A stretch of DNA of 64,000 nucleotides from Bacteroidales bacterium (GTDB lineage: Bacteria; Bacteroidota; Bacteroidia; Bacteroidales; SZUA-534): NCBI GenBank assembly GCA_045640185.1, contig JAZUEN010000053.1, positions 6,289 to 70,288 of the forward strand, written 5' to 3'. The notes beneath the pieces were generated by a model. That model worked only from the letters and a program-made list of their open reading frames with translations, ran no database searches and had not been told where the DNA came from. Shown here piece by piece: positions 1 to 64,000 of the stretch (positions are counted from its first letter, which is position 1; every line of letters begins with the position of its first letter). A program made the translations under genes and the position numbers.

Positions 1-51
1 ACAAGAGCCTTAGTGAATGTTTTATGGAAACGTGGCAGTGTCATCAATCCA

Positions 52-1437
52 TTAATAACGTGCTACGGTCTTTTCGTTGATCCATCCGCCTACTGTATAG
101 GTTTCGCCTTCGTTAATGCCAAACATAAAGGCTTCCTCCTTATTTGGGAAGTACTTCTTGTATGTTGATATAAGGTCGTTTGCCTCAGCCTCGCAAGAAG
201 AGTCGACTTGTTTTGCCTTGTTAAATTTATCAACAGCGGCCCAATACACAGCATTGTGCTCAACCTGCTCCTGGCCAATGCTCTTTGCATCGGCTGCATA
301 AGCCTTGCCTATTGCAATATATGCCTTGCCGTTGTTTGGATTGTTCTTCAATGCAAGATTTGCCAGTTCACGAACTTTTGAGAAGTTCTTTTGAGTGAAC
401 ACCACTTGGCTCCATTCGTAATAGTATTGTGATTTTGCCATTGGATCCTCTTCCAAGTCGCATGCGTTTGAATAGTATGTTGCGGCCTTGGGCATGTCTT
501 GCTTAGCCAAGAACAAGCGTGCCAAGTTGCGCGCTGCCAAAGCTGATGGCTCCAATGCGTACAGCGCCTCGGAAGCATTCGCAAACAATGGGGCAGAGTT
601 GCATTCTGCCTTGTCCAAAAGTTTTGTGACTTTCTTCAACCATTCTACGTCATCCTTCATTGCATCGTACTTTGCGCCAAATATCGCAATCAATGCATCG
701 CAAGTGGCGGCTCCACTTTCAGAGAACAAAGCTTCAACGTTCTTTAAGTCGACCTCCAGGTTTTCCAATTCCTTTTGTGCTGCAGGGGCTTTCTTTGCAT
801 CACCACTCTCGACTATCGACTTGTTGTTTGCCATAGCCAATTCAATTGTGCTTGCGGCCAATTCGTATGCTGAAATGACTTCAGCTCCATCAATGGCCTC
901 TTCCCTATATTGGTCGACAGCTGCCTGAAGCATTACCGTTGCAACGCCGGCACCTTGCTCGCCTTTTTCAAGTTCGCAGGATTTTTTCAGCATTTCGTAT
1001 ACTTCTCCAGAAGCTTTCTTCTCTCTATATGTATATAGGTCGACACCTTTATTTGCCAACACGGCGCCTTCCTGCTTGAAGTAGGCAATACGCTGGTCAT
1101 ATATCAACATAAGGGTATCGATTAACGACTCTCTTCTGGCTGCGTCTTTCTCGTCCTTGATAAGGCCCTTGTAGATGGCGGCACCGCGAATGAATGTGTT
1201 CTTGCTGGCTTCTGGGCAGTTTTCAAAAACTTTACGCCAATTGACCACGGCATCCTTGTAATTCTTTTGTTTGTAGAATTGACCATAAAGAGACATGTGC
1301 ATTGCGCACGCCTCGCGGGCGGCGCTGTCTGCACCATATTTCGGATCAGATAAATACTTCTTTTGAGCATTTGTGGCGCCGGCAGCCATTAAAAGTGACA
1401 TGGCCACTACACCAAATTTGCAAGCAAACGTTTTCAT
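52..1437 (-). CDS. secreted TPR-like repeat protein
   Basis: ORF 52..1599. The internal Met at 1437 (cat at 1435-1437) gives the signal peptide MKTFACKFGVVAMSLLMAAGATNAQ. The body is a helical repeat-rich Ala/Tyr/Lys sequence. The 54 codons upstream do not look like protein. Confidence 0.55.
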   Translation of the reverse strand: MKTFACKFGVVAMSLLMAAGATNAQKKYLSDPKYGADSAAREACAMHMSLYGQFYKQKNYKDAVVNWRKVFENCPEASKNTFIRGAAIYKGLIKDEKDAARRESLIDTLMLIYDQRIAYFKQEGAVLANKGVDLYTYREKKASGEVYEMLKKSCELEKGEQGAGVATVMLQAAVDQYREEAIDGAEVISAYELAASTIELAMANNKSIVESGDAKKAPAAQKELENLEVDLKNVEALFSESGAATCDALIAIFGAKYDAMKDDVEWLKKVTKLLDKAECNSAPLFANASEALYALEPSALAARNLARLFLAKQDMPKAATYYSNACDLEEDPMAKSQYYYEWSQVVFTQKNFSKVRELANLALKNNPNNGKAYIAIGKAYAADAKSIGQEQVEHNAVYWAAVDKFNKAKQVDSSCEAEANDLISTYKKYFPNKEEAFMFGINEGETYTVGGWINEKTVARY

Positions 1438-1586
1438 TTTTCTAGTTTTAAAAATTAACGCCCAAAAGTAATAAATCTTTAATAGGAAAGTCTTTTTTGT
1501 CAATGTTTCTGCACCTTTAGGTTGACAAAAACCAATATCCAAAACCAAACCAGCCAGGCTATATTGCTGAATGTCAGCGACAAGTG

Positions 1587-2306
1587 CTAGTGCTTCCAAT
1601 TGTCAAGAATGTTGTTCATGCCCAACAAAACGAGGTCGGGATTATGCACAACTTCCGCATTGTCCTTGAAAAACATATTAGCGCCACCACCAGTGATGAC
1701 GATTTTCAAGTCATCATACATGCGACGATACCTATTTATATACCCTTCAATCTCAAATGATATCCCGTTGACTATTCCGGAACGGATTGCCTCTGCCGTG
1801 CTTTTTCCTTGAATCGCCACTTCCCCGTCAAAACCTACTAGAGGGAGCCTGCCCGTGAAGTGGTTCAAAGCCTTGGCCCTGATTTCAGGCCCTAGAGAGA
1901 TTATACCTCCGCAGTAAACTCCATCTGACGCAAGGAAATCAATTGTCATGGCTGTACCTATGTCAATAATAAGGACATTACTGCTCGGGTAAATAGTGCG
2001 CGCGCCAACTGCCGCCGCAATGCGGTCACAGCCCAGGGTTTGTGGCGTGGCGTAATCTATCTTTATAGGCAGTTCGGCCTGCGGAGTCAATGCCAAGTGT
2101 GGCAGGGAGCGCAAAAACTGAGGCAGTTCAACACTTTCCGAGCGCGTACTGGAGCTGATTATCTTATCTACGTCATGTTTCCTGATGAATTGCACCGCCG
2201 CGTCATCGCAAATGCTGGCGCTTGACATTTGGGATACAATTTTACCGTCTTCGGCTATGGCGAATTTACATAACGTGTTACCCTCGTCGATAATAAGGTT
2301 ACTCAT
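1587..2306 (-). CDS. coaX: type III pantothenate kinase
   Basis: N-terminus MSNLIIDEGNTLCKFA and the IIDIGTAMTID / VITGGGA motifs are typical of CoaX (acetate/sugar kinase fold). Start taken at Met6 of the ORF (2306). Confidence 0.8.
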   Translation of the reverse strand: MSNLIIDEGNTLCKFAIAEDGKIVSQMSSASICDDAAVQFIRKHDVDKIISSSTRSESVELPQFLRSLPHLALTPQAELPIKIDYATPQTLGCDRIAAAVGARTIYPSSNVLIIDIGTAMTIDFLASDGVYCGGIISLGPEIRAKALNHFTGRLPLVGFDGEVAIQGKSTAEAIRSGIVNGISFEIEGYINRYRRMYDDLKIVITGGGANMFFKDNAEVVHNPDLVLLGMNNILDNWKH

Positions 2307-2820
2307 AGCCTTTCTTGGCAATTTCCAACAACCTGTTGAAGAAAAATATCTTTAGATACAATCCGTGTTTTTCTGTATATGACAGCTTTATGGCATACAC
2401 GCGTTTATCGTTGCCTATGGTCCATTGCCTATCGACATCGTTCTCGGCAAACAACTTTGTGTCAGTGCTGTTCCACAATCCACGCCTGTCGTCGTCGTAC
2501 CCGTAAATGGCAAAAAGCGAATTCACGATAGCCTTCGTCTTCTCCATGGTCACAAGCCGCATGTTGGCTGGCAATGTTACATTTATGTGATTGCTGGCTG
2601 TGATGTTGTTTTTGTCGTCAAACAGGCGAAAAACCACTTTTTCGAACATGCCAAGCTCCACCAATGGAAAATCCTTTTCGAATTCCACCATAAACACTCC
2701 TTCGATGTCCTTGCTTTCAACCTCGCTATAATCGCTGTCAGCGAAAAATTTTGTGAGGTCGAACGAAAAAAGTTCAAGTATGTTATGTGGACTCGCCGAT
2801 ATGCTGTCTGTATTTGGCAT
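2299..2820 (-). CDS. hypothetical cytoplasmic protein
   Basis: 173-aa ORF packed tightly between the ABC ATPase gene (ends 2824) and coaX. No recognisable motif. Confidence 0.5.
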   Translation of the reverse strand: MPNTDSISASPHNILELFSFDLTKFFADSDYSEVESKDIEGVFMVEFEKDFPLVELGMFEKVVFRLFDDKNNITASNHINVTLPANMRLVTMEKTKAIVNSLFAIYGYDDDRRGLWNSTDTKLFAENDVDRQWTIGNDKRVYAIKLSYTEKHGLYLKIFFFNRLLEIAKKGYE

Positions 2821-2823
2821 TGT

Positions 2824-3735
2824 CTAACTAGTTTTTGTCAGTTCCTGGAACGCTTCCTCTATTGTCTTTTGCTTGGCCTGCATCGCCAAAACTGCCAACC
2901 CATGACTGACGGCAAAATTGAACACATCTTGCCTTATGTCGGAACTGGAGTTCAGACAATATTTGTGCGGACCGGTTTTTTCAACCGCCACAATATTAGC
3001 TATTTGTGACAGAAGATTTTCATCGGCGTCAACATTAAATTCAACCTCCAGCTGTTCATATCTGCCATTCCCCGCTGAATGCTGGACCTGCTCGGTATTG
3101 CCGTTTGCAACAAGCCTGCCTCTGTTCAAGATGGCAATTTGGTGACAGATAGCCTTGACTTCCTGCATTATGTGGGTAGATAGCATTATTGTCTTCTCGC
3201 GCCCCAAATCGAGTATCAGATTGCGGATCTCGACAATCTGGTTCGGGTCGAGGCCGGTGGTAGGCTCATCAAGGATCAGCACTTTCGGATTGTGAATTAT
3301 GGCTTGCGCCAATCCGACACGCTGCTTGTAGCCCTTCGACAATGCGCCAATCTTTTTCCGGCACTCCTGTGTCAAGCCTGTACGTTCAATTACGTCATCA
3401 ACCACTCCGCGGACATTGCCAAGCTTATATATGTTGGCAATGAACTGCAGATATTCCTTAACGTACATATCAAGATAAAGAGGATTGTTTTCCGGCAAAT
3501 AGCCAATCAGCCTCCTTATTTCATTAGGATTTTCGGCAACGTCCACCCCCTCGACAAGCACTTGGCCTTCAGTTGGAAGAATCAGCCCAGTTATTATCTT
3601 CATCAATGTCGATTTGCCTGCCCCGTTTGGCCCCAAAAAGCCGACAACCGTGCCCGTGCCAACAGAAAACGACACATTGTCAAGTGCCTTCTGTTCACCA
3701 AACAGTTTGGTTACGGAGTTGATTTCTATCGACAT
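2824..3735 (-). CDS. ABC transporter ATP-binding protein (GldA-like)
   Basis: Walker A GPNGAGKST, signature LSKGYKQRV, Walker B LILDEPTTGLD. Its length of about 300 aa and C-terminal extension resemble Bacteroidota GldA-type ATPases. Confidence 0.85.
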   Translation of the reverse strand: MSIEINSVTKLFGEQKALDNVSFSVGTGTVVGFLGPNGAGKSTLMKIITGLILPTEGQVLVEGVDVAENPNEIRRLIGYLPENNPLYLDMYVKEYLQFIANIYKLGNVRGVVDDVIERTGLTQECRKKIGALSKGYKQRVGLAQAIIHNPKVLILDEPTTGLDPNQIVEIRNLILDLGREKTIMLSTHIMQEVKAICHQIAILNRGRLVANGNTEQVQHSAGNGRYEQLEVEFNVDADENLLSQIANIVAVEKTGPHKYCLNSSSDIRQDVFNFAVSHGLAVLAMQAKQKTIEEAFQELTKTS

Positions 3736-3778
3736 GAATACCTGATTTATTTATTAGATGTAACGATGCCGGCCTGAA

Positions 3779-4210
3779 TTATTTGCAAGGTATCTTGTCG
3801 ATGCGACGCTGGTGACGGCCACCCTCAAAACCGGTGGTCAGGAAAGTGTCGACAACCTGCTTTGCCAAATCGACCGATATGAAACGTGCGGGAATGGCGC
3901 ATATGTTGGCGTTGTTGTGCTGGCGGGCAAGTGCGGCTATTTCAGTGTTCCAGCACAATGCCGAACGAATTCCCTGGTGCTTGTTTGCAGTGATGTTGAT
4001 GCCGTTTCCACTTCCGCATAAGGTTATTCCCAAGTCGAACTTTCCTTGTTCAACTGCCTCTGCCAATGGGTGGGCCACATCTGGGTAGTCCATGCTCTCT
4101 GGCGAATTTGTGCCGAAATCGGTCACTGTATGTCCCTTGGATTTCAGATACTCAACCAAAATTTGCTTTGTTTCGAAGCCTGCGTGATCGCTTCCTATTG
4201 CTAGATTCAT
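3779..4210 (-). CDS. rpiB: ribose-5-phosphate isomerase B
   Basis: MNLAIGSDHAGFETK... and CGSGNGINITANK motifs are typical of the RpiB/LacAB family. Length 143 aa. Confidence 0.85.
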   Translation of the reverse strand: MNLAIGSDHAGFETKQILVEYLKSKGHTVTDFGTNSPESMDYPDVAHPLAEAVEQGKFDLGITLCGSGNGINITANKHQGIRSALCWNTEIAALARQHNNANICAIPARFISVDLAKQVVDTFLTTGFEGGRHQRRIDKIPCK

Positions 4211-4638
4211 GATCGTTGTTATTAAAAATTCGTTAAAAAAGATGTCAGTTCCAATCTTCGAGCGACTCGGTGCCTTATCGTCATTCTATTGGTCGCCCGA
4301 CAAATTTCCAAAAATCGCTACATTTATGAAAACCAACTTAATTTGCCGGCAAAAATACCAAACCAAAGCAACTTGGCAAAAGAAAATCCACAAATAAGAC
4401 ACGATTAAAGCTGTTGCGCGACATTCGCTACATAATGTTTGCTGAAACGCCGACAAAATTTACATTGAAAGTCCGATGGCAAATGAAAAAAAACATAAAA
4501 AACACATCCGGGAAATGGCATCAAACCTATGCAGATTAAGCCAAAAATGAGAAAAAAGCATAAATGACCACTTCCGTTTGATTTTTTTTGTATTTTGCCG
4601 ACCGTTTTTGTGGCCTCTGAATTTAATGATGGGGCTTC

Positions 4639-4728
4639 GGAGAAATGGCCGAGTGGTCTAAGGCGCACGCCTGGAAAGTGTGTATACCGCGTGAAACGGT
4701 ATCGTGGGTTCGAATCCCCCTTTCTCCG
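4639..4728 (+). tRNA. tRNA-Ser (anticodon GGA)
   Basis: Acceptor stem GGAGAAA/TTTCTCC. D-arm GCCGAGTGGTCTAAGGC. Anticodon stem CACGC/GTGTG with loop CTGGAAA. Long variable arm TATACCGCGTGAAACGGTATC. T-arm GGGTTCGAATCCC. No encoded CCA. Confidence 0.9.
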
Positions 4729-4786
4729 CAGAGATGATTTATTAATTTAAATTTTTAACAAGTAAAAACCGTAATAACAAAAGACT

Positions 4787-5617
4787 ATGAAAAAGTTATT
4801 CACATTGTTAGTTGTGACTATGATGTTGGGAACAGCATCATTGAATTGCGTAAATGCGCAAGATGAAAACGCTGCTACAGATTCGACAGAACAAGTTGCA
4901 GCAGTAGATTCAGCAGAAGCTGCAGCACCTGCTGAAGTTGCAGAAGCTGCAGCAGTTAGCGAAGACGCCATTGAAGGCCAAAGCGCTCACCAGGCAATCA
5001 AACAAAAATTCATTGAAGGTGGTGTTGGATTTATGTCATCAGTTATCCTTTGCTTGATTTTGGGTTTGGCTATCTGCGTTGAACGTATATTGTTCTTGAA
5101 CTTGTCTTCAACCAACACAAAGAAATTGTTGGCAAAGATTGAGGCTGCCCTTAACGAGCAAGGTGTTGAAGCCGCAAAGGAAGTTTGTCGCAACACACGT
5201 GGCCCAGTAGCCAGCATCTTCTATCAAGGCCTTGACCGCTACGATGCAGGTTTGGACATGGTTGAGAAAGCTGTCATTTCTTATGGTGGCGTTCAGACAG
5301 GCTTGCTGGAGAAGAACCTTTCATGGATTGCATTGTTCATCGCATTGGCTCCTATGTTGGGATTCTTGGGAACAGTTATTGGTATGGTTCAGGCATTCGA
5401 CTCAATCAAGATTGCAGGTGACATCAGCCCGGCATTGGTTGCAGGTGGTATTTCAGTTGCCCTTATCACAACTATGGCTGGTTTGATTGTAGCTATGATT
5501 CTTCAGGTATTCTACAACTATTTCGTATCAAAAATTGATGCTATTGTAAACGACATGGAAGACGCATCAATCTCTTTGACCGACATGCTTTATAAATACA
5601 ACCAGAAAAACAAATAA
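4787..5617 (+). CDS. exbB: MotA/TolQ/ExbB proton-channel family protein
   Basis: Signal peptide, then an acidic Ala/Glu-rich linker, then three TM segments with a conserved C-terminal half (LGFLGTVIGMVQAF, ALITTMAGLIVA). Followed by two ExbD genes. Confidence 0.8.
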   Translation: MKKLFTLLVVTMMLGTASLNCVNAQDENAATDSTEQVAAVDSAEAAAPAEVAEAAAVSEDAIEGQSAHQAIKQKFIEGGVGFMSSVILCLILGLAICVERILFLNLSSTNTKKLLAKIEAALNEQGVEAAKEVCRNTRGPVASIFYQGLDRYDAGLDMVEKAVISYGGVQTGLLEKNLSWIALFIALAPMLGFLGTVIGMVQAFDSIKIAGDISPALVAGGISVALITTMAGLIVAMILQVFYNYFVSKIDAIVNDMEDASISLTDMLYKYNQKNK

Positions 5618-5619
5618 AA

Positions 5620-6042
5620 ATGAACACATTAACATCTAAACTATTAGGTGTCGTTTCTGTGGTATTGCTGTTGGTCAGTGCCGTTGCAGGCATTGTAGTA
5701 TTCGCCACAGGAGAATACATTGATTTCTTGCTAATTTGGACATACGTGTTGGTAATAACCGCATTTGTTATAATCATCCTTGCATCACTAATAGGGATGT
5801 TGTCGTCAAAGAAAAGTGCGCTGTCGTTGCTCACTGTTTTGGCAATCGCAGCTGTGATTGTCTTTACATGCCGCGCATTTGCACCAGCATCATTGCCAAC
5901 ATTCTTCGGTGTTGAAGAGTATCACCTTACAATAGCAAGTTCACAATGGATTGACACCGCATTATATGTAACATACACCTTATTTTTTGTATCAATCCTT
6001 GGTTTGTTGTTTACAGCAATCAGGTCTGCTGCAACTAAGTAG
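5620..6042 (+). CDS. small multi-pass membrane protein (ExbB-ExbD cluster associated)
   Basis: 140 aa with four hydrophobic segments. Starts 3 nt after the exbB stop. Confidence 0.55.
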   Translation: MNTLTSKLLGVVSVVLLLVSAVAGIVVFATGEYIDFLLIWTYVLVITAFVIIILASLIGMLSSKKSALSLLTVLAIAAVIVFTCRAFAPASLPTFFGVEEYHLTIASSQWIDTALYVTYTLFFVSILGLLFTAIRSAATK

Positions 6043-6063
6043 GTAAGTGAAAAAAATTAAACT

Positions 6064-6642
6064 ATGGCACGTAAAACACCAGATATTCCTTCTGCATCAT
6101 TGGCCGATACAGCATTTATGATGTTGATCTTCTTCCTGGTTTCAACAACAATGGATACCGATGCCGGTATATCCCGTATGTTGCCACAGCCAGTTCCAAA
6201 AGACCAACAGAATGACGACCAAAAAGTCAAGGAAAGGAATATATTGATTGTCCTTATCAATAAAAATGACCAGTTGATGGTTGAAGGTGAGCCACTGCAC
6301 ATTTCTGAGCTAAAGAAAAAAGCAAAGGAATTCATCGAAAACCCTGCCGACGATCCTGCTCTCCCAGAAAAACAAATAAAGGAGATACCGTTCTTTGGCA
6401 ATTATCCTGTGTCAAAACAAGTAATCTCACTTCAGAACGACCGCACAACATCATACGGCTTGTACATACAAGTCCAAGATGAATTGGCCGCCGCCTATAA
6501 CGAATTGCGAGACGAGATGGCAATGCGCAAGTGGAACAAGCGTTACGATGACTTGGATAAGGAACAACAAGATGCAATCAAAAAGATATACCCACAAAGT
6601 ATATCCGAGGCTGAACCTAAAAACTATGGAGGAGGAAAATAA
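6064..6642 (+). CDS. exbD: ExbD/TolR biopolymer transport protein
   Basis: N-terminal SLADTAFMMLIFFLVSTTM TM motif typical of ExbD/TolR. Confidence 0.8.
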   Translation: MARKTPDIPSASLADTAFMMLIFFLVSTTMDTDAGISRMLPQPVPKDQQNDDQKVKERNILIVLINKNDQLMVEGEPLHISELKKKAKEFIENPADDPALPEKQIKEIPFFGNYPVSKQVISLQNDRTTSYGLYIQVQDELAAAYNELRDEMAMRKWNKRYDDLDKEQQDAIKKIYPQSISEAEPKNYGGGK

Positions 6643-7115
6643 TGGGAAAATTTAGAGAGAGCGGGAAAAAGGAAGTTCCTGCCATTTCAACATCATCTCT
6701 TCCTGACGTGGTTTACATGTTGTTGTTCTTCTTCATGGTATCAACAACAATGAAGGAAGTCGACCTTAAGGTAAATGTAAATGTCCCAATGGCAACCGAA
6801 ATCAAGAAACTTGAGAAGAAGTCGTTGGTCAGCTACATCTACATTGGAAAGCCGAAAGAAAAGTTTACTAAAACCTATGGTACAGAACCTCGTATTCAAT
6901 TGAATGACCAATTCTCTGACGTAAAAGACATTGCTGACTATATCGAGTCGGAACGTCAAAAAAGAGACGAGAAGGAAATTCCATTGATGACAACCTCACT
7001 AAAGGTTGACATTGATACAAAAATGGGTATAGTAACCGACGTTAAACAAGAGTTGAGAAAAGTTAGCGCGTTGAAAATCAACTATTCCACCAAAAAGGGA
7101 ATTAGACGCAACTAA
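6642..7115 (+). CDS. exbD: ExbD/TolR biopolymer transport protein (second copy)
   Basis: SLPDVVYMLLFFFMVSTTM motif. Start overlaps the preceding stop (TAATG). Confidence 0.8.
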   Translation: MGKFRESGKKEVPAISTSSLPDVVYMLLFFFMVSTTMKEVDLKVNVNVPMATEIKKLEKKSLVSYIYIGKPKEKFTKTYGTEPRIQLNDQFSDVKDIADYIESERQKRDEKEIPLMTTSLKVDIDTKMGIVTDVKQELRKVSALKINYSTKKGIRRN

Positions 7116-7136
7116 TCTGAATTTCTTATAAATACA

Positions 7137-7168
7137 AAAGGATGGCTGTAATACAACCATCCTTTTTT
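7137..7168 (+). terminator. rho-independent terminator after the exbBD cluster
   Basis: Hairpin AAAAGGATGG-loop-CCATCCTTTT followed by a T-run. Confidence 0.7.
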
Positions 7169-7173
7169 AATTT

Positions 7174-7629
7174 ATGCACAACACCATGTCAACAAAAAAA
7201 CTGATTTCAACAATCGCGCTTATATTGGCGTTTCAAGGTTGCATTGGATACAAGCCACCGGAGCTTGTATGCATAAACAAAGTCGACATGCTAGACTTGT
7301 CTTTCAAGAAAATCAAAGCAGAACTGAACATAACTGTCCTAAACCCAAACCATCACGACATAGTAATAGATTCAGCGCATATCAATGTCTACCTGAACGA
7401 CGAGCAAATAGGTGAACTATCAATCAACAATGCATGCACACTCCCACCTGAAGCAGAAACCGAATGTGGCTTTCTCATGACACTAAGAACTAAAGACGTA
7501 ATGGAAAACGGCATTGATTCCATGCTTGACATGCTGTCACAAATGAATGAGATAAAGATGGAGGGGAAAATAAATGGCAAATACTGGATTTTCAAAAAGG
7601 AGCTGAAAGCTGATGCCATCATTAAATAA
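7174..7629 (+). CDS. LEA_2 / NDR1-HIN1-like lipoprotein
   Basis: Lipobox LAFQGC. The LNITVLNPNHHDIVIDSAHINVYLNDEQIG pattern resembles the LEA14-like fold. Confidence 0.5.
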   Translation: MHNTMSTKKLISTIALILAFQGCIGYKPPELVCINKVDMLDLSFKKIKAELNITVLNPNHHDIVIDSAHINVYLNDEQIGELSINNACTLPPEAETECGFLMTLRTKDVMENGIDSMLDMLSQMNEIKMEGKINGKYWIFKKELKADAIIK

Positions 7630-7657
7630 AATGAAGTAAATTGCCACAAAAATTACG

Positions 7658-8500
7658 ATGGCTATGGAAAAGTACATTTTAGTGCCTGTTGACTTCTCTC
7701 CCAGTTCGATAAACGCGATGGAACACGCTGTCATATATGCAAATGCCTTGAAATATGACATAAAAATGATTCATGTCAAGCGCAAGAACGCCGACTACGA
7801 CCCAACCATTGATTACTGCGACTATGATGAAGTTCTTAAATCGACGGCCATCGACAATTTCAATAGAATCATTGCCCACTTTAAGGGTAAAATGATGGGC
7901 AATATAAGCTATTGCGTGCGTGACGGCCGCGTGTTCAACGAGGTATGCAACCAAGCGAAATATGGCGATGCGGCTATGATAATCAGCGGAACAAATGGCG
8001 TTTCGGGCTTCAAGGAAAGATGGGAAGGAAGCAACGCTTTCCGTATCGTAAGCCATGCAATATGCCCTGTCATTACAATCAAATACAGCTTTGTGCCAAA
8101 AATACCTCGCAAGATAGTAGTGCCAATTGACAACACATCACGAACCCGGCTGAAAATACCAATAGTGGCTAACATAGCTAAATGCTTTAACGCAGAAATG
8201 ATTCTTGTCGACTTGCGCAATGACAACAAATTTGCCACACAAAAGAAGATGGAAGAAGCTATGAGGGCCGTGACAGTCTACCTCGACCGGCACAAAATAC
8301 TATATAGTAAAGACGGCCTGCGAGCAAAAAAATCAAAAACCGCAAAAGCTGTTATCGACTATGCCATGCAAATTGACGCTGATTTGATTGCGGCAACAAG
8401 CGAACGTCTGGACAACAGCTGGCAGCAATTTTCAATGTCAAACCCGCAGAAACTGGTCAATCACTCGCCAATACCTGTAATTACAATAAAGGTGGCATAA
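7658..8500 (+). CDS. tandem-domain universal stress protein (UspA family)
   Basis: KYILVPVDFSPSS N-terminus. Two approximately 140-aa Usp halves. C-terminal NHSPIPVITI motif. Confidence 0.75.
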   Translation: MAMEKYILVPVDFSPSSINAMEHAVIYANALKYDIKMIHVKRKNADYDPTIDYCDYDEVLKSTAIDNFNRIIAHFKGKMMGNISYCVRDGRVFNEVCNQAKYGDAAMIISGTNGVSGFKERWEGSNAFRIVSHAICPVITIKYSFVPKIPRKIVVPIDNTSRTRLKIPIVANIAKCFNAEMILVDLRNDNKFATQKKMEEAMRAVTVYLDRHKILYSKDGLRAKKSKTAKAVIDYAMQIDADLIAATSERLDNSWQQFSMSNPQKLVNHSPIPVITIKVA

Positions 8501-8515
8501 GGCGCAATGCGCCAA

Positions 8516-9496
8516 TTATTTGGATTTTGAATATAGCCATGCGTTGCCATACTTCTCGTTGGAACGGATGCGTCTCAGCTCATGCAATGCCCTGACCTTA
8601 TCGTCATAAGCCCCAAGCGACACCCTATACAAGTTGTCGGTTTCTACAACTTCCGAATTGAATCCGTCCTTTTGGTATTGCTTCAGGTACTTTTCGGCAT
8701 TTGAAAAATCCTTAAAGCTGCCACCAATTATATAGTATGTGCAATTGTCGGCCTGGCGCTTCTTGACCGGCTCCGACACTGGCGCTTCGTTGTAGAACAA
8801 GGCCGCCCGCTTGTTGGTTGAAGCGGCTATCTCATAATCGACTGTGTTTTCTGTGTTGGCTGAGCTTATGGTATCTTCAAGAGATATGGCTGTCTTGACA
8901 GGAGTTGGCACTACGCCTGCACTTTGCTGAATGCGTTGGTTGCAAAATGGGATCAATGCTACTATGCCGAAAATGGGAATTAATATTGCTGCATACCTCA
9001 ACACTTTTCTTGAATCTATCATAGGCATGATACGAATATTATCGTTGTTGATTACTGTTTTTGCCTTGGTCTGATAACTCAAAGGAGGGAACCTGAAAGA
9101 GAACAATCCGTAAGAATCGCTCAGTAGGTTTTCTGTCACCTGTGGGTCAAAAATCAATGCGGAATCCTCGTTATAACGGAAGGAGCCTATTCCTTCAAAC
9201 TTCAATGTTTCGCCCTTTTCGAGCCTAATCCACGCATCCTCGACACTCTGCTTCACCATTTGCTCAGCTTCTTCGTACCTGATGCCTAGCTGACGCGACA
9301 AGTAGTTAATCAGCAAACCATCGTTGTATGATAGATTGCTGTTGAAAACAAGCTTTTTTGAAGGAGGCGCAAATGTATTGCTCGTCTCATCGTGGACAGC
9401 TTCCTGATAGTTGGCCACGAATCCGCCAAACCCTGGAAGTATCACACAATCGTGAATAAACAACAAGCCTGTTATGTAACTACTTAAATCGAACAT
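8516..9496 (-). CDS. HU-like domain / SPOR domain-containing protein
   Basis: Start at Met22 (MFDLSSYITGLLFIHDCVILPGFGGFVANY, an HU-CCDC81-like N-terminus). One central TM segment. C-terminal SPOR-like YYIIGGSFKDFSNAEKY...YRVSLGAY. Confidence 0.7.
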   Translation of the reverse strand: MFDLSSYITGLLFIHDCVILPGFGGFVANYQEAVHDETSNTFAPPSKKLVFNSNLSYNDGLLINYLSRQLGIRYEEAEQMVKQSVEDAWIRLEKGETLKFEGIGSFRYNEDSALIFDPQVTENLLSDSYGLFSFRFPPLSYQTKAKTVINNDNIRIMPMIDSRKVLRYAAILIPIFGIVALIPFCNQRIQQSAGVVPTPVKTAISLEDTISSANTENTVDYEIAASTNKRAALFYNEAPVSEPVKKRQADNCTYYIIGGSFKDFSNAEKYLKQYQKDGFNSEVVETDNLYRVSLGAYDDKVRALHELRRIRSNEKYGNAWLYSKSK

Positions 9497-9597
9497 CGCA
9501 AAAAATTGTCGACAACAAAAATAAAATTTATTTAGTACATAAAACTTCATTTTTGGCATTGGCTAATTTAGTATGTTTGTAGCACAAATTCAACAAG

Positions 9598-10341
9598 ATG
9601 CTGTTCAAATTCCTACATAAGGACGACACTCAATTGGTTGCCTTACGCGACTTGGGAATAAAATGTGACATCCATTCGCATTTGCTCCCGAATTTGGATG
9701 ACGGCTCACAATCAGTGAAAGACAGCATTGACCTTATCAGAGGATTAAAGGAATATGGGTACGACAAGATTATTGTAACTCCCCATGTAATGAATGGATT
9801 CTACAACAACAGCAATGAATCGATTACAAATGCCCTTAACTTGCTGAAAGAGGAATTGGGTCGTCAACAGATTGACATTGACATAAATGCTGGTGCCGAG
9901 TATTACATTGACTACGACTTTATGCAGAGCTTGGACCATAAGGAAATGATGACTATCGGGAATAAAATGCTTTTGTTCGAGTGCTCGTTCACCAATCCTC
10001 ACTCTATTTTTGACGAAACAGTCTTCAAGATGCAGATAAACGGCTACACACCTGTACTGGCTCACCCTGAACGATACCTATATTGGCACGGAAACCTTGA
10101 CAAAATGAAGGACCTGCATGACAGAGGCATTATGTTCCAAATAAATCTGCTTTCAATAGCAAATGCCTATTCGCCTTCAGTGAACAAGGAGGCCAAGACG
10201 TTAATAGAAAACGGATTGTGCGACTTTATTGGCACCGACCTGCACAATGCTGAACAACTGTCAATAATCAGAAATGCATGCATACCGGCGCGATTGTTTG
10301 AAAGGCTGAAAAGCTTGAACTTACAGAACAACCGCCTTTAG
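9598..10341 (+). CDS. PHP-family tyrosine-protein phosphatase (CpsB/YwqE-like)
   Basis: CDIHSHLLPNLDDGS, TPHV, AHPERY and GTDLHN metal-binding motifs. Confidence 0.75.
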   Translation: MLFKFLHKDDTQLVALRDLGIKCDIHSHLLPNLDDGSQSVKDSIDLIRGLKEYGYDKIIVTPHVMNGFYNNSNESITNALNLLKEELGRQQIDIDINAGAEYYIDYDFMQSLDHKEMMTIGNKMLLFECSFTNPHSIFDETVFKMQINGYTPVLAHPERYLYWHGNLDKMKDLHDRGIMFQINLLSIANAYSPSVNKEAKTLIENGLCDFIGTDLHNAEQLSIIRNACIPARLFERLKSLNLQNNRL

Positions 10342-10446
10342 AAACCTTGCATTAAGGCTCCAGTTAAGGCCTACAAAATTATTCATCAATCTTTTATTGA
10401 TTATCTTATAGCAATAAAGGCTCCTTTTTGAGTGCCTTTATTGTTT

Positions 10447-10490
10447 AAGGTGTGTTCTATAAATGCACCGTTTGAAAAATGCGACAAATG
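10447..10490 (+). repeat. orphan copy of a 44-nt leader-like element (second copy at 40269-40312)
   Basis: AAGGTGTGTTCTATAAATGCACCGTTTGAAAAATGCGACAAATG matches 40269-40312 with 3 mismatches. Contains a GGTG(T)..(A)CACC inverted repeat. Confidence 0.7.
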
Positions 10491-10645
10491 GAATGAAATG
10501 CTTGAACTTTTCGCCGATTTTTGATTTTTTCCGGCACCTTGTTGGCCGTCGGGCAGTCATAGTGCCCGCACTGCTCCTTTCTTCCGCCCAACAATGCGCT
10601 CGCAAAATCTTCAAAAATCTCTCGAAATCTATTTATAGGCTCTCC

Positions 10646-11539
10646 TTAATGTATTTTGTGACCTGACCTATGCGACATCTTCATCCTGTAATCCCATATC
10701 ACGCCTCCATGCATGCCTACGGACACCAAACGTGCCTTGTCAATTTGATTTGAGTTCAATGTTCCGTTATACTTCAAGTCGGATGAAAGCACTGGCGAAT
10801 TGTTTTCCTTTCGAATATTACTCATGCAGTAGCTGAAATAAAAACCTGCATATACGCGGATCGCCTTGTTTATCTTATACGCCATGCCACATTCCATCAA
10901 GAATGACAGGTTGACTGGCTTCAATTTGCACTTGCCTTTCTCCTTGTTAACTTCAACAGCTGAAAAGCCATGCTGTGGCATGTCATGATACTCTACCTTG
11001 GTAAGCGGATAATAGCCTCGCGTTTCATAAACGCCATCGAGCAACTTGTAGGTCGTATTGACTGGAATTCCCAACCTGAAACCTGCCTTGCCTACCAATT
11101 CAAATGAATTGTTGATGATGGGATATTGGCAATATGCAGTGATAGGTATTTCAAGTTGAAGCATGTTCTGGCGTTCTGAAAAATCGGTATAATACGTGTG
11201 AAATTCATACGGAAGATCGTTTATGGAATCATACGCCTGGCTAACTTCCTTCACATCGTTGTAAATAACTCGCGACCTGTACGAAGACAATCCCAATCCA
11301 CTGTTTACACCCCAATTGTCATCAATCATGAAAACGCAACCTGTCTGGAAGCTAAATCCTGCACCGCACTTGTGCCGCCCATCCTGCGATGTGAATTGTA
11401 TGCTGTGCAATCCTCCACCCAACTCGCCTGTCAAATATTTGGGAATGAAATATTCAATGATTTGCGCATTGGAACTTGCCGGCACAATAGCCAACAACAT
11501 TGCTGCGACGACCAACTTCAATCTTCCTTGTCTTTTCAT
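10646..11539 (-). CDS. outer-membrane beta-barrel (porin-family) protein
   Basis: Signal peptide MKRQGRLKLVVAAMLLAIVPASSNAQ. Alternating Gly/aromatic beta-strand pattern. Lies directly downstream of the giant surface-protein gene. Confidence 0.55.
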   Translation of the reverse strand: MKRQGRLKLVVAAMLLAIVPASSNAQIIEYFIPKYLTGELGGGLHSIQFTSQDGRHKCGAGFSFQTGCVFMIDDNWGVNSGLGLSSYRSRVIYNDVKEVSQAYDSINDLPYEFHTYYTDFSERQNMLQLEIPITAYCQYPIINNSFELVGKAGFRLGIPVNTTYKLLDGVYETRGYYPLTKVEYHDMPQHGFSAVEVNKEKGKCKLKPVNLSFLMECGMAYKINKAIRVYAGFYFSYCMSNIRKENNSPVLSSDLKYNGTLNSNQIDKARLVSVGMHGGVIWDYRMKMSHRSGHKIH

Positions 11540-11596
11540 AAACCTATATGCTGACATTATATCGAACTTATTCATATACATATTCTGCCTTTTCTC

Positions 11597-14500
11597 TTAT
11601 AATTTGATGAATGAAACAGCCTTGCCATCGATTTTAACGATGTATAGACCTTGAGGCGTCTTTGTAAAATCAAATTCCTCAACGCCTTCTTTTGTAACTA
11701 TTCGTGACAATATGGTATTGCCCTTATCATCGGTAACGACTATGCGCTTGCCTACTTCGAGAATCGATCCTCTGACATAAGCTTTCTCAATGACAGGGTT
11801 TGGATACACAGTCATCGCAACCTCTTTCTTCTCTCCGAAGTTTCTATCGCAAGAGCAAATTTCAACTCCGCTGAATGTTGTGGCAACCAAGTAGTAGCTG
11901 CCAGTCAGGCCACCTACCTCATTGTAGAACTCGGTGGTGTCTATCAGCTGGTCATTATGATACCACTTGTAAGAGCAGAACATGCTGTCGGCATTGACAA
12001 CTGTAACGACATCGTCCCACATGGTGCGAATCATTTCTTTCTTACGTTGGTAAGGGATCTCCTTTCTTACATTCTTCCCGCCAAATGAGCCTGTCACTTC
12101 AACGGTGCCTTCATATGCGGAAGATTCCGGCAATTCATATTCAGGTCCGAATTGTGTAGTATCGACAACGCCATTGACGCTCCATACAAATTCAACGTTA
12201 TGGCTGACACCGGTCAATTCTATCTTCTTTTCGTTTTCGCATGTAACAAACTTGTCGGGTGTGGTAAATTCAACTATTGGATCCCAAATTGCATAAAAGA
12301 CAACACCTTCGCCGTTCATTGTACCGAAATCGGTGATTACACCACCTTGTGGCGATGCCGACCATCCGACAAACATATAGTCGGCACGAGTTGGCACGGT
12401 TTCAGGTGCGACAATTGCACTGTCCATTGCTATCTTTTCAGACTTGAAAACAGCATCAGTGCCATCATTCATTTTCCATAATGCCATAAACTGATTTAGG
12501 CTCCAAATTGCATAGAATGATGTTCCGCCCGACGGCATTGTGCCGAAGTCGGTCAGGATTTCACCATCGGCGGTTGACGACCAGCCCTGGAATTCGTAAT
12601 TGGCGCGAACTGGTACGGTGTCTGGCATTGCCAGTGTGTCGCCGACATTTGTCCTAACTATATAGAACACTGAATCTGTGCCATCATTCATATACCAGTT
12701 AGCCGTGAACTGATTTAGGCTCCAAATTGCATAGAATGATGTTCCGCCCGACGGCATTGTGCCGAAGTCGGTCAGGATTTCACCATCGGCGGTTGACGAC
12801 CAGCCTTGGAATGCATAATTGGCACGCGATGGAACACTATCCGGCGCCACCAAAGTACTGCTTACGGTTGCTTGTGCCGTAAAGAATATGTCGTCTGAAC
12901 CATTATTGACGTACCATAAGGCATCGTAGAGGACGTCTTCCCATACAGCATAGAACTCGATTCCGCCTGACGGCATTGTGCCGAAGTCGGTCAGGATTTC
13001 ACCATCGGCGGTTGACGACCAGCCCTTGAATAGATAATCAATGCGAACTGGTGCGGCATCAAGCACTGCCAATGTATCGCTGACATTTGCCATCACTGTA
13101 TAGAACACTGAATCTGTGCCGTCATTCATATACCAGTTAGCCGTGAACTGATTGAGGCTCCAAATTGCATAGAATGATGTTCCGCCCGACGGCATTGTGC
13201 CAAAGTCGGTCAGGATTTCACCATCGGCGGTTGACGACCAGCCTTGAAATGCATAATTGGCGCGGGCTGGTACGGTGTCTGGCGCAATTACTGGAGAACT
13301 AACACTTGCCGTTGTGGTCAAGAAAATTGAATCTGAACCGTCGTTCATATACCATATTGCATCATAGACATCTTCTGCCCATACGGCATAGAATGCTGTG
13401 TCATTGTCTGGCATAGTGCCAAAGTCTGATTCTGCCAAACCGCTTTGCGATGATGACCAGCCCATAAAATGATGGTATTTGCGAGAAGGTGTTTCGACTG
13501 GCGAAACTATTTCTGCAAGATATTCTATGGTGTCGGTAGCGAAGATGCTGTCAGTACCGTTATTGATGTACCAGGCAACTACATTCTTGTTCAATTGCCA
13601 AATGGCGTAGAATGTGGTGTCGCTAGCCTCCATTGTGCCAAAATCTGAAATTACGTCGCCGTCTTCAGTGGCAGACCAGCCCAGGAACTGATAATGCTCA
13701 AACGAAGGATTGTTTGCCGGCTGGCTGATATAGTCGCCGTAATTGACTTCTGTCGTTGTGAAATTTCCGCTTGTACCATCGTTGAACTTCCAGTTGACAG
13801 TATATGCGTTAACTGACCAAACGGCATAGAATGTGGTGTCGGCATCAGGCATTGTGGTTATTTCAACAATGTCAGACACAGATGCATCAGATGCAGAAGC
13901 CCACCCCTCAAAAGTATGACCCTTGCGAGTTGCTGTTGGCTTGACAATTTCCTGGCCGTAGTCAACGGCTCCACTTGTATATGTCCCGCTCAGGTCACCA
14001 CCATTGGCATCCCAAGAAAGATTGTTGCTGTTGATTTGCCATTGTGCGTAGAATTTCACTTCGTTGGCATTCATTGTGCCAAACTCTGAAATGACTTCGC
14101 TATCGGCGGTTTTCGACCAGCCTAGGAATTTATAGTGCTCTCTTGACGGGTCGGGTTCAATCTTGCTAATGGCATTGCCGAATGCTACATTGTTTGAGCC
14201 ATATAGATTGTCTGTTCCATCATTCAACAGCCATTCAACCACATAGTCTTTAGCCACCCACAAGGCATAATACTCGACATCTTCGTCAGGCATTGTGCTG
14301 GCAACGCTTGTTGGGGCGGTTGATGTTGCAGACTCGCCCCAACCTGCAAACTTGTAGCCTGTCCTTGATACATTTGTTGGTGCCACAATGGTAGTGTCAT
14401 AAGCAACAGTGCCACTTGTATAAGTGCCACCCAGCTCACCACCGTTGGCAATCCAGGTAAGGGTGTGCTGGTTTGCCTCCCAAACAGCATAATAAGTTAC

Positions 14501-17500
14501 GTTATCGTCGGGCATTGTGGTTATTTCAACAGTTTCGGTTGAACCGAGCGTTATAGTCCAGCCCTTGAAAGTATAACCATAGCGAGTTGCCAAAGGTGCA
14601 GTAATAGTTGTACCATAAGAGACTGTGCCTTTTGTGTAGTTGCCACTTAATTCACCACTGTTGGCATTCCAGGTAAGAGTGTGCTGGTTGATTTTCCAAA
14701 TTGCGAAGAATTCCTTGTCCTCGCCAGGCATTGTAAGCGGAATGTTTATGGTTGACGTTGCGGTAGCCGATTCACCCCAGCCAATAAATGTATAACCAGT
14801 ACGTGATGCATTAGGCTTGACAATGTCTGTGCCATAATCGACAGAACCAGAAGTGTAGCTTCCGCTCAAACTACCACCATTGGCATTCCAAGTAAGATTG
14901 TATTTGTTTGGTATCCATTGAGCATAGAATGTGGCGCCTGCGGTAGTCATCTTGCCGAAATCGCCATTTGTGATGATTGCTCCATTTTTTGTCTTTGACC
15001 AACCTGCGAATGTGTATTTGTCACGGTCAGGAACACCAGCAGGTGCCTCAATGTCTTCTCCGTAATTAAAGAAACTCGTAGGTTGTGGCGAGCCAGCATA
15101 GTTCCAATCCCAAATGACTTTATATTCGTTTACATCCCAAACATCATAGTAGGTCAAATCGGCATCTGGCATTTGAGTGGCAACAACAGTTGTATTGCCT
15201 CCATTAGTCAATGACCAACCTTTGTGAGTATAGCCTTCACGGTTCAATTTAGGTTCGATGATAGTTGCTCCGAACATTACTGAGCCTTTTGTATACGATT
15301 CACTTTCCAAAGTACCGTAACCTATTGACCAAGTAAGAATATGAATGTTACGCTTGTAATAGATTTCGACTACAGTAGTGCCGTCTTCCTTAATGGTTGC
15401 CTGTGAAAAATTCTGAGCAGTGAACCCTTCATAATTTTTGGCAGATGCGTTTGTCTGCAATCCCCAAACACCTGATCCATTATCAGTTGTGGTTGGTGTT
15501 GCAGGATAATTGCCATCAAGGTCCTCTTGATAGTGGTTGACAACGTACGGCTTGCTGTCATTGACAACAAAAATTGCATAATATACTACATTGGAATCTA
15601 CCGTTGCTTCTGTCAAATTCAGTGCGTTATTTACGGTATCAATGGTATTCCATCCAATAAAATGCTTGCCTGCCACGGCTTCCAGGTCGCTTGCGCTTGG
15701 TATCTCCAAATAAGAACCATATTTGTAATTGCCTGTTAAAACTGGTGCCGATCCATTGTACCACTTGACATCGTAACTGTTTCGAGTGTATTTAATATCT
15801 ACAACGGTAGTCCCATCAGCCTTAATTATTTCTTGGCTGATAGTCTCTGGCGCGGTGAATCCAGTATATGTCTTTGCTGTTGCTTGTGTCTGCAAACCGA
15901 CAGTGCCTGAACCGGTTTCGGTTTCCTCAGGGTCTGTAGGATATGTGCCATCGAGATTTTGCTTGTAATGATTTACTGTGTATGACTTGCTGTCGTTTGT
16001 GGCAAAAATAGCATAATAGGTTGCAGCGCCCTCAACTGTCTTGCCTCCTAAAGAAAGAGCGACAGTTGCATTGGCATCAGTGTTCCATCCTACAAAATGC
16101 TTGCCTGCCACAGCAGGTGGATCGCTTGGTATCACCAATTCAGAACCATATTTGTAATTGCCTGCTAAAACTGGTGCCGATCCATTGTACCAATTGACAT
16201 CGTAACTGTTACGGGTATAATTAATATCTACCACAGTGTTTCCATCTTCTGAAACGGTTCCCTGATTGATAGACGCAGGTGCGGTAAATCCGGTATATGT
16301 CTTTGCCGTTGCTTGTGTCTGCAAACCGAACACCTCCATAATGGTATCGGTGGCAAATGGTGTTGTCGGATAATTGTTGTCATCAAGATTTTGCAGGAAG
16401 TGTCTTACAACATAAGGCTTGCGGTCGTTTGTGGCAAAAATTGCGTGGAATGTGGTGTCTTTTCGCAAAAGGCTGTTCTCGTCAAATGTCACGGCAGTTG
16501 TTGCGTCGGGGTTTGGATTCCATCCGATGAAATGCTTGCCGGCATCAGGCGTAACTGTCACGTTTGGTTCGGTCATTACAGTGCCGTACTTGTATGTCCC
16601 GTTGCTTACAACCTCGCCTTTTGACTTCCAATTGACTGTATATGAATTACGTGTATAATATATCTTGACAATTACGTTGGTGTTGTCCAATAGCTTTTGG
16701 TCAAAAGGCATTGGTGTAAAACCTTCGTAATTATTGGGTTCTGCTGTTGTATTGCATAATAAATACCCTTCGCATTTAACGCTTTCAGGTTTCAAGAAAC
16801 CAGTGCCTTCAATATTTTGCTTATAGTGGTAAGTAAGGTAATCGTATTTCTTCGACTTTATATCTGACATAAAATCTCCGGTATCCCTTACAACGGCAAA
16901 ACGATTCCAAATAGACGAATTGCTATATATGTCAAATGCCTCGCTAGGAACGTACAAAATCACCTTTGTGTTGCCAGAATACATTGAACTGCTGAACGAA
17001 CTAGTGGTGGCAATTGGTGGCTGATTGGTGCCAACCCTAATGAAACTAAGGCTTTTCATCTCTGCCATGTTGCCACTATTGCCGTCAACCACGGATTTGA
17101 TGTCATCTCCCAAGTCAAGGCCTTGTAAATATTTATTGCAATAAAATGCATGAATGCCAACCTGCGTCGTGCCATCGGCAACTTTGTAGAACAAACGCTT
17201 GTTTCCGCGAGGATATGAAATCAGTTTTGTTTTAGACTTGTTATACAAAACACCGCAAGTGTCACTGCTATATGTGCCGTTGCCTTCATCTACATAATAG
17301 TACTCCAGATTTTCCAATGGGTAAAGGTATTCTCCGTTTATTTCGTTTGCCACTTTGTTTATGGAAAAAGTCTTAGTGTTGGCATTCGATTTAATGGTAG
17401 ATACTGTTATTTTCTTTGTCTTGGCCGGCATGACATAATCTTTGACTGCCACGTCGGAACCGTAAAGCACCATTGTCACTGTGTCATCAGAATAAAAAAC

Positions 17501-18634
17501 ACCATCGATATTGACATATATGTTTTCTGAATTCAGGAAATTGACGGAATACGTAGTGCTATGGTATGCCGTAGCAGAAATTTTACCTGCTTTCAACTTT
17601 GTACATTGCCCGTAATCGATGTTTTTAATATATGGATGGCTATAAAACGCATAATCGCCGACCTGTGTGACATTCGCAGGTACTACAAACGTTTCTTGCG
17701 TGTTGCATTTAAAATATCGGCATAGAATGGTGTCGGCAGAAGTGTATTTATACAACACACCGTCAATCACTTCAAAACATTTATTTCCCTCATCAATATC
17801 TGGCAAAAAACTATTGTTTGAAGCATACATCAATGCCGATGTTCCCATAGATTCAACCTTTGCACCAATGTGAAGGCTGACCAATTTGCCACCAGACACT
17901 ACAGAACCCATGCTTGTCACATTGTCGCCACCTGTTATGCGTTGCAAATTTTGCATTGCATAAAACGCAAATGTAGCAACGATTTCAACCGATGCCGGTA
18001 TGTCGTAATTGGCGCCACTCAAGTATGGAGGATAATAATACAGTTTCTTCATGTCCTTGCTATACAATATGCCGTCGGCATTTGTACACAGCGTGGAACT
18101 CGACTCGTCAACATGAAAATGCTTGACACCCGGGAAAGTCGTCCAGCTGAAAAAGTTATCTCCACCTGCCACTGTCCCGACGTTCTTTCCTATCACTAAT
18201 GTGTCGCCTTTATTTGGGGCTAACACTGCACAATGAAAGGCGTTTTTTTCAATGGTGGTAAGGGCTTCACTATCCAAATTGATTCTTATGCCTGAACCGT
18301 TAGGCCCGCTGACGCGCTCAAAAGCATAATACTTGATTGTTTTGACATTGCTACCTAATGTGACTGACTTCACATCGTAGCAGTAATAAAAGGCATCCTG
18401 CCCGATTGTGGTGACAAGATAATCTTTGCCTTTGACCGTAATGCTAGACGGAATGACAACATCGCCACTATACTGCCATTCACCAGCGACAACAGTGGCC
18501 TCACCCTTTTTAGGTGAATCCAGCTTGTAATAAACGATACCTTCTGCGCTAGAAGAAGCAAAATTATAATCGTACGAAAAAGCGCTTGCAAAAACCAATG
18601 TAAACGCCACTGTCAGTAGTAAATGTTTTGCCAT
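11597..18634 (-). CDS. giant T9SS-secreted surface protein (BspA-type LRR + Listeria-Bacteroides repeats + T9SS C-terminal domain)
   Basis: 2345 aa. Signal peptide. The N-terminal ~600 aa carry BspA-like LRR motifs (IGQDAFYYCYDVKSVTLGSNVKTIKYYAF). More than 20 repeats of ~70-75 aa follow, with the F.GW...-......FG.M.....FYA.W signature. The C-terminus TVYPNPVIEKAYV...GLYIVKIDGKAVSFIKL is a T9SS type A sorting domain. Confidence 0.85.
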   Translation of the reverse strand: MAKHLLLTVAFTLVFASAFSYDYNFASSSAEGIVYYKLDSPKKGEATVVAGEWQYSGDVVIPSSITVKGKDYLVTTIGQDAFYYCYDVKSVTLGSNVKTIKYYAFERVSGPNGSGIRINLDSEALTTIEKNAFHCAVLAPNKGDTLVIGKNVGTVAGGDNFFSWTTFPGVKHFHVDESSSTLCTNADGILYSKDMKKLYYYPPYLSGANYDIPASVEIVATFAFYAMQNLQRITGGDNVTSMGSVVSGGKLVSLHIGAKVESMGTSALMYASNNSFLPDIDEGNKCFEVIDGVLYKYTSADTILCRYFKCNTQETFVVPANVTQVGDYAFYSHPYIKNIDYGQCTKLKAGKISATAYHSTTYSVNFLNSENIYVNIDGVFYSDDTVTMVLYGSDVAVKDYVMPAKTKKITVSTIKSNANTKTFSINKVANEINGEYLYPLENLEYYYVDEGNGTYSSDTCGVLYNKSKTKLISYPRGNKRLFYKVADGTTQVGIHAFYCNKYLQGLDLGDDIKSVVDGNSGNMAEMKSLSFIRVGTNQPPIATTSSFSSSMYSGNTKVILYVPSEAFDIYSNSSIWNRFAVVRDTGDFMSDIKSKKYDYLTYHYKQNIEGTGFLKPESVKCEGYLLCNTTAEPNNYEGFTPMPFDQKLLDNTNVIVKIYYTRNSYTVNWKSKGEVVSNGTYKYGTVMTEPNVTVTPDAGKHFIGWNPNPDATTAVTFDENSLLRKDTTFHAIFATNDRKPYVVRHFLQNLDDNNYPTTPFATDTIMEVFGLQTQATAKTYTGFTAPASINQGTVSEDGNTVVDINYTRNSYDVNWYNGSAPVLAGNYKYGSELVIPSDPPAVAGKHFVGWNTDANATVALSLGGKTVEGAATYYAIFATNDSKSYTVNHYKQNLDGTYPTDPEETETGSGTVGLQTQATAKTYTGFTAPETISQEIIKADGTTVVDIKYTRNSYDVKWYNGSAPVLTGNYKYGSYLEIPSASDLEAVAGKHFIGWNTIDTVNNALNLTEATVDSNVVYYAIFVVNDSKPYVVNHYQEDLDGNYPATPTTTDNGSGVWGLQTNASAKNYEGFTAQNFSQATIKEDGTTVVEIYYKRNIHILTWSIGYGTLESESYTKGSVMFGATIIEPKLNREGYTHKGWSLTNGGNTTVVATQMPDADLTYYDVWDVNEYKVIWDWNYAGSPQPTSFFNYGEDIEAPAGVPDRDKYTFAGWSKTKNGAIITNGDFGKMTTAGATFYAQWIPNKYNLTWNANGGSLSGSYTSGSVDYGTDIVKPNASRTGYTFIGWGESATATSTINIPLTMPGEDKEFFAIWKINQHTLTWNANSGELSGNYTKGTVSYGTTITAPLATRYGYTFKGWTITLGSTETVEITTMPDDNVTYYAVWEANQHTLTWIANGGELGGTYTSGTVAYDTTIVAPTNVSRTGYKFAGWGESATSTAPTSVASTMPDEDVEYYALWVAKDYVVEWLLNDGTDNLYGSNNVAFGNAISKIEPDPSREHYKFLGWSKTADSEVISEFGTMNANEVKFYAQWQINSNNLSWDANGGDLSGTYTSGAVDYGQEIVKPTATRKGHTFEGWASASDASVSDIVEITTMPDADTTFYAVWSVNAYTVNWKFNDGTSGNFTTTEVNYGDYISQPANNPSFEHYQFLGWSATEDGDVISDFGTMEASDTTFYAIWQLNKNVVAWYINNGTDSIFATDTIEYLAEIVSPVETPSRKYHHFMGWSSSQSGLAESDFGTMPDNDTAFYAVWAEDVYDAIWYMNDGSDSIFLTTTASVSSPVIAPDTVPARANYAFQGWSSTADGEILTDFGTMPSGGTSFYAIWSLNQFTANWYMNDGTDSVFYTVMANVSDTLAVLDAAPVRIDYLFKGWSSTADGEILTDFGTMPSGGIEFYAVWEDVLYDALWYVNNGSDDIFFTAQATVSSTLVAPDSVPSRANYAFQGWSSTADGEILTDFGTMPSGGTSFYAIWSLNQFTANWYMNDGTDSVFYIVRTNVGDTLAMPDTVPVRANYEFQGWSSTADGEILTDFGTMPSGGTSFYAIWSLNQFMALWKMNDGTDAVFKSEKIAMDSAIVAPETVPTRADYMFVGWSASPQGGVITDFGTMNGEGVVFYAIWDPIVEFTTPDKFVTCENEKKIELTGVSHNVEFVWSVNGVVDTTQFGPEYELPESSAYEGTVEVTGSFGGKNVRKEIPYQRKKEMIRTMWDDVVTVVNADSMFCSYKWYHNDQLIDTTEFYNEVGGLTGSYYLVATTFSGVEICSCDRNFGEKKEVAMTVYPNPVIEKAYVRGSILEVGKRIVVTDDKGNTILSRIVTKEGVEEFDFTKTPQGLYIVKIDGKAVSFIKL
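12397..16657 (-). repeat. in-frame tandem coding repeats inside the giant surface-protein gene
   Basis: A 219-nt period with near-identical blocks starts at 12491 and 12710. The conserved core GGCATTGTGCC(G/A)AAGTCGGTCAGGATTTCACCATCGGCGGTTGACGACCAGCC recurs at 12534, 12753, 12972 and 13191 (the 13191 copy has A in place of G). More diverged units, including three ~115-aa units, extend to ~16.6 kb. Confidence 0.9.
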
Positions 18635-18883
18635 GTTTATGTGATTTTTCTATTGTTTTTCCCAAAAAAAACTGATATATAATCCATTGCAAAATTGCCA
18701 AAATTTCCACTTTACATATATAATAATGCGATTTTGATTCGGCCTTTTTGAGTAATGGCTTATAATGCAATGCTTAATGGATGCTTTTATGTGACAAACA
18801 GATTGCAGGTTAATGATAAAATGACATTCGCACCTGCGAAATTTCAATTCAAATGACCTTTTTATATATCTTGCGACCAAACA

Positions 18884-20701
18884 ATGCGACATTTTATGAA
18901 ACATATTGCAACTATTTCCATCACAGCCATAATAACGGCATTATCGCTAAACGCCTATGCCGACACGGCATTAATCGACGACTCGTTTGAAAGCACATCA
19001 ACCAAATGGAAGGCCCGTGGTTCTGAGTCTGTCGCCATTTCAGGCGAGACCGCACATTCCGGCTCGCAATCGCTAATGATAAGCAACCGCTCCAGCGTTT
19101 GGCATGGGGCACAGCTGTCATCAGACGAGTTCGCCAGTGCCGGGACCTATCATGTTGAATGCTATGTGTCGTACAGCGCAAACTACGCAGAGCACAAGTT
19201 TCAGCTATGCTGGCAAAACACAATCGGTTCAGAAACATCGTACCCAACCATAAACGAAAGTTCATGCAAAACCGGAGAATGGGCCAAATTGTCAGGGACA
19301 TTCGCCGTAACCAGCGAGATGAAGAACATCTCCGTATATGTCCAAACAGCTTACACCTCAAACCCTACCGATGAGGATCTCATTGATTTCTACATCGATG
19401 ATTTTAAATGCACTAAAATTGAAACGGGCAATTTCGACATCGCCTCCCTTTCCAACAACACACCACTAAAACAGCTTTACTCCGCCTATTTCAAGGTGGG
19501 TACAGCCGTCACCGCCAGCGAATTGGCAATGGAAAAGACAAAGCCACTAATCGAATATCACTTCAACAGCATCACGCCTGGCAACGAGCTGAAACCTGAC
19601 GCCTTGCTGAACCAGACACAATGCCAAAAAGACAACAAACCTGCAGTAAGGCTATCAAATGGAGCGAAATCGATACTGCAATACTGCTCCGACAACAACA
19701 TCCCATTCCGTGGACATTGCCTCGTATGGCACAGCCAAACACCAGAATGGTTCTTCCGCGAAGGGTTCAAGACTGACGGAGCACTGCTCGGCAAAGACGA
19801 CATGACAAAACGCATGGACGAATACATCAAAGCCGTGATTGAACTTGTAACCACCAGCTACCCCAACCTGAACATCTATGCTTGGGACGTGGTGAACGAG
19901 GCCTTCGGCGACGGCAACGGGCAACTGCGCACTGCCGGCACCAACGCAAGCAAAGGCGAATCGTTGTGGACCAAAATCTACGGCGACCAGTCGTTCATCG
20001 ACAGCGCATTCCACTTTGCACGGAAATATGCGCCTGCAACCTGCAGCCTCTACTACAACGACTTCAACGAGTATATCGATGCAAAACGCGATGCCATATA
20101 TGCCCTTGTCAAAAGGCTCTACGAAAACGGCACTTGCGACGGAATTGGAATGCAATCGCATTTGGCGACAAGCTACCCTTCCGTAAGCCAGTATGAAACC
20201 GCCCTGAAGAAATTTTGCGAAATTGGCTGCGACATTCAGGTGACCGAACTCGACATCACCATTGAAAACGGGGCCACGGAAAAAACACAAGCAAAAATGT
20301 ACAGCGACCTGTTCGACCTCTACATTAAGCATGCCGACAACATCAGCGCCGTCGTCTTTTGGGGCACACAAGACGGGACAAGCTGGCGAAGCAGCAAGAA
20401 CCCTCTGATTTTCAATGCCGATTTCGAACCAAAGGAATCGTTCTTCTCAATCATTGATGGCCTTGAACTGCCTGGCACCGGAATAAACCAACGGCCGTCG
20501 CCAACAGGCAACAGCTCGCTAAAAGTATATGGACAAAACGGATACGTGGTAATTGAACCGGAGACGGAACAGCCCATCCAAGCCACGATATACCGCATCG
20601 ACGGACTGCCAATGGGTTCGTATGCAATCAATGGACGCACGGAAATATGCCTGCCAAATGGCATATACATCATTGAACGCCAGACAGTCGTGGTGATGTA
20701 G
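18884..20701 (+). CDS. endo-1,4-beta-xylanase, GH10, with N-terminal CBM4_9-like module and putative T9SS C-terminal domain
   Basis: Signal peptide. CBM-like LIDDSFES...SGSQSLMISNRS. GH10 catalytic motifs AWDVVNEAF and IQVTELDIT. The C-terminal ~65 aa (KVYGQNGYVVIEP...GIYIIERQTVVVM) is sorting-domain-like. Confidence 0.8.
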   Translation: MRHFMKHIATISITAIITALSLNAYADTALIDDSFESTSTKWKARGSESVAISGETAHSGSQSLMISNRSSVWHGAQLSSDEFASAGTYHVECYVSYSANYAEHKFQLCWQNTIGSETSYPTINESSCKTGEWAKLSGTFAVTSEMKNISVYVQTAYTSNPTDEDLIDFYIDDFKCTKIETGNFDIASLSNNTPLKQLYSAYFKVGTAVTASELAMEKTKPLIEYHFNSITPGNELKPDALLNQTQCQKDNKPAVRLSNGAKSILQYCSDNNIPFRGHCLVWHSQTPEWFFREGFKTDGALLGKDDMTKRMDEYIKAVIELVTTSYPNLNIYAWDVVNEAFGDGNGQLRTAGTNASKGESLWTKIYGDQSFIDSAFHFARKYAPATCSLYYNDFNEYIDAKRDAIYALVKRLYENGTCDGIGMQSHLATSYPSVSQYETALKKFCEIGCDIQVTELDITIENGATEKTQAKMYSDLFDLYIKHADNISAVVFWGTQDGTSWRSSKNPLIFNADFEPKESFFSIIDGLELPGTGINQRPSPTGNSSLKVYGQNGYVVIEPETEQPIQATIYRIDGLPMGSYAINGRTEICLPNGIYIIERQTVVVM

Positions 20702-20769
20702 CCCACGTCTCCGAGAAACAAAAAAGGCCACCGGAAATCTGGTAGCCTTCAGTATTGCGAATTGATTTG

Positions 20770-21573
20770 TTACATGAATTTTTCGTAGAATTCATTATAC
20801 GAATCCATATATACGTCAGGCGACTGATATTCAAGCACAGGCTTGCCACTTGACATTACGTAATCGGCAACGTTCTTGTTGACTTGCCTGCTTCCGAAAA
20901 TCACGCCGTCGGAAAAATCGACTGCCAATTTCGACAAGTTCTCGTATGTCGGCTCTGTCAAAACCTTGACATCGCTTTCTGAAATGGAATCGTAAATCAG
21001 CTTGTCCTTCAAGTGCGGATTAAGCGGGGTGCTGAACTCGTCATCGTAAATTGATGTCACAATTTTCGAATTGCTGAACAGAGGATTGTCCTTGAATGTA
21101 CGTTTCACATACAATGGTACAAACGACGTGAACCAGCCGTGGCAGTGAATCACATCTGGCGACCAGCGCAATTTCTGCACTGTTTCCAATGCACCACGGG
21201 CAAAAAACATTGCACGCTCATCATTGTCCTCAAAATATTGTCCGTCAGCATTTCTAACAATTGCCTTGCGCTGGAAATAATCTTCATTGTCAATAAAATA
21301 CACCTGCATGCGTGCTGCCTGTATGGATGCAACCTTGATAATTAAAGGATGGTCGGTGTCGTCGATTATCAGATTCATGCCCGTAAGCCTGATTACTTCG
21401 TGCAACTGGTTGCGACGCTCGTTGACACAGCCATAACGTGGCATAAATGTCCTGATTTCCCTTCCCCTCTCTTGTATTCCTTGTGGCAATTCACGACTGA
21501 TTTTAGAAATTTCAGTCTCAGGTAAATATGGAGTTATTTCTTGCGAAATAAACAATACCTTTTTCTTTTCCAT
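20770..21573 (-). CDS. glycogen/starch synthase (short Bacteroidota form)
   Basis: KKVLFISQEITPYLPETEIS...MPRYGCVNERRNQLHEVIRL and HCHGWFTSFVPLY motifs. Confidence 0.75.
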   Translation of the reverse strand: MEKKKVLFISQEITPYLPETEISKISRELPQGIQERGREIRTFMPRYGCVNERRNQLHEVIRLTGMNLIIDDTDHPLIIKVASIQAARMQVYFIDNEDYFQRKAIVRNADGQYFEDNDERAMFFARGALETVQKLRWSPDVIHCHGWFTSFVPLYVKRTFKDNPLFSNSKIVTSIYDDEFSTPLNPHLKDKLIYDSISESDVKVLTEPTYENLSKLAVDFSDGVIFGSRQVNKNVADYVMSSGKPVLEYQSPDVYMDSYNEFYEKFM

Positions 21574-21761
21574 CCTAAAAAATTATAAGCGCAATTTTAG
21601 GCCACAAAGATAGTAAAAATATTGTGTTGTTGGAACTTAAAAATCATCCTAATAAAAATGTTAAACAAGTCTGGCCCGTCTTACCCTGAATATATTGACA
21701 GATGCCATGAACTTGCTCACACATAACAAAGAAACGAACGGCTTCCAATGCAAATTAATAT

Positions 21762-21769
21762 TACTTTTG
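21762..21769 (+). promoter_or_regulatory. putative Bacteroidota -7 promoter box (TACTTTTG)
   Basis: Matches TAnnTTTG. Its 3' end is 20 nt upstream of the ATG at 21789. Confidence 0.35.
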
Positions 21770-21788
21770 GGGGCTGAAACAAGTATTT

Positions 21789-22613
21789 ATGGAAAACAGA
21801 AATTTTACTGTTGGCGTAGTCATATCGACATACAACTCTCCCAAATGGCTCGAAAAGGTCTTATGGGGCTATGAAAACCAGACTGTTAAGCCGGACGAGA
21901 TTGTCATAGCCGACGACGGATCAAAAGACGATACTCGCCAACTGATTGAAAGTTTCGCATCACGCTTGCCGATAAAACACGTATGGCACGAAGACCGCGG
22001 ATTCCAGAAATCGCAGATACTGAACAAGGCCTTGGTTGCCTCAACAGCCGACTACCTGATTTTTACCGACCAGGACTGTATTCCCCGCGCTGATTTTGTC
22101 GAGACACACTGCAAATATGCAGAGCATGGCTACTTCCTCTCTGGCGGATACTTCAAGTTGCCAATGGACATAAGCCTGCAAATCGGCAAGGACGATGTTG
22201 TAAGCCAAAGGGCATTCTCACTTAAATGGCTTTTTGCACAAGGACTGAAAAAAAGCTTCAAATGCGCCAAACTGCTCGGCAATGCAGGCTTTGCAAAATT
22301 CATGAACGCAATAACGCCAACAAAAGCCACATGGAACGGCTGTAACGCATCTGGATGGCGCGAGGACGCTTTTCGTGTTAACGGATACAACGAGGAGATG
22401 CACTATGGAGGCCAGGACCGCGAGTTTGGCGAACGCCTCTTCAACCTGGGCATCAAGTCAAAACAGATTCGCTATTCGGCAATCTGCCTGCACCTTGACC
22501 ACAAACGCCCATACAAGACAAAGGAAACGCTGGAGAAAAACCTTGCCATCCGCAAAAACACACGCAAAAGCGGAATGACGGAAACCCCCAACGGAATTAA
22601 AAAAATACAGTAA
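21789..22613 (+). CDS. family 2 glycosyltransferase
   Basis: VGVVISTYNSPKWLEKVL...IVIADDGSKDDT and the DQD motif. C-terminal half is galactosyltransferase-like. Confidence 0.75.
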   Translation: MENRNFTVGVVISTYNSPKWLEKVLWGYENQTVKPDEIVIADDGSKDDTRQLIESFASRLPIKHVWHEDRGFQKSQILNKALVASTADYLIFTDQDCIPRADFVETHCKYAEHGYFLSGGYFKLPMDISLQIGKDDVVSQRAFSLKWLFAQGLKKSFKCAKLLGNAGFAKFMNAITPTKATWNGCNASGWREDAFRVNGYNEEMHYGGQDREFGERLFNLGIKSKQIRYSAICLHLDHKRPYKTKETLEKNLAIRKNTRKSGMTETPNGIKKIQ

Positions 22614-22625
22614 CACACTGCCCTT

Positions 22626-23585
22626 ATGGACAAATCGCAAGAAATAGCCCGATTATATTCAAGATACGAATGCTTGTCAAAAGAAATCCGTGAAATAAAG
22701 AGCAAAGGCCCATTCCATAAAAATTTCATGTACCTGCCGGCCTATATCCGACGCGATTCCGTAAAAAAGGACTTTTTCAGACTGCTAGAGCAACACCCTA
22801 TAGATGTGACGTGTGAAGCGCCAAAAAACAATATCCTGGTGTCGCTAACCAGCTTCCCTTCCAGAATAGGCATCGTGCACCTGGTCATCAAATCAATGAT
22901 GCTGCAAAATACGGCGCCTGAAAAAATCATCCTTTGGCTTTCGAAAGATGAATTTCCAAACCAGATGGAAGACCTGCCAGAAAGCCTGAAATCGCTGCAA
23001 GGCAACATGTTCAGCATAGCGTTTGTCGATGGCAACATGAAATCGCACAAGAAGTACTACTACGCATTTCAGCAATATCCCGGCTATTCAATAGTCACCG
23101 TCGACGATGACCTGTGCATGCCGTTTGATACCATAACGCGCCTGCAAAAGCTGTCGATAAGGTTTCCCAACTCAGTATGCTCCAATGTAATAAGGGTTAT
23201 TGAAACCCAAAACGGAGAATTCCGGAAATACAAAGAATGGAAAAAGATTGACATGCCAGAGCCTTCAGAATCCATGAATTATGTATCAATAGGCTACGGA
23301 GGAGTGATGTATCCACCTGTGTGCTTCAAAAATTTTGAATTCGACACAAACCTGATATTCAGCCTTTGCCCAAATGCCGACGACCTATGGCTAAAGGCAA
23401 ACGAAATAAAGGAGAATATTGCCGTCGCCTCAGGAGGCGTAGAGTTCATCCATCCCATAACCATACCCAACACGCAAAAACACAGCCTGCAACGGACCAA
23501 CAACAGCAGTTCACAGCAGAACGACATTCAATGGAACCAAACATGCGCCCATTTCGGAATAAAGCCGTTCCCAGTCACCGCATAG
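22626..23585 (+). CDS. putative glycosyltransferase (DXD-type), uncharacterised family
   Basis: LVSLTSFPSRI...IVTVDDDLCMP (DXD) and ADDLWLK motifs. Adjacent to the GT2 gene. Confidence 0.5.
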   Translation: MDKSQEIARLYSRYECLSKEIREIKSKGPFHKNFMYLPAYIRRDSVKKDFFRLLEQHPIDVTCEAPKNNILVSLTSFPSRIGIVHLVIKSMMLQNTAPEKIILWLSKDEFPNQMEDLPESLKSLQGNMFSIAFVDGNMKSHKKYYYAFQQYPGYSIVTVDDDLCMPFDTITRLQKLSIRFPNSVCSNVIRVIETQNGEFRKYKEWKKIDMPEPSESMNYVSIGYGGVMYPPVCFKNFEFDTNLIFSLCPNADDLWLKANEIKENIAVASGGVEFIHPITIPNTQKHSLQRTNNSSSQQNDIQWNQTCAHFGIKPFPVTA

Positions 23586-23917
23586 AACCCACAACATCAC
23601 CATTCGCACAACGCGTCTATGAAGCCGTCAGCCAAATACCGCAAGGCGAAGTGCGCACTTATGGCGACATAGCAAAGATGATTGGCTGCCGAAGCGCCCA
23701 AGCCGTTGGACAGGCATTGAGACACAACCCTTACGCGCCTGAAGTTCCTTGCCACCGCGTAGTCGCCGCTGATGGTAGCCTATGTGGCTTTTTCGGCAAA
23801 AACGACGCCCACGCCCTTAGACAAAAACGACAACTGCTCGAATCGGAGGGCATAATTTTTGACGCAAATGGAAAAGTTGCATGCCTAATGAAAAAAGGCA
23901 CAGACCGGCAAGCATGA
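23531..23917 (+). CDS. MGMT-family methylated-DNA--protein-cysteine methyltransferase (DNA-binding/active-site domain only)
   Basis: YGDIAKMIG...AVGQALRHNP....PCHRVV active-site motif. Start at 23531 or 23543, overlapping the preceding gene. The longer ORF from 23366 is an out-of-frame read-through of the GT gene. Confidence 0.75.
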   Translation: MEPNMRPFRNKAVPSHRIEPTTSPFAQRVYEAVSQIPQGEVRTYGDIAKMIGCRSAQAVGQALRHNPYAPEVPCHRVVAADGSLCGFFGKNDAHALRQKRQLLESEGIIFDANGKVACLMKKGTDRQA

Positions 23918-24124
23918 CTATGCCTTAAGAAATTTTCTATAAATTGCATTATGGTGATTTTGAATAATTTGTCAGGCGGGTTGATTGTTTAAGCGAAGGA
24001 GCAACGCCTTAAAAAAACAACAATATATAATTATCCAACAGACAATTATCACATTCAACGTCTAAGTATTTTTCGTAAAAACGCACAAAGCGTATATAAT
24101 AGGTGTTATTTTTATAAAAATTTC

Positions 24125-24132
24125 TACATTTG
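24125..24132 (+). promoter_or_regulatory. putative -7 promoter box (TACATTTG) for the ilv leader
   Basis: Matches TAnnTTTG. Lies 19 nt upstream of the leader ATG at 24151. Confidence 0.35.
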
Positions 24133-24150
24133 CCATCGAAAGCAAAAAAG

Positions 24151-24213
24151 ATGAAAAACGTAATGAACATAGTCGTTCCTGTATTTCGCGTGGTCGTGGT
24201 GGTCTGCGAATAA
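24151..24213 (+). CDS. ilv operon leader peptide (MKNVMNIVVPVFRVVVVVCE)
   Basis: 20-codon mini-ORF with 9 Val and 1 Ile, including a run of five Val codons. Its stop codon is followed 1 nt later by antiterminator and terminator segments. Confidence 0.6.
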   Translation: MKNVMNIVVPVFRVVVVVCE

Positions 24214-24279
24214 GGAAGGGCTATATTTAATTATAACATAAGTTACTACGAGCCCTTCCATTTTGGTTGGGCTTTTTTT
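24214..24279 (+). promoter_or_regulatory. transcription attenuator (antiterminator/terminator) upstream of ilvD
   Basis: Segment 2 GGAAGGGCT (24214-24222) is perfectly complementary to segment 3 AGCCCTTCC (24251-24259). Segment 3 also pairs with segment 4 TGGTTGGGC (24264-24272), which is followed by T7 (24273-24279). Segment 1 AGTCGTTCC (24171-24179) can pair with segment 2. Confidence 0.6.
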
Positions 24280-24301
24280 ATTTTGAATAAATTCTAAGGA
24301 T

Positions 24302-26107
24302 ATGAAACATACACTACGAAGCGCACAAACAACCGAAGGCCGCAGAATGGCCGGTGCGCGCGCCCTATGGGTGGCAAACGGTATGAAGCGTGAGCAAATG
24401 GGCAAGCCTATCATTGCCATTGCAAATTCATTCACCCAATTTGTTCCAGGTCACACACACCTGCACGAAATTGGCCAGATAGTGAAAGCCGAAATCGAAA
24501 AACTTGGATGCTACGCCGCCGAATTCAACACCATAGCCATCGACGACGGAATAGCAATGGGTCACGATGGAATGCTCTACTCTTTGCCTTCACGCGACAT
24601 CATTGCCGACTCTGTTGAATATATGTGCAATGCCCATAAGGCCGATGCGCTCGTATGCATAAGCAACTGCGACAAGATAACCCCGGGAATGCTGATGGCA
24701 TCAATGAGGCTGAACATACCTACAGTCTTTGTTTCAGGCGGACCAATGGAAGCCGGAAAATGGAACGGCGAAAATGCCGACCTCATCACGGCAATGGTCA
24801 AGTCTGCCGATTCTTCAATAAGCGATGAGCAGGTTAAGGATATCGAAAACTGCGCTTGCCCAGGTTGTGGTTCTTGTTCAGGAATGTTCACTGCAAACTC
24901 AATGAACTCGCTTACCGAAGCCATTGGATTGAGCCTTCCGGGCAACGGCACCATACTTGCAACACACGCAAACCGTATCCAACTGTTCAAGGACGCAGCT
25001 GCACTCATCGTAAAAAATGCTTACAAATATTATGAGGAAGGCGACGAAAGCGTTCTTCCGAAAAGCATTGCAACACGTCAGGCGTTCCTGAACGCAATGA
25101 CACTCGACATTGCAATGGGTGGCTCAAGCAACACAGTTCTTCACCTTTTGGCTGTTGCCTACGAGGCAGGAGTCAATTTCAAGATGCAGGATATCGACAT
25201 GCTAAGCCGCAAGGTTCCGTTCCTATGCAAGTTGGCACCAAACACACAAAAATACTCTATTCAGGAATGCAACCGCGCCGGTGGCATCTTGGGAATTCTC
25301 AACGAACTAAACAAGGTTGGTCTGCTTGACACATCAGTAAAACGCGTCAATGGAGCGACGCTTGCCGAGGACTTGAAGAAGTACTACATCTGCGGAAGCA
25401 CAATAGACCCAGAGGCACAACGCATATACGAAAGTGCGCCAGGCGGCAAGTTCAGCACAAAGATGGGTTCACAGTCAACAAAATGGGAATCGTTTGATAC
25501 CGACCGCGCCAACGGATGCATCCGTGACGTTGAGCACGCATACTCGAAAGACGGCGGATTGGCAGTATTGTTCGGCAACATCGCCAAGGACGGCTGCATA
25601 ATCAAGACTGCAGGCGTTGACGAAAGTCTGTGGCACTTCAGCGGACCGGCAAAAGTATTTGACTCGCAAGAAGATGCCTGCGATGGAATTTTGGGAGGCA
25701 AAATAAAGGCCGGCGATGTTGTGGTGATCACAAATGAAGGACCAAAAGGCGGACCAGGCATGCAGGAAATGCTTTATCCGACATCCTACATCAAGAGCAT
25801 GCACCTTGGCAAGGAATGCGCCCTCATCACCGACGGACGTTTCTCGGGTGGAACATCAGGCCTGTCAATCGGCCATATTTCGCCGGAAGCCGCAGCAGGT
25901 GGCGCAATCGGCAAGATTGTTGACGGCGACATCATAGAGATAGATATTCCTACACGTTCAATAAACGTCAAACTGAGCGATGCCGAACTTGAGGCACGTC
26001 CAATGCGTCCATTGACACGCAAGCGCGTTGTCGCAAAATCACTTAAGGCATACGCAAGCATGGTAAGTTCAGCCGACAAGGGCGCAATCAGAATAATACC
26101 TGAATAA
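24302..26107 (+). CDS. ilvD: dihydroxy-acid dehydratase
   Basis: [24 protein letters not shown] and [17 protein letters not shown] motifs. Length 601 aa. Confidence 0.95.
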
Positions 26108-26146
26108 TTGTTTTAAGCACAAACCACATATTAAACTGAGACTCTA

Positions 26147-27844
26147 ATGGCAGATAAGATTACAGGCGCAGAGGCACTTATGCGTTCGCTCGAAAACGAA
26201 GGCGTCGAGGTAATGTTCGGTTACCCTGGCGGTGCCATAATGCCTACATTTGATGCGCTATACGACCACACAAAGAAACTTAACCACATATTGGTACGCC
26301 ACGAGCAGGCTGCGGCCCACGCCGCACAAGGCTATGCACGTGTCAGCGGCAAGGTGGGTGTCTGTCTGGTAACAAGCGGACCTGGCGTCACCAACACCAT
26401 AACAGGCATTGCCGATGCAATGATGGACAGCACCCCTATTGTGGTGATTGCCGGACAGGTAGGAGCATCTTTTTTGGGTAGCGACGCCTTTCAGGAAGTC
26501 GACCTTGTAGGCGTGACACAGCCTATCAGCAAATGGGCATACCAGATTCGCCGTCCAGAAGATGTGGCCTGGGCTGTAAGCCGCGCATTCTACATTGCGC
26601 GCAGCGGTAGGCCAGGACCTGTTGTGCTCGACTTTGCAAAAAACGCACAAGTAGGGACCGTTGAATACGAACCGCAACACATCGACTTTATCCGTGGCTA
26701 TGTTCCAGAGCCGGAAATTGACGACGAAGCCATACAGGAAGCGGCAAGGCTGATAAACGCAGCCGAACGTCCATTGGTGCTTGTCGGGCAAGGCGTGGAA
26801 CTTGGAAACGCACAGCAGGAACTCCGCAACATGATTGAAAAAGCCGACATGCCCGCAGGATGCACATTGCTCGGACTTTCGACCTTGCCATCGGACCACA
26901 GGCTGAATGTAGGAATGCTTGGCATGCACGGAAGCCTTGCATCAAACATCAAGACACAAAAATGCGATTTGCTGATAGCCGTAGGAATGCGTTTCGACGA
27001 CAGAATAACAGGCAAGTTAAGCACCTACGCCACTCAGGCAAAGAAGATTCACTTCGATATCGACCCGTCGGAAATAAACAAGAACGTCAAAGTTGACGTG
27101 CCTGTGCTTGGCAATTGCAAGCAGACTCTTGCGGCTGTGACCAAACTGATAAACAACGCCAAGCATACCGAGTGGATACAAAGTTTCGAGCCTTACTACG
27201 AGCAGGAAAAGGAGATGGTAATAGAAAAGGAAATACATCCAACCTCTGGCCCGATAAAAATGGGCGAAGTGGTGAATGTAGTGACCGAGCAGACTAACAA
27301 CCAAGCTGTTTTGGTCACCGATGTCGGCCAAAACCAAATGATGGCGGCCCGATACTTCAAGTTCACCAAAAACCGAAGCATAGTGACATCAGGCGGAATG
27401 GGCACAATGGGATTTGGCATACCTGCCGGCATAGGCGCCGCATTTGGCGCTCCCGACCGCGACATCTGCGTGTTCCTGGGCGACGGAGGCCTGCAAATGA
27501 CAATTCAGGAATTCGGCACCATCATGGAGCACCAAATACCTGTAAAGCTGATTCTCATGAACAACAGCTTCTTGGGCAACGTGCGTCAGTGGCAAGCCAT
27601 GTTCTTCAATCACAGGTACTCGTTCACACCAATGAAAAATCCTGATTTCATGAAGATAGCATCGGCTTACAACATTCCATGCAACACTGTAGTGAAGAGA
27701 GAGAATCTGGCAAGCGCCGTAAAGAAGATGATGGACACAAAAGGCCCGTACCTGCTGCAGGTGGCTGTGGAGGAAGAAGGCAATGTGCTGCCAATGTGCG
27801 CACCTGGCCACGATGTCGATGATATGATGTTGGAATACAAATAA
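26147..27844 (+). CDS. ilvB: acetolactate synthase large subunit (biosynthetic type)
   Basis: ThDP enzyme motifs GYPGGAIMP, TSGPGVTNTITGIADA and GGMGTMGFGIPAGIGA...GDGGLQM. Confidence 0.95.
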   Translation: MADKITGAEALMRSLENEGVEVMFGYPGGAIMPTFDALYDHTKKLNHILVRHEQAAAHAAQGYARVSGKVGVCLVTSGPGVTNTITGIADAMMDSTPIVVIAGQVGASFLGSDAFQEVDLVGVTQPISKWAYQIRRPEDVAWAVSRAFYIARSGRPGPVVLDFAKNAQVGTVEYEPQHIDFIRGYVPEPEIDDEAIQEAARLINAAERPLVLVGQGVELGNAQQELRNMIEKADMPAGCTLLGLSTLPSDHRLNVGMLGMHGSLASNIKTQKCDLLIAVGMRFDDRITGKLSTYATQAKKIHFDIDPSEINKNVKVDVPVLGNCKQTLAAVTKLINNAKHTEWIQSFEPYYEQEKEMVIEKEIHPTSGPIKMGEVVNVVTEQTNNQAVLVTDVGQNQMMAARYFKFTKNRSIVTSGGMGTMGFGIPAGIGAAFGAPDRDICVFLGDGGLQMTIQEFGTIMEHQIPVKLILMNNSFLGNVRQWQAMFFNHRYSFTPMKNPDFMKIASAYNIPCNTVVKRENLASAVKKMMDTKGPYLLQVAVEEEGNVLPMCAPGHDVDDMMLEYK

Positions 27845-27853
27845 AAAACTCAA

Positions 27854-28414
27854 ATGGAACAAGAAGAAAAGACACTATACACCATATTGGTTTTCTCTGA
27901 AAACCTGGCTGGCTTGCTGAACCAGATTACAGCCGTATTTACTCGCCGTCAGGTAAACATTGAAAGTCTAAATGTCTCTGCATCAAGCATCAAAGGCATA
28001 CACAAATACACTATCACCTGCTATAGCGATGCGGAAACAATAGAAAAGATAACTCGCCAGATTGAACGGAAGATAGATGTCATTCAGGCGAACTATTACA
28101 CTGACAACGAGATATTTATCCAAGAATGTGGATTGATGAAGATATCTACGCCTGTCTTGCTTGAGAACAAGCAGGTATCGCGCAGCATCCGAATCCACGA
28201 TGCAAACATAGTGGAGGTGAACCCCACTTATGCCATTGTCACAAAATGCGGATTGACTGAAGATATCGAGTCTCTGTATCAGGCATTGAAAAGCTGCAAA
28301 TGCGTCCTGCAATATGTCCGTTCTGGCCGAATAGCAATAACCAAGAGCCATACAGAGCACATCAGCGACTACATAAATGCACGCGAACAGAAATACAGGG
28401 AATCGAAAGCGTAA
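27854..28414 (+). CDS. ilvN: acetolactate synthase small (regulatory) subunit
   Basis: ACT-domain N-terminus YTILVFSENLAGLLNQITAVFTRRQVNIESLNV. Lies immediately downstream of ilvB. Confidence 0.85.
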   Translation: MEQEEKTLYTILVFSENLAGLLNQITAVFTRRQVNIESLNVSASSIKGIHKYTITCYSDAETIEKITRQIERKIDVIQANYYTDNEIFIQECGLMKISTPVLLENKQVSRSIRIHDANIVEVNPTYAIVTKCGLTEDIESLYQALKSCKCVLQYVRSGRIAITKSHTEHISDYINAREQKYRESKA

Positions 28415-28542
28415 ACGAAAGACAATTAATATTACATTGCGTCGTTTTTTTCTTAATGATATTGTGAAAGTCCTTACTTTCGCACTTTGAAAAAGACAAC
28501 AATTTGAACATATAGTTTATTTAATAACAAAAAAATAAGAAA

Positions 28543-29586
28543 ATGGCACAGATGAATTTTGGCGGTGTTATTGAAAACGTAATGACCCGCGAAGAATTTC
28601 CATTGGAAAAAGCACGTGAAATCCTGAAAAACGAGACCATCGCAGTTATCGGCTATGGCGTACAAGGCCCAGGCCAATCATTGAACCTGCGCGACAATGG
28701 TTTCAACGTAATCGTAGGCCAACGTCAAGGCAAGACTTACGACAAGGCCGTTGCCGACGGTTGGGTTCCTGGCAAGACATTGTTCAGCATTGAAGAAGCA
28801 GCAGAAAAAGCAACTATCGTAATGTGCTTGCTTTCTGACGCCGCAGTTATGAGCGTATGGCCAAGCCTTCAAAAGTATCTCACTCCAGGCAAGGCACTTT
28901 ACTTCTCTCACGGTTTTGCCATCACCTGGAACGACCGCACAGGTTGCGTTCCTGCAAAAGACATCGACGTCATCATGGTTGCTCCTAAAGGCTCAGGCAC
29001 ATCACTCCGTACCATGTTCCTTGAAGGACGCGGCTTGAACTCTTCATACGCTGTTTACCAAGATGCAACAGGCAAGGCAATGGACCGCACCTTGGCTCTT
29101 GGCATCGGCATCGGCTCTGGCTACCTGTTCGAGACTACATTCCAACGCGAGGCTACATCAGACCTTACTGGCGAGCGTGGCTCACTGATGGGTGCAATCC
29201 AAGGCTTGCTGCTTGCTCAATACGAAGTATTGCGTGAGAACGGCCACACTCCTTCTGAGGCATTCAACGAGACTGTTGAGGAGCTTACACAATCGCTTAT
29301 GCCATTGTTCGCAAAGAACGGCATGGACTGGATGTACGCAAACTGCTCAACAACCGCTCAACGTGGCGCTCTTGACTGGATGGGCCCATTCCACGATGCC
29401 ATCAAGCCAGTTGTAGAGAAACTCTACGCTTCAGTTAAATGCGGCAACGAGGCTCAAATCTCAATTGACGCCAACTCTAAACCAGACTACCGTGCCGGCC
29501 TTGAAAAAGAACTTAAGGCTTTGCGCGAGAGCGAAATGTGGCAGACTGCAGTCACTGTACGCAAATTGCGTCCTGAAAACAACTAA
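28543..29586 (+). CDS. ilvC: ketol-acid reductoisomerase
   Basis: IAVIGYGVQGPGQSLNLRDNG Rossmann motif and SHGF...PKGSG motifs. Length 347 aa. Confidence 0.95.
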   Translation: MAQMNFGGVIENVMTREEFPLEKAREILKNETIAVIGYGVQGPGQSLNLRDNGFNVIVGQRQGKTYDKAVADGWVPGKTLFSIEEAAEKATIVMCLLSDAAVMSVWPSLQKYLTPGKALYFSHGFAITWNDRTGCVPAKDIDVIMVAPKGSGTSLRTMFLEGRGLNSSYAVYQDATGKAMDRTLALGIGIGSGYLFETTFQREATSDLTGERGSLMGAIQGLLLAQYEVLRENGHTPSEAFNETVEELTQSLMPLFAKNGMDWMYANCSTTAQRGALDWMGPFHDAIKPVVEKLYASVKCGNEAQISIDANSKPDYRAGLEKELKALRESEMWQTAVTVRKLRPENN

Positions 29587-29609
29587 TCGGAATCTTCCTA
29601 TTTTATGAT

Positions 29610-29640
29610 AAGGCTATCCAAAAAAGGATAGCCTTTTTTT
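29610..29640 (+). terminator. rho-independent terminator after ilvC
   Basis: AAGGCTATCC-AAAAAA-GGATAGCCTT followed by a T-run. Confidence 0.8.
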
Positions 29641-29763
29641 GTTCTTATACACAAAACACATTGATTGATTGGTTTTTACGACAAGCGTCATGGGGGCCGT
29701 CATATACTTTCACAAATTGTCATACAGACGCATCACTTATCTATCATTTACAAACTATTTTGC

Positions 29764-29771
29764 TACATTTG
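29764..29771 (+). promoter_or_regulatory. putative -7 promoter box (TACATTTG)
   Basis: Matches TAnnTTTG. Lies 17 nt upstream of the ATG at 29788. Confidence 0.35.
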
Positions 29772-29787
29772 AGCCGTTTTTAGAAAA

Positions 29788-31143
29788 ATGACAATGAGAA
29801 CCTTTACAAGAATTTTCACCTGTACATTAATGGCCACTGCCGCCATGTTCACATCATGCGACAATGCAAACAAAGGCAACACTTTCACAGCAAACGTGGA
29901 ATCGAAAGCTTGCGTAGCCGACACTTCAATACACTATTCAGTATACGTTCCAAAATCAGATAGTGAAAAACTTCCAGTAATTCTTTTCTTCGACCCTCAC
30001 AACCAAGGAGACATACCTGTCAGCACTTATGCGGAATTGGCATCGAAATACCAATATATACTTATTGGCAGCAACGACTTGCATAACGGGCAATCAGCTT
30101 TTCAAACCGAGAAAATAATTCTCGGCCTGCTTAACGAAGCCGAGACCCAATACAAGATTGACGAAAACAGAATATACCTGTGCGGTTTTTCCGGTGGAGC
30201 AAAAGTTGCAATGATGTATGGCCTCAACATGCCAGAAATAAGCGGTGTGGCCGCATGTGGCGGCAGCATCGCCCCGTCACACAAACCCGATTCGTCGTTC
30301 TGCTTTGTGGGCATGGTCGGGAACAAGGACTTCAACTATCTTGACATGCAACAGACACTGTCGCAATTCAACAAGATGAACGTTCCTTTCACTTCCGTCG
30401 TATTCGACGGCAAACATGAATGGCCATCAGCCAACGACTTCGAAACCGCATTCATATCATTTGAAATAAACGCCATGCATACAGGTGCCACACCTGCAAA
30501 CGTTGACTGGCTGAAATCTGTATACAACAAGCTAAGCAACGAAGTCAACCATCACATGGAAATGGGCGAATACGTAAAGAGTTCGGAACTCATAGGCCGG
30601 ATACAAGGATGGTTCGGCTCTGTAGCAAACGACATAAGGCTCTCTACATTCTTGACAAACCTGAATTCGAACCAGATATACAAGAACCAACTGTCAAAAA
30701 TCCAAAATCTGGCACAAAAGGAAGTTACACTTCGTGGCCAATTCATAGGTTCTGTCGAAAGCCGCGATTTGGAATGGTGGAAAACCGAAGTTGAGAACTT
30801 CAAGACAAGCATTGCAAGCAAAGACGAACTGGTAAGCCTTACCAGCCAACGCCTCATGGCATATTTGAGCATGATGTCGTACTCACTTGCCGACAACGAA
30901 ATATTAAGCAACAATGCCGATGCGGCCCTGAAAAGACTGCAGATTTACGAAATGGTTGACCCCGACAATACCGATGTCTATCTGATGTTCGCCCGCTATT
31001 ACCTTATGACCGGCAACAAAGAACAAATGGTGGAAAGCTACAAAAAGGCTGTTGAAAAAGGATTCACCGACAATGCCCAATACGCTTCCGACCCAACATG
31101 GAAGATGCTTTTTGCCCAACCAGAAATCAAGGCTTTGCAATAG
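29788..31143 (+). CDS. lipoprotein alpha/beta-hydrolase (esterase) with C-terminal helical/TPR-like domain
   Basis: Lipobox MFTSC. Nucleophile elbow GFSGGAKVA. Esterase-like N-terminal 220 aa and a helical C-terminal half. Confidence 0.6.
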   Translation: MTMRTFTRIFTCTLMATAAMFTSCDNANKGNTFTANVESKACVADTSIHYSVYVPKSDSEKLPVILFFDPHNQGDIPVSTYAELASKYQYILIGSNDLHNGQSAFQTEKIILGLLNEAETQYKIDENRIYLCGFSGGAKVAMMYGLNMPEISGVAACGGSIAPSHKPDSSFCFVGMVGNKDFNYLDMQQTLSQFNKMNVPFTSVVFDGKHEWPSANDFETAFISFEINAMHTGATPANVDWLKSVYNKLSNEVNHHMEMGEYVKSSELIGRIQGWFGSVANDIRLSTFLTNLNSNQIYKNQLSKIQNLAQKEVTLRGQFIGSVESRDLEWWKTEVENFKTSIASKDELVSLTSQRLMAYLSMMSYSLADNEILSNNADAALKRLQIYEMVDPDNTDVYLMFARYYLMTGNKEQMVESYKKAVEKGFTDNAQYASDPTWKMLFAQPEIKALQ

Positions 31144-31169
31144 TCTGACAAACACATAACAACAAGCAA

Positions 31170-31200
31170 AAAGCCCTATCAGTTGATAGGGCTTTTGTTT
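31170..31200 (+). terminator. rho-independent terminator
   Basis: AGCCCTATC-AGTT-GATAGGGCT followed by TTTTGTTT. Confidence 0.7.
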
Positions 31201-31425
31201 TGCGCAAGGCACAAAAAAAACAGCCATTCTTTTTTGGGGGTGAAGGTGGCTGTTTTTGTTGCCGGTGGGGAGGCAACTTCAGGGCTATTTTTTCGTGGGC
31301 CCGTTTGATTGAATGACCAAATGTACATACGATTGCCCTACTGCTAATGACAAATGAAAATTCGGTAGGAACAACTTCATATTCGGCTGGGTTCAATTCA
31401 TATTCGGCAAACAGAATGGCCCAGG

Positions 31426-32772
31426 CTATATCACCAAAGCATTATCGCCCTTTATCAGCTTATACAAATCCATAGCATACAAGTCGGTCGTTCCGGATAT
31501 GAAGTCGAGCGTTGAACGGCACTTTCCGTAAACTGAATCGGTTTCGGTCTTGTACTGCTCTGGAATGAGCTGCAGAAGCTTGCGCGAATAATTCGACTTC
31601 GGGTCCATGGTTGCCTGCAGAAATTCCTCAACCAAGGTCTTCAGCACGTTGTAGCCCGTGATTTCGACCTTTACAACTGAACGGTTGTTGTATATCTTCT
31701 TTACCGACAAGTTGCTACTTTCAGCATACTCTGTCTCGATTTTTTCGGGCAGATTCTTGACAAGCGAGCCTGTGAAGGTGCCATTCATGATGGCCTCCTG
31801 ATTGTTCAGGAACACTTCGGAAGTGCGCGTCACCAGATGGTTTATGGACATGGCGCGCAAAAATGCGACAAGTTCGTTATTGTCAGTTACAACGCCCTTT
31901 ACGTCGTCGAGCTTCTTCCTGAAAATCTTTAGGTTCTCGCCATCGAAGAAGCTCGAAAGGCGCTCACGCGTCTCGTCAAACGACAGGATTCCGAGCCTGT
32001 GGGCATCCTCAATGTCCATAATCATATAAGCAATGTCGTCAGCGGCCTCCATCAGATAGGCGAGCGGGCTGCGGGCATAGATGCATTTTTCCTTGTCGAT
32101 GCACTCAAGCCCTGCCTCGGCCACTATTTTCTCGAACGCGTCCTTTTCGCTCTGGAAGAATCCGTATTTGCCCTTCTTGGTGCGCTCGGTTGACGGGAAC
32201 GGATATTTTATCATAGCCGCCAGGCATGCGTAAGTAAGCATCATGCCACCGGGCCTGCGCCCCTTGAACTGGTGTGTCAGCAGACGAATCAGGTTGGCAT
32301 TGCCCTCGAAATTTGTCAAGTCGAGCCATTCGGCCTCGGTCATCTCCGATTTCAGGCTACGCCCGTTGCCATTCTCGAAATAGTTGGATATGGCACTCTC
32401 GCCAGAGTGTCCGAAAGGCGGGTTTCCGAGGTCGTGGGCGAGCCCCGCCACCGACACAATGGTGCCCAGTTCGCCCATGAGCGGGCGCACCCTTTCATCG
32501 ACATTGGGCGAAATCCTGCTGGCCACAATGTTGCCAAGCGAACGGCTGATGCTTGCCACCTCAAGGCTGTGAGTAAGCCGGTTGTGCACAAAAACGCTTC
32601 CTGGCAGAGGAAACACCTGCGTCTTGTTTTGCAGGCGACGGAAAGGCGAGCTGAAAATCAGGCGGTCGTAGTCGCGCTGAAAGTTGGTACGTATGATTTC
32701 AATGTCGATGTCCTTGACATTTGGTTCCCTTCCGAACCGATTAGTTGACAATAACCTGCTCCAATCCATCAT
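31426..32772 (-). CDS. dgt: dGTP triphosphohydrolase-like HD-domain protein
   Basis: NRLTHSLEV and AHDLGNPPFGHSGE HD motifs. Start at the ATG overlapping the lspA stop (ATGA at 32772-32769). The longer ORF to 32916 overlaps lspA. Confidence 0.85.
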   Translation of the reverse strand: MMDWSRLLSTNRFGREPNVKDIDIEIIRTNFQRDYDRLIFSSPFRRLQNKTQVFPLPGSVFVHNRLTHSLEVASISRSLGNIVASRISPNVDERVRPLMGELGTIVSVAGLAHDLGNPPFGHSGESAISNYFENGNGRSLKSEMTEAEWLDLTNFEGNANLIRLLTHQFKGRRPGGMMLTYACLAAMIKYPFPSTERTKKGKYGFFQSEKDAFEKIVAEAGLECIDKEKCIYARSPLAYLMEAADDIAYMIMDIEDAHRLGILSFDETRERLSSFFDGENLKIFRKKLDDVKGVVTDNNELVAFLRAMSINHLVTRTSEVFLNNQEAIMNGTFTGSLVKNLPEKIETEYAESSNLSVKKIYNNRSVVKVEITGYNVLKTLVEEFLQATMDPKSNYSRKLLQLIPEQYKTETDSVYGKCRSTLDFISGTTDLYAMDLYKLIKGDNALVI

Positions 32773-33392
32773 TTCTCGAGTTCTTTTTGAAGTGTCTTGC
32801 GTTCGAACAGCAACATCCATATCACGCCACAGGTTATGGCAGAATCGGCGATGTTGAATATTGGACGGAAGAATATGAATTCCTCGCCCGGATGAAATGG
32901 CGACCACGCTGGCCAATGCGCCTCAATAAGAGGAAAATAGAGCATATCGACCACCCGGCCTTGCAGAAATCCTGAATATCCTGTGCCGAATGGGACAAAT
33001 GACGCCAAATTATTCCAGCTGTCGTTGAATATCAGCCCATAAAAGGCGCAATCGAATATGTTGCCGGCGGCTCCCGCCATAATCATTGTCACACAGATGA
33101 AATAGCCCATCGGGACAGCATTTGCAGCACGTCGTGAAAGACGATGCAAGTAGTAGATGATAAGGCCGACCATTGCCAGCCTGAAAATGCTCAGCAGATA
33201 TTTGCCAACCTGTCCGAACAGCTCTATTCCAAAAGCCATTCCGTTGTTTTCGGTGAAATGGATTATGAACCAATTGCCGAAGATGTGTATCTCCTCGCCA
33301 ATCATCATGTGGGTCTTGATCCATATTTTCAGTGCCTGGTCGGCGGCAAGAATCAAGACGGCCAATAGGATTGCCAGTTTACCTTTGCTCAT
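32769..33392 (-). CDS. lspA: lipoprotein signal peptidase II
   Basis: ADQALKIWI, NNGMAFG and VVDMLYFP...FNIADS motifs. Four TM segments. Confidence 0.9.
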   Translation of the reverse strand: MSKGKLAILLAVLILAADQALKIWIKTHMMIGEEIHIFGNWFIIHFTENNGMAFGIELFGQVGKYLLSIFRLAMVGLIIYYLHRLSRRAANAVPMGYFICVTMIMAGAAGNIFDCAFYGLIFNDSWNNLASFVPFGTGYSGFLQGRVVDMLYFPLIEAHWPAWSPFHPGEEFIFFRPIFNIADSAITCGVIWMLLFERKTLQKELEK

Positions 33393-33575
33393 TTATATTG
33401 ACTTGTGGGGCCAAAATCCCCGATTAAAAATCAAATGAAACTTAAGAATGTCTTGCTGGTCCAGAAATCGCGCAAAGCAATTTATGGAATTTGCAAGTGT
33501 ATTCAAAAAACAGCCACAAGAGCCATTGCTATGCGCAAGAGCCATTGTGGCTGTAAAAATATGCTTTTTATCCAA

Positions 33576-33965
33576 CTATTTCTTGCTTGCGTTTTTTGCC
33601 TCGACGCTCAATGTTGCATGAGGCACAGCGCGAAGGCGCTCTTTGGGAATGAGCTGACCTGTCTCACGGCAAATGCCATAGGTCTTATTCTCAATGCGTA
33701 CCAAAGCCGCTTTAAGGTGTTGAATAAACTTCTCCTGATGCTGCGCAAGACGACCTGTCTCTTCACGTGAAAGAACGCTTGCTCCTTCTTCCAAAACCTT
33801 GAAGGTTGGTGATGTATCAAGAGTGTCGTTGCCATCAGTGTGTGCGAGAGTTTTGCATAGCACTTCGTATTCTTCTTGGGCTTGTGCCAACTTTTCAAGA
33901 ATAATCTGCTTAAACTCTGCTAATTCTTCGTCAGAATATCTGACTTTTGGTTGTTCATCGCTCAT
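33576..33965 (-). CDS. DksA/TraR-family C4 zinc-finger protein
   Basis: Start at Met21 (MSDEQPK...). Coiled-coil region followed by C-terminal CRETGQLIPKERLRAVPHATL. Confidence 0.75.
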   Translation of the reverse strand: MSDEQPKVRYSDEELAEFKQIILEKLAQAQEEYEVLCKTLAHTDGNDTLDTSPTFKVLEEGASVLSREETGRLAQHQEKFIQHLKAALVRIENKTYGICRETGQLIPKERLRAVPHATLSVEAKNASKK

Positions 33966-34059
33966 AGTGGTATGAATTAGGTGGGCTAAAAGTAGAATTT
34001 TTGGTATGGTGTGGCTATAGCGCAACGCGTTTTTTACAACATAATTATTAACAACGGTT

Positions 34060-34380
34060 CAACAAATGCCTTGTGGCATTTGGCTATTTGCCTTTGGCAG
34101 TTAGCCACTTTTGCCTTGTGCCTTATGCCTTTTCATCTAATTTCAATTTCCCGTAGGGAAACCCCATTGGTAGAAAATGCCCATTATGCGTTTAACGGCA
34201 TTCCGTAGGAATGCGCCAATGTCGCAATGGCTCCATTCCGATGGAATGGAAATGGCTGTGATAATGCGTGTTTTCTACCGAGCGTTAATGCCTAACGGCA
34301 TTCTGTTGGAAATTGGCCTTTTGCCGTTGGCTTATGCCTTATCCCTTTTACTTTTGCCTTTCCCCTTATGCCTTTAATTT
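34060..34380. repeat. mosaic of small palindromes and T/G-rich word repeats (REP-like intergenic element)
   Basis: Hairpins AATGCCttgtGGCATT (34065-34080), CATTCCgtaGGAATG (34199-34213) and CCATTCCgatGGAATGG (34234-34250). Imperfect inverted repeat at 34169-34187 / 34261-34279. TTGCCTT / TTATGCCTT words flank both sides. Confidence 0.7.
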
Positions 34381-34491
34381 GATTGAATATGACCAATTGA
34401 AAAAAACGCAAGGGCGACGCTATGGAACGCCACCCCTGCAAGTAACTACGTAATAACCAAACGTGTTTTCTCTTATTCACCCTGTGCCATA

Positions 34492-35151
34492 TCAAAATAT
34501 ATTAATGCTTTTTGCTGAATGTGGCTTGCTGAAAAATATATCGTTGTCCATCGTAATAACCTCATTCGTGCTGTCGTTTCTGACTGTCAAGACATAATGC
34601 GCATTTCTTTTATAGTCAACCTCGAACGTATGCGATCCTTTATCGCCGATTACAGAATCGATTGGTGTTTGCAGATTGTTTTTGTTGTACAAGAACGCTG
34701 TGCTTCTGCTAGTTTCCTTTATAGTACAGGATATTCGGCACTGTCTTTTGCCAAGCATTCCTGAAGTATCGGTACTTGGACGGTATAAATCAATATAATC
34801 TATATAGCTATATGTGTCGTTATCGCCGTTGTACTCTTCCTTCGAAACCTTTTTATTGATAGTGCAAAAAGCCATTTCCATTTCTCTTAATTTTAACTCT
34901 GCCGAGAAATGATATTTGCCCGACGATGGTGCAACATCTGCCGAATCAAGTAACTGATTGCTGTCGATATTGAACAAATATACCTTGCTGATTTTTTCCC
35001 GTTTATTGTTGCCAATTGTTCCTGTGTAGTCAAACACAGCAGTGCTGTCGGTTAAAGGCGTGCAAGTAGGAGAAAATACGCCTGTGTTATTGTCTGTTTC
35101 GCAAGCCGAGAGCAAGCCGACAACTGCAAATGCCAATATTAAGTGTTTCAT
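34492..35151 (-). CDS. orphan lipoprotein
   Basis: Lipobox LLSAC. 219 aa with no recognisable domain. Last gene of the ABC/GntR operon. Confidence 0.6.
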   Translation of the reverse strand: MKHLILAFAVVGLLSACETDNNTGVFSPTCTPLTDSTAVFDYTGTIGNNKREKISKVYLFNIDSNQLLDSADVAPSSGKYHFSAELKLREMEMAFCTINKKVSKEEYNGDNDTYSYIDYIDLYRPSTDTSGMLGKRQCRISCTIKETSRSTAFLYNKNNLQTPIDSVIGDKGSHTFEVDYKRNAHYVLTVRNDSTNEVITMDNDIFFSKPHSAKSINIF

Positions 35152-35219
35152 TGTTTTGTCGTTTTTGGTTAAGGAGAATTTCTGTTAATTCTCCGATTTA
35201 AATATTTTATGAATATGGG

Positions 35220-37205
35220 TTAATCTCCATAGTAAATACGGACTTTGGTAGTGCTGTCCTTTATGTAGATGTCGTCGGACAACTTTACAAGTTCTCCCTT
35301 TCTGCTGTCTGTTTCGTAATAGACTGAGTAGTGTTTCTGCGGTTTCACTTTTTCGTAGAAAAAGGCGCGATTAATATTATTTCTTTTTACAGTGTCAATG
35401 CAGACAGTTCTATCTTCATTATCAAAAAGATAGTACCAGCCATTAAACTTATCCCCGTTGAGTGTAATACTTACCACTATAATTGGCAATGTTAGGTTGT
35501 CTTCCATAAAATCACCGTACTTTGTTAAATTACAAAAAGTACTCCAGGCCAAGTTGTCGGTTAGCAATCCATATTGCCAAATGTCGTCTGCGGTCAATGA
35601 CTTTCTTTTAAACACTTTCTCAAAATATGGCTTTAAAGGCTTGCACTCGTTGTTCCATTGTTCCAAAACCGACTTGTACTCCGCGTTGGCAATGTTGGCG
35701 TGTACAAATTCGTAATATTGCTTGAACTCGTTCAGCGAACCAGCCGTCGTATTGTTGTATGGATTTGAATAATTCTTAAATTTCATCAGTCGTATATATT
35801 CACAACTAGTGTAGTGCATACTGTTTTTTGTACTGTCGGTGTAGAATAGGCAACGGCCTTGATTCGGGTTTAACGATACAACAGACGACGTTAATGCCAT
35901 ATCTGCAAAATTCCTGCTCAATCCCAGTTCTTTGGCCAATTCGTAATGGTTTTCATAAATCTCAGTGCGGGAAATAAATTTTTCATAACTGATACTATTA
36001 TTATTCCAAACACGTATTCCCAATAAATTGCACAACGAGTCAAAACTGTAGTCTGCCCTACGGCGAAGCATAACATTCTTTGCATAATCGAATGCCATTT
36101 TCGACTGCATAATGTCGTTGTCGGCCAGCGATGTGTTCTTGATAACCGAGTCGGCATACTCGCAAAGGCAAATAAATGTGTTTGCACGCGAGTATTCAAA
36201 AACGTTTTGGACATAGCGCCTATACTTCTCCGATACGGGCACATTCAGGCTGTCGAAGGCGTTTTTAATGTTTTTGGCCACGGCTTCATACGCCTCTTTT
36301 TCGCGCTTGACAAATGTGTTGTAATTCAATTTATTATTGGCATAATCGTCGCTGTATTCAATATTGATTGGGCTCCTCTTAATGTAATCCAGATTGAACG
36401 GGGTGTCACAGATATGGTCTTTTGGGTGTTCTTTCAGAATCAGCGCCATATAGTTTGCGCACAGGTTGTTGTCGGTGCCCATTGCAACATCACAGAGCCA
36501 GCCATTTTTCATTACCAATATCGTATCGCCTTGTCCTACAGTTAAATGCAGATTATTCTCGAAGTCTGAAGCAAACGGGCTGATGTAAAATTCGGCCATA
36601 TTGACCACAGGAATTTTAGCCTCATACAGGCGTCCGTAATGGTCGTCGCTTTCCACGTAGGTCATTTTTGTGCTCCAGTCGCCGAGTCGGTTGTTGTAGC
36701 AGACAAAAAGGTTTCCGTAATAGCCATTGCTACTGCCGTCGATACGGCTTGTCAGATAGCGGGACTTGCTCATATCGTTGCGCACGTATGTCCGTATAAC
36801 GGCATATCCTACTGTTGTTTGCTCCATGTTGTAGGTTGATGTGTCGCGGTCGGCAACGTTTTTAGCCTTGTTGCGCATCAGCACATCCATCTTCCAACAC
36901 AGTTTCTTGGTTTTCCCGTTCTCGGTCACCGCCAGTGTGGAGTCGTTGTCGAAAGCGACATTCAGGCTAACCTGTTCGGTGTCGCAGGTCAAAGTCAGAT
37001 TCAGGCCGTCGGCGGTGGGCTCAACCGATTGGTAATCCCATCGGTTGTTTTTGTAGATGGCCGACTCCTCGAACAGGCCGTAGGTCCAATGTCCGTTATC
37101 CTGATTGAACCAACAGCCAATGTATTGCTCAGGTATATGGCTCTTGTAGGGGTTGCACGATGCAAGCAATCCCATTAAGGCTGAAATGTATAGTATTCTT
37201 TTCAT
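35220..37205 (-). CDS. orphan large lipoprotein (661 aa)
   Basis: Lipobox LLASC. Asn/Tyr/Cys-rich with no recognisable domain. Its start overlaps the stop of the upstream mini-ORF. Confidence 0.6.
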   Translation of the reverse strand: MKRILYISALMGLLASCNPYKSHIPEQYIGCWFNQDNGHWTYGLFEESAIYKNNRWDYQSVEPTADGLNLTLTCDTEQVSLNVAFDNDSTLAVTENGKTKKLCWKMDVLMRNKAKNVADRDTSTYNMEQTTVGYAVIRTYVRNDMSKSRYLTSRIDGSSNGYYGNLFVCYNNRLGDWSTKMTYVESDDHYGRLYEAKIPVVNMAEFYISPFASDFENNLHLTVGQGDTILVMKNGWLCDVAMGTDNNLCANYMALILKEHPKDHICDTPFNLDYIKRSPINIEYSDDYANNKLNYNTFVKREKEAYEAVAKNIKNAFDSLNVPVSEKYRRYVQNVFEYSRANTFICLCEYADSVIKNTSLADNDIMQSKMAFDYAKNVMLRRRADYSFDSLCNLLGIRVWNNNSISYEKFISRTEIYENHYELAKELGLSRNFADMALTSSVVSLNPNQGRCLFYTDSTKNSMHYTSCEYIRLMKFKNYSNPYNNTTAGSLNEFKQYYEFVHANIANAEYKSVLEQWNNECKPLKPYFEKVFKRKSLTADDIWQYGLLTDNLAWSTFCNLTKYGDFMEDNLTLPIIVVSITLNGDKFNGWYYLFDNEDRTVCIDTVKRNNINRAFFYEKVKPQKHYSVYYETDSRKGELVKLSDDIYIKDSTTKVRIYYGD

Positions 37206-37384
37206 ATCTTATTGACTTTTTGTTGTTTGTGTTTATTGCGATAGATATTGGCAATCTCGTCAATGCTGATTTCAAGTTTGTCAATCTCGCCAAAGAATCG
37301 GGCAAGCAAATCGCACTTGAGTGTCTGTCTGTCCTTTGGACGACTTGTGGTGGCGACTTTCGCCCCGTCAACTATGCCTTTCAT
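37202..37384 (-). CDS. truncated paralog of the C-terminal ~50 aa of the adjacent GntR/YtrA regulator (no wHTH)
   Basis: VDGAK...LARFFGEIDKLEISIDEIANIYRNKHKQ aligns with AEGAK...LPEFFNELDMLEISIDEVVKIYKERKKQ of the 37381..37743 product. The DNA is also similar. It has 4-nt stop/start overlaps on both sides. Confidence 0.45.
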   Translation of the reverse strand: MKGIVDGAKVATTSRPKDRQTLKCDLLARFFGEIDKLEISIDEIANIYRNKHKQQKVNKI

Positions 37385-37743
37385 TGCTTTTTCCTTTCCT
37401 TATAGATTTTCACCACCTCGTCAATAGAAATTTCAAGCATATCGAGTTCGTTGAAGAATTCGGGCAACGACTCGTTCATAAAGGCCTCGCGCCGTACGGC
37501 CTTGATCTGCTCCTTTGCGCCTTCTGCCACAAAGTAGCCAATGCCTCGGCGGTTGAAAATGATGTTGTTGCTTTGCAGGAAGTCGAATGAGCGCACCACA
37601 GTGTTGGCATTCACCTCCACGTTTGATGCATACTCGCGCACCGACGGCACACGCTCGCCCTCGGGGTATATTCCTGTCAGAATCTCGTTGCAGATGCGGT
37701 CAACTATCTGCATATATATCGGTCTGCTTTCCTTAAAATCCAT
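37381..37743 (-). CDS. GntR-family transcriptional regulator, YtrA subfamily
   Basis: PIYMQIVDRI...GERVPSVREYASNVEVNANTVVRSFDFLQSNNIIFNRRGIGYFV winged HTH. Short 120-aa length is typical of YtrA. Confidence 0.85.
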   Translation of the reverse strand: MDFKESRPIYMQIVDRICNEILTGIYPEGERVPSVREYASNVEVNANTVVRSFDFLQSNNIIFNRRGIGYFVAEGAKEQIKAVRREAFMNESLPEFFNELDMLEISIDEVVKIYKERKKQ

Positions 37744-37751
37744 AACTACTG

Positions 37752-38447
37752 TTATTTACACTGTTTTACATTGCTTTTGCAGAAACTTCTGTAGGCAAGA
37801 GCCATCAATAAAGCGCTGACAATGATGCCCGCCAGAAGTTCAACCACAGAAAGGGCAAAATCGGTCTTAATAATGATATAATGATGACAGTTTTCATATA
37901 GAAGCACCAGACCAAAAGTGATTATGGCTGTCCAAATAATTGAAAATGACTTGATAAGCACACTGTTGAGCGCTCCAATGGCCAGGCATATCGCAATCAG
38001 GGCGTATGCGTGGAAATATGTGCAACAGTAGTCGGCAAAATCGAACCTGCCTCCCAAGGAACATACTTCAACAACCGCAAGCCCCACAACCGCTATCAGG
38101 AACGGGAAAACCACATAGGTAAGCAACCGTGCGGTGAATTTTTCGCAAGCGGTGGCGGGCATTGTCATAAACGATATGCAGGAGCGCTTTCGGCTTGTGT
38201 TGACTAAAGTCCGTGTCGATAGAAACCAGGTCAGGCATACGGAACCCATCTCGCATATTGTTTCATATGAGAAATAGTCGCGGGCAAACGCGCTTACGGT
38301 CCCCTCGTAAAACGCGTAGTAGGCAAAAGTAATCAGTGCCCATACTGCGTACAGACAGCCTAATACCATTATCCAATATTTGGCAGGCTCCCACTCGTGG
38401 CGGAAAACTTGCGCAAATCGGGTTTTATTAATTGTTTCGTTTTTCAT
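37752..38447 (-). CDS. multi-pass membrane protein (putative permease component, paralog B)
   Basis: Start at Met28 (MKNETINKTRFAQVFRHEWEPAKYW). About 6 hydrophobic segments. The N-terminal motif is shared with the upstream gene. Confidence 0.6.
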   Translation of the reverse strand: MKNETINKTRFAQVFRHEWEPAKYWIMVLGCLYAVWALITFAYYAFYEGTVSAFARDYFSYETICEMGSVCLTWFLSTRTLVNTSRKRSCISFMTMPATACEKFTARLLTYVVFPFLIAVVGLAVVEVCSLGGRFDFADYCCTYFHAYALIAICLAIGALNSVLIKSFSIIWTAIITFGLVLLYENCHHYIIIKTDFALSVVELLAGIIVSALLMALAYRSFCKSNVKQCK

Positions 38448-38460
38448 AATAATTCTCCTT

Positions 38461-39198
38461 TCATTTTTTCCTCGACGATATGCCGTAAATGCTCTTGCGT
38501 TTGAACAGCACCCACGAAACAGGAACAAACACGATGAAAAATGCCATCACAATTGCCAGCGACAAGACAAGCGCGTGGCTGTGGACAGGATTCGCAACAT
38601 TGTAATACTCAATGAACGGCACCGTGAACATCAGGTTGATGTGCTCTATTATGTGAGCGAATAGTATAACCAGCACGCCTGTCATCAATACCGCAAACAG
38701 AATTTTCAGGCGGTTGAACAGCGCGCCCGCAAACAGCGCCACAAGCGATATGCCTATCACAAGCGCAGTTGTCAGCATATTTCCGCACAACAGCATCTCC
38801 TTTTGCAAAAGCGCAGTCTCCTCGTTTAACTGTATGAAGTGTCGCATCGGTTCGAACACAATGAACACCAATGCGGGTAAAACCCAAAACAGCAACATTC
38901 TGCAACAGAACTTCTCGATATTTGACGCGGGCACTACCGTAAAGGGCAGAAACGCCCGTTTGTCGGTAGTATGAGCCGATACAAAAAGTGGCATTATGAA
39001 AAGCATCACGGCAGGCCAGAATATTATTGTCGTTGTTCCCAGGTCATCGGTTTTCACAAACAGCGCCACAAGCCAGGCCATTATCATCATTGCAGTGTAG
39101 GCGGTGAGCCACACCCACGAATTTGCCCATTCGTGGCGCAAGAGCAACCCGAATCGGCGTAAGTTGAATTGGTTGTTCATAGCCAAGTCCTCCATCAT
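38461..39198 (-). CDS. multi-pass membrane protein (putative permease component, paralog A)
   Basis: N-terminal motif NLRRFGLLLRHEWANSWVW. About 6 hydrophobic segments. Its start overlaps the ABC ATPase stop. Confidence 0.6.
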   Translation of the reverse strand: MMEDLAMNNQFNLRRFGLLLRHEWANSWVWLTAYTAMMIMAWLVALFVKTDDLGTTTIIFWPAVMLFIMPLFVSAHTTDKRAFLPFTVVPASNIEKFCCRMLLFWVLPALVFIVFEPMRHFIQLNEETALLQKEMLLCGNMLTTALVIGISLVALFAGALFNRLKILFAVLMTGVLVILFAHIIEHINLMFTVPFIEYYNVANPVHSHALVLSLAIVMAFFIVFVPVSWVLFKRKSIYGISSRKK

Positions 39199-40031
39199 TT
39201 ACTGAAAACCGACTGAATTTTCTCCGTCTCGGCCAAGACGGCGTTAAACAGCATTTCAATGTTGAGCGGAGTCTCGCTGTCGTCGGCCATTTTTGGGCGG
39301 ACAATGCAGTCGCCAACGCCAAATGGTAGGCTGAAAATGGTGTTTTCGGGGTGGTTGCCTACGGCGCACTCGCCAAAAACCAGATGTTGCACTATTTCCG
39401 ACACCGAATGGTTGAACAGCAACTTGCCGTCGCCAATGATGGTGATCTCGTCGATAAGGTTCTCGACGTCGCGCACCTGATGAGTTGAGATGATGACCGT
39501 CCGTTCATCGTTCATACAGCCCGACACCACCTTGCGGAATTGGCTCTTTGACGGAATATCTAGGCCGTTGGTTGGCTCGTCCATAATCAGCAACTGTGTG
39601 TTGGTTGCCAAAGCAAAGCATACAAAAGCCTTTTTCTTCTGTCCCATTGATAGCGCCTTCAGATTCATATTGCGGTTCATATTGAAGCCTGCCAGGCAAT
39701 GGTCAAGCGTCTCGTTGCTGAATTTCGGGTAGAACGGAGCATTCAACTTTATGTACTTGTCGAAAGGCATATTAGGCAAATCGAACTCTTCTGGCACAAT
39801 GAAAAGGTCGGCCAGCGCATTCGGGTTGCGCTTTTGCATATCGTAGCCATTGAACATCACTTCGCCTTTTTGCGCGAACAGAAGTCCGCTCATAAGATAT
39901 AGCAATGTCGATTTGCCAGCCCCGTTGAGTCCGAGCAAACCGTAAATTTTTCCTTCGCTGAACGACAGATTCAGGTCGCTGAACACCTTGTGTCCTTTAT
40001 AACCAAATTCTAAGTTGCCAATTGTAATCAT
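39195..40031 (-). CDS. ABC transporter ATP-binding protein
   Basis: Walker A GLNGAGKST, signature LSMGQKKK, Walker B LLIMDEPTNGLD. Confidence 0.85.
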   Translation of the reverse strand: MITIGNLEFGYKGHKVFSDLNLSFSEGKIYGLLGLNGAGKSTLLYLMSGLLFAQKGEVMFNGYDMQKRNPNALADLFIVPEEFDLPNMPFDKYIKLNAPFYPKFSNETLDHCLAGFNMNRNMNLKALSMGQKKKAFVCFALATNTQLLIMDEPTNGLDIPSKSQFRKVVSGCMNDERTVIISTHQVRDVENLIDEITIIGDGKLLFNHSVSEIVQHLVFGECAVGNHPENTIFSLPFGVGDCIVRPKMADDSETPLNIEMLFNAVLAETEKIQSVFSK

Positions 40032-40248
40032 TTTATATTTTCGTTTATTAGTGTGTTAGATGATTAGTACACTGCAAATGTAGCAATCATTTTCAATCTG
40101 CAATCATTTTCTTGAAAAATTTTGTTTGAAAATAAGGCAGTTGGCACGTGATAGTATTTTTAGTCATTGAAAATCAATGTGTTGTGCAACTGTTTTTTTG
40201 GTACGATTTAATTGCCTGAGTTGTAACATTCTATTTAATTCACAGTCA

Positions 40249-40264
40249 TATCTTTGTATCTTTG
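40249..40264 (+). promoter_or_regulatory. tandem duplicated -7 boxes (TATCTTTG x2)
   Basis: Two adjacent matches to TAnnTTTG at 40249-40256 and 40257-40264, just upstream of the 44-nt leader element and the acyltransferase ATG (40310). Confidence 0.4.
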
Positions 40265-40268
40265 TATA

Positions 40269-40312
40269 AAGGTGTGTTCTATAAATACACCGTTTAAAAA
40301 ATGCGATAAATG
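40269..40312 (+). repeat. 44-nt leader element (copy 2), ending in the acyltransferase start codon
   Basis: Matches 10447-10490 at 41 of 44 positions. Confidence 0.7.
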
Positions 40313-41329
40313 AACAAACGGCTTTACTATTTAGACAATCTGAAGGTCTTTCTTACGGCATTAGTAGTGTTCCACCACGCAAACATTCCATTTTCGCACG
40401 CGGGCGATTGGGGATACTCACCGAGCAATCCTGCAGAGTTTATTCCGAACCTTTGGCATTTCAATTCAATAAACGCCACATTCTTTATGGGATTGTTTTT
40501 CTTTATCTCGGGCTTTTTTGTTCCAGGAAGTTACGACCGTCAAGGCGGAAAAACATTCTGCTTGAAAAAACTCTTGCGGTTGGGCATTCCGTTGCTGTTG
40601 GTAACAATGATTGTCAGTTCGGCTGACCATTGCTTGTCGTTCGCTCACGTTTGGTTTGTTGAGAGTTTGCTCATTTTCAGTCTTTTATATGCATTAGTAA
40701 GACAATTTGCAAAGCCAATTGACAGCAAAAACGCCAAATCGCGACTTACAATATTGGCGATTGTAGCGTTTGCCACCGTTTTGGGATTGTTGCAATTGCT
40801 CATACGCGGTGTCAGCAATCAGGACAACTGGATAATGTTTTTGGGCTTCATAAGAATGGAACCCGCCCACTATTTGCAATATGCATCGCTGTTTGTGCTG
40901 GGGATTTTAGCATACCGACTTGGCTGGCTGGAAAAACTGAAAAACAGCATCGGAATAGGTGCCGTTATTGTCTCAATACTGTTTTGCATTGGCGACTTGC
41001 TTCGTGGCGAAAATGCTTGGGGCGGTTTTGTATGGCATTGGTTCGGGATGTACGAGGCGTTTATGTGCGTGTCTATCTGCATTGCGCTGATTTGGATTTT
41101 CCGCGAATTTGGAAATTGGTCGGGCAGTTTTTGGAAATGGTGTTCCGCTCAAACGTACGGCGCATATATATTTCACCTATTTGTTTTGTTGTCAATAGAA
41201 TACGCTATGGACAGCGTTGCAATGCCTGTCTTTTTGAAATTCATTCTCGAAGGCTCTTTGGCTACAGTTTTTTCATTTGCAATAACGTGGCTATTCCGAC
41301 TTATACCAGGCGTGAAGAAAGTGCTGTAA
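40310..41329 (+). CDS. acyltransferase family 3 membrane protein
   Basis: YYLDNLKVFLTALVVFHHA N-terminal motif. About 10 TM segments. Length 339 aa. Confidence 0.8.
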   Translation: MNKRLYYLDNLKVFLTALVVFHHANIPFSHAGDWGYSPSNPAEFIPNLWHFNSINATFFMGLFFFISGFFVPGSYDRQGGKTFCLKKLLRLGIPLLLVTMIVSSADHCLSFAHVWFVESLLIFSLLYALVRQFAKPIDSKNAKSRLTILAIVAFATVLGLLQLLIRGVSNQDNWIMFLGFIRMEPAHYLQYASLFVLGILAYRLGWLEKLKNSIGIGAVIVSILFCIGDLLRGENAWGGFVWHWFGMYEAFMCVSICIALIWIFREFGNWSGSFWKWCSAQTYGAYIFHLFVLLSIEYAMDSVAMPVFLKFILEGSLATVFSFAITWLFRLIPGVKKVL

Positions 41330-41483
41330 CGTGGAGCGATGAAAAATTAATGAATGACGAAATGACGATTCGGTCACCGCGTCCCTACAACGTAAAACAA
41401 ATCCGTGCCATTTGTGTCATCTGCACGAAATCCCTATACAACTAATAAATAGATATGCATAAATTGTAACCACCTTATGGGTT

Positions 41484-42548
41484 TCATCTTTCGGCATTGT
41501 TTTTGCACTGCAATTCAAAAAATAATTTTTGAGCTTCGATTTCTTTTTTCAATTCTTCTTCGGTAGGCAAATAAAGCTTGTATTTCGAGGCAAATAACTG
41601 TTCGTTTTCGTGTAGAACCGAATATTTGGCAATTGCCTCGTCAGTATCGGAACACAAGAGAATGCCTAATGTAGGATTATCGTCTTTTGCGCGTTTAAGC
41701 TCGTCATACATACGTATATACATATCCATTTGTCCGACATCCTGATGTGTGATTTTCTTTGTCTTCAGGTCCACAAGTACAAAACACTTTAAAATGTAAT
41801 TGTAGAATACAAGGTCAATGTAATAGTCTTCTTTTTCAGTGTGTATGTGTTGCTGACGTGCCACAAAAGCATATCCTTTCCCAAGTTCCATCAAAAATTT
41901 CTGAATGTTCGATATGATGCTTGATTCTATATCAGTTTCAGAGAATGAAGATTCTTGTGAAAAGCCAAGAAATTCAGCAACAACAGGATTTTTTATGAAT
42001 TCCAGTTTGTTGTTTTGAAAATTAGCGGTCAGAGTTTTCATTTCAGCTTCCACGGGCTCTTTATTTTGGCTTGAAAGAAGTCTGTAATAATATTGTGAAC
42101 TGACGTTTCTTTGCAATGTGCGTACCGACCAAGTTTGGTCAAAAGCTTCTTTTTCGTACCAAGCACGCGCCTTTTCGTCATATACTTGAAGCAAAACAAG
42201 ATAATGCGTCCACGTTAGAAGTGTTTCAGATTTTCCAATCACTGATTGGAAAATGTTCGGATATGTCTTATAGAATTGATAAAAATTATAAATGTTTGAT
42301 TTGGTGAATCCTCTGCCATAAATCTCGGTTAGTGTTTTAGAAACATTGCCCATAATTGAAGCACCATAGTCTGCGCGTTCCTTGCCTTTTAGCTCTTCTT
42401 CTGCAATGCGTTTGCCAATGAGCCAGTTACGTTGTATCAAAACAACATTGACAGTAGAATGAACAATTTTTTGGGCTTGGTCAATAATGGAACGCAAATC
42501 TGAAATCATATCCAGACTTTCTTTATACTCAACAACTTCCGTTTCCAT
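41484..42548 (-). CDS. PDDEXK nuclease-domain protein, YhcG/DUF1016 family
   Basis: N-terminal VNVVLIQRNWLIGKRI... and C-terminal YYIDLVFYNYILKCFVLVDLKTKK (PD-(D/E)xK-like) pattern. Confidence 0.7.
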   Translation of the reverse strand: METEVVEYKESLDMISDLRSIIDQAQKIVHSTVNVVLIQRNWLIGKRIAEEELKGKERADYGASIMGNVSKTLTEIYGRGFTKSNIYNFYQFYKTYPNIFQSVIGKSETLLTWTHYLVLLQVYDEKARAWYEKEAFDQTWSVRTLQRNVSSQYYYRLLSSQNKEPVEAEMKTLTANFQNNKLEFIKNPVVAEFLGFSQESSFSETDIESSIISNIQKFLMELGKGYAFVARQQHIHTEKEDYYIDLVFYNYILKCFVLVDLKTKKITHQDVGQMDMYIRMYDELKRAKDDNPTLGILLCSDTDEAIAKYSVLHENEQLFASKYKLYLPTEEELKKEIEAQKLFFELQCKNNAER

Positions 42549-42761
42549 ATTTCAGCATCAAATTAAGTATTAATAAATATAAAAATAGTGCAATCCATCG
42601 TACATAACAAGTACGATAGATTCAAAAGAACACTGATGACGCGGGTTTGAAGAATTATCGGGATTTATCCACAATACAAAAACAGGCTAGCAAAACCTTT
42701 TTTAAATGACGGATGCGGATACAGCGTCCCTTCAACAAAAACACAAGGCAAGACGAATAAA

Positions 42762-42792
42762 GGCTCCATTCCATACGGAATGCGCCAATGTC
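42762..42792 (+). repeat. REP-like unit sharing a 16-nt core with 34208-34223
   Basis: GGCTCCATTCCATACGGAATGCGCCAATGTC. The exact 16-mer GGAATGCGCCAATGTC and the 11-mer GGCTCCATTCC both occur at 34208-34239 in the same orientation. Confidence 0.75.
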
Positions 42793-42811
42793 CATACAAT
42801 CAATAAGGATT

Positions 42812-42843
42812 AAAAAAAGGCGAATACGTCTTGCGTATTCGCC
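42812..42843 (-). terminator. rho-independent terminator of ileS
   Basis: On the minus strand: GGCGAATACG-loop-CGTATTCGCC followed by T7. Confidence 0.8.
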
Positions 42844-42870
42844 TTTTGAATGATATCGGTTGTGTTGCTT

Positions 42871-45800
42871 TTACTTTACAAGTTCAACCTTTATATAAAG
42901 ATTAACGTCGTCGTCAATGTCAACAGTAATGGCATTGTCGGCGTTAAGGTTGCCCACAATATCGATGCTGTTGGCAAGTGTTTGTCCAGCAATGTATTGC
43001 TTGAATGCCACAATGGCATTGTCGGAATAGTCGTTTGCCGAAATCTGAATGTTAATCTTGTCGGTAACTTCAAATCCGCTATCCTTGCGGATGTTCTGTA
43101 TGCGGTTCACAAGTTCGCGGGCCACGCCCTCGTTCTTCAGTTCGTCGGTGATGGTTATGTCGAGAGCCACTGTCAGAGTGCCCTCGTTGGTAACCAGCCA
43201 GCCAGGAATGTCTTCCGAAACAATCTCGACATCGGAACGAACCAGTGTCAAGGGCTGACCGTCGGCAACAATGTCGAACTTCTCGTCTGATTCAAGTTGG
43301 GCGATGTCCTCTTGGCTCATTTGTGCTATGGCAGACGAAATCTGCTTCATTATCTTGCCGTATTTCGGACCAAGCACCTTGAAGTCGGGCTTGATGCGCT
43401 TAACCAATATGCCTGTCGTGTTTTCCAAAAGTTCGACTTCCTTCACGTTCACTTCGGTCATTATTATTGACTTGACGGCCTCAATTTGGCGACGCATCTT
43501 GTCGCTGTGGATAGGAACCATAATCTTGCTCAGTGGCTGACGGACCTTCAGGCTCACCTTTCGGCGCAAGCCAAGAACCATTGACGACACGCGCTGTGCC
43601 ATAGCCATACGTTCCTCAAGGTCGGTGTCGATTGCCGACTCGTCAAAAGCAGGGAAGTTTGTCAGGTGCACTGATGTGGCGCAACGTCCTGTAGCGGTGT
43701 TGAGGTCCTTGAACAGCATATCCATATAGAATGGCGCAATAGGACTGCCTAGGATGGACACTGTTTCAAGGCAGGTGTAAAGTGTTTGGTAAGCGGAAAT
43801 CTTGTCGTTGTCGTATTGTCCGCCCCAGAAGCGCTTGCGGTTGAGGCGCACGTACCAGTTGCTCAGGTTGTCGATTACGAAATCCTGAATGGCGCGTCCT
43901 GCGCGTGTAGGCTCATAGTTGTCGAGTGCGTCCTGAACTTCCTTGATGAGCGAGTTCAGCAACGACAGTATCCAGCGGTCGATTTCAGGACGCTCGGCCA
44001 GCGGAATATCCTTCTCCTTATATGTAAAGCCGTCGACATTGGCATACAATGCAAAGAAACTGTATGTATTATAGAGTGTTCCGAAGAATTTGCGCTTTAC
44101 TTCGTCAACACCTTCAATGTCGAATTTCAGGTTGTCCCAAGGCTGTGCGTTGGTTATCATATACCAGCGCAACGGGTCGGAACCGTATTTTTCGATTGTC
44201 TCGAACGGGTCAACGGCATTGCCCAGACGTTTTGACATCTTGCTTCCGTTCTTGTCAAGAACGAGTCCGTTGCTGATGATGTTCTTGAAGGCCACCTTGC
44301 CGTTTATCATTGTGCTGATGGCGTGCAGAGTGTAGAACCAGCCACGTGTTTGGTCGACGCCTTCGGCGATGAAGTCGGCAGGATATAGCGTGTTGAAGTC
44401 GTCCTTGTGCTCAAATGGCCAGTGGCGTTGTGCGAAAGGCATTGCGCCAGAGTCGAACCACACGTCGATAAGGTCCTTCTCGCGGTACATAGGCTGTCCG
44501 TTTGACGAGACAAGCACCACGCCGTCGATGTATGGGCGGTGAAGGTCAATCTTCTCGTAGTTGTCCTTTGAGTAGTCGCCCACCTTGAAGCCTTTGGCTG
44601 TGTAAGGATTTTCCTTCATTATTCCAGCCTTGATAGCCTTCTCTATCTCACTGCAAAGTTCCTCAACCGAGCCGATGCATAACTCTTCGGAGCCGTCTTC
44701 GGTGCGCCAGATAGGAAGCGGTGTGCCCCAATAGCGTGAACGGCTGAGGTTCCAGTCGTTGAGGTTCTCGAGCCACTTGCCGAATCGGCCTTCGCCAGTG
44801 CTTTGAGGCTTCCAGTTGATGGTCTTGTTAAGTTCGAACATTTGGTCCTTGACAGCCGATGCCTTGATGAACCAACTGTCGAGCGGGTAGTAGAGCACGG
44901 GCTTGTCGGTGCGCCAGCAATGCGGATAGTTGTGAACGTGCTTTTCAATCTTGAACACAGTGCCGTCGGCCTTCATCTTCATACAGATGAAGATGTCGAG
45001 GTTTTCGGCCTTCTGCGCCGACTGCTCGTCGTATTTTCCGTCGACGGTGAACTGCGGGTCGTAGGCGTTCTTAACCCAACGGCCTTCATATTCCTTATAG
45101 ATGTCGGTCTTTACAAAATCTTTAGCGAAACTGCTGTCGAGGTCCGATATGAAGTAGTATTTGCCTGTCATATCGACCATTGGACGGGTTTCGCCAGCCT
45201 TGTTGATCATAAACAGCGACGGTATGCCAGCCAACTTGGCCACTTTGGCGTCGTCGGCGCCGAAGGTAGGCGCAATGTGGACAATGCCCGTGCCGTCTTC
45301 GGTAGTTACATAGTCGCCAGGGATTACGCGGAAAGCATCAGCCTTCTTGTTGACAATCTTCTTATCGACCAATTCGCAAGGGTCAACCCAAGGGAAGAGT
45401 TGCTCGTAGTGGATGCCAACAAGGTCGGAGCCCTTCATTTCGGCGATGATGTTGCCAGGGTTCTTGTCGTTGAAGTAGGCGCTGAAACGTGCCTTTGCCA
45501 CAATGACGGTGCATTTCTGCTCGGTATACGGGTTCTGTGTCTCAACAGCGACATAGTCGATTTTCGGCCCTACGCACAATGCCGTGTTTGAAGGCAATGT
45601 CCAAGGAGTTGTTGTCCAGGCGATAATGTAGAGTTGCTTGTATTCATCGCCAGCCTTGCCAATGATGTCTTTTACAAGAGCGTTGTCGTTGTCGGTAACC
45701 TTGAACTGCGCGGTGCAGGTGGTATCCTTGACATCGCGGTAGCAACCAGGTTGGTTTAGTTCGTGCGACGAAAGTCCAGTGCCTGCGGCAGGCGAATAAG

Positions 45801-46344
45801 GCTGAATGGTGTAGCCCTTGTACAGCAATCCTTTCTTGTAGATTTCCTTCAGCAAGTACCACAACGACTCGATGTATCGGTTGTCGTAAGTGATGTAAGG
45901 GTCGTCCATATTGACCCAATATCCCATTTTGGCGGTAAGGTCGCGCCAAAGGTCGGTGTATTTCATCACCTCTGAACGGCAGGCGCGGTTGTAGTCGTCA
46001 ACGCTGATTTTCTTGCCGATGTCTTCCTTGGTGATTCCGAGTTGCTTTTCCACGCCAAGTTCGACAGGCAGTCCGTGAGTGTCCCAGCCAGCCTTGCGGT
46101 CCACCAGGAATCCTTGCAGAGTCTTGTAACGGCAAATAATATCCTTTATGCTACGTGCCATAACGTGGTGAATGCCAGGCTTGCCGTTGGCCGATGGTGG
46201 TCCTTCGAAGAAAATGAATTTTGGATGGCCTTCACGGGCATCGATGCTCTTTTGGAATGTGTTTTCCTTGTTCCATTCAGCAAGTACGTCCTTGTTGATT
46301 TGTGACAAGTCTAACTGCTTGTGTTCGGGGAATTTACCGCTCAT
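42871..46344 (-). CDS. ileS: isoleucine--tRNA ligase
   Basis: Class I motifs PPSANGKPGIHHV (HIGH) and KMSKRLGN (KMSKS). Length 1157 aa. Confidence 0.95.
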   Translation of the reverse strand: MSGKFPEHKQLDLSQINKDVLAEWNKENTFQKSIDAREGHPKFIFFEGPPSANGKPGIHHVMARSIKDIICRYKTLQGFLVDRKAGWDTHGLPVELGVEKQLGITKEDIGKKISVDDYNRACRSEVMKYTDLWRDLTAKMGYWVNMDDPYITYDNRYIESLWYLLKEIYKKGLLYKGYTIQPYSPAAGTGLSSHELNQPGCYRDVKDTTCTAQFKVTDNDNALVKDIIGKAGDEYKQLYIIAWTTTPWTLPSNTALCVGPKIDYVAVETQNPYTEQKCTVIVAKARFSAYFNDKNPGNIIAEMKGSDLVGIHYEQLFPWVDPCELVDKKIVNKKADAFRVIPGDYVTTEDGTGIVHIAPTFGADDAKVAKLAGIPSLFMINKAGETRPMVDMTGKYYFISDLDSSFAKDFVKTDIYKEYEGRWVKNAYDPQFTVDGKYDEQSAQKAENLDIFICMKMKADGTVFKIEKHVHNYPHCWRTDKPVLYYPLDSWFIKASAVKDQMFELNKTINWKPQSTGEGRFGKWLENLNDWNLSRSRYWGTPLPIWRTEDGSEELCIGSVEELCSEIEKAIKAGIMKENPYTAKGFKVGDYSKDNYEKIDLHRPYIDGVVLVSSNGQPMYREKDLIDVWFDSGAMPFAQRHWPFEHKDDFNTLYPADFIAEGVDQTRGWFYTLHAISTMINGKVAFKNIISNGLVLDKNGSKMSKRLGNAVDPFETIEKYGSDPLRWYMITNAQPWDNLKFDIEGVDEVKRKFFGTLYNTYSFFALYANVDGFTYKEKDIPLAERPEIDRWILSLLNSLIKEVQDALDNYEPTRAGRAIQDFVIDNLSNWYVRLNRKRFWGGQYDNDKISAYQTLYTCLETVSILGSPIAPFYMDMLFKDLNTATGRCATSVHLTNFPAFDESAIDTDLEERMAMAQRVSSMVLGLRRKVSLKVRQPLSKIMVPIHSDKMRRQIEAVKSIIMTEVNVKEVELLENTTGILVKRIKPDFKVLGPKYGKIMKQISSAIAQMSQEDIAQLESDEKFDIVADGQPLTLVRSDVEIVSEDIPGWLVTNEGTLTVALDITITDELKNEGVARELVNRIQNIRKDSGFEVTDKINIQISANDYSDNAIVAFKQYIAGQTLANSIDIVGNLNADNAITVDIDDDVNLYIKVELVK

Positions 46345-46602
46345 AATATCATCAATTAAAACATATCGGTTTCTAAGGGAGAAATGTTAGTGTTCACCCT
46401 AAAAGTCTGCAAATATAATTATCAATTACAAATAATGAATTGCGAAACAGGTTTGTCAACGAATATAGCGAATTTGACCAATGCTTTTTTGGTTTTAATC
46501 ACTTGCTAATGCCCGCAGGCGAGCCGACGAATTGGACGGATTTTTACTGTTTTTGGGTGATAGAAATAATATTAGTATCTTTGCGCAAGATCAAATTTCG
46601 TT

Positions 46603-46812
46603 ATGACAACGGTCCAATTGACATATAATGAGAATGATAAGGTGGCGACAAAAGCATTTGAGTCGCTAAAGGCGCTTGGCTTGTTTGAAATTAAAGAGAC
46701 AATGTCGACGTCGAAGAAAAAAACCCTTAAGGCAATTGATGATGCCCGCAAAGGCAAAAACATCACCAAGTGCGAAACATTCGAAGACTATCTCAAAGCC
46801 GTATCGGAATGA
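46603..46812 (+). CDS. putative antitoxin of the YafQ/RelE-type pair
   Basis: 69-aa ORF whose stop overlaps the toxin start (ATGA at 46809-46812). No obvious RHH or HTH motif by eye. Confidence 0.5.
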   Translation: MTTVQLTYNENDKVATKAFESLKALGLFEIKETMSTSKKKTLKAIDDARKGKNITKCETFEDYLKAVSE

Positions 46813-47087
46813 GAAGAATCGACATCACCAACCAATACAAAAAAGACCTAAAACTAGAAAGAAAACGGAATCTGCAAGAAGATAAACTCAATGAGATAAT
46901 TTTGAAACTTGCAAAAAATGAGGAATTGCCCCAGCAAAATAGGGATCACGCATTACACGGCGATTTTGAAGGTACTCGCGAATGCCACATTGTGCCAGAT
47001 TGGCTACTCATTTACAGCAAAGAAGACAGCGATTCCATAAAAATTCTGACATTAATCAGAACAGAAACACATTCAGAGTTGTTCTAA
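46809..47087 (+). CDS. type II toxin, YafQ/RelE family mRNA interferase
   Basis: MRRIDITNQYKKDLKL...DHALHGDFEGTRECHIVPDWLLIY matches the YafQ signature. Start at the internal Met, giving 92 aa. Confidence 0.75.
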   Translation: MRRIDITNQYKKDLKLERKRNLQEDKLNEIILKLAKNEELPQQNRDHALHGDFEGTRECHIVPDWLLIYSKEDSDSIKILTLIRTETHSELF

Positions 47088-47316
47088 TACTTCAATTACG
47101 AATGCATCTCAATGCGTTCGTAACTCCATTTGACCAAGGCACTTTCTAAATTAAGGGAAGTTCTATAAAAAAATCATTCAACAAGTGCAGGAACCCATTT
47201 TTTCAGAATCCTGTAAATGACGTATGCCAATGCAAATGACGCGATGCAACTTAAAGAGCCAGTTGTTTTTTGCCAGACATTTGTGCAAATGCTATTTTTG
47301 CGGAAAAGAGTAAGAA

Positions 47317-48087
47317 ATGGAATTCATTGACACACACTCGCACCTTTATGCCGAGGAGTTTGACGCCGACCGTGAAGAAGCGGTCAAGCGCTGTTTTGAG
47401 TCGGGAGTGAACCGCCTCATCCTGCCCGACATTGACGCCACATCGCGCCAGGCAATGCTCGATATGGCAATGTCGGACCCAGAGCATTTCTTTCCTTGCG
47501 CAGGTCTGCACCCCACATCGGTTGGGGCTGACTACAAGACCGCCCTCAAGGCTGTTGAGAAGATGCTTTCCTGTGGCACGAAATTCTACGCCGTGGGCGA
47601 GATAGGCATCGACCTTTATTGGGACCAGACCTACGAACGTGAGCAGTTCGACGCCTTTGCCACGCAGGTGAAATGGGCCAAGGAACTGCAACTTCCAATA
47701 ATTGTGCATATCCGCAATGCCATCGACAAGACCATAGAAGCCCTTGAACCGCTTGCCGATGAAAGGTTGCGCGGAGTTTTCCACTGTTTTTCGGGCAATG
47801 CCGAACAGGCCAAAAGGGCCATTGAGATGGGCTTCCTGTTGGGTGTCGGCGGTATTCTGACCTTCAAGAAATCGGAATTGCCGGCTGTTGTGGAGAACAT
47901 CGATATTGAAAGACTGATTTTGGAAACCGACTGCCCTTACCTTGCACCCGTCCCGCACCGTGGCCAGCGTAACGAGAGCAGTTTCATTCCGTGCATAGCC
48001 CAGAAACTTGCCGAAATAAAGGGCACAACCATTGACGATGTGGCCTTGCAAACCACCCGAAACGCCGAACGGCTGTTTGGGCTGTGA
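47317..48087 (+). CDS. TatD-family metal-dependent hydrolase
   Basis: FIDTHSHL, GEIGIDLYW, IVHIRNA, HCFSG and LILETDCPYLAP motifs. Confidence 0.9.
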   Translation: MEFIDTHSHLYAEEFDADREEAVKRCFESGVNRLILPDIDATSRQAMLDMAMSDPEHFFPCAGLHPTSVGADYKTALKAVEKMLSCGTKFYAVGEIGIDLYWDQTYEREQFDAFATQVKWAKELQLPIIVHIRNAIDKTIEALEPLADERLRGVFHCFSGNAEQAKRAIEMGFLLGVGGILTFKKSELPAVVENIDIERLILETDCPYLAPVPHRGQRNESSFIPCIAQKLAEIKGTTIDDVALQTTRNAERLFGL

Positions 48088-48111
48088 CTTTGCCGAGGCT
48101 CAGCCACTCGG

Positions 48112-49437
48112 TCAAATCTTCAGCTCCCTCCCGTAGTAGAAGTCAAGAATCTTGACACGGAACAGGTACTCGTACTTGGCCTGGATGAAGGTTGACTGGG
48201 CCTGTGCCAGACGGTTCTTGCTCTCGTTGTACTCGTATGGAGTGACTATGCCGAGGTTGAACTTCTCCTGCACATATCGGAACGATTCGGTGGCGCTGTT
48301 TACCGACTTCTCGCTCGACTCGTAACGCTTCATTGCGGCCACGGCGTTCACGTAAACCTGCTGAATCTCTTTCAGAAGAGTATTCTTTGTCTGCTGAAGC
48401 TCCATCTGCGAGTTCCGATAGTTCAGCTTGCTGTTTTTCACGTTTGTCCGTGACGACATTCCGTTGAATATGGGAATGCTAAGCGACAAGCCTATGCTCT
48501 TGCTGCCGTGCACTTCGAGCTGATCGCTTAATGACGGATTGGGCATGTTCGACATTTTGTAGTAGCTGTTGTTATAACCCGCACTTGCGCTCAGCGACGG
48601 ATATTGCTGGGCCTTGGCAATGGCAACCTGACGGTCGGCGCTCTCGACGGCAAGCTCACGGCTCTTGACCTCGGGACGCTGTTCGACGGCCTTTTGGTAA
48701 ACAGTGTCGACCGACAGCAGGCCTGCCGTTATTTCAGTCATGTCGATATTGGGCGCAACCACGTCGAAGTTGTCGTCAATAGACAGCTCCAGCAACTGCT
48801 GAAGAGTGATTTTCGATATCCAGAGCGAGTTTTCGCGGTTTATCACGTCGAGCTCCTCCGACGAAGCCTGCGACTCTGTCTCGAGCAGCTTGCCCTCAGC
48901 CATGGTGCCTGCCTCAACCTGCTTGCGGTTTATTTCAACCTGTTCCTGAGTGAGAGCCAGCTGCTCCTTCGATGTTTCGAGCAGTTCCTTGTTCAGAAGC
49001 ACCTCAAGGTAAGCCGAGGTGATGTTCAGCGCAATGTTGTTTTTGGCTTGCTCAAGGTTTTGCAGTGCCGCCTCGTAGTTCAGCTTGTTCATTTTGGTCT
49101 GGTTGTATTTTGCCAGCCCGTTGAACAGCGTCATGTTGGCCGATATGTATGCCGATGTCGATGCCGAGTTGTTGTTCACGTTCACATTGTCGCTGCCTGT
49201 CGATTGACCGAACGAGAACGATTGGCTCAACCCTGCGTTGACGCTTGGCAGCACGCTGAAGCGCGATTGCTGATAACTGTTCTTCTGCTGTTCAACGCTC
49301 AACTCCTGCTGCTTTATGCTGATGTTGTTGTCAACGGCATAGCCGATGCAGCGTTCGAGCGACCATTGCTCTTGCGCCTGCGCTGTCTGGGCCGCAAATG
49401 CCACGGCCATTGCCGATATGATAATTTTGGTTCGCAT
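48112..49437 (-). CDS. TolC-family outer-membrane efflux protein
   Basis: Signal peptide. Two repeated coiled-coil/beta halves. LERCIGYAVDNNISIK N-terminal motif. Confidence 0.85.
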   Translation of the reverse strand: MRTKIIISAMAVAFAAQTAQAQEQWSLERCIGYAVDNNISIKQQELSVEQQKNSYQQSRFSVLPSVNAGLSQSFSFGQSTGSDNVNVNNNSASTSAYISANMTLFNGLAKYNQTKMNKLNYEAALQNLEQAKNNIALNITSAYLEVLLNKELLETSKEQLALTQEQVEINRKQVEAGTMAEGKLLETESQASSEELDVINRENSLWISKITLQQLLELSIDDNFDVVAPNIDMTEITAGLLSVDTVYQKAVEQRPEVKSRELAVESADRQVAIAKAQQYPSLSASAGYNNSYYKMSNMPNPSLSDQLEVHGSKSIGLSLSIPIFNGMSSRTNVKNSKLNYRNSQMELQQTKNTLLKEIQQVYVNAVAAMKRYESSEKSVNSATESFRYVQEKFNLGIVTPYEYNESKNRLAQAQSTFIQAKYEYLFRVKILDFYYGRELKI

Positions 49438-49468
49438 GGAAATCTAATTATAAATCGCTTATATTGAA

Positions 49469-50572
49469 TTATTTAATCACCGGATTGCCTTTAACCTGGT
49501 CGTTCCAGTCAAGGCCGTTCCTTATTTCGATGTTGATACCGTCGGTAGAGCCGATTTCAACGTGGCGGCGCTCAAATCGCTGTACGGCTTCAGTGGAGTC
49601 GCTTACAAGCACATTGACAAACGAGCTGTCGTTCTCAAAGAACAGCAGACCCTCCGAGATGGCCATCACGCTGTCGTGGCGCTCCAGGATGATGTCGGCA
49701 TTGGCACTATATCCGGCGCGGATGAACTTGTCGTCCTGCAACGAAATCTTCGCCTTTATGTCGAACTGCACGGCGCCGTTTGAATCGACACCCTTAGGCG
49801 AGATGTACTCGAGCACGGCATCGAACTGTGTATCCACAATGGCTCCGATGGTGACGTTGAGGTGCATCCCCTCGTGTATGCGTCCAACCTCCGTCTCGTC
49901 GATGGTTCCTTGGAATATCATGTCGTTCATGTCGGCCACTACGGCAATGGTTGTACCGTCGTTGAAGGTGTTGGACTGCGTCACGCTGTTGCCCTCCTTG
50001 ATGGGCACGTCGATAATCATGCCGTTGATGGTTGAGCGGATGAGCGTGTTGGTGGTGTTCTGCGCCTTTTTGCTCACGCCGTCCTTAATTATCTCAAGAT
50101 TGCTCTGCGCATTGTTGAAATTCTCGACAGCCTGGTTATATGCCAGTTCGGCCGACTGAAATTCCGATTCTGAAATCACCTTTTTCTCGAACAGTTGCTT
50201 CTGGCGGTTATAGTTGATGGTCTCGTTGTCGAGGTTCATCTTCTGCATCTTCACTTGCGACTCGGCCGAGTTGAGCGACTGCACGTCGGGAATAATCTTT
50301 ACCTTGGCAATAACCTGGCCTTCCTTTACCATTGAGCCAGCCTCAAGGTAGATTTCCTGCACAATGCCCGACACCTGTGGCTTGATGGGTATCTCCTTGC
50401 GCGGAACTATCGACCCTGTCGCCATTGTCTTGTTTACAATGTTGGTCTTTTGCGGTTTCTCAACGTTGTACACAACGGGTTCCGTCTTTGTCTTGTTAGC
50501 CAAAAAGACAATTGTTCCAATGAACAACGCTACAACGATAATAAGTAGCAGAATTTTGAAAAACTTTTTCAT
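49469..50572 (-). CDS. efflux periplasmic adaptor subunit (HlyD/MacA family)
   Basis: N-terminal TM segment. Lipoyl/hairpin pattern G.V.EI....G..VKEGQVIAKV. Beta-barrel C-terminus. Confidence 0.85.
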   Translation of the reverse strand: MKKFFKILLLIIVVALFIGTIVFLANKTKTEPVVYNVEKPQKTNIVNKTMATGSIVPRKEIPIKPQVSGIVQEIYLEAGSMVKEGQVIAKVKIIPDVQSLNSAESQVKMQKMNLDNETINYNRQKQLFEKKVISESEFQSAELAYNQAVENFNNAQSNLEIIKDGVSKKAQNTTNTLIRSTINGMIIDVPIKEGNSVTQSNTFNDGTTIAVVADMNDMIFQGTIDETEVGRIHEGMHLNVTIGAIVDTQFDAVLEYISPKGVDSNGAVQFDIKAKISLQDDKFIRAGYSANADIILERHDSVMAISEGLLFFENDSSFVNVLVSDSTEAVQRFERRHVEIGSTDGINIEIRNGLDWNDQVKGNPVIK

Positions 50573-50599
50573 CTATTTAATATTTAATGGTTTATATTT

Positions 50600-50820
50600 T
50601 TAGTTATTGGTTGTTGGTTCGTTGATTTGTTGATCCCGATAGCTATCGGGAGTTGATTTGTTGATTTGTTGAATGTTTGCTGTTGACTTTTGCCTTTGTC
50701 ATTAGTCGTTTGTCGTTTGTCTTCAATTCCACATCCTAAATTCCGATCCCGATCCCGATAGCCATCGGGACCATCGGGACTAAATCCTAAATCCTACATC
50801 CTAAATCCTACATCCTAAAT
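50600..50820. repeat. mosaic of short tandem repeats and CCCGATAGCnATCGGG palindromes inside the efflux operon
   Basis: GTTGATTT units flank the palindrome CCCGATAGCTATCGGG (50635-50650). GTCGTTT occurs twice in tandem. CCGATC x3 leads into CCCGATAGCCATCGGG (50753-50768). CCATCGGGA occurs twice. Five 7-nt A(A/C)ATCCT units span 50782-50816. Confidence 0.85.
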
Positions 50821-50824
50821 ATAT

Positions 50825-52072
50825 CTACTCCTCCCTAATAGCGTCAATCGGTTTTATCTTGACGGCACGCATTGCAGGCAGCAGGCCGGCGCACGCGCCC
50901 GATATTATCAATATTGTCAGGCAGATGAGTCCGACATTCAGGTCGATTCCCGGGTTCAGGAATATCGAATCCTCCGACGACAGAGCCAAACCCAGACCCT
51001 CGTTTATCAGCACGCCTATGACAAGCCCCAAATAGCCGGCCACAATCGTCAGCAGCACCGACTCCATCATTATCTGTTTGATTATGTTGGCAGGCGAGGC
51101 CCCGATGGCACGCTTGATGCCTATTTCCTGCGTGCGTTCCTTCACAATCACAAGCATGATGTTGCTGATGCCTATGATGCCCGCAAGCAACGTACCCAGA
51201 CCGACAAGCCAAATCAGTATGTCGACTCCCAGAAAAAGATTGCTTATCTGCCCGAACTGCTTGGCCAGGTTGACGTGCTGGAGCGCCTCAGTGTCGTCGG
51301 GCGACACGTCCTTATGACGGCTGCGGATGAAGCGCATCACATCGTCTTCAACATCGCCAATATCTTGCGTCGGCTTTGCCGCAATAAGTAGCATATCCAC
51401 CTCGTCGCCACGGTTATACGTCTGCTGCATGGTGGTAAATGGCAGGCGGACGGCTGTCTCCGAATCGAAACCGAGCGTTATGTTGTCGCGCACGTTGTAT
51501 GAGCCCACCACAGTGTAGTACACACCACCCACATTCACGTTTTTGCCTATAGGGTCCTCGCCGTTAGGGAAAAGGTTCTCGCGTACGCGCGGGCCTATGA
51601 CGCACACCTTTCGGCGGTTCTTTATGTCGATGTCGTTGATGTATCGGCCATAGACCATGTTCAGGTACTCGACGCGCGTGGTGACAGGGTACTCGCCCAC
51701 AATGTTGCAGTCAGACGAGCGCAGGTTGTAGGTCACGCCTGTCGAGCTCCAGTTCATGATGCGCGGCACAACGGCATCGAGTTCAGGAAACTGCCTGTTT
51801 ACGGCCACTACATCGCTGTTGTTGAACTCCCACCAGTGATTGCGCCTGAAGCCACCATAAGGAATGGTTGTACGGCTTGTGTACATCACCGACGAATTTT
51901 TGGCTATGTTCTTGAATTGGTTCTCAACGCCGTTCTGCAGGCCGTTGCCCATGCCGTAAAGCGTGATGAGCATGAACAATCCCCAGAAAACGCCAAAGGC
52001 GGTGAGTATGGAGCGCATCTTGTTCTTGCTTACGGCTTGCCAAATTTCCTTATATAAATCAGTGTCAAACAT
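50825..52072 (-). CDS. ABC transporter permease (MacB/FtsX family)
   Basis: Start at Met11 (MFDTDLYKEIWQAVSKNKMRS). MacB periplasmic domain plus C-terminal FtsX TMs (VKERTQEIGIKRAIGA). Confidence 0.85.
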   Translation of the reverse strand: MFDTDLYKEIWQAVSKNKMRSILTAFGVFWGLFMLITLYGMGNGLQNGVENQFKNIAKNSSVMYTSRTTIPYGGFRRNHWWEFNNSDVVAVNRQFPELDAVVPRIMNWSSTGVTYNLRSSDCNIVGEYPVTTRVEYLNMVYGRYINDIDIKNRRKVCVIGPRVRENLFPNGEDPIGKNVNVGGVYYTVVGSYNVRDNITLGFDSETAVRLPFTTMQQTYNRGDEVDMLLIAAKPTQDIGDVEDDVMRFIRSRHKDVSPDDTEALQHVNLAKQFGQISNLFLGVDILIWLVGLGTLLAGIIGISNIMLVIVKERTQEIGIKRAIGASPANIIKQIMMESVLLTIVAGYLGLVIGVLINEGLGLALSSEDSIFLNPGIDLNVGLICLTILIISGACAGLLPAMRAVKIKPIDAIREE

Positions 52073-52098
52073 CTCTATTGCTAAATCAAAGTAAAAAA

Positions 52099-53367
52099 TC
52101 ACTCGTACCGCAGCGCCTCTATCGGCTTTATTCTGGCGGCCCTGATGGCAGGAACCAGGCCTGCAACGGTTCCGCAGACAATGAGCAGCACCGTGGCGCC
52201 AATGGCGATGCCGATATCGGCATTAGGGTTGATGAACATAAGCATGTTGCCGGCCGCGTCGGTCGTTTCGGGCTTGCTTGCCAGCATCTGGTCGTTGATG
52301 TGGTCCACAACCTCCATCACTGCCACACCCAGAACCATACCCATATATCCGGCCACTGTGGTTATGAACACCGCCTCCGAGATAATCAGGCTCACAACCG
52401 AGCCAGGCTTTGCCCCGAGGGCCTTGCGCACGCCAATCTCGCGGGTGCGCTCCTTCACCACTATCATCATTATGTTGCTGACGCCCACAATGCCCGAGAT
52501 GAGTGTGCCGATGCCTATCAGCCAGATGAACAGGCTGATGCCGCCAAACAGCTTCTGCATCTCCCCGATACGCTCGTTCATGTTCGATATGTACAATGCC
52601 GAATTGTCGGCAGGGTCGAACTGGTGCAGAGCGGCCATCTTCCTGCGTATTTCGGCCTCAACCTGCTGGCTCTGCTCAATGCTGATGCCAGGCGCGGTGG
52701 TGAGTTCGAAGTTTGTAACCCTATTGTTGCCCCGCAGCAGCTGGGCAGTGGTGAACGGCGTGTAGATGAAGCGGTTGTCCCATTCGCTGTCGCGATAGAC
52801 GCCCACCACGCGGAACATGATGTTGTTAATCTTGATGTATTCGCCTAAGGCGTTCTCACCGTTAGGGAAGACAGCCTTTTCAACGTCCTCGCCAATGACA
52901 GCCACCTTGCGCCTCAGTTTCAGGTCGGTGTCGTTGATGAAGCGCCCTGACTTCACTGTCAGGTTTTCGCTGGCCATTATTGCAGGATAGACGCCGCGAG
53001 TGCTGAAGCTTGCGTAGTTGGTGCCGTGTACAACGTTTGAACTCCACATCTGCAGTATGGGCGATATGGCGTCAAGGCCACCAATCTCGTTTTCAATCAA
53101 GTCGATATCCTGATTGGTGAACTGTATCCAGCGGTTTTTCTTCAGGCCCTTGTAGTCCATGCTGGTGTTTTGAGGCCACACAATCATTAGATTGTTGGCA
53201 TCGCCTTCAAAATTCAGCATGATGGCGTTCTTGAGGCCGTTGCCCGAACTCAGCAACACAATAAGTATGAATATGCCCCAAGCCACGCTGAAAGCGGTGA
53301 GCACAGTGCGCAGCTTGTTCTTGCGCATTGTCGAGAAAATCTCCTGCCACTTGTCTATATCAAACAT
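52099..53367 (-). CDS. ABC transporter permease (MacB/FtsX family)
   Basis: MFDIDKWQEIFSTMRKNKLRT N-terminus and the VKERTREIGVRKALGA motif. Paralog of the downstream permease. Confidence 0.85.
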   Translation of the reverse strand: MFDIDKWQEIFSTMRKNKLRTVLTAFSVAWGIFILIVLLSSGNGLKNAIMLNFEGDANNLMIVWPQNTSMDYKGLKKNRWIQFTNQDIDLIENEIGGLDAISPILQMWSSNVVHGTNYASFSTRGVYPAIMASENLTVKSGRFINDTDLKLRRKVAVIGEDVEKAVFPNGENALGEYIKINNIMFRVVGVYRDSEWDNRFIYTPFTTAQLLRGNNRVTNFELTTAPGISIEQSQQVEAEIRRKMAALHQFDPADNSALYISNMNERIGEMQKLFGGISLFIWLIGIGTLISGIVGVSNIMMIVVKERTREIGVRKALGAKPGSVVSLIISEAVFITTVAGYMGMVLGVAVMEVVDHINDQMLASKPETTDAAGNMLMFINPNADIGIAIGATVLLIVCGTVAGLVPAIRAARIKPIEALRYE

Positions 53368-54059
53368 TCCTTGGCGATTTTTATCTGGTTTCGGGTATCC
53401 GACTCAATCACGCCGTCCTTGAGGAATACGGTGCGGCTGGTCATGTCGGCAATGTCGCGCTCGTGGGTGACAATTATGATTGTCTTGCCCTCCTTGTTCA
53501 CTTCCTGCAGAAGATCCATCACCTCGTACGATGTCTTGGTGTCGAGAGCGCCCGTAGGCTCATCGGCAAGAATCACCTTCGGGTTGGCAATGAGCGCGCG
53601 CGCAATGGCTATGCGCTGCTTCTGTCCGCCCGACATTTCGTTAGGCATGTGCTCGGCGTGAGTAGCCAATCCCACGCGCTCCAGATACTCGTAGGCCATC
53701 TGGTTGCGCTTTTTGCGACTGACGCCCTGGTAATAGAGCGGGAGCGCCACGTTCTCGAGTGCGTTCTTGAACGTTATCAGGTTGAATTGCTGAAATACAA
53801 ATCCGAGCATCTTGTTACGGTAGGCGGCGGCTTTTTTCTCGCTCATGTTCATCACAAGCTCGCCGTTGAGGTAGTAGGCGCCCTCGTCGTAATTGTCGAG
53901 GATGCCCAGGATGTTGAGCAAGGTTGACTTGCCCGAGCCCGAACTGCCCATAATGGAAACCAGCTCGCCCTCCTCAATGTTTAGGTTGATGCCTTTGAGC
54001 ACGTGCAGAGGCGAGCCTCCTGTGAAATACGATTTATGCAGATTTTCAATCCGTATCAT
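53355..54059 (-). CDS. ABC transporter ATP-binding protein (MacB/LolD type)
   Basis: Walker A GSSGSGKST, signature MSGGQKQRIAIARAL, Walker B ILADEPTGALD. Confidence 0.9.
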   Translation of the reverse strand: MIRIENLHKSYFTGGSPLHVLKGINLNIEEGELVSIMGSSGSGKSTLLNILGILDNYDEGAYYLNGELVMNMSEKKAAAYRNKMLGFVFQQFNLITFKNALENVALPLYYQGVSRKKRNQMAYEYLERVGLATHAEHMPNEMSGGQKQRIAIARALIANPKVILADEPTGALDTKTSYEVMDLLQEVNKEGKTIIIVTHERDIADMTSRTVFLKDGVIESDTRNQIKIAKECLI

Positions 54060-54214
54060 CTTTTTGTTTTATTGCAAATACGTTTAATTGACTACAAATA
54101 TTTTGCAATGTTACAGCGGAACGACAAAAAAATCTTGTCAGGCCATCAAACGTACCGCAAAACCGTGCCATTCCGCATCTCAACAAATACAAAAAGACGC
54201 TTGTGCCGTGCAAA

Positions 54215-54255
54215 CAAAAAAAGCAGATTCCCTGCTTTCAGGAAATCTGCCTTTT
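54215..54255 (-). terminator. rho-independent terminator after the 544-aa gene
   Basis: GCAGATTcCCTG-cttt-CAGGaAATCTGC hairpin with a T7 run on the minus strand. Confidence 0.65.
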
Positions 54256-54324
54256 ATTGTATTTGTCAGATTATCAATAATTGTAATCTCTTACCAAACC
54301 GGTTCTGCCCATGTAGACAATACG

Positions 54325-55959
54325 CTAGTTTATAGGCGTTACGAATGTGATTGTTATTGTATTGTCTTCCATTGGGAATGGACCTATTATTTGATTTTCT
54401 ATTGCAATACCTTTACTATATCTGTCACCATAAGCCGTTACTTTTTTGACTTTTGTGGATATAATATTACTTTTTAATTCTTTCACAGGTATTTTTACAA
54501 ACAACGGGGTGTAATCGTTTTCGTTTTCTCTGTCCCTATGAAATTCTAGCCCATCTGCCCACACGTCACCATTGTCTCCAATCCAGAACTGAGCTTTCAT
54601 TGTTATGGGGTACTCATAATCAAAAGCATCTTTGTTAGGTTCCTTAAAGTGTTTTTTCATTAGCATATTGCTGGCTAAATATCCGGATGAAGTCACTTTA
54701 TTGGCGAAACCGGTGCCGCGACCCTCATTCCCCAAATTAGGATCCTGATTGCACATAAGTTGATAATAATCGTAATAATGATTATCACCATTGTATGGGT
54801 ATAAATTCGTCTTATATTCCAGGCTATACGAATTAGTATTAGCATAGCCAGCAATGTTATTAAACTCTTCCCCATTGATATCGATCATAGATACATATTG
54901 TCTGGATGAAGGAAATGCGGAAATGTAAACAGGGCTATATGCTGGGATGACGAATGTATTTTCTCCTTCTTTAATTTCTTTTCCTAAAAATTTCACCATA
55001 CTATTATCTTCACTACCATTAACAATTACTGTAACCCTTACCAAAGGCATATCGCCAATGTACTGAGTTGCCTTTGTGGCAGTTTCTGACTTTTCAGCTC
55101 TTTTGGCCTTATAGGTAGCAACGGATGAATCGGCAATGGCCGCATTATCAATCTTATCGGATTTAGTCAAATATTTGGCATCGTTGTTCAGCTTGCTAAT
55201 GTTTTCACCTTCTTTTACGTATTTGGCATCGTTGTTCAACTTGCTGATGTTGCTGCCGTTGTGCAGATAGGTGCTAAGGTCAACACCGTCGGGCAGTTCG
55301 CTTTTCAAGGCATAGGCACTTAGCGTGTCTTCCGAGATGTATTTTGCATCGTTGGTGAACGAACTTATGTTCTGGTCGGTTTTGGCGTAAGAGTTCAATG
55401 TTTTGGTAGAAACATAGTTTGCCAGAGTGTCGGCATTCACATAGTTTGCCAACATGATGGTGTTCTTCAGAATGTTGATGTTTGCTGCGTATGCCTTAAG
55501 TGTGTCGGTGGAAACGAATTTAGCGTCGTTCTCAAGTTCGCTCACTTTGGTTGGAACATTGCCGGCATACATTGCGAAAGGCACGCTCAGCAGTTGCTGT
55601 ACAGATGATATGGAGTAGTTCTCGCCACCTTCAATGTCAATCTCTGTCTTTACAAAGAAAGTGCCTTGTGCCCAGTCAATCTTGTCGAAGGAGCCGCTTA
55701 TGGCGGTGCCATTGCCAATCTGCAGGCTCATAAGTCCGTTGGCGTTGGTTTCGGCGGTGGCGGTTTCGGCATAGACAACGCTGTTGTCGTCGGCAGCATC
55801 TTTAAGGATTGACACTTTAACGCTCACATTGGAGCTGTTTTGCACCAATTCGCCTTGTGCGTTGCGCACAACGGCCTGGAATGAAAAACCTTGCGGCACA
55901 CCTGCCCAAAGGTTTGCCGCAAGGATCAGTGCGGCTACGGTTGAGAATAATTTTTTCAT
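54325..55959 (-). CDS. secreted tail-fibre-like repeat protein
   Basis: Signal peptide. N-terminal FSFQAVVRNAQGELV...LLSVPFAMYAG domain. Repeated xxNDAK(Y/F) segments (ELENDAKFVS, FTNDAKYIS, LNNDAKYVK, LNNDAKYLT). C-terminal ~240 aa is unassigned. Confidence 0.6.
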   Translation of the reverse strand: MKKLFSTVAALILAANLWAGVPQGFSFQAVVRNAQGELVQNSSNVSVKVSILKDAADDNSVVYAETATAETNANGLMSLQIGNGTAISGSFDKIDWAQGTFFVKTEIDIEGGENYSISSVQQLLSVPFAMYAGNVPTKVSELENDAKFVSTDTLKAYAANINILKNTIMLANYVNADTLANYVSTKTLNSYAKTDQNISSFTNDAKYISEDTLSAYALKSELPDGVDLSTYLHNGSNISKLNNDAKYVKEGENISKLNNDAKYLTKSDKIDNAAIADSSVATYKAKRAEKSETATKATQYIGDMPLVRVTVIVNGSEDNSMVKFLGKEIKEGENTFVIPAYSPVYISAFPSSRQYVSMIDINGEEFNNIAGYANTNSYSLEYKTNLYPYNGDNHYYDYYQLMCNQDPNLGNEGRGTGFANKVTSSGYLASNMLMKKHFKEPNKDAFDYEYPITMKAQFWIGDNGDVWADGLEFHRDRENENDYTPLFVKIPVKELKSNIISTKVKKVTAYGDRYSKGIAIENQIIGPFPMEDNTITITFVTPIN

Positions 55960-55998
55960 GAGTGAATTTTGAAATTGTTATTGAATAAAATACCTATG

Positions 55999-56475
55999 TT
56001 ACTGTTTGACAATGCGGAACACTTTCATCTGTCCCTTCTTGTTGCTGATGCGCAGCATGTATGTGCTCGGCACCAAAGCCGACATTTCCACTTGGCACGA
56101 CTCGTCAAAGTCGTCCTTGCCTACAACGGCTCCTGTCTCGGACAGAAGTTCGTAGCTGTAGCTGTCGCTCTCGGTTGTGGTAACTGTCACGGCGTCGGTT
56201 GTGGGGTTAGGGTAAACCGCAAATTCGGCCTGCAGTTCGGCAATGCCGTCGGGTGGAGGCACCACTCCGATGATGTAGGGCTGCTGCACGCCCATGTTAA
56301 TGCTGCCGCTTGCGTTGCCTGCGAATCCGGCAAACGGCTGACCTATGGTGTAGGTTACTGTTCCGGCCTGCCCAATGGCATCGCCGCCAGCCGGCACTAC
56401 AGCCGTCTGCGCCTCTGCCATTGTAGCCGTCAGCATCAGGGCCAATGCTGAAATAATGGGTTTTGATTGGTTCAT
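55999..56475 (-). CDS. small T9SS type A sorting-domain protein
   Basis: Signal peptide. GTVTYTIGQPF...GSINMGVQQPY module. C-terminal FAVYPNPTTDAVTV...YMLRISNKKGQMKVFRIVKQ sorting domain. Confidence 0.7.
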   Translation of the reverse strand: MNQSKPIISALALMLTATMAEAQTAVVPAGGDAIGQAGTVTYTIGQPFAGFAGNASGSINMGVQQPYIIGVVPPPDGIAELQAEFAVYPNPTTDAVTVTTTESDSYSYELLSETGAVVGKDDFDESCQVEMSALVPSTYMLRISNKKGQMKVFRIVKQ

Positions 56476-56494
56476 CTCTTTTGGTTTTTAAAGG

Positions 56495-56695
56495 TTATCT
56501 GCATTGTTCGTTTATCAGCTGCACCAGCTGAAGGCAGCTTGAAATGCCCAGCTTATGGTAGATGTTGGCTTTGTGCGCGTCAACTGTGCGTTTGCTTATG
56601 CCCAAATCGGCGGCAATGTCCTTTGCGCGCAAGCCTTTGCAACATGCTGCAACAATTTCACGTTCGCGATCTGTCAGTGTTTTTAATTGTGACAT
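56495..56695 (-). CDS. LuxR/GerE-type HTH-only transcriptional regulator (66 aa)
   Basis: LTDREREIVAACCKGLRAKDIAADLGISKRTVDAHKANIYHKLG is a complete LuxR-type HTH with no other domain. Confidence 0.75.
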   Translation of the reverse strand: MSQLKTLTDREREIVAACCKGLRAKDIAADLGISKRTVDAHKANIYHKLGISSCLQLVQLINEQCR

Positions 56696-56866
56696 GGCTT
56701 TATATTTTTTAAAAATTCGAAAAATCGTTTTTCGGAGGTTGTGTTCCTAAATCCGATGCAAGTATATGCGCTTATTTTTAACACCGCACATAGGTATTTA
56801 TACCTAAAATACCTAAGTATTTGCATTTCAGTATGTTTTAAGGACCGATGCAAGGGAGGCTTTTGC

Positions 56867-56893
56867 CCATGTTACATGAACCATGTTACATGA
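56867..56893. promoter_or_regulatory. tandem palindromic boxes CCATGTTACATGA x2 (candidate operator)
   Basis: The perfect 11-nt palindrome CATGTtACATG occurs at 56868-56878 and 56882-56892 (14-nt period), between the two LuxR-type genes. Confidence 0.35.
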
Positions 56894-57122
56894 GCGAAAA
56901 AAAGGCCGGAAATCGGGCTGCCGAAGTTGGTTTAGGCCATGTCTGAAATGGCTGGCGGAATGCAGAAAACCGACAAACCGGCATGCTACTTAAAAAACAA
57001 CGGTACTATGATTGCAGAGAATTCTAAAAATTGCCTTGTAGAGATTTTGAAGGAGCTGTAAGGCAGATTGAATGTCTGGACGAATGAGCAGTACGGGCAA
57101 ACGGGGATTTTATAGAAGCCTC

Positions 57123-58511
57123 CTATAGATGAACCAAGCCGTTTTTTACGGCATATAGAATGAGCTCCGTATTGTTGCTGACGCCAAGCTTCTGGTAAAT
57201 TGTCGTTTTGTGGGCGTCGACGGTGCGCTTGCTTATGCATAGTTCGTCGGCAATCTCCTTGCTCAGCTTGCCTTGGCAGCAGGCGCGCACAATTTCAATC
57301 TCGCGGGCCGACAATATGCTTGGCTTGGCATTTATTACCAGTTCCTCGTCAGCAGTGACTGAGTCGGGCGAGGTGGTGTTCTCGTTTTGCTTCCTTGTCT
57401 TGGGGAAAAACAGTTTCCGTGCAATCGATTCAGTGCGCTGAATGTCACGGTGCAGACGGTACAAGACTAACGTAAGTGCGACGCCACCCATAATGGCGAT
57501 AAGCACTATTATAAGTATCCACATCAGATGGTGCTGCCTTTCAATTACAATCTGCAGCTGCGCGTTTTGCCTTTCCTTTTCGGCAGTTTCGTATTTTACC
57601 TCAAATTCGGCCACTTGCGATTGAATTTGCTCGTTGTGCAATGAGTCTTTCAGGTCCATGGCCTTTTGGTACAGGTCCACATCCCTGAGCAATTTAGCAA
57701 GCATGTATGTCGCCTTATACTCGTAAGGCCGCTGGCTTGTCTTCCTACTTATTTCCAGACATTCGTTCAAGATAGTGCGGGCCTTCTGGGGGTCATTGAT
57801 TTTCGTATACAATTTGGACTGTTGCAGCAGATTGATGCAAAGGCTGTGCCAGTTGCATGTTTCGCGGAATACGGCCGTTGACGTGGCAAGCGCCTTTTCG
57901 GCTTTAGCGTACTCTCCCACGTAGATGTAGGTGTTGCCCAGCTGCGAGAGCCGCATGGCCGCCCTTTCAATGCGGTTGTCCGCAGTGTCGAGCGAGTAGG
58001 CGTATTCAATATGATAAATGGCCTCTTCGTATTTTTCTTCAAGGGTCAGAATCTCGCCTAACGTTCCGTGCCGCGAGGCCAGCATTGCAATGTCGTCTTT
58101 CGGGACCATGCCAAGAGCGTCGTTCATGTATGTCTCGGCCTCGGCGTACATGTTTTGATGCGTAAATATTGCCGATATCAGTGCCAGCGATGACGATATG
58201 TAGGCGGAGTCGCCCAGCTGCCGGTCGATGTCGAGCGCCTTGGAGCCATAGTCGAGCGCTTTCTCGTATTTTCCAAGGCACCAATATGAATAAGTAAGCC
58301 CGTTGTAGGTATCGGAGAACATCTCTAGCGAGTCGCTATGGATGAGTGTGAGCGCTTCTTCGAGTACACGCGCCGAGTTGGCATAGTCTTTTATCTCAAA
58401 ATATTCATCGTACTGCCTATGCAACTCATGATATTTCTGGTTGTTTGACGCCGATGCAACAAAAGAGCATAGCAATATGGCTATTCCCAAAAGATACCTT
58501 TTATTATACAT
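57123..58511 (-). CDS. membrane-anchored TPR sensor fused to a LuxR-type HTH (one-component regulator)
   Basis: Start at Met66 (MYNKRYLLGIAILLCSFVASA signal/anchor). About 300 aa of TPR-like repeats. TM helix LMWILIIVLIAIMGGVALTLVLY. C-terminal LSAREIEIVRACCQGKLSKEIADELCISKRTVDAHKTTIYQKLG. Confidence 0.75.
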   Translation of the reverse strand: MYNKRYLLGIAILLCSFVASASNNQKYHELHRQYDEYFEIKDYANSARVLEEALTLIHSDSLEMFSDTYNGLTYSYWCLGKYEKALDYGSKALDIDRQLGDSAYISSSLALISAIFTHQNMYAEAETYMNDALGMVPKDDIAMLASRHGTLGEILTLEEKYEEAIYHIEYAYSLDTADNRIERAAMRLSQLGNTYIYVGEYAKAEKALATSTAVFRETCNWHSLCINLLQQSKLYTKINDPQKARTILNECLEISRKTSQRPYEYKATYMLAKLLRDVDLYQKAMDLKDSLHNEQIQSQVAEFEVKYETAEKERQNAQLQIVIERQHHLMWILIIVLIAIMGGVALTLVLYRLHRDIQRTESIARKLFFPKTRKQNENTTSPDSVTADEELVINAKPSILSAREIEIVRACCQGKLSKEIADELCISKRTVDAHKTTIYQKLGVSNNTELILYAVKNGLVHL

Positions 58512-59111
58512 ATGATTTGTTTGTGGCAAAAGTATAAAAGCAAATAACATTTTAGGCAAAAATGCAAAAAAATACTTAGGTAAGTGATATGTAAGTCTAT
58601 GTTCCATAAACAAAAAAGCCGGTTTTTGTGGACTACTAAATCCGATGCAACCCAAAGAAACAGGTATAAAAAAGTTCCTCCGCCCGCCCCGATGAAAATC
58701 CCGCATACATCACGGCAGATGGTGGCGTGGAACTTGAGTTAGGCGGTCATGACAGCATTGAACAGAATATCGTAGACTATTTCACTCGTTTGGGAAACGA
58801 CAGCATTTCATTTAGCGGAATAAAGGATTCCGAACCCAAGACAATAAACGGAATACACGTCCGTGAAATGAGGGGCGAGGTTATGAAGGATAAGAATGGA
58901 CATAGGTATTATGGAAGATGAATCCTAAAATATTTGTCACTGAAAAGCAAAAAACTCTATCGGAACCCGCCCGCGTCACCCGCTATCGAAAGCGCCAAAC
59001 AAGTCATTGAAAATATGCATAATCGCACCTTCAGTGCCTGGCATATTGTTTGTTACATAAGAAATATAGGTATTTTAGTGAATCAGCGAACGTTAATTGC
59101 TTTAAATTGAC

Positions 59112-59119
59112 TACTTTTG
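59112..59119 (+). promoter_or_regulatory. putative -7 promoter box (TACTTTTG)
   Basis: Matches TAnnTTTG. Lies 25 nt upstream of the ATG at 59144. Confidence 0.35.
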
Positions 59120-59143
59120 CGCGAATTTTTTTGAAGGTATAAA

Positions 59144-60559
59144 ATGAAACGAAAAATTTCCATTGGTGACATTACAATGAAGCAGGCCGCCGATAAGGCA
59201 GGCTACGCCTTTTCATTCCGTGAGAAGATTGAATTGGCAAAGCTTCTTGACAAACTTGGACTTTCTGTTATCGAGGTTAGTCCCATAGTTGACGGCAAGA
59301 CAGACAGCTTACTCATAAAGTCGCTTGCATCAACAGTTAAAACCAGTGCTGTTGCCGTTCCCCTCAACATTTTTGAGGCCGACACAGTTGACACAACCTG
59401 GAACGCCTTGAAGGGCGCCGCACATCCTCGATTGCAAATCTCGGTTCCTGTCAGCACCGTACAGATGGAATATTTCTGCCACAAGAAACCAGCCGCAGTG
59501 CTCGACCTCATATCAGACCTTACGGCACGCAGCCGCGCACTTTGTCCCGATGTTGAATTCGTTGCCGAAGATTTCGGCCGCAGCGACAAGGACTTTTTGT
59601 GGCAAGCCGTTGAAGCAGCCGTCAAGAACGGCGCAACCATAGTAACCGTATGCGACGCGGCAGGCAACCTGCTGCCCGACGAGTTCTACAGCCTTGTGAA
59701 GCAGGTTAAGGAATCGTTGCCCGAAAACGTAAGGCTTGGCGTACGCTGCTCAAACGAATTCTACCTTGCCGACTCGTGCGCCATATCGGCCGTACGTGCT
59801 GGCGCCGACGAGATAAAGACCGCCCCTTTCGGCAACTTCACCGTCTCGCTCGAACGCTTTGTCAAGATACTGAACGCAAAAGTCGATGTATGCGAGGCCA
59901 CTTGCGATGTACACGCAACCGAACTTCAGCGCGTTGTGAGCCAAATCAAGCGCCTGTGCCAGACCAACCGCTCAAAACCGACATCGTTCAGCAACATCAC
60001 GCCTGAAGACAGGTCCGATATCCAACTGACCATTCACGACGACAAGGAAACCGTGATTGGCGCCGTGCGCAAGCTCAACTACGACCTTACCGAAGACGAT
60101 GCCCAAAACGTGTTCGACGCATTCGTACGCGTGGCTTCAAAGAACGACACCGTCGGCCCGAAGGAACTCGACGCAATAGTCGCCTCGGTGGCATTTCAGG
60201 TGCCTCCAACCTACAAGCTCGAGAGTTACGTCATCAATTCGGGCAATGTGATAACAGCCACCTGCCACATAATGCTCAAAAAGGGCGATGCGGTAATGGA
60301 GAGCGTATGCGTGGGCGACGGCCCAATCGACGCCGCATTCCTTGCAATAGAAAAGGTGATTGGGCGCCACTACGAGCTCGACGATTTTCAGATACAATCA
60401 GTGACTGAAGGCCGCGAAGCAATGGGCGAGACTGTTGTCCGCCTGCGCTTTGAAGGCAAGATATATTCAGGAAGAGGCATTTCAACCGATATCGTCGGCT
60501 CAAGCATCGACGCATATCTTAATGCCGTAAACAAAATAGCATTTGAGGAGGGCGAATAA
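59144..60559 (+). CDS. LeuA/HMGL-like protein with degenerate catalytic motifs and an intact LeuA-type C-terminal domain
   Basis: TIM-barrel HMGL-like N-terminus, but IGDITMKQAAD replaces DTTLRDGEQ and VRCSNEF replaces the HxH metal site. The C-terminal GDGPIDAAFLAIEKV...GRGISTDIVGSSIDAYLNAVNK matches the LeuA dimerisation/regulatory domain. Confidence 0.65.
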   Translation: MKRKISIGDITMKQAADKAGYAFSFREKIELAKLLDKLGLSVIEVSPIVDGKTDSLLIKSLASTVKTSAVAVPLNIFEADTVDTTWNALKGAAHPRLQISVPVSTVQMEYFCHKKPAAVLDLISDLTARSRALCPDVEFVAEDFGRSDKDFLWQAVEAAVKNGATIVTVCDAAGNLLPDEFYSLVKQVKESLPENVRLGVRCSNEFYLADSCAISAVRAGADEIKTAPFGNFTVSLERFVKILNAKVDVCEATCDVHATELQRVVSQIKRLCQTNRSKPTSFSNITPEDRSDIQLTIHDDKETVIGAVRKLNYDLTEDDAQNVFDAFVRVASKNDTVGPKELDAIVASVAFQVPPTYKLESYVINSGNVITATCHIMLKKGDAVMESVCVGDGPIDAAFLAIEKVIGRHYELDDFQIQSVTEGREAMGETVVRLRFEGKIYSGRGISTDIVGSSIDAYLNAVNKIAFEEGE

Positions 60560-63045
60560 TGAAACTGTCATTCTCTACACGTGGCTGGACTGACATGTCA
60601 TGGAGCGAAATCCTTGACAATGCAAGCGAGATGCACTTCGCTGGAGTGGAAATATACAATCTTTTCAAGACACCCGAATTTGTGGCAAAAGGCGGACCTT
60701 TCCACAAATACTCGCTTATGGCCACATTGCGCGAACTGCGTGAAAAGAACCTGTCGATACCCTGTTTCGACACATCGGCCGACCTGTCTATTGAAAAGCC
60801 TGAAATGCTCTCCGAACTCGAAAGCCTTATCGGAATCGCTTCGGACATGCATTGCCCATACGTGTGCGCATTCGCTAAAGACGGCGACGTTGAAACCGTT
60901 AAGAAGAACCTTTCGACACTGATTCCCGTCGCCGAAGAAAAGAACGTCACCATCCTCATCAAGACAAGCGGAATATATGCCGATACAGCCTTGTTGCGCG
61001 ACTTGCTGAACTTCTTCGCCTGCGACCAGGTGGCCGTCATATGGGATGTTCACCACCCGTACCGCGACAAAGGCGAAACGCCATCGCAGACCATAACAAA
61101 CCTTGGAGCCTACATAAAGCATGTACACCTGCGCGACAGCGACGACGCCAACACATATAATATTATAGGCGAGGGCAACTTCCCTATCGCCAATGTGATG
61201 AAAGCCTTGTCGTCAGTTGACTACGACGGATTCATATCGCTGGAATGGAAACCCGAGTGGATGCTCGACTTCACCGACCGCGATGTCATTTTCCCGCATT
61301 TTGTCAACTATATGGGCCAATTCGAGAATACACGTGGCAAGAAAACCGCACTTTATCCTAACCACGACGGCTCGGGATACTACATCTGGAAAAAAGACGA
61401 ACTGCTGAACCTTACCTTCTCAAAGGTCCTCGACCGCGTGGTTGAGGAGTTCCCTGACCAGTACTGCTTCAAATACACCACGCTCGACTATACCCGCACC
61501 TACTCGGAGTTCCGCGACGATGTCGACGACTTTGCACGGGCACTTGTGTCGTTAGGCGTAAGGCCAGGCTCAAAAGTGGCAGTATGGTGTACAAACATTC
61601 CTGCTTGGTACATAACGTTTTGGGCGACAGTAAAAATAGGTGCTGTGCTTGTTACAGTCAACACCGCATACAAGATTCACGAGGCCGAATATCTGCTCCG
61701 CCAGTCAGACACCCACACTCTTGTAATGATTGAGAGTGCGCTCGACTCCAACTACAAGGCCATAATGAACGAACTTTGTCCTGAAATAGCGACAAACGAG
61801 CCAGGCAAGCCGCTTCACTGCAAGCGTCTGCCGTTCCTGCGCAATGTCATAACAGTGGGCTACCGCCAGAAAGGTTGCCTGACATTCCAGCAGGCAATGG
61901 CCCGCCGCGATCTAGTTCCGCTCGAAGAGATTCAGCGCATGGCCGCAGCCGTACATCCCGACGACGTCTGCAATATGCAATACACTTCAGGCACAACAGG
62001 GTTCCCTAAAGGTGTGATGCTTACACACTACAACGTGGTCAACAACGGAAAGTGCATTGGCGACCGCATGGGCCTGTCAACAGCCGACCGCATGATGATT
62101 CAGGTGCCAATGTTCCACTGCTTTGGAATGGTGCTGTCAATGACTTCGTCAATAACACACGCCACAACAATGTGCCCTATGCCGTACTTCTCGGCAAAAT
62201 CATCGCTGGCCTGCATCAACCAGGAGCATATAACCTGCTTCAACGGCGTGCCGACAATGTTCATAGCAATGTTCAATCATCCCGACTACCGCAAGACCGA
62301 CTTCTCGTACATGCGTACAGGCATTATGGCTGGTTCCGGCTGTCCTGCCGACCTCATGCGCCGCGCCGCCGAACCCGACGAGATGAATATGCGGGGCATC
62401 ATAAGCGTTTACGGACAGACCGAAACGGCACCAGGCAACACCATGTCGTCCTGGACTGACGACATCGACGTCAGATGCGATACCGTGGGCTACGCATTCC
62501 CGCACGTGCGATGCAAGATTATCGATCCTGAGACTGGCCTTGAAGTGCCTGCTGGCACAAACGGCGAGTTCTGCTCAAAGGGATACAATATGATGAAGGG
62601 CTACTACAAGATGCCCGACGCCACAGCACAGACAATAGACGCCGAGGGATGGTTGCACAGCGGCGACCTTGCCTGCGTTGATGAACACGGCAACTATCGC
62701 ATCACAGGACGTCTGAAAGATATGATAATCCGTGGTGGTGAGAATATCTATCCTAAAGAAATAGAGGAATTTATATACACACATCCAAAAGTGAAGGATG
62801 TTCAGGTGATTGGCGTTCCCGACGAGAAATACGGCGAAGAGGCAATGGCCTGCATCATACTTAAGGAAGGTGAAAGCATTTCGGAAGAAGATATGCGGGC
62901 ATTCATCGTAGGCCGTCTTGCACGCCACAAGGTGCCACGCTACATCGACTTTGTTAAATCATTCCCGATGAACGCCGCAGGCAAGATTCTCAAGTACAAG
63001 ATGAGGGAAGAGGCTGTGGAGAAGTTGGGGCTGAAGAAGAATTAG
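60559..63045 (+). CDS. fusion protein: xylose-isomerase-like TIM barrel (N-terminal ~270 aa) + AMP-dependent synthetase/ligase (C-terminal ~550 aa)
   Basis: The N-terminus has AP_endonuc_2-like features (HVHLRDS, ISLEWKPEW). The C-terminus has adenylation motifs YTSGTTGFPKGVMLTH, YGQTE, GWLHSGD and the terminal NAAGKILK. The ATG overlaps the upstream TAA (TAATG). Confidence 0.8.
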   Translation: MKLSFSTRGWTDMSWSEILDNASEMHFAGVEIYNLFKTPEFVAKGGPFHKYSLMATLRELREKNLSIPCFDTSADLSIEKPEMLSELESLIGIASDMHCPYVCAFAKDGDVETVKKNLSTLIPVAEEKNVTILIKTSGIYADTALLRDLLNFFACDQVAVIWDVHHPYRDKGETPSQTITNLGAYIKHVHLRDSDDANTYNIIGEGNFPIANVMKALSSVDYDGFISLEWKPEWMLDFTDRDVIFPHFVNYMGQFENTRGKKTALYPNHDGSGYYIWKKDELLNLTFSKVLDRVVEEFPDQYCFKYTTLDYTRTYSEFRDDVDDFARALVSLGVRPGSKVAVWCTNIPAWYITFWATVKIGAVLVTVNTAYKIHEAEYLLRQSDTHTLVMIESALDSNYKAIMNELCPEIATNEPGKPLHCKRLPFLRNVITVGYRQKGCLTFQQAMARRDLVPLEEIQRMAAAVHPDDVCNMQYTSGTTGFPKGVMLTHYNVVNNGKCIGDRMGLSTADRMMIQVPMFHCFGMVLSMTSSITHATTMCPMPYFSAKSSLACINQEHITCFNGVPTMFIAMFNHPDYRKTDFSYMRTGIMAGSGCPADLMRRAAEPDEMNMRGIISVYGQTETAPGNTMSSWTDDIDVRCDTVGYAFPHVRCKIIDPETGLEVPAGTNGEFCSKGYNMMKGYYKMPDATAQTIDAEGWLHSGDLACVDEHGNYRITGRLKDMIIRGGENIYPKEIEEFIYTHPKVKDVQVIGVPDEKYGEEAMACIILKEGESISEEDMRAFIVGRLARHKVPRYIDFVKSFPMNAAGKILKYKMREEAVEKLGLKKN

Positions 63046-63072
63046 AAATATTATTTGGTGAATTATATATGG

Positions 63073-63105
63073 CGTAAGGTTGGTTTTTATCAGCCTTACG
63101 TTTTG
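63073..63105 (+). terminator. rho-independent terminator
   Basis: CGTAAGG-loop-CCTTACG followed by TTTTG. Confidence 0.6.
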
Positions 63106-63123
63106 CATTAAAAGAAAAACAAA

Positions 63124-64000
63124 ATGTCAAAGAATTTAGTAACCATTGACGGCAACGAGGCTGCATCTCATATCGCGTATGAGTTCACAGAAATAGCCGC
63201 CATTTATCCTATCACGCCGTCGTCGCCTATGGCCGAACACACTGACGCATGGTCGGCAAAAGGCAGAAAAAATATTTTTGGCCAGCAAGTCACCTTGATT
63301 GAGATGCAATCGGAGGCAGGTGCCATTGGCGCAGTTCACGGCGCAGCACAGACAGGCTCGCTCGCTACAAGTTTCACATCGAGCCAGGGCCTGATGCTTA
63401 TGATTCCGGTCCTTCACCGTATTGCAGGCGAACGTCTACCTGTAGTTCTGCACGTTGCAGCACGTACAGTGGGCACCCACGCAATGAGCATCTTCGGCGA
63501 CCATTCCGATGTTATGGGCTGCCGCAACACAGGTTTTGCAATGCTTTGCTCAGGTAGCGTGCAGGAAGTTGTCGATATGGCAGGAGTCGCTCATTTGGCT
63601 GCAATCAAGGGGCAGACACCATTTATGCACTTCTTCGACGGGTTCCGCACATCGCACGAGATAAACACCGTTGAAATGATTGACACGCAGAGACTTGCCG
63701 CAATGCTCGACAAGGATGCGCTAGCCGCCTTCCGTGCTCACGCACTCAATCCGGAGCATCCGCTTATGCGTGGCACTGTCCAGAACCCTGACGTCTTCTT
63801 CCAGGTCCGTGAGGCCTGCAACACATACTACGACGCTCTTCCAGAGATTGTTGAGAACTATCTTGGACAGATAAGCGCACTTACAGGCCGCGAATATCAC
63901 CTATTCAACTACTACGGTGCCAAAGACGCCACCGATATTGTAATAGCAATGGGCAGCGTATCGGGCGCAATAAAGGAAGCCGTTGACGAACTGAACGCAA
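63124..64000 (+). CDS. nifJ: pyruvate:ferredoxin (flavodoxin) oxidoreductase, N-terminal part (runs off the window)
   Basis: My translation from the ATG at 63124 gives MSKNLVTIDGNEAASHIAYEFTEIAAIYPITPSSPMAEHTDAW...GFRTSHE, the PFOR domain I signature. The frame is open to the window end. It is absent from the ORF track because no stop codon is reached. Confidence 0.85.
   Translation, partial: MSKNLVTIDGNEAASHIAYEFTEIAAIYPITPSSPMAEHTDAWSAKGRKNIFGQQVTLIEMQSEAGAIGAVHGAAQTGSLATSFTSSQGLMLMIPVLHRIAGERLPVVLHVAARTVGTHAMSIFGDHSDVMGCRNTGFAMLCSGSVQEVVDMAGVAHLAAIKGQTPFMHFFDGFRTSHEINTVEMIDTQRLAAMLDKDALAAFRAHALNPEHPLMRGTVQNPDVFFQVREACNTYYDALPEIVENYLGQISALTGREYHLFNYYGAKDATDIVIAMGSVSGAIKEAVDELNA

Follow-up and report, generated by a model that had tools for sequence, protein, structure and literature searches.

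Does the short valine-rich reading frame that precedes ilvD in a rumen Bacteroidales genome serve as the sensor of a switch controlling the genes behind it? An earlier note on the window, by which we mean the whole 64,000-nt stretch of DNA analysed, had recognized here the classic layout of leader-peptide attenuation. Our follow-up supports this reading, as every feature of the layout that is testable on the sequence is present in the window, and we consider the region very probably a ribosome-mediated transcription attenuator of ilvD-ilvB-ilvN-ilvC that senses the charging of Val (and Ile) tRNA.

Gene order and predicted transcription start

The identities of the four structural genes were taken from NCBIfam equivalog models. 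The promoter box, which was located by sequence and pattern search, the genes and the end of the operon are arranged as follows:

24125-24132, plus strand: Bacteroidetes-type -7 promoter box TACATTTG (TAnnTTTG), 18 nt 5' of the leader ATG
24302-26107, plus strand: ilvD, dihydroxy-acid dehydratase (NCBIfam NF009103, 1024 bits; TIGR00110), first structural gene after the attenuator
26147-27844, plus strand: ilvB, acetolactate synthase large subunit (TIGR00118, 680 bits)
27854-28414, plus strand: ilvN, acetolactate synthase small subunit (TIGR00119, 88.7 bits, over the cut-off)
28543-29586, plus strand: ilvC, ketol-acid reductoisomerase (TIGR00465, 311 bits), last gene of the operon
29610-29640, plus strand: intrinsic terminator at the operon end, a 10-bp stem and T run directly after ilvC

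Judging from the position of the box, the leader transcript would start near 24137-24140. TAnnTTTG by itself is not enriched in the 64-kb window, where it was found 43 times against about 50 expected. Among the relatives that bear a leader, however, the motif lies 11-43 nt 5' of the leader ATG in 27 of 33, with TACATTTGCC kept in L081-L087, while neither in these 33 nor in the window did the pattern search place it in the interval from leader stop to ilvD. With the box preceding the leader and missing from this interval, it appears that ilvD can be transcribed by read-through only. The gene upstream of the leader ends at 23585 and has a terminator-like site of its own at 23835-23852.

The predicted leader peptide

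24151-24213, plus strand: leader mini-ORF with its ATG at 24151, 20 sense codons and TAA at 24211-24213, encoding MKNVMNIVVPVFRVVVVVCE

The 20-codon frame reported in the earlier note was recovered at the same coordinates, and the peptide MKNVMNIVVPVFRVVVVVCE contains the nine Val and one Ile that had been counted. In the closest relatives (L001, L081-L087) the peptide reads MKNLVNIVISLVVVVVVCG; the MKN N-terminus and the Val run are kept, and within the run these sequences differ at third codon positions only (GTG/GTC).

The comparison set consisted of 80 ilvD loci from other genomes, of which 42.5% have a V/I/L-rich mini-ORF upstream, compared to 3-6% of controls. V, I and L together make up 53% of the residues in the leaders of relatives (V 20%, I 17.5%, L 16%), and other hydrophobic residues are scarce, with F at 1.4%, A at 3.3% and W at 0.1%. 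Outside the branched-chain run the peptide sequences diverge freely, and the ORF, its V/I/L enrichment and the register between stop codon and segment 2 are kept even where the nucleotide sequence is not. We infer that the leader is translated, and stalling, coupling to the polymerase and a response to Val/Ile are inferred with it.

A scan of the 64 kb for mini-ORFs with an amino-acid run and a downstream terminator returned the ilvD leader site and three incidental ones. The mini-ORF MSILLIPIRL (46793-46825, minus strand) before ileS was set aside, as it lies about 450 nt upstream and beyond the ileS promoter box. An antisense ORF at 24124-24435 (minus strand) that overlaps the start of ilvD was taken as spurious.

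Alternative helices in the leader RNA

24169-24180, plus strand: segment 1, spanning the Ile7-Val8-Val9-Pro10 codons; its partner, segment 2, was assigned from the minimum free energy (MFE) fold and duplex prediction
24213-24224, plus strand: segment 2, adjoining the stop codon; 24214-24222 forms the 5' half of the antiterminator helix, and 24213-24224 pairs with segment 1
24250-24260, plus strand: segment 3, pairing with segment 2 in the antiterminator (through 24251-24259) or with segment 4 in the terminator
24264-24274, plus strand: segment 4, 3' arm of the terminator hairpin
24273-24279, plus strand: T7 tract of the intrinsic terminator, ending 22 nt 5' of the ilvD ATG (24302)

The antiterminator strand of segment 2 (GGAAGGGCT, 24214-24222) has its first base directly after the stop codon, and segment 3 (AGCCCTTCC, 24251-24259) is its exact reverse complement, so that the two form a perfect 9-bp helix, in agreement with what had been noted before. 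The 2:3 duplex has an energy of -18.8 kcal/mol, whereas dinucleotide shuffles give -8.9 ± 2.1 kcal/mol and are equally good in 3 of 3000 cases. Segment 2 is purine-rich and resembles a Shine-Dalgarno sequence (GGAAGG in the window, GAGAAAGG in most relatives and GAGGAGGU in L022 and L073). Pyrimidines predominate in segment 3, which looks like an anti-Shine-Dalgarno sequence.

The competing terminator stem consists of GAGCCC (24250-55) paired with GGGCUU (24269-74) and CCA (24258-60) paired with UGG (24264-66), separated by a UU/UU internal loop. Hairpin and T7 together occupy 24250-24279 with an energy of -13.0 to -13.6 kcal/mol. The 3:4 terminator, its T7 and the 22-nt spacing thus stand as originally proposed, but the stem is somewhat wider than the TGGTTGGGC given for it. 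It is missing from the output of a simple sigma-70/terminator consensus scan, which overlooked it because of the internal loop; the sigma-70 part of that scan is unsuitable here because Bacteroidetes promoters differ. The energies of the two mutually exclusive structures, whose comparison the earlier note had suggested as a check, are about -15 kcal/mol for the 9-bp 2:3 helix and about -13 kcal/mol for the 3:4 terminator.

The MFE fold of the leader combines 1:2 with 3:4, and the complete fold has a z of -2.5. For segment 1 an imperfect pairing of AGTCGTTCC (24171-24179) with segment 2 had been described; the pairing holds, but its extent had been underestimated, since the helix between AUAGUC-G-UUCCU (24169-24180) and AGGAA-G-GGCUAU (24213-24224) is longer and stronger, with 11 bp and one G/G mismatch. 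This duplex reaches -15.0 kcal/mol, compared to -7.5 ± 1.7 kcal/mol in dinucleotide shuffles (1 of 3000 equally good; z = -4.4). The consensus fold for the clade of the window retains the 1:2 helix, which is convincing only in this clade and in some lineages; its support among distant relatives is weak and not significant (median z = -0.75).

Conservation among ilvD loci

24207-24280, plus strand: match to covariance model R1, which runs from segment 2 to the T tract (41.4 bits, E = 2e-7); sole match in the window

The score of the window against R1 is not independent, because the window sequence is in the seed. The model matches just upstream of ilvD in 37 of the 80 loci (E < 1e-3), and the six of these that are outside the seed (L011, L018, L029, L039, L042, L076) are independent matches. 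Carriers belong to Bacteroides, Phocaeicola, Paludibacter, Alistipes, Odoribacter, Prolixibacteraceae and Marinilabiliales, cultivable ones being Bacteroides graminisolvens DSM 19988 (L018), Phocaeicola faecalis (L011) and Odoribacter laneus (L064), and the linkage of the segment 2-3-4 unit to ilvD, as given by the R1 matches, spans orders. The scan of orthologs that had been called for thus found both Val/Ile-rich mini-ORFs and covarying stems, and about 40 Bacteroidales/Bacteroidia ilvD loci share the attenuator layout and show covariation in it; the lack of conservation that would have counted against the proposal was not seen. Tandem double attenuators occur in Marinilabiliales and Prolixibacteraceae.

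A strong terminator follows the stop codon within 20-52 nt in 34 of 36 V/I/L-rich mini-ORFs, mostly 17-45 nt before ilvD, and a T run of 4-10 is kept in all relatives; the terminator of the window, at -13 kcal/mol and with its internal loop, is the weakest of the set. Segment 2 starts at a median of 2 nt 5' of the first base of the stop codon (within -6 to +6 nt in 28 of 32 relatives), and a TGA stop is often located inside the segment 2 helix (UGAGAAAGG).

Segments 2, 3 and 4 co-vary as triplets; one column, for example, reads A-U-A in 16 sequences, G-C-G in five and U-A-U in four. The 2:3 positions are paired in 78% of cases, compared to 42-63% when the strands are slid against each other (0 of 500 shuffles), and the 3:4 positions in 90% over 34 sequences, with compensatory changes in 8 of 12 pairs (0 of 500 shuffles). 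These pair counts, being based on a covariance model, lean toward the modelled structure, and segment 2 is out of register in several rows of the MAFFT alignments (A1, A2) and of the covariance-model alignment (A5). Because of these register errors, duplex mapping in each sequence and an own-versus-cross control were added. Segment 3 pairs 4.7 kcal/mol better with its own upstream spacer than with spacers taken from relatives whose segment 3 differs, an advantage seen in 32 of 34 cases (Wilcoxon p = 5e-7); the shuffle and Wilcoxon controls are uncorrected for shared ancestry. L002, the second-closest IlvD relative, and the loci labelled Prevotellaceae lack the element, which is therefore dispensable in some lineages.

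Ribosome stalling and the proposed switch

Where would a ribosome have to stall in order to release the antiterminator? A first masking model, which allowed pairing across the ribosome and predicted termination for stalls at codons 16-17, was rejected as sterically unrealistic. In the redone model the footprint extends 11-15 nt 3' of the A-site codon, no pairing is allowed across the ribosome, and only RNA 3' of it is free to fold. Modelled stalls at codons 5-17 leave segment 2 free and favour the antiterminator, which includes I7, V8, V9, V11 and V14-V17 and thus eight of the ten Val/Ile codons; V4 gives the antiterminator only with the longest footprint and V18 only with the shortest, while with the ribosome on C19, on E20 or at the stop codon the terminator forms. 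This model largely resolves the concern that segment 2 could be occluded by a ribosome stalled on the final Val codons. The predicted geometry is that of leader-peptide attenuators, in which a ribosome at the stop codon masks segment 2 and one at the regulatory codons frees it.

We propose that transcription begins a few nucleotides past the TACATTTG box and that the 20-codon leader is translated behind the moving RNA polymerase. With Val-tRNA (and Ile-tRNA) well charged, the ribosome would reach the TAA and cover segment 2, because segment 2 begins on the next base; segment 3 would then pair with segment 4, and the hairpin and U7 would end transcription 22 nt before ilvD. When charging is low, the ribosome would stall at Ile7, Val8, Val9, Val11 or Val14-17, sitting on or past segment 1 and leaving segment 2 exposed to capture segment 3 through 9 bp as soon as the latter is made. 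The terminator would thereby be blocked and the polymerase would enter ilvD. If the leader were not translated, 1:2 should form and 3:4 should terminate. Read-through would in this scheme be regulated by the supply of Val/Ile and depend on leader translation.

Competing explanations

Could a real switch at this site be set by something other than the ribosome? Either 2:3 or 3:4 might be stabilized by a factor acting in trans, be it a protein that binds RNA, a small RNA or a metabolite, with the mini-ORF sensing nothing. The sequences of segments 2, 3 and 4 are indeed unusually conserved across families (AAGCCUUUCUCA / GAGAAAGG), beyond strict pairing needs, and the 1:2 helix is poorly conserved. 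We nevertheless hold such a factor to be improbable: the ORF, the V/I/L enrichment and the stop/segment 2 register persist where the nucleotide sequence differs, the enriched residues are specific to the end products of the operon, and the Rfam models of riboswitches, T-boxes and protein-binding leaders are unmatched. A strand with two pairing partners is expected to evolve slowly, which would explain the conserved segment sequences. Equally improbable in our judgement is a further constraint on segments 2-4 beyond three-way pairing, for instance that the 16S 3' end of the terminating ribosome binds segment 2 and so enforces termination, with the tandem attenuators as a second layer of the same device. 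Shine-Dalgarno pairing is generally unused in Bacteroidota, so that such binding would be unexpected there, and the slow evolution of a doubly constrained strand is the simpler explanation.

That ilv expression is merely damped by the hairpin and T7, acting as a leaky, constitutive terminator or marking where an upstream transcript ends, with 2:3 arising by chance, is a very unlikely reading. It would suit the imperfect stem in the window and its absence from the simple consensus scan, but 2:3 is equalled by only 3 of 3000 shuffles and co-varies with 3:4 in relatives, the upstream gene already ends at 23585 with its own terminator-like site (23835-23852), and the promoter box precedes the leader. 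We would give still less credence to the view of the mini-ORF as a gene with a terminator to itself, whose product would be a functional small hydrophobic (membrane) peptide, ilvD being transcribed independently. The peptide is short and hydrophobic like many small membrane proteins and a good terminator follows it; its composition, however, favours V, I and L only, F, A, M, W and G being very scarce, and beyond the branched-chain run its sequence varies freely among relatives. Moreover, the 22 nt between T tract and ilvD ATG lack TAnnTTTG in the window and in 33 relatives, the triple-covarying antiterminator would be without a role, and the linkage to ilvD is kept across orders. No more probable is an effect of leader translation on the translation of ilvD, by re-initiation or unmasking of the start, instead of on transcription. 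Leader ORFs near structural genes have been proposed to raise translation via re-initiation, also in Bacteroidetes (PMC4833913), yet the 88 nt from leader stop to ilvD ATG far exceed the 10-15 nt peak in that study. The T run of 4-10 is kept in all relatives, and the hairpin would leave the ilvD start codon unmasked because U7 follows and the hairpin ends 22 nt before the ATG. Ribosome-mediated attenuation thus remains our preferred reading.

Database searches and implications

In the 64-kb window no Rfam family except a tRNA reached its gathering score, and at permissive thresholds the best matches within 23900-24400 had E = 0.7-10 and were terminator-like chance hits. The Rfam 15 Leu, Thr, His and Trp leaders, the Bacteroid-trp motif (RF01692), the T-box and the ilv-associated motifs did not match the leader region of the window. 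Pfam and NCBIfam profiles, including PF08046 (IlvGEDA_leader), IlvB_leader and NF007744 (PRK10424), assigned its leader peptide to no family; the distant relative L043 gave sub-threshold compositional matches of 10.2 bits (PF08046) and 14.8 bits (NF007744) against cut-offs of 25 and 59. In the B. thetaiotaomicron transcriptome supplements, neither BT_2078, which we take to be ilvD of this species, nor 'ilvD' was among the entries listed. A literature search returned neither a description of the ilvD leader element nor Term-seq, reporter-fusion or Ribo-seq data on it, in line with the earlier remark that no experimental characterization was known in Bacteroidales; Vitreschak et al. 2004, who reportedly made computational attenuator predictions in 'Bacteroidetes/Chlorobi', lay outside that search.

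Because about 40 related Bacteroidales genomes share the layout, we regard the ilvDBNC leader, on comparative sequence evidence, as a real, conserved and presumably ribosome-sensing switch that is uncatalogued and mechanistically ordinary. As the mechanism would be a textbook one, it should hold little surprise for specialists. For a rumen Bacteroidales genome, the proposed switch supplies branched-chain amino-acid synthesis with a concrete mode of control that can be tested, and the element is widespread in Bacteroidia. Rfam, Pfam and NCBIfam have no entry for it, so that our alignment and covariance model could seed a new family and thereby help to annotate 5' leaders in genomes from gut and rumen. 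Bacteroidota largely dispense with Shine-Dalgarno initiation, and transcription-translation coupling has, to our knowledge, never been shown in them; a conserved leader-peptide attenuator would imply that ribosomes follow closely behind RNA polymerase and would provide indirect evidence for such coupling.

Relation to known attenuators

In E. coli, ilvGMEDA (leader ilvL) and ilvBN (leader ivbL) are attenuated by ribosome stalling on Val/Ile/Leu codons of the leader. The window resembles them in its short leader ORF rich in the end product, its terminator immediately preceding the first ilv gene, and its alternative antiterminator. There is no sequence relationship, however, and the gene order ilvD-B-N-C differs; the leader has 20 residues, almost purely Val, compared to 32 in the E. 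coli ilv leader, the promoter is of the Bacteroidetes type, a Shine-Dalgarno sequence is lacking, and segment 2 begins right after the stop. The Bacteroid-trp motif is interpreted as a Trp-codon leader-peptide attenuator. Like the window element it is a Bacteroidetes cis-regulatory leader before amino-acid biosynthesis genes, but it belongs to another operon and its Rfam model (RF01692) is unmatched. It has been listed as cis-regulatory and not as a riboswitch (Weinberg et al. 2010, PMC2864571).

The uORF attenuator of Corynebacterium ilvBNC (ilvB-II motif) was found by comparative genomics and tested with reporters (PMC10272879). Together with the ilvB-OMG and Leptospira ilvB motifs it shares with the window a conserved branched-chain-rich uORF and a strong terminator stem before ilv genes, but these motifs lie upstream of ilvB, in other phyla, and have GC-richer, unrelated sequences (PMC10272879); the ilvB-OMG alignment was accordingly rejected as a relative of the window element. 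For S. aureus ilv-leu, an attenuator peptide that controls branched-chain biosynthesis outside Proteobacteria has been described (PMC5794164); this peptide is Leu-rich, acts with CodY in a member of the Firmicutes and has no sequence similarity to ours.

The E. coli trp attenuator serves another amino acid and operon, has two adjacent regulatory codons where those of the window are spread over codons 7-17, and differs in that the 1:2 element of the window is poorly conserved beyond its clade. Both systems nevertheless have four segments with 1:2, 2:3 and 3:4 as alternatives, regulatory codons in or just after segment 1 and a stop near segment 2, and in both an untranslated leader is expected to adopt 1:2 and 3:4 and to terminate.

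The ilv leader and its operon

Upstream of ilvD, the window carries a Val-rich mini-ORF and strands that can pair in alternative ways, here called segments 1 to 4 (1:2, putative protector helix; 2:3, antiterminator; 3:4, terminator). An earlier note, made from the sequence alone, had proposed an attenuator at this place, and on reading 23800-24500 its coordinates were all borne out. The features are:

24125-24132 (+), −7 box TACATTTG, fitting the Bacteroidetes consensus TAnnTTTG, 18 nt 5' of the leader ATG
24151 (ATG) to 24211-24213 (TAA) (+), leader mini-ORF, product MKNVMNIVVPVFRVVVVVCE with 9 Val and 1 Ile
24169-24180 with 24213-24224 (+), 1:2 hairpin of the MFE fold, AUAGUC-G-UUCCU / AGGAA-G-GGCUAU
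24214-24222 (+), segment 2, GGAAGGGCT, first base directly 3' of the stop
24250-24274 (+), 3:4 hairpin of the MFE fold, GAGCCC-UU-CCA uuu UGG-UU-GGGCUU, then U7
24251-24259 (+), segment 3, AGCCCTTCC, exact reverse complement of segment 2
24273-24279 (+), T7 tract, ending 22 nt 5' of the ilvD ATG (24302)
29610-29640 (+), strong intrinsic terminator, 10-bp stem AAGGCTATCC/GGATAGCCTT and T run, 24 nt past the ilvC stop

The four ORFs downstream of the leader are ilvD, ilvB, ilvN and ilvC by NCBIfam equivalog models, and the strong terminator past ilvC indicates a four-gene operon that ends there. The next ORF, at 29788, has TACATTTG upstream at 29764-29771.

TAnnTTTG is not enriched across the window (43 matches vs ~50 expected). 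Among 33 leader-bearing relatives it lies 11-43 nt 5' of the leader ATG in 27, and between the leader stop and ilvD in none. Because only 22 nt separate the T tract from the ilvD ATG, ilvD must be transcribed through terminator read-through. A terminator-like hairpin with a T run at 23835-23860 (+), downstream of the preceding + strand ORFs, fits with transcription of the ilv leader from a promoter of its own.

Alternative folds and ribosome position

The MFE fold of 24125-24301 (−44.9 kcal/mol, z = −2.5) corresponds exactly to a four-segment attenuator in its 'terminated' state. The energies are −23.5 kcal/mol for the 1:2 region, −18.4 kcal/mol for the 2:3 region (−15.2 kcal/mol for the helix on its own) and −13.6 kcal/mol for the terminator. 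When the partner region was shuffled with dinucleotides preserved (n = 3000), the 2:3 duplex (−18.8) was equalled by three shuffles and the 1:2 duplex (−15.0) by one; the segments proposed in the earlier note are therefore real, although the note gave the 1:2 helix as shorter than it is. The proposed terminator is likewise present, but its stem is wider and is broken by a 2x2 loop.

The ribosome footprint was modelled as 11-15 nt 3' of the first A-site codon base, with folding restricted to RNA 3' of the ribosome; a version letting helices span the ribosome was discarded. The antiterminator is predicted for stalls at codons 5-17, that is at I7, V8, V9, V11 and V14-V17. The only Val/Ile codons outside this range, V4 and V18, give it with the longest and the shortest footprint only, respectively. 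With the ribosome at C19, E20 or the stop, segment 2 is covered and the terminator is predicted, as it also is near initiation (codons 1-3), where 1:2 forms. The concern that a stall on the final Val run may partly occlude segment 2 thus applies in this model to the last Val codon and not to the others.

Conservation in the window's clade

Seven further loci (L081-L087) with a leader of the type found in L001, MKNLVNIVISLVVVVVVCG, came from a pattern search in metagenome contigs; they also keep the ilvD start and the TACATTTGCC promoter box. In L001 (closest relative, 91% IlvD identity), ~220 nt of additional sequence separate the attenuator terminator from ilvD (L001:145-360), vs 22 nt in the window. 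The Val run of the clade differs from that of the window by GTG/GTC third-position changes only, and since the MKN start is kept, ATG 24151 is probably the leader start rather than the internal ATG 24163.

The RNAalifold consensus for the clade is 1:2 plus 3:4. Segment 2 (GGAAGGGCT, 24214-24222) is invariant in L001 and L081-L087 and fully complementary to segment 3, while segment 4 (24264-24274 in the window) is variable and imperfect in every member (GGAGGGGC, GGACGGGC, GGTTGGGC). With 2:3 perfect and segment 4 always imperfect, the terminator would be held weaker than the antiterminator, keeping the latter competitive.

Leader ORFs and terminators in relatives

An IlvD scan gave 80 loci, one genome per species, the closest being rumen Bacteroidales MAGs (91% and 84% identity). 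Mini-ORFs rich in Val, Ile and Leu (V/I/L; at least 6 per 8-residue window, at most 300 nt upstream of ilvD) were found in 42.5% of these loci, vs 3.4% of random 300-nt windows from the same loci and 6% in shuffles; at 7 of 8 or more, the figures were 27.5% and ~1% in controls. A strong hairpin with T4-T10 begins 20-52 nt past the stop in 34 of 36 such ORFs, for most of them 17-45 nt before the ilvD ATG. Relative to the first base of the stop codon, the antiterminator 5' strand of the best duplex begins at a median of 2 nt upstream, and between −6 and +6 nt for 28 of 32 relatives; a TGA stop often lies in the helix itself ('UGAGAAAGG'). In the other four the ORF is slightly longer and its final codons contain the segment-2 motif. 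The earlier note had suggested scanning related Bacteroidales for Val/Ile-rich mini-ORFs with covarying stems before ilvD/ilvB orthologs; V/I/L-rich ORFs and covarying stems are present upstream of ilvD.

Pooled leaders contain V 20%, I 17.5% and L 16% while F (1.4%), M (2.8%), A (3.3%) and W (0.1%) are low, a composition that fits regulatory codons and not a generic hydrophobic peptide. Apparent GTG or TTG starts occur in L076:2862-2921 (VKITLIHIIALILILVHST), L029:2326-2391 and L086, so ATG-only ORF scans under-count the element.

Covariation and distribution

Segments 2, 3 and 4 change as triplets when partners are mapped for each segment-3 position: one column reads A-U-A (16 times), G-C-G (5) or U-A-U (4), another G-C-G (20), A-U-A (2) or C-G-C (2), and a further one U-A-U (10), G-C-G (4) or C-G-C (2). 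R1, a covariance model of the antiterminator form from segment 2 to the T tract, matches the window once and, at E < 1e-3, lies directly upstream of ilvD in 37 loci, six of them from outside the seed (L011, L018, L029, L039, L042, L076). In the 34-sequence alignment from R1, the 3:4 helix was paired at 90.0% (43-63% when slid) with both-side changes at 8 pairs, and 2:3 at 78.4% (42-63%) with 5, a conservative figure because segment 2 is one or two columns out of register in several rows. None of 500 shuffles reached the covariation score of either helix, and in an alignment-free control, with spacers from relatives that have at least two differences in segment 3 as the comparison, each segment 3 paired 4.7 kcal/mol better with its own upstream spacer (32 of 34; Wilcoxon p = 5e-7), both statistics ignoring shared ancestry. 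For the window the values were −18.4 (own) vs −9.0 (cross mean).

Segment 2 is purine-rich and resembles a Shine-Dalgarno sequence (GGAAGG in the window, 24213-24222; GAGGAGGU in L022 and L073), and segment 3 is rich in pyrimidines. Across orders the two segments show strong sequence conservation, a pattern probably explained by the three-way pairing constraint.

By label, the loci that carry the element belong to Bacteroides, Phocaeicola, Paludibacter, Alistipes, Odoribacter, Azobacteroides, Rikenellaceae, Prolixibacteraceae and Marinilabiliales-type genera; L033 (Muribaculaceae) has leader ORF and terminator without an R1 match. Leader and terminator were not found in L002 (second-closest relative, 84% IlvD identity; L002:2770-3000) or in Prevotellaceae-labelled L004, L006, L007, L013, L020 and L058, and in these leaderless loci TAnnTTTG lies only ~25-40 nt from the ilvD ATG. 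The 5' UTR of L002 is ~130 nt long, and its hairpin, GCCGACGG...CTGTCGGC, is a different one. Among the 80 loci, those of Desulfobulbales, Spirochaetes, Fibrobacter and Acidobacteria yielded no element.

Some Dysgonomonadaceae and Proteiniphilum loci have a leuB-like gene before ilvD. Two tandem units, each a leader ORF with terminator, precede ilvD in L071:2583-2882 (ORFs MQLTAVIIINVIIRVLIGHESRLCIFN, then MLSSKLVIIVIIMVIVIIRMRMREGVHTQ; both units matched by R1), L072:2646-2945 and L049:2640-2936, from Ancylomarina, Labilibaculum and a Prolixibacteraceae MAG; the first ORF of L049 is far poorer in V/I/L.

Other sites in the window

Across the 64-kb window, only a 90-nt tRNA at 4639-4728 (+) reaches an Rfam gathering score. 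A 10-codon ORF, MSILLIPIRL (46793-46825, −), with hairpin and T run, lies ~450 nt upstream of the isoleucine-tRNA ligase gene ileS (42871-46344, −); it sits beyond the promoter-like box of ileS (46410-46417, −), where the opposite strand looks coding, and is probably due to chance.

Comparison with known attenuators

The comparative evidence is strong and supports the interpretation of the earlier note: judged from sequence, the ilvDBNC leader is very probably a ribosome-mediated attenuator, whose predicted sensed amino acid is mainly Val. Such an attenuator would imply transcription-translation coupling in Bacteroidota, and the element is of value for annotation and as the seed of a new RNA family. 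It is uncatalogued; its kind is well known and its mechanism textbook. No Rfam family matches the leader, and no Pfam/NCBIfam leader-peptide family the window peptide. Vitreschak et al. reportedly predicted attenuators 'in some cases' in Bacteroidetes/Chlorobi in 2004.

For Bacteroidaceae, the RegPrecise survey gives no more than two RNA regulogs; it describes Rfam as without Ile/Val attenuators and suggests a gamma-proteobacterial origin of amino-acid attenuators (PMC3766115). The B. thetaiotaomicron transcriptome paper goes no further than sORFs 'reminiscent of leader peptides' (PMC7366714). Attenuators with uORFs have been described upstream of ilvB in Corynebacterium, with ilvB-OMG and Leptospira ilvB as candidates (PMC10272879). 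The sequences of these three are unrelated to the window leader. In layout and logic the window leader matches the well-established trp, ilvGMEDA and ilvBN attenuators of E. coli.

What the first reader, a model, noticed from the sequence alone, without database searches (positions are those of the whole stretch)
34026..42870. 8.8-kb accessory insertion splitting the ileS / dksA-lspA neighbourhood
ileS (42871-46344) ends in its own strong terminator. The dksA/traR-like gene, lspA and dgt lie at 31426-33965 on the same strand. ileS and lspA are co-operonic in E. coli, and I believe ileS-dksA-lspA is contiguous in many Bacteroidales. Here they are separated by about 8.8 kb of accessory genes: a 7-gene ABC/GntR/lipoprotein operon, an acyltransferase_3 gene and a YhcG PDDEXK gene. 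Both borders carry copies of the same REP-like unit with an exact 16-mer (GGAATGCGCCAATGTC at 34208-34223 and 42777-42792) in direct orientation. By eye the 34.5-37.2 kb part looks more AT-rich than the flanks. No integrase or transposase is present, so the insertion mechanism is unclear.
Basis: partly seen in the sequence, partly recalled or inferred. Interest (0 to 1): 0.6.

Follow-up and report, generated by a model that had tools for sequence, protein, structure and literature searches.

The report
Patchwork variable region between ileS and dksA
Two housekeeping genes that sit side by side in most related bacteria are separated here by 8.8 kb, but that DNA is a patchwork of relocated resident genes and small strain-variable cassettes, not one inserted mobile element, so it is an ordinary genome-plasticity hotspot.

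Summary
ileS and dksA-lspA-dgt lie 8.8 kb apart on the same strand. The 16-mer occurs exactly twice in the window, and only twice in the whole 3-Mb genome. ileS and dksA are 12-217 bp apart in 20 of 22 assessable genomes from other genera of the order.

The single-insertion reading does not hold.
- The split is found in all 15 other species of the genus, which show at least five different neighbour sets.
- The ABC/GntR operon has normal composition. It is present in every strain contig recovered, and its ATPase and GntR group with an operon found in the other species sampled.
- The left 16-mer lies inside a 280-bp REP-like cluster (34055-34334). In at least six conspecific metagenome samples this cluster is replaced by a 1.9-kb nfeD-band7 pair. 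The cargo therefore exists without the repeat pair.
- The 16-mer is largely the consensus of a small hairpin-repeat family, not an att site or target duplication.
- Only the AT-rich YhcG cassette (41347-42723, PADLOC candidate PDC-S02) shows real presence/absence.
- No empty site was found.

A 13.4-kb tract (34055 to about 47500) is a mosaic shared with the sister species, with a sharp step at 34054. Best reading: a recombination-driven flexible region at an old synteny break. Interest is low to moderate.

The parts
31426..33965 (-). Conserved dksA/traR - lspA - dgt unit: dksA 33576-33965, lspA 32769-33392, HD-domain dgt-like 31426-32772
   Evidence: Pfam hits. Gene calls on identical strain contigs. 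99.8-100% identical in conspecific contigs but 71-82% in the sister species.
33966..34054 (-). Conserved dksA upstream (promoter) region. Position 34054 is the universal left breakpoint.
   Evidence: Homology to every related lineage ends exactly at 34054: L070-L075 and L095-L099.
34055..34334 (.). 280-bp REP-like cluster of two head-to-head hairpin units plus GCCTT-rich words. It is specific to G000, G006 and L078, and contains the left 16-mer at 34208-34223.
   Evidence: Replaced by 1893 bp carrying nfeD + band7 in L070, L071, L072, L073, L074 and L075. Family copies elsewhere in the genome are shown.
34335..34491 (-). Spacer shared by all strains, holding the operon's intrinsic terminator (34407-34440, minus strand, 15-bp stem plus T7)
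   Evidence: Alignment with strain contigs resumes at 34335.
34492..40031 (-). Seven-gene operon: ABC ATPase 39195-40031, two membrane proteins 38461-39198 and 37752-38528, YtrA-type GntR 37381-37743, 60-aa ORF 37202-37384, 661-aa lipoprotein 35220-37205, DUF4369 lipoprotein 34492-35151
   Evidence: Pfam and NCBIfam. Lipoboxes and TM segments. Present in all strain contigs. GC and tetranucleotide composition normal. Homologous operons in the other species sampled.
40268..40306 (+). Recurrent roughly 40-nt motif (AAGGTGTGTTCTATAAATNCACCGTTTRAAA) just upstream of the acyltransferase start. In strain L089 an IS (DDE_Tnp_1) abuts it.
40310..41329 (+). Acyltransferase_3 membrane protein
   Evidence: PF01757, E 3.4e-29. 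99% identical in G006. One homologue at 50-53% aa (two in G008) in 11 of the other 14 species.
41347..42723 (-). YhcG cassette (gene 41484-42548). Strain-variable and AT-rich. Bounded by an imperfect direct repeat GCGTCCCTWCAAC... at 41379 and 42724.
   Evidence: Absent from G006, L078 and L082, which share the same 62-bp filler. PF06250 4e-53 and PF17761 6e-37. PADLOC PDC-S02 1e-132. GC 0.363, GC3 0.346. Cassette-only contigs L092 and L093 end at the same right-hand point (42752); L093 starts exactly at 41346 and L092 at 41318.
42754..42792 (.). Solo REP-like hairpin (GGCTCCATTCC-ATAC-GGAATGCGCC) carrying the right 16-mer at 42777-42792
   Evidence: Present in every YhcG+ and YhcG- contig that extends past this position. 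Closest copy (28 of 29) lies at C23:36020-36048, next to a YhcG paralogue.
42815..42847 (-). ileS intrinsic terminator
   Evidence: Perfect 14-bp inverted repeat I17. T-run read from the sequence.
42871..46344 (-). ileS (1157 aa). It lies inside the mosaic tract.
   Evidence: Pfam. 93-99% identical both to conspecific strains and to the sister species.
46603..47087 (+). Small antitoxin-like ORF plus YafQ/RelE-like toxin. This is the right-hand part of the mosaic tract and is missing from G006.
   Evidence: ORFs. G006 homology stops at 46346 and resumes at 47176. The toxin family was read from the motif RECHIxPDWLLIY, not tested against a library.

Best explanation
The 8.8 kb between dksA and ileS is a composite flexible region that built up at an old break in the ancestral ileS-dksA-lspA gene string. 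It was not delivered by one mobile-element insertion.

Its backbone is a YtrA-type GntR/ABC exporter operon with two lipoproteins, plus an acyltransferase-3 gene. The backbone has normal composition, is fixed in this species and its sister species, and looks like resident genus DNA that was relocated here.

Several small modules vary between strains on top of this backbone:
- a YhcG PD-(D/E)XK nuclease cassette (a candidate defence gene);
- at the left edge, either the nfeD-band7 pair or a 280-bp cluster of REP-like hairpins;
- a toxin-antitoxin pair beyond ileS;
- in one strain, an IS element.

Alleles with different module content are most likely exchanged by homologous recombination in the conserved flanks, including across the boundary with the sister species. 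This would give a 13.4-kb mosaic tract (34055 to about 47500) with a sharp left edge at 34054.

The shared 16-mer reflects membership of both hairpins in one small repeat family. It is not an attachment site or a target-site duplication.

Shown: the gene content, the strain variants, the identity steps, the composition and the repeat family. Inferred: that recombination in the flanks is the exchange mechanism, that the G000 state is a loss of nfeD-band7, and that ileS-dksA proximity here is retained ancestry.
For: Ancestral adjacency and its loss in the genus:
- ileS and dksA are 12-217 bp apart in 20 of 22 assessable genomes of other genera.
- They are separated in all 15 other species of the genus. 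Sets of dksA-upstream and ileS-downstream neighbours differ between subclades.
- The ileS tree puts G000+G006 as sister to the rest of the genus.

Backbone:
- 35.5-40 kb has GC 0.446-0.473 and tetranucleotide distance at the 14th-42nd percentile.
- It is present in all strain contigs.
- The ATPase+GntR tree groups it with the main operon copy of the other species sampled. Those copies sit in at least four different contexts.

Left edge:
- Conspecific contigs are 99.7-99.9% identical up to 34054. They then carry 1893 bp with nfeD+band7 in place of 34055-34334, and resume at 34335.
- The 16-mer and REP motifs are absent from those contigs where they cover the left edge; the longer contigs still carry the right copy.
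- band7 is a single-copy gene at 79-80% aa identity in 12 of 15 genus species. It has no match in G000.

YhcG:
- Absent from G006, L078 and L082, which share an identical 62-bp filler.
- GC 0.363 and PADLOC PDC-S02 at 1e-132.

Mosaic tract:
- The conspecific strain is 99.8-100% identical outside the tract and 92-100% inside it.
- The sister species is 71-82% identical left of 34054 and 92-99.5% inside the tract.

16-mer:
- Other family copies carry TTGGCGCATTCC-TAC-GGAATGC and a CCAATG tail. There are 12 genome sites within two mismatches.

Other lineages put different cargo at the same junctions:
- an HpaII-type restriction-modification system plus Vsr after ileS;
- DUF6922 or ilvD before dksA;
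- one extra gene between ileS and dksA in a distant family.
Against: - The two border copies are the only exact copies of the 16-mer in the genome. They are therefore each other's closest relatives over that stretch, which a pure 'family consensus' account explains only in part.
- The permease and lipoprotein genes of the operon are only 24-35% identical to those of the other species, and the acyltransferase only 50-53%. Replacement by foreign versions is not excluded.
- Strain contigs were mostly retrieved through exact matches to cargo proteins, which biases against finding empty sites. Only the dksA look-up was neutral.
- The direction of the nfeD-band7 versus REP-cluster change rests on parsimony.
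- G006 is a fragmented MAG, although an independent contig (L078) reproduces its structure.
Confidence: 0.75

Rival explanations
1. One 8.6-kb island was inserted between dksA and ileS by recombination at the REP-like 16-mer, which was duplicated as flanking direct repeats.
For: The exact 16-mer occurs in direct orientation at both ends and nowhere else in the genome. There is no adjacency in this lineage, although adjacency is ancestral.
Against: - At least six conspecific samples carry the cargo without the left copy, which lies in a 280-bp strain-specific segment.
- The modules vary independently: YhcG, nfeD-band7, the TA pair and an IS.
- No empty site and no recombinase were found.
- The core composition is normal.
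- Most of the 16-mer is family consensus.
Confidence: 0.04
2. There was no insertion. ileS and dksA were separated by inversions or translocations in the ancestor of the genus, and their present proximity on the same strand in G000/G006 is secondary. The intervening genes are simply what local shuffling left there.
For: - The genus shows many local inversions around ilv, ileS and dksA. G003 and G014 have ileS and dksA 19-21 kb apart on opposite strands, G012 has ilvC next to ileS, and the P0013 lineage has ilvD next to dksA.
- G022 in the neighbouring genus is also split.
- The intervening genes (operon, band7) look like resident genus genes.
Against: - The order dgt-lspA-dksA-X-ileS and the shared strand exactly match the outgroup arrangement (G024). 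That is unlikely to be regained by chance.
- G000/G006 is the sister lineage to the rest of the genus, so retention plus in-place accretion needs fewer events.
Confidence: 0.17
3. The structure is an assembly or binning artefact of a metagenome-derived genome.
For: G000 has 92 contigs. G006 is a 570-contig MAG with 5% contamination.
Against: The same gene order is reproduced in independent assemblies from at least eight samples, including a 480-kb contig.
Confidence: 0.01

Closest known systems
Flexible genomic islets / recombination hotspots between conserved core genes (established concept; named from general knowledge, no paper read here)
   Same: Conserved flanks with alternative gene content among conspecific strains. 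No dedicated mobility genes. Raised nucleotide diversity in and beside the variable spot. Defence-type cargo (YhcG here, an HpaII-type R-M system in a related lineage).
   Different: The spot lies inside a formerly contiguous ileS-dksA-lspA string. Much of its content looks like relocated resident genes of the genus (ABC operon, nfeD-band7) rather than foreign DNA.
REP/BIME repeated extragenic palindromes of Enterobacteria and Pseudomonas
   Same: Short imperfect palindromic hairpins. They are intergenic, dispersed, sometimes clustered head to head, and found near gene ends.
   Different: Only about 10 hairpins per genome, against hundreds. The single Y1-transposase (RAYT-like) gene in the genome is flanked by a different repeat family, so no cognate transposase is identified.
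YtrA-subfamily GntR regulators with ABC transporters (B. subtilis ytrABCDEF; S. aureus PmtR/PmtABCD)
   Same: A 120-aa GntR with a winged helix and a short tail, directly next to an ABC ATPase and two membrane proteins. Best NCBIfam similarities are PmtR, PmtA and lantibiotic-protection ATPases, all below their cut-offs.
   Different: This is a Bacteroidales version with two downstream lipoproteins and a 60-aa ORF. No score reaches an equivalog threshold. The substrate is unknown.
YhcG / DUF1016 PD-(D/E)XK nucleases (PADLOC candidate PDC-S02)
   Same: Full-length match to both Pfam domains and to PDLC04807. A single-gene cassette that is strain-variable and AT-rich.
   Different: Defence activity is only a database candidate status. 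Nothing was tested here.

Membership tests
Integrative genomic island / integrative mobile element | Integrase, recombinase or transposase gene inside the element | tested here: not met
   Pfam scan of all ORFs of 80 aa or more in 34026-42870 found none. Only one other strain (L089) has an IS transposase there.
Integrative genomic island / integrative mobile element | Direct repeats that form the exact junctions (att or TSD) | tested here: not met
   The left 16-mer lies in the 280-bp segment 34055-34334, which cargo-bearing conspecific strains lack. Strain homology breaks at 34054/34335, 41346 and 42723, not at the 16-mers.
Integrative genomic island / integrative mobile element | Presence/absence as one unit, with an empty site in close relatives | tested here: not met
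   None of the contigs that reach the ileS 3' end or the dksA 5' end shows an empty site. The modules vary independently. Sampling is limited and partly biased towards cargo-bearing contigs.
Integrative genomic island / integrative mobile element | Composition deviating from the host genome | tested here: inconclusive
   Normal for 35.5-40 kb. Deviant only for 40-43 kb: GC 0.382 (3rd percentile) and tetranucleotide distance at the 97th percentile.
REP/BIME-type extragenic palindromes | Short imperfect palindromes, intergenic, in multiple dispersed copies | tested here: met
   ATTCC-N3-4-GGAAT hairpins with shared flanks occur at C11 (x3), C23, C51 (x2) and C53 (x4). There are 12 sites within two mismatches of the 16-mer. 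Related pieces occur in other species of the genus.
REP/BIME-type extragenic palindromes | Cognate RAYT (Y1 transposase) flanked by the same REPs | tested here: not met
   There is one Y1_Tnp gene, at C15:8888-9229. Its flanks carry another palindrome family and no CATTCC/GGAATG hairpins.
YtrA-type GntR / ABC transporter operon | Short GntR (about 120-130 aa) with an N-terminal winged HTH, adjacent to an ABC ATPase and permeases | tested here: met
   PF00392 covers residues 10-72 of a 120-aa protein. PF00005 ATPase. Two proteins with 5-7 TM segments. The PmtR, PmtA and galliderm_ABC similarities are below their cut-offs.
YtrA-type GntR / ABC transporter operon | Export or protection function, with autoregulation by the GntR | not testable with these tools
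   No expression or transport data are available.
YhcG/DUF1016 nuclease (PADLOC PDC-S02) | DUF1016_N plus YhcG_C PD-(D/E)XK domains across the full length | tested here: met
   PF17761 5.6e-37 and PF06250 4.3e-53. PDLC04807 1.2e-132 over residues 8-349.
YhcG/DUF1016 nuclease (PADLOC PDC-S02) | Anti-phage activity | not testable with these tools
   This is a candidate system only. The papers found merely list it.
Flexible genomic islet / recombination hotspot | Alternative contents between the same conserved flanks in conspecific strains | tested here: met
   nfeD-band7 versus the REP cluster, YhcG present or absent, an IS in L089, and the TA pair absent from G006.
Flexible genomic islet / recombination hotspot | Raised diversity or mosaicism in the tract relative to its flanks | tested here: met
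   99.8-100% identity outside the tract against 92-100% inside 34335-47500 among conspecifics. The sister species is 71-82% outside (left) and 92-99.5% inside.

The most novel reading that the evidence does not exclude
The ileS-dksA gap is a cross-species exchange tract. A 13.4-kb segment that includes the essential ileS gene circulates as mosaic alleles between two sister species. It has a fixed left crossover point at 34054. REP-like hairpin clusters act as the scars, or the agents, of cassette replacement, for example the swap of nfeD-band7 for a 280-bp hairpin cluster.
Probability: 0.25. Interest if true: 0.4.

Novelty: new member of a known kind. Interest (0 to 1): 0.25.

Why it matters
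The case shows how a gene string conserved across an order (ileS-dksA-lspA) can become a plasticity hotspot in one uncultured Bacteroidales genus. NCBI labels relatives of this genus 'Salinivirgaceae bacterium'.

It also gives a worked example of a false lead. A flanking exact repeat, with no integrase present, suggested a novel insertion mechanism, but strain-level comparison dissolves that into ordinary cassette turnover.

Three practical points follow for annotation:
- The YhcG cassette and the nfeD-band7/REP alternative are usable strain markers.
- ileS phylogenies for this species pair are affected by recombination.
- The operon is not foreign DNA.

None of this opens a new mechanistic question on its own.

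Tried and rejected
- A metagenome-contig scan with the 29-nt ileS 3' end found nothing. I did not use the second scan, because exact-protein look-ups in Logan/ENA assemblies already gave strain contigs.
- A genome-contig scan with the 661-aa lipoprotein found only G006. A 400-genome search across the order found only N-terminal similarity at 27-39%. No donor could be identified.
- I tested whether the REP-like family has a cognate RAYT. One Y1 transposase exists, but a different repeat family surrounds it.
- I looked for a defence role for nfeD-band7. PADLOC gave no hit.
- I considered that high G000-G006 identity in the cargo meant a private recent transfer of the island. Rejected as special, because 96-99% tracts also occur at three other places in the same window.
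- I considered the C23 locus, where pieces resembling the right and left borders lie side by side, as a paralogous 'unsplit' site. Rejected: the order is permuted, and the units are simply family members.
- Earlier scan notes were first-reader notes on the same window and added no tested evidence.
Full report
**1. The observation**

On the minus strand lie:
- a dgt-like HD hydrolase (31426-32772)
- lspA (32769-33392)
- a dksA/traR zinc-finger gene (33576-33965)
- a seven-gene operon (34492-40031)
- a YhcG nuclease gene (41484-42548)
- ileS (42871-46344)

An Acyl_transf_3 gene (40310-41329) lies on the plus strand.

The operon comprises an ABC ATPase, two membrane proteins, a 120-aa YtrA-type GntR, a 60-aa ORF, a 661-aa lipoprotein and a DUF4369 lipoprotein. 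Lipoboxes and TM segments are shown. Its intrinsic terminator is at 34407-34440. No integrase or transposase family matched any ORF of 80 aa or more in the gap.

The 16-mer GGAATGCGCCAATGTC is exact at 34208 and 42777. None of 100 shuffles gave two matches. These are its only exact copies in the 3.0-Mb genome. The ileS terminator is a perfect 14-bp inverted repeat followed by a T-run.

**2. Is the ileS-dksA adjacency ancestral?**

Yes. I searched 40 relatives with both proteins. ileS and dksA are 12-217 bp apart on the same strand in 20 of 22 assessable genomes from other genera of the order.
- One distant genome (G038) has a single 342-aa gene between them.
- G022, from a neighbouring genus, has them on different contigs.

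Within the window's own genus all 15 other species are split:
- The sister species G006 has the same layout as G000, with a 7.5-kb gap.
- G003 and G014 have the two genes 19-21 kb apart on opposite strands.
- Most of the others have them on different contigs; in G010 ileS was not found.

A map of the flanks shows at least five different neighbour sets upstream of dksA and at least four downstream of ileS. Extra lineages from metagenomes add more:
- an HpaII-type restriction-modification system plus Vsr after ileS;
- DUF6922 genes, or ilvD, before dksA.

An ileS tree places G000+G006 as sister to the rest of the genus. G000/G006 keep the outgroup order and strand (dgt-lspA-dksA-X-ileS, G024). 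I therefore read their proximity as retained ancestry, with DNA accumulated in between. This step is an inference.

**3. The gap is not one unit**

*Composition.* The 35.5-40 kb stretch is indistinguishable from the genome: GC 0.446-0.473 against a genome mean of 0.452, and tetranucleotide distance at the 14th-42nd percentile. The 34-37 kb stretch is mildly AT-rich (11th percentile). Only 40-43 kb is atypical (GC 0.382, 3rd percentile; tetranucleotide distance at the 97th percentile). YhcG is the extreme, with GC 0.363 and GC3 0.346.

*Relatives.* Only G006 carries the block at 96-97% DNA identity. However, all ten other species whose loci were examined have an operon of the same architecture.
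- Its ATPase is 66-69% and its GntR 72-83% identical to those of the cargo.
- In a concatenated tree the cargo copy groups with these copies. G000's own second copy (C32) is more distant.
- These operons sit in at least four different genomic contexts.
- The permease and lipoprotein genes are only 24-35% identical.
- The acyltransferase has one homologue at 50-53% (two in G008) in 11 of the other 14 species (99% in G006).

The backbone therefore looks like positionally unstable resident DNA. Replacement of parts of it by foreign versions is not excluded. The 661-aa lipoprotein has no close relative in 400 genomes of the order, nor in the species-representative collection apart from G006.

**4. 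Strain-level variants**

Exact-protein look-ups in public assemblies returned contigs of the same species from at least eight samples, including one 480-kb contig.

*Left edge.* Conspecific contigs are 99.7-99.9% identical to the window up to position 34054. They then carry 1893 bp encoding NfeD and a Band_7/SPFH protein in place of window 34055-34334, and resume at 34335.
- The left 16-mer and all REP-like motifs lie inside the 280 bp that these strains lack.
- Band_7 is a single-copy gene at 79-80% aa identity in 12 of 15 species of the genus.
- It has no match in G000.
- The G000 state is therefore most simply a loss, with a hairpin cluster in its place.
- G006 and an independent contig of that species (L078) share the loss allele.

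*YhcG.* Window 41347-42723 is missing from G006, L078 and L082. They carry an identical 62-bp filler there.
- Cassette-only contigs L092 and L093 end at the same right-hand point (42752), and L093 starts exactly at 41346. This is expected when both alleles co-occur in a sample.
- The cassette is bounded by an imperfect direct repeat (GCGTCCCTWCAAC...) that belongs to another small motif family.
- YhcG matches PADLOC candidate PDC-S02 at 1e-132. Its defence activity is untested.

*Other variants.*
- One strain (L089) has a DDE transposase next to the acyltransferase.
- G006 lacks the small toxin-antitoxin pair upstream of ileS.

*Empty site.* No contig shows ileS next to dksA. Only the dksA look-up was unbiased with respect to cargo.

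**5. The repeat**

The 16-mer is the 3' arm and tail of a hairpin. Other copies (C11 x3, C51 x2, C23) share TTGGCGCATTCC-TAC-GGAATGC, a CCAATG tail and, further on, TTTTCTACC and TTTCCC-TAC-GGGAAA.
- The left intergenic region holds two such units head to head.
- The right one is a solo hairpin whose closest relative (28 of 29) lies beside a second YhcG paralogue on C23.
- The family is small: about 10 hairpins, and 12 sites within two mismatches of the 16-mer.

Two copies near one 8.6-kb stretch is therefore a real association with this plastic region. But the copies are not junctions. The right copy is present in every YhcG+ and YhcG- contig that extends past it, and the left copy only in the nfeD-band7-minus allele. 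The genome's single Y1 transposase is surrounded by a different repeat family.

**6. A mosaic tract**

Windowed identities show two contrasting patterns.

| Comparison | Left of 34054 | Inside 34335 to about 47500 | Right of about 47500 |
|---|---|---|---|
| Conspecific strain | 99.8-100% | 92-100% | 99.2-100% (one 94% bin at the 50.5-kb repeat spacer) |
| Sister species | 71-82% | 92-99.5% (measured to 46346) | not compared in the same way |

Inside this 13.4-kb tract, which includes ileS, alleles are shared across the species pair. The left edge coincides with the point where homology to every other lineage ends. Similar 96-99% tracts between the two species occur at three other places in the window. 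This reflects frequent recombination, not a special property of the block.

**7. Verdict**

The interpretation as a single 8.8-kb accessory insertion bounded by a repeated 16-mer is not supported.

The best explanation is a flexible region at an old synteny break. It was built from relocated resident genes plus small strain-variable cassettes, and it is reshuffled by homologous recombination in the conserved flanks.

The main rival holds that local inversions produced the layout and nothing was inserted. It cannot be excluded without more complete genomes of this lineage.

This is a new instance of a well-known kind of genome plasticity, so interest is low to moderate.

Noticed in passing
window 40268-40306; also window about 10447-10490 (C53:16735-16778) and G000 contigs C4:572, C7:1073, C74:6655, C66:108: A roughly 40-nt motif (AAGGTGTGTTCTATAAATNCACCGTTTRAAA, with a GGTG...CACC stem) lies 4-25 nt upstream of ATG starts at six or more places in the genome, and also in G006. 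Several of the downstream genes begin MGYMN. It could be a shared leader or promoter element. In strain contig L089 an IS transposase abuts it.
   Followed up: partly
G000 C15:8737-9513 (outside the window) and L051:1-778: The only Y1_Tnp (RAYT-like) gene of the genome is 96.7% identical in DNA to G003, while its neighbouring genes are 70-76% identical. It is flanked by its own palindromic repeats (for example GCGCTTTCAGCGCG and GGCGCCAYAGGAAAA).
   Followed up: partly
L070 (reverse complement) about 12150-12370, beside nfeD in conspecific strains: The spacer is made of simple tandem words ((AGGATTT)n, (CGGGAT)n, (GTCCCGAT)n). It resembles the repeat-rich spacer at window 50573-50824, which is also the one low-identity bin (94%) between strains on the right flank.
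   Followed up: no
window 46347-47285: A small ORF plus a YafQ/RelE-like toxin (motif RECHIVPDWLLIY) upstream of ileS is present in G000 and in the conspecific contig L077/L087 (one collinear alignment), but missing from sister species G006. There, about 230 bp replace about 830 bp.
   Followed up: partly
G000 C23:36020-38950 (outside the window): A second YhcG paralogue (334 aa, 36157-37161) has a REP-like hairpin 28 of 29 identical to the right-border unit just downstream. A 363-aa ORF further on was not analysed.
   Followed up: no
L104-L106:13870-16972: In another lineage of the genus (ileS at least 90% identical), the position downstream of ileS holds a C5 DNA methylase, an HpaII-type restriction enzyme and Vsr. 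Defence genes therefore recur at the ileS 3' flank.
   Followed up: partly
L100:1024-2052 (G038, another family of the order): A single 342-aa gene, not run against any family library, sits between ileS and dksA. This is an independent small interruption of the same junction.
   Followed up: no
window 24112-27271 and 58985-64000: Other tracts of 96-99% DNA identity to sister species G006 stand against a 70-90% background. This suggests widespread recombination between the two species, or mixed strain content in that MAG.
   Followed up: no

Follow-up and report, generated by a model that had tools for sequence, protein, structure and literature searches.

YtrA-type regulators of the GntR family recognise a 24-bp motif, dimerise via two C-terminal helices and autorepress ABC transporter operons; a ligand pocket is without proof for them, and YtrA of Bacillus subtilis is linked to cell-envelope stress (PMC6746942). 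In Staphylococcus aureus, the repressor PmtR is released by amphipathic substrates of the pump PmtABCD, i.e. of its own transporter (PMC5080381). In Porphyromonas gingivalis, the genes PGN_1343-1349 are induced together as one block, both by the two-component system HaeSR and in the oral cavity of rats (PMC3764172, PMC4493947, PMC8757827).

Gene order and conservation

The locus described here belongs to an uncultured rumen Bacteroidales bacterium and lies in a window of 64,000 nt (the whole stretch of DNA that was analysed). An original prediction made from the sequence had described seven minus-strand ORFs as a tightly coupled operon. The ORF listing recovered all seven, and their coordinates bore out every junction:

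39195..40031, minus strand: ABC ATPase, 278 aa (Pfam ABC_tran, E 2.7e-22)
38461..39198, minus strand: permease 1, 245 aa, six transmembrane helices (TM), predicted divergent ABC-2/type V fold (AlphaFold2 and Foldseek)
37752..38447, minus strand: permease 2, 231 aa, paralog of permease 1 (alignment)
37381..37743, minus strand: predicted YtrA-subfamily GntR repressor, 120 aa (Pfam and PDB matches)
37202..37384, minus strand: mini-ORF, 60 aa, stand-alone copy of the repressor C-terminal helices without the winged helix (alignment to GntR)
35220..37205, minus strand: 661-aa lipoprotein (AlphaFold2 model, family alignment)
34492..35151, minus strand: 219-aa lipoprotein with a DUF4369 domain (Pfam)

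Three junctions are 4-nt overlaps (39195-39198, 37381-37384 and 37202-37205), and the gaps at the other three are 13, 8 and 68 nt, the last one preceding the 219-aa gene. Two of the overlaps have the form ATGA and join the GntR gene, the mini-ORF and the 661-aa lipoprotein gene.

Gene-neighbourhood conservation, proposed as a check in the original prediction, was found at three levels. The identical gene order was present in 11 of 15 other genomes of the same genus and in a second, paralogous copy within the host genome; other Bacteroidales from gut and rumen contributed 28 loci. Because of this recurrence, the layout is not a product of chance. A core order of operator, ATPase, permease(s) and YtrA-type GntR recurs across Bacteroidota. 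The position of the regulator in the middle of the operon, which had been regarded as unusual, is therefore normal for the phylum, with cargo genes added behind it.

The cargo varied phylum-wide: lipocalin-type lipoproteins, WCxPC thioredoxin proteins, DUF4369 proteins, second ABC sets, an outer-membrane barrel with a TraB-family protein and, in Bacteroides, a 267-aa anchored protein. The host genome holds four paralogous cores, each with different cargo. When the seven proteins were searched with the anti-phage defence models of PADLOC, only generic ATPase matches were obtained, and none for the other six.

ATPase and permeases

The ATPase carries a Walker A motif (GLNGAGKST), a signature motif (LSMGQ), a Walker B motif (LLIMDEP) and an H-loop (STHQ). 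The Q-loop sequence is VPEE throughout the 23 distinct homologs, meaning that glutamine is replaced by glutamate family-wide. The best NCBIfam matches were lantibiotic-protection ATPases, PmtA and DrrA, all far under their cut-offs.

The two membrane proteins are paralogous, as predicted (29% identity, E 3e-9). Permease 2 starts with ATG at the same place as its relatives, fits into the family alignment and retains the invariant residues R15, P90 and E95. According to the original prediction, the two did not look like canonical ABC-2 permeases. This stands at the level of sequence models: neither had a Pfam match, ABC2_membrane models included, permease 1 had no NCBIfam match, and a Bacteroides homolog matched ABC2_membrane_3 weakly and below the cut-off (E 0.002). 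It probably does not stand for the predicted fold. In the proposed structure check, which was run for permease 1 (AlphaFold2, pLDDT 87.5, pTM 0.84), the top 22 Foldseek matches in the PDB were all type V ABC membrane domains with a probability of up to 1.0, at weak scores (E 0.08, TM ~0.5); structural matches included ABCG, NosY, CcmB, Wzm and PmtCD. The permease 1 family was present in 34 of 401 Bacteroidota genomes.

In the family alignment, the conserved permease positions were confined to the N-terminal helix and the cytoplasmic TM2-TM3 loop. In solved type V transporters, the ATPase is contacted by these two elements. The models and alignments mark the ATPase and the pair of six-helix paralogs as probable parts of a type V (ABC-2-like) exporter, which would comprise two ATPase copies and a permease heterodimer.

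Predicted repressor, operator and terminator

The GntR protein has a winged helix-turn-helix at residues 10-72 (Pfam PF00392, E 3.6e-10, 39.8 bits vs a cut-off of 27). It matched PDB 3IC7 over residues 1-116, C-terminal helices included (E 2e-40), and aligned over its full length with the solved YtrA-type structures 3IC7, 3TQN, 4R1H, 4HAM, 6SBS and 2DU9. Together with a full-length match to PmtR, this upholds its description as a YtrA-type GntR. Further subfamily features are the size of 120 aa, a C-terminal domain of ~50 aa with two helices and no larger effector domain, a palindrome of ~24 bp with distant half-sites predicted from the sequence of its own operon, and a gene located within an ABC transporter operon, if in an order that differs from the usual regulator-first layout. 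There is strong support for a YtrA-subfamily protein that would act as a dimeric repressor and is encoded in the unit it would control. From this location and the behaviour of characterised YtrA regulators, negative autoregulation would follow.

The predicted control elements of the unit were as follows:

40075..40082, minus strand: Bacteroidota-type -7 promoter box TACATTTG (TAnnTTTG; motif scan)
40050..40073, minus strand: predicted 24-bp palindromic operator AGTGTACTAATCATCTAACACACT (consensus AGTGTA-N12-TACACT, one mismatch here)
35173..35194, minus strand: hairpin between the lipoprotein genes, GGAGAATT-AACAGA-AATTCTCC, without a T-run (read from the sequence)
34407..34440, minus strand: intrinsic terminator, 15-bp stem with 8 G-C pairs, T7 (terminator scan)

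The palindrome was kept in 25 of the 26 related loci for which the ATPase 5' region was available, and all 25 had a TAnnTTTG box with the operator starting one base past it. It was also seen in other orders and classes. Within the host genome, convincing palindromes were limited to the promoters of two paralogous operons. Its length equals that of the published YtrA motif (24 bp; PMC6746942). That the promoter box directly adjoins a YtrA-type palindrome, which would lie over the likely transcription start, is a well-supported prediction.

The scan of the operon gave no second operator and no promoter box 5' of either lipoprotein gene; other minus-strand TAnnTTTG boxes occurred only at 38324 and 34975, both within coding sequence. 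The site at 34407-34440, 3' of the 219-aa gene, was the sole strong minus-strand terminator-like site within 34000-40400. The hairpin at 35173-35194 was not called by the terminator scan. In six genomes of the same genus, a terminator-like hairpin separates the GntR gene from the lipoprotein genes, which allows cargo expression to be uncoupled in part.

Mini-ORF

The original prediction had named this frame a GntR-tail mini-ORF, and the alignment agrees: identity to the GntR tail is 47% over 36 aa (E 1e-10), and the alignment spans residues 4-56. Homologous stand-alone proteins of 52 and 53 aa were found in two other lineages.

The mini-ORF may encode a small anti-repressor, i.e. a protein that would tune the repressor. 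An even chance has to be given to the alternative that it is only a recombination scar: the 3' end of a GntR gene that once accompanied the 661/219 cassette, left as a remnant when the cassette joined behind a complete GntR gene, and with no function of its own. Several observations fit a scar. The mini-ORF occurs only with the 661-aa-type cassette, its first half, the counterpart of helix 4, is degenerate with a proline in it, and its stop and the lipoprotein start overlap in just the way seen for complete GntR genes in relatives. Moreover, the DNA of the L055 copy resembles GntR tails (0.74-0.79) more than it resembles the copy in the window (0.67), which would be compatible with repeated duplication or gene conversion. 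Other observations speak against a scar. Three lineages have kept the frame open and with an ATG of its own, while their flanking genes are saturated at synonymous sites. Every conserved residue of the last ~28 GntR positions is retained. Synonymous changes affected 13.5 of 17.5 sites vs 22.5 of 72.5 for nonsynonymous changes (Fisher p 0.0004), and the nonsynonymous/synonymous ratio against GntR tails was 0.3-0.6. Finally, the motifs LLxxFF and N[IV]Y are common to the three mini-proteins and absent from the GntR tails compared.

Lipoproteins

The original prediction of two orphan lipoproteins with no recognisable motif did not hold. The 219-aa protein has a DUF4369 domain (PF14289) at residues 139-198, which is marginal (27.5 bits vs a gathering cut-off of 25); relatives of this small lipoprotein score 34-37 bits. 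The 661-aa protein is a member of a family linked to the module: at 23 or more of 28 related loci, such a protein is encoded directly behind GntR, and within the genus the family was tied to the module in all 11 genomes with matches. Its predicted domains are a lipocalin-like barrel at the N-terminus (~30-104), a beta-sandwich (~133-243), a helical region (~247-563) and a DUF4369-like beta-sandwich (~575-660). In the structure check, the AlphaFold2 model (pLDDT 68.7) gave Foldseek matches at the domain level only. In another family (L024), the N-terminal domain has homologs that lie outside the module.

Both proteins have a lipobox (LLAS-C and LLSA-C). Neither has an acidic surface-export signal after the lipid-modified cysteine; therefore, they probably face the periplasm. 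Foldseek and profile comparisons gave no recognisable binding or catalytic site. Some members of the 661-aa family end in TlpA-like thioredoxin domains, which have the WCxPC motif in distant homologs and no cysteines in others. A WCxPC TlpA-like domain also occurs in separate proteins of ~720 aa in the operons of relatives, a family that hhalign did not relate to that of the 661-aa protein (probability 2.4%). An identity as TlpA-like thioredoxin lipoproteins was rejected for both window proteins, as Pfam and the structure model gave no CxxC thioredoxin-fold domain in either.

In the relative P0002, a 219-aa-type protein is fused to a 661-aa-type protein (E 9e-29). Conserved synteny, the ATGA overlaps, the single operator, the single terminator and this natural fusion agree with the original view of one YtrA-type ABC-linked operon to which the lipoproteins are coupled. 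Judged by these sequence features, the two lipoproteins are, with strong support, dedicated partners of the module.

Function of the unit

The explanation that we favour, with moderate confidence, is that the seven genes form one self-repressed transcription unit for an inducible envelope-protection exporter with periplasmic accessory lipoproteins. A membrane-active amphipathic compound (of peptide, bacteriocin or ionophore type) or envelope damage would relieve repression, by analogy with the release of PmtR by phenol-soluble modulins. The pump would then expel or extract the compound, and the periplasm-facing lipoproteins would bind or neutralise it or help the pump. Across relatives, the cytoplasmic parts were conserved (GntR ~70-83% and ATPase ~67% identical), whereas the envelope-exposed permeases and lipoproteins diverged fast (~24-44% identical). 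This fits adaptation to variable external ligands. Against the explanation, the ATPase and GntR are far below the NCBIfam cut-offs for Pmt and lantibiotic systems. The weak Foldseek scores of the permease, the lack of a recognisable site in the lipoproteins and the hairpins behind GntR in six same-genus genomes count against it as well. The phylum-wide cargo diversity fits a general regulatory cassette as well as a dedicated pump.

Such a cassette is the next reading, which we consider unlikely. The ATPase/permease/GntR core would sense the envelope state and control its own promoter, pumping no toxic compound; on this unlikely reading, the downstream envelope genes would be passengers under stress-responsive control, without physical contact to the transporter. 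The diverse cargo, the four paralogous cores of the host genome and the unproven ligand pocket of YtrA regulators (PMC6746942) are in line with it. However, the permeases diverge as fast as the cargo, which is unexpected for a generic sensor, the lipoprotein family is module-linked in all 11 genomes with matches, and ATGA overlaps join the GntR gene, the mini-ORF and the lipoprotein gene.

A periplasmic redox or maturation system appears quite improbable. Here, the ABC transporter would energise exported thioredoxin-fold partners or provide them with a thiol or cofactor, in the manner of CcmAB with CcmG or NosFY with NosL, and the window lipoproteins would be thioredoxin-less partners. The canonical WCxPC domains in 661-aa relatives and ~720-aa proteins point in this direction, as do a CVYC protein in a paralogous module of the host genome and the permease matches to CcmB and NosY. 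They are opposed by the lack of a thioredoxin domain in the operon, the cysteine-less domains of some family members, the unrelatedness of the ~720-aa family and the lack of haem, copper or thiol-handling genes nearby.

That the lipoprotein genes are an unrelated unit merely downstream is the least credible reading: the 68-nt gap and hairpin ahead of the 219-aa gene, the terminator-like elements in six relatives and the homologs outside the module (L024) are outweighed by the two ATGA overlaps, the lack of a promoter box 5' of either gene, the sole strong terminator after the last gene, the conserved synteny and the lipoprotein fusion.

Comparison with known systems

The favoured self-repressed exporter shares with B. 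subtilis YtrA/ytrGABCDEF a short GntR (~120-130 aa) whose dimerisation domain has two helices, a palindromic operator of ~24 bp (predicted here) and autorepression of an ABC transporter operon (which would apply here). In B. subtilis, the regulator leads the operon, whereas here it follows the ATPase and permease genes. This locus encodes one ATPase and two small permeases that are paralogs and match no Pfam model; lipoprotein cargo and a mini-protein with the dimerisation domain only are added to these, and the host is a Gram-negative Bacteroidales.

The likeness to PmtR-PmtABCD of S. aureus lies in the full-length alignment of GntR with PmtR (E 3e-13), in PmtA among the best ATPase matches and in PmtCD among the structural permease matches. 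Membership was rejected at the NCBIfam equivalog cut-offs (PmtR 49.8 bits vs 200, PmtA 114 bits vs 350). Here, there is one ATPase rather than two, the gene order is different, no toxin genes are nearby and lipoproteins are added.

LanFEG with LanI (e.g. NisFEG with NisI) likewise combines a pump of the ABC-2 type with a dedicated lipoprotein at the external side of the membrane, and the lantibiotic-protection family is the best ATPase model match. Membership was rejected here as well (TIGR03740, 120 bits vs a cut-off of 310; no LanI-like match for either lipoprotein). This locus differs in having no lantibiotic synthesis cluster, lipoproteins unrelated to LanI and a YtrA-type GntR instead of a two-component system.

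SinI of B. subtilis is a small protein that resembles only the oligomerisation domain of the neighbouring repressor SinR and inactivates SinR by forming a heterodimer. It is an analogy for the mini-ORF only, whose product likewise resembles the oligomerisation domain of the adjacent repressor and might act in a similar way. The SinI/SinR family is Xre-type, and the repressor here is a GntR. SinI is expressed from a regulated promoter of its own; the mini-ORF lies behind the repressor gene and is coupled to it in translation.

PDB 3IC7, a solved 126-aa putative transcriptional regulator, is a template for the repressor and for the part copied by the mini-ORF. It is a structural-genomics entry of no published function, and the database lists neither source organism nor context nor operator for it. 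By annotation only, P. gingivalis PGN_1343-1349 (PG1010-PG1004) follows the same order: an ATPase, two inner-membrane proteins, a GntR (PG1007), an exported protein and a lipoprotein. Its induction as a block offers a precedent for co-regulation of such a unit. The cargo there differs (a TonB-dependent-receptor-like protein, a lipoprotein and a peptidase). The design is already known, and what is new is this variant with its possible small anti-repressor.

Operon structure and promoter

The operon (34492–40031) comprises seven minus-strand genes, in the order ATPase, permease 1, permease 2, YtrA-type GntR repressor, mini-ORF (60 aa), 661-aa lipoprotein and 219-aa lipoprotein. The genes and every junction of the original prediction were reproduced by the ORF list and by reading the sequence. 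Overlaps of 4 nt (ATGA) connect ATPase and permease 1, GntR and mini-ORF, and mini-ORF and 661-aa lipoprotein gene. Gaps of 13 and 8 nt flank the permease 2 gene, and a 68-nt gap precedes the 219-aa lipoprotein gene.

Transcription signals of the operon
40075–40082, minus strand: −7 box TACATTTG of the Bacteroidota type, 5' of the ATPase gene
40050–40073, minus strand: palindrome AGTGTACTAATCATCTAACACACT, one base after the −7 box
34407–34440, minus strand: terminator just 3' of the 219-aa gene (15-bp stem, T7), the region's only strong one on this strand

The arrangement of TAnnTTTG, one base and AGTGTA-N12-TACACT was kept in 25 of the 26 related loci for which the 5' region was available, and the spacer base was C with the exception of one locus. 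The arrangement extended to Bacteroides and Mediterranea loci and was found in genomes from other orders and classes as well. YtrA-type repressors are characterised by a 24-bp palindrome whose half-sites lie far apart and which spans the transcription start (PMC6746942). From its sequence, the inverted repeat is taken to be the conserved operator. The genome of the window contained four motif sites with at most one mismatch: two were the promoters of the window operon and of a paralogous operon, and the remaining two were no better than the level of the reversed-pattern control. A search for a second operator ahead of the lipoprotein genes found none, and the other minus-strand TAnnTTTG boxes of the operon all lay within coding sequence. 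On this evidence, the YtrA-type repressor and ABC genes form one unit, predicted to be self-repressed, with envelope proteins dedicated to it.

Directly upstream of the −7 box, a 12-nt exact direct repeat (GAAAATGATTGC, two copies, 40083–40111) covers the −33 region. It was rejected as a conserved repressor site because it is limited to the window lineage and its 97% relative, with no copy in the other loci. A second regulator, specific to this lineage, may bind there.

ATPase and permeases

All ABC motifs were present in the ATPase, which was nearest to ABC-2-type exporter ATPases (lantibiotic protection, PmtA, DrrA) and far under every family cut-off. Its Q-loop reads VPEE, not VPQE (residues ~79–82 of the ATPase), and this held in 23 of 23 distinct homologs of the module (VPEEF[DE]LP).

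The two membrane proteins are paralogous (29% identity, E 3e-9). They had been described as not looking like canonical ABC-2 permeases. This stood at the sequence level, where neither had a match in Pfam, NCBIfam or PDB sequences, but not for the predicted fold. For permease 1, the PDB sequence profile search was empty, and a word-based protein search gave only a 98% relative. Its AlphaFold2 model was confident (pLDDT 87.5, pTM 0.84), and the best 22 Foldseek matches in the PDB were all type V ABC membrane domains (ABCG25, NosY, ABCG5/8, ABCG2, CcmB, Wzm), with TarG and PmtCD further down the list. The Foldseek probability was up to 1.0, yet E was only 0.08 and TM about 0.5.

In an alignment of 39 family members drawn from related loci, the few conserved positions were an N-terminal FNxKRF helix and the motif LPASxxEKFxAR, which forms the cytoplasmic TM2–TM3 loop in the permease 1 model. 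We infer that helix and loop correspond to the ATPase-contacting elements of solved type V transporters. The glutamate of VPEE co-occurs with the invariant glutamate of the loop motif. The fold model, the conserved elements and the matching VPEE peculiarity together led us to conclude that the two proteins are the predicted divergent heterodimeric permease of the operon's ATPase. The permease family occurred in 34 of 401 sampled Bacteroidota genomes (19 of 180 genera).

Repressor and paralogous modules

The GntR protein belonged to the YtrA subfamily by every sequence test run, including the Pfam GntR domain and full-length alignment with PmtR, the Staphylococcus aureus repressor of the PmtABCD exporter. 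The best of the solved YtrA-type structures was PDB 3IC7 (E 2e-40, 116 residues). Outside Bacteroidota, YtrA genes are usually first in their operon (PMC6746942), and the mid-operon regulator had been called unusual. In Bacteroidota, however, GntR regularly comes after operator, ATPase and permease(s), an order conserved between rumen Bacteroidales and other classes. The regulator seems to be mid-operon here because lineage-specific cargo was added behind a conserved three- or four-gene core.

Modules of a YtrA-type repressor and an ABC transporter are common. The 3-Mb genome of the window held at least four paralogous modules in all, and their cargo differed.

Further modules in the genome of the window (G000), each with ATPase, two permeases and GntR
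G000:C32 (L025 5863–9925)
G000:C85 (L066 2460–5545)
G000:C20 (L067 8560–2062), minus strand

The cargoes of these three were a 446-aa lipoprotein of the same family as the 661-aa protein, a 193-aa secreted protein (weak DUF4412) and a 349-aa membrane protein with a CVYC motif, the last followed by a 794-aa CarboxypepD_reg outer-membrane (barrel) protein. The module was accessory, with no trace in 4 of the 16 genus genomes, and not syntenic among them. Related MAGs came from the rumen of yak, sheep, buffalo, goat and deer. One rival account of the locus starts from such cargo and takes the module as a sensor cassette with passengers. It has to be set beside the recurrence of one lipoprotein family behind the repressor gene.

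Lipoproteins

Both lipoproteins carry a standard lipobox, and both had been taken as orphans. This did not hold: the 661-aa type is a module-linked family, and the 219-aa protein is a DUF4369 protein. Close relatives of the 661-aa protein were found only in the genome with 97% identity and in one Logan assembly, there at 40%; a word-based protein search returned just a 94% and a 40% relative, and two metagenome scans found no further subfamily members. A larger family is defined by the protein's N-terminal ~100 residues (signature CNPYGSxIP...GxW...FEEFAIYxNDFWxYxSV) together with the next beta-sandwich. The gene-neighbourhood check proposed originally bore out the linkage, as the order of module and lipoprotein recurred. 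A family member directly followed the GntR gene, often by ATGA overlap, in 11 of the 15 same-genus genomes besides the window's, in one further operon of the window's own genome, and at no fewer than 23 of the 28 loci in Bacteroidales MAGs of rumen and gut. Tandem duplication of the lipoprotein genes was frequent.

The AlphaFold2 model of the 661-aa protein was of medium quality (pLDDT 68.7) and comprised a lipocalin-like barrel, a beta-sandwich, a long helical region and a C-terminal beta-sandwich. Foldseek returned generic domains only (BT_0869 and YxeF lipocalin-like proteins; transthyretin- or Ig-like sandwiches) and no whole-protein fold match. The C-terminal sandwich is weakly similar to the 219-aa protein. 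Against PDB sequences, neither lipoprotein gave anything meaningful; matches of the 219-aa protein to designed Kelch proteins were set aside as compositional.

Frequent companions of the family were ~220-aa DUF4369 lipoproteins and ~720-aa secreted proteins with a canonical C-terminal WCxPC thioredoxin domain (TlpA-like; L028:7732–9885, L030:7685–9838, L036:7763–9925, and downstream in loci L040, L043, L045 and L048). The genes of the latter were inserted downstream of the lipoproteins or between the permeases and GntR. A second rival is a role in redox or maturation linked to these partners. Two members of the 661-aa family (L040, L041) have a thioredoxin domain that is cysteine-less, and homology between this family and the 720-aa proteins was rejected (hhalign probability 2.4%). 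Distant homologs of the 661-aa protein in another family carry C-terminal WCGPC thioredoxin domains. Some of these are sited away from the module, and therefore the N-terminal domain is not exclusive to it. In one locus of another Bacteroidales family (L024, G051:C14, 9218–16599), the gene for an 818-aa FtsX/MacB-like permease lies between those of two homologs of the N-terminal domain that bear thioredoxin domains, and neither a GntR nor an ATPase gene is close by; a lipoprotein of this type is tied there to another kind of ABC permease.

The third rival, lipoprotein genes that are independent, faces a natural fusion: the 40% relative (P0002) is one 864-aa protein in which a 661-type part is joined to a 219-type part (E 9e-29), which argues that the two lipoproteins work together.

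Mini-ORF

The mini-ORF copies the GntR gene but lacks its 5' part; the alignment runs from the last winged-helix strand to the C-terminus. Initial database searches returned only the mini-ORF itself, and within the family-level genome set it stood alone only in the window's genome and the 97% relative. On the contig with the fusion lipoprotein, the genes are arranged identically, and a 52-aa ORF separates the GntR gene from the lipoprotein gene. Searching 1.8 billion representative proteins by profile added a third variant (53 aa) and nothing else relevant.

The first half is degenerate. None of the residues conserved over the last ~28 positions of GntR (L, FF, E, L, I-S-I-D-E, Y) was lost from any of the three minis. 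The motifs LLxxFF and N[IV]Y were common to the three and absent from the GntR tails compared. Between the window and the fusion-lipoprotein contig, synonymous sites were saturated in all operon genes. In the last 30 codons of the mini, 13.5 of 17.5 synonymous versus 22.5 of 72.5 nonsynonymous sites had changed (p 0.0004). The kept residues, the shared motifs and this comparison are evidence that the mini-ORF is maintained; some of its evolutionary path may run via constrained GntR tails. The DNA of the mini on the fusion-lipoprotein contig was closer to GntR tails than to the window's mini, and repeated duplication or gene conversion is possible.

It is conceivable, if on balance doubtful, that the mini-ORF is a working micro-protein that pairs with full-length GntR, giving a one-headed dimer that could not stay on the 24-bp operator. 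YtrA proteins dimerise through their two C-terminal helices (PMC6746942), so a mini consisting of this domain alone could titrate full-length GntR. Predicted to share the transcript of the repressor gene and to be translationally coupled to it, the mini would make induction sharper or lock it. The model likened to this is SinI–SinR of Bacillus subtilis, in which SinI titrates SinR; the mini would do so to a GntR-family regulator. If true, this would be a built-in answer to the switching of YtrA repressors without a ligand pocket.

In six same-genus genomes, the gap between GntR and lipoprotein genes held a conserved single-copy non-coding element of ~230 nt.

Gaps with the ~230-nt element
L028:10370–10662
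L030:10358–10673
L031:10361–10690
L032:10361–10676
L035:10361–10784
L036:10367–10760

The element forms three hairpins, of which the final one is a strong terminator-like stem that has a T-run, and some of its pair changes are compensatory. It had no Rfam match and was absent from the window's genome. It takes the place that the mini-ORF has in the window's operon, so that an attenuator or a small RNA gating cargo expression is conceivable.

Genomic surroundings

The single-copy lspA gene (32769–33392), for the lipoprotein signal peptidase, was only 70–75% identical to all 15 same-genus orthologs, including the one in a relative whose neighbouring genes were 92–100% identical. The adjacent dksA-like gene (33576–33959) was 91–97% identical. 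This looks like an allelic replacement boundary at lspA/dksA, directly beside the lipoprotein operon. Among the same-genus genomes compared, the operon adjoins dksA–lspA in the window's lineage alone. The idea that it interrupts an ileS/dksA neighbourhood was dropped, as none of the other 14 same-genus genomes had ileS closer than 1.5 kb to dksA.

On the other side, a membrane-type acyltransferase gene (Acyl_transf_3; 40310–41329, plus strand) is divergent from the operon and is accompanied by two TATCTTTG boxes at 40249–40264. It is followed by a YhcG/DUF1016 PDDEXK nuclease gene (41484–42548, minus strand). The acyltransferase was present in the 97% relative; the nuclease gene was unmatched within the stretch fetched from that relative.

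Function and comparison with known systems

Over the sensor cassette, the redox role and independent lipoprotein genes, we favour an inducible pump that would protect against membrane-active compounds, with the probably periplasmic lipoproteins as binding or accessory parts. This reading draws on the conserved cytoplasmic parts versus the very fast-diverging envelope-exposed parts, on the nearness of ATPase and repressor to peptide and drug exporters, and on the precedent of PmtR, in which substrate releases the repressor. Membership in anti-phage defence was tested and rejected.

The rumen habitat is rich in bacteriocins and ionophores. If envelope protection is the true role, the four paralogous modules would be a diversified defence set against membrane-active compounds. 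The locus adds a form of the module that spans the Bacteroidota phylum, whose sharply delimited promoter/operator could serve directly as a reporter, and an unannotated permease family in about 8% of sampled Bacteroidota genomes. It also adds a module-linked lipoprotein family, for which the natural fusion argues for physical partnership, and a candidate anti-repressor micro-protein testable with two purified proteins and the 24-bp DNA.

PmtR is the sole YtrA-type case with an established natural ligand (PMC6746942), and its release by substrate has been described (PMC5080381). A Porphyromonas gingivalis cluster is co-induced as a block (PMC3764172, PMC4493947, PMC8757827); as annotated, its gene order is like that of the window operon.
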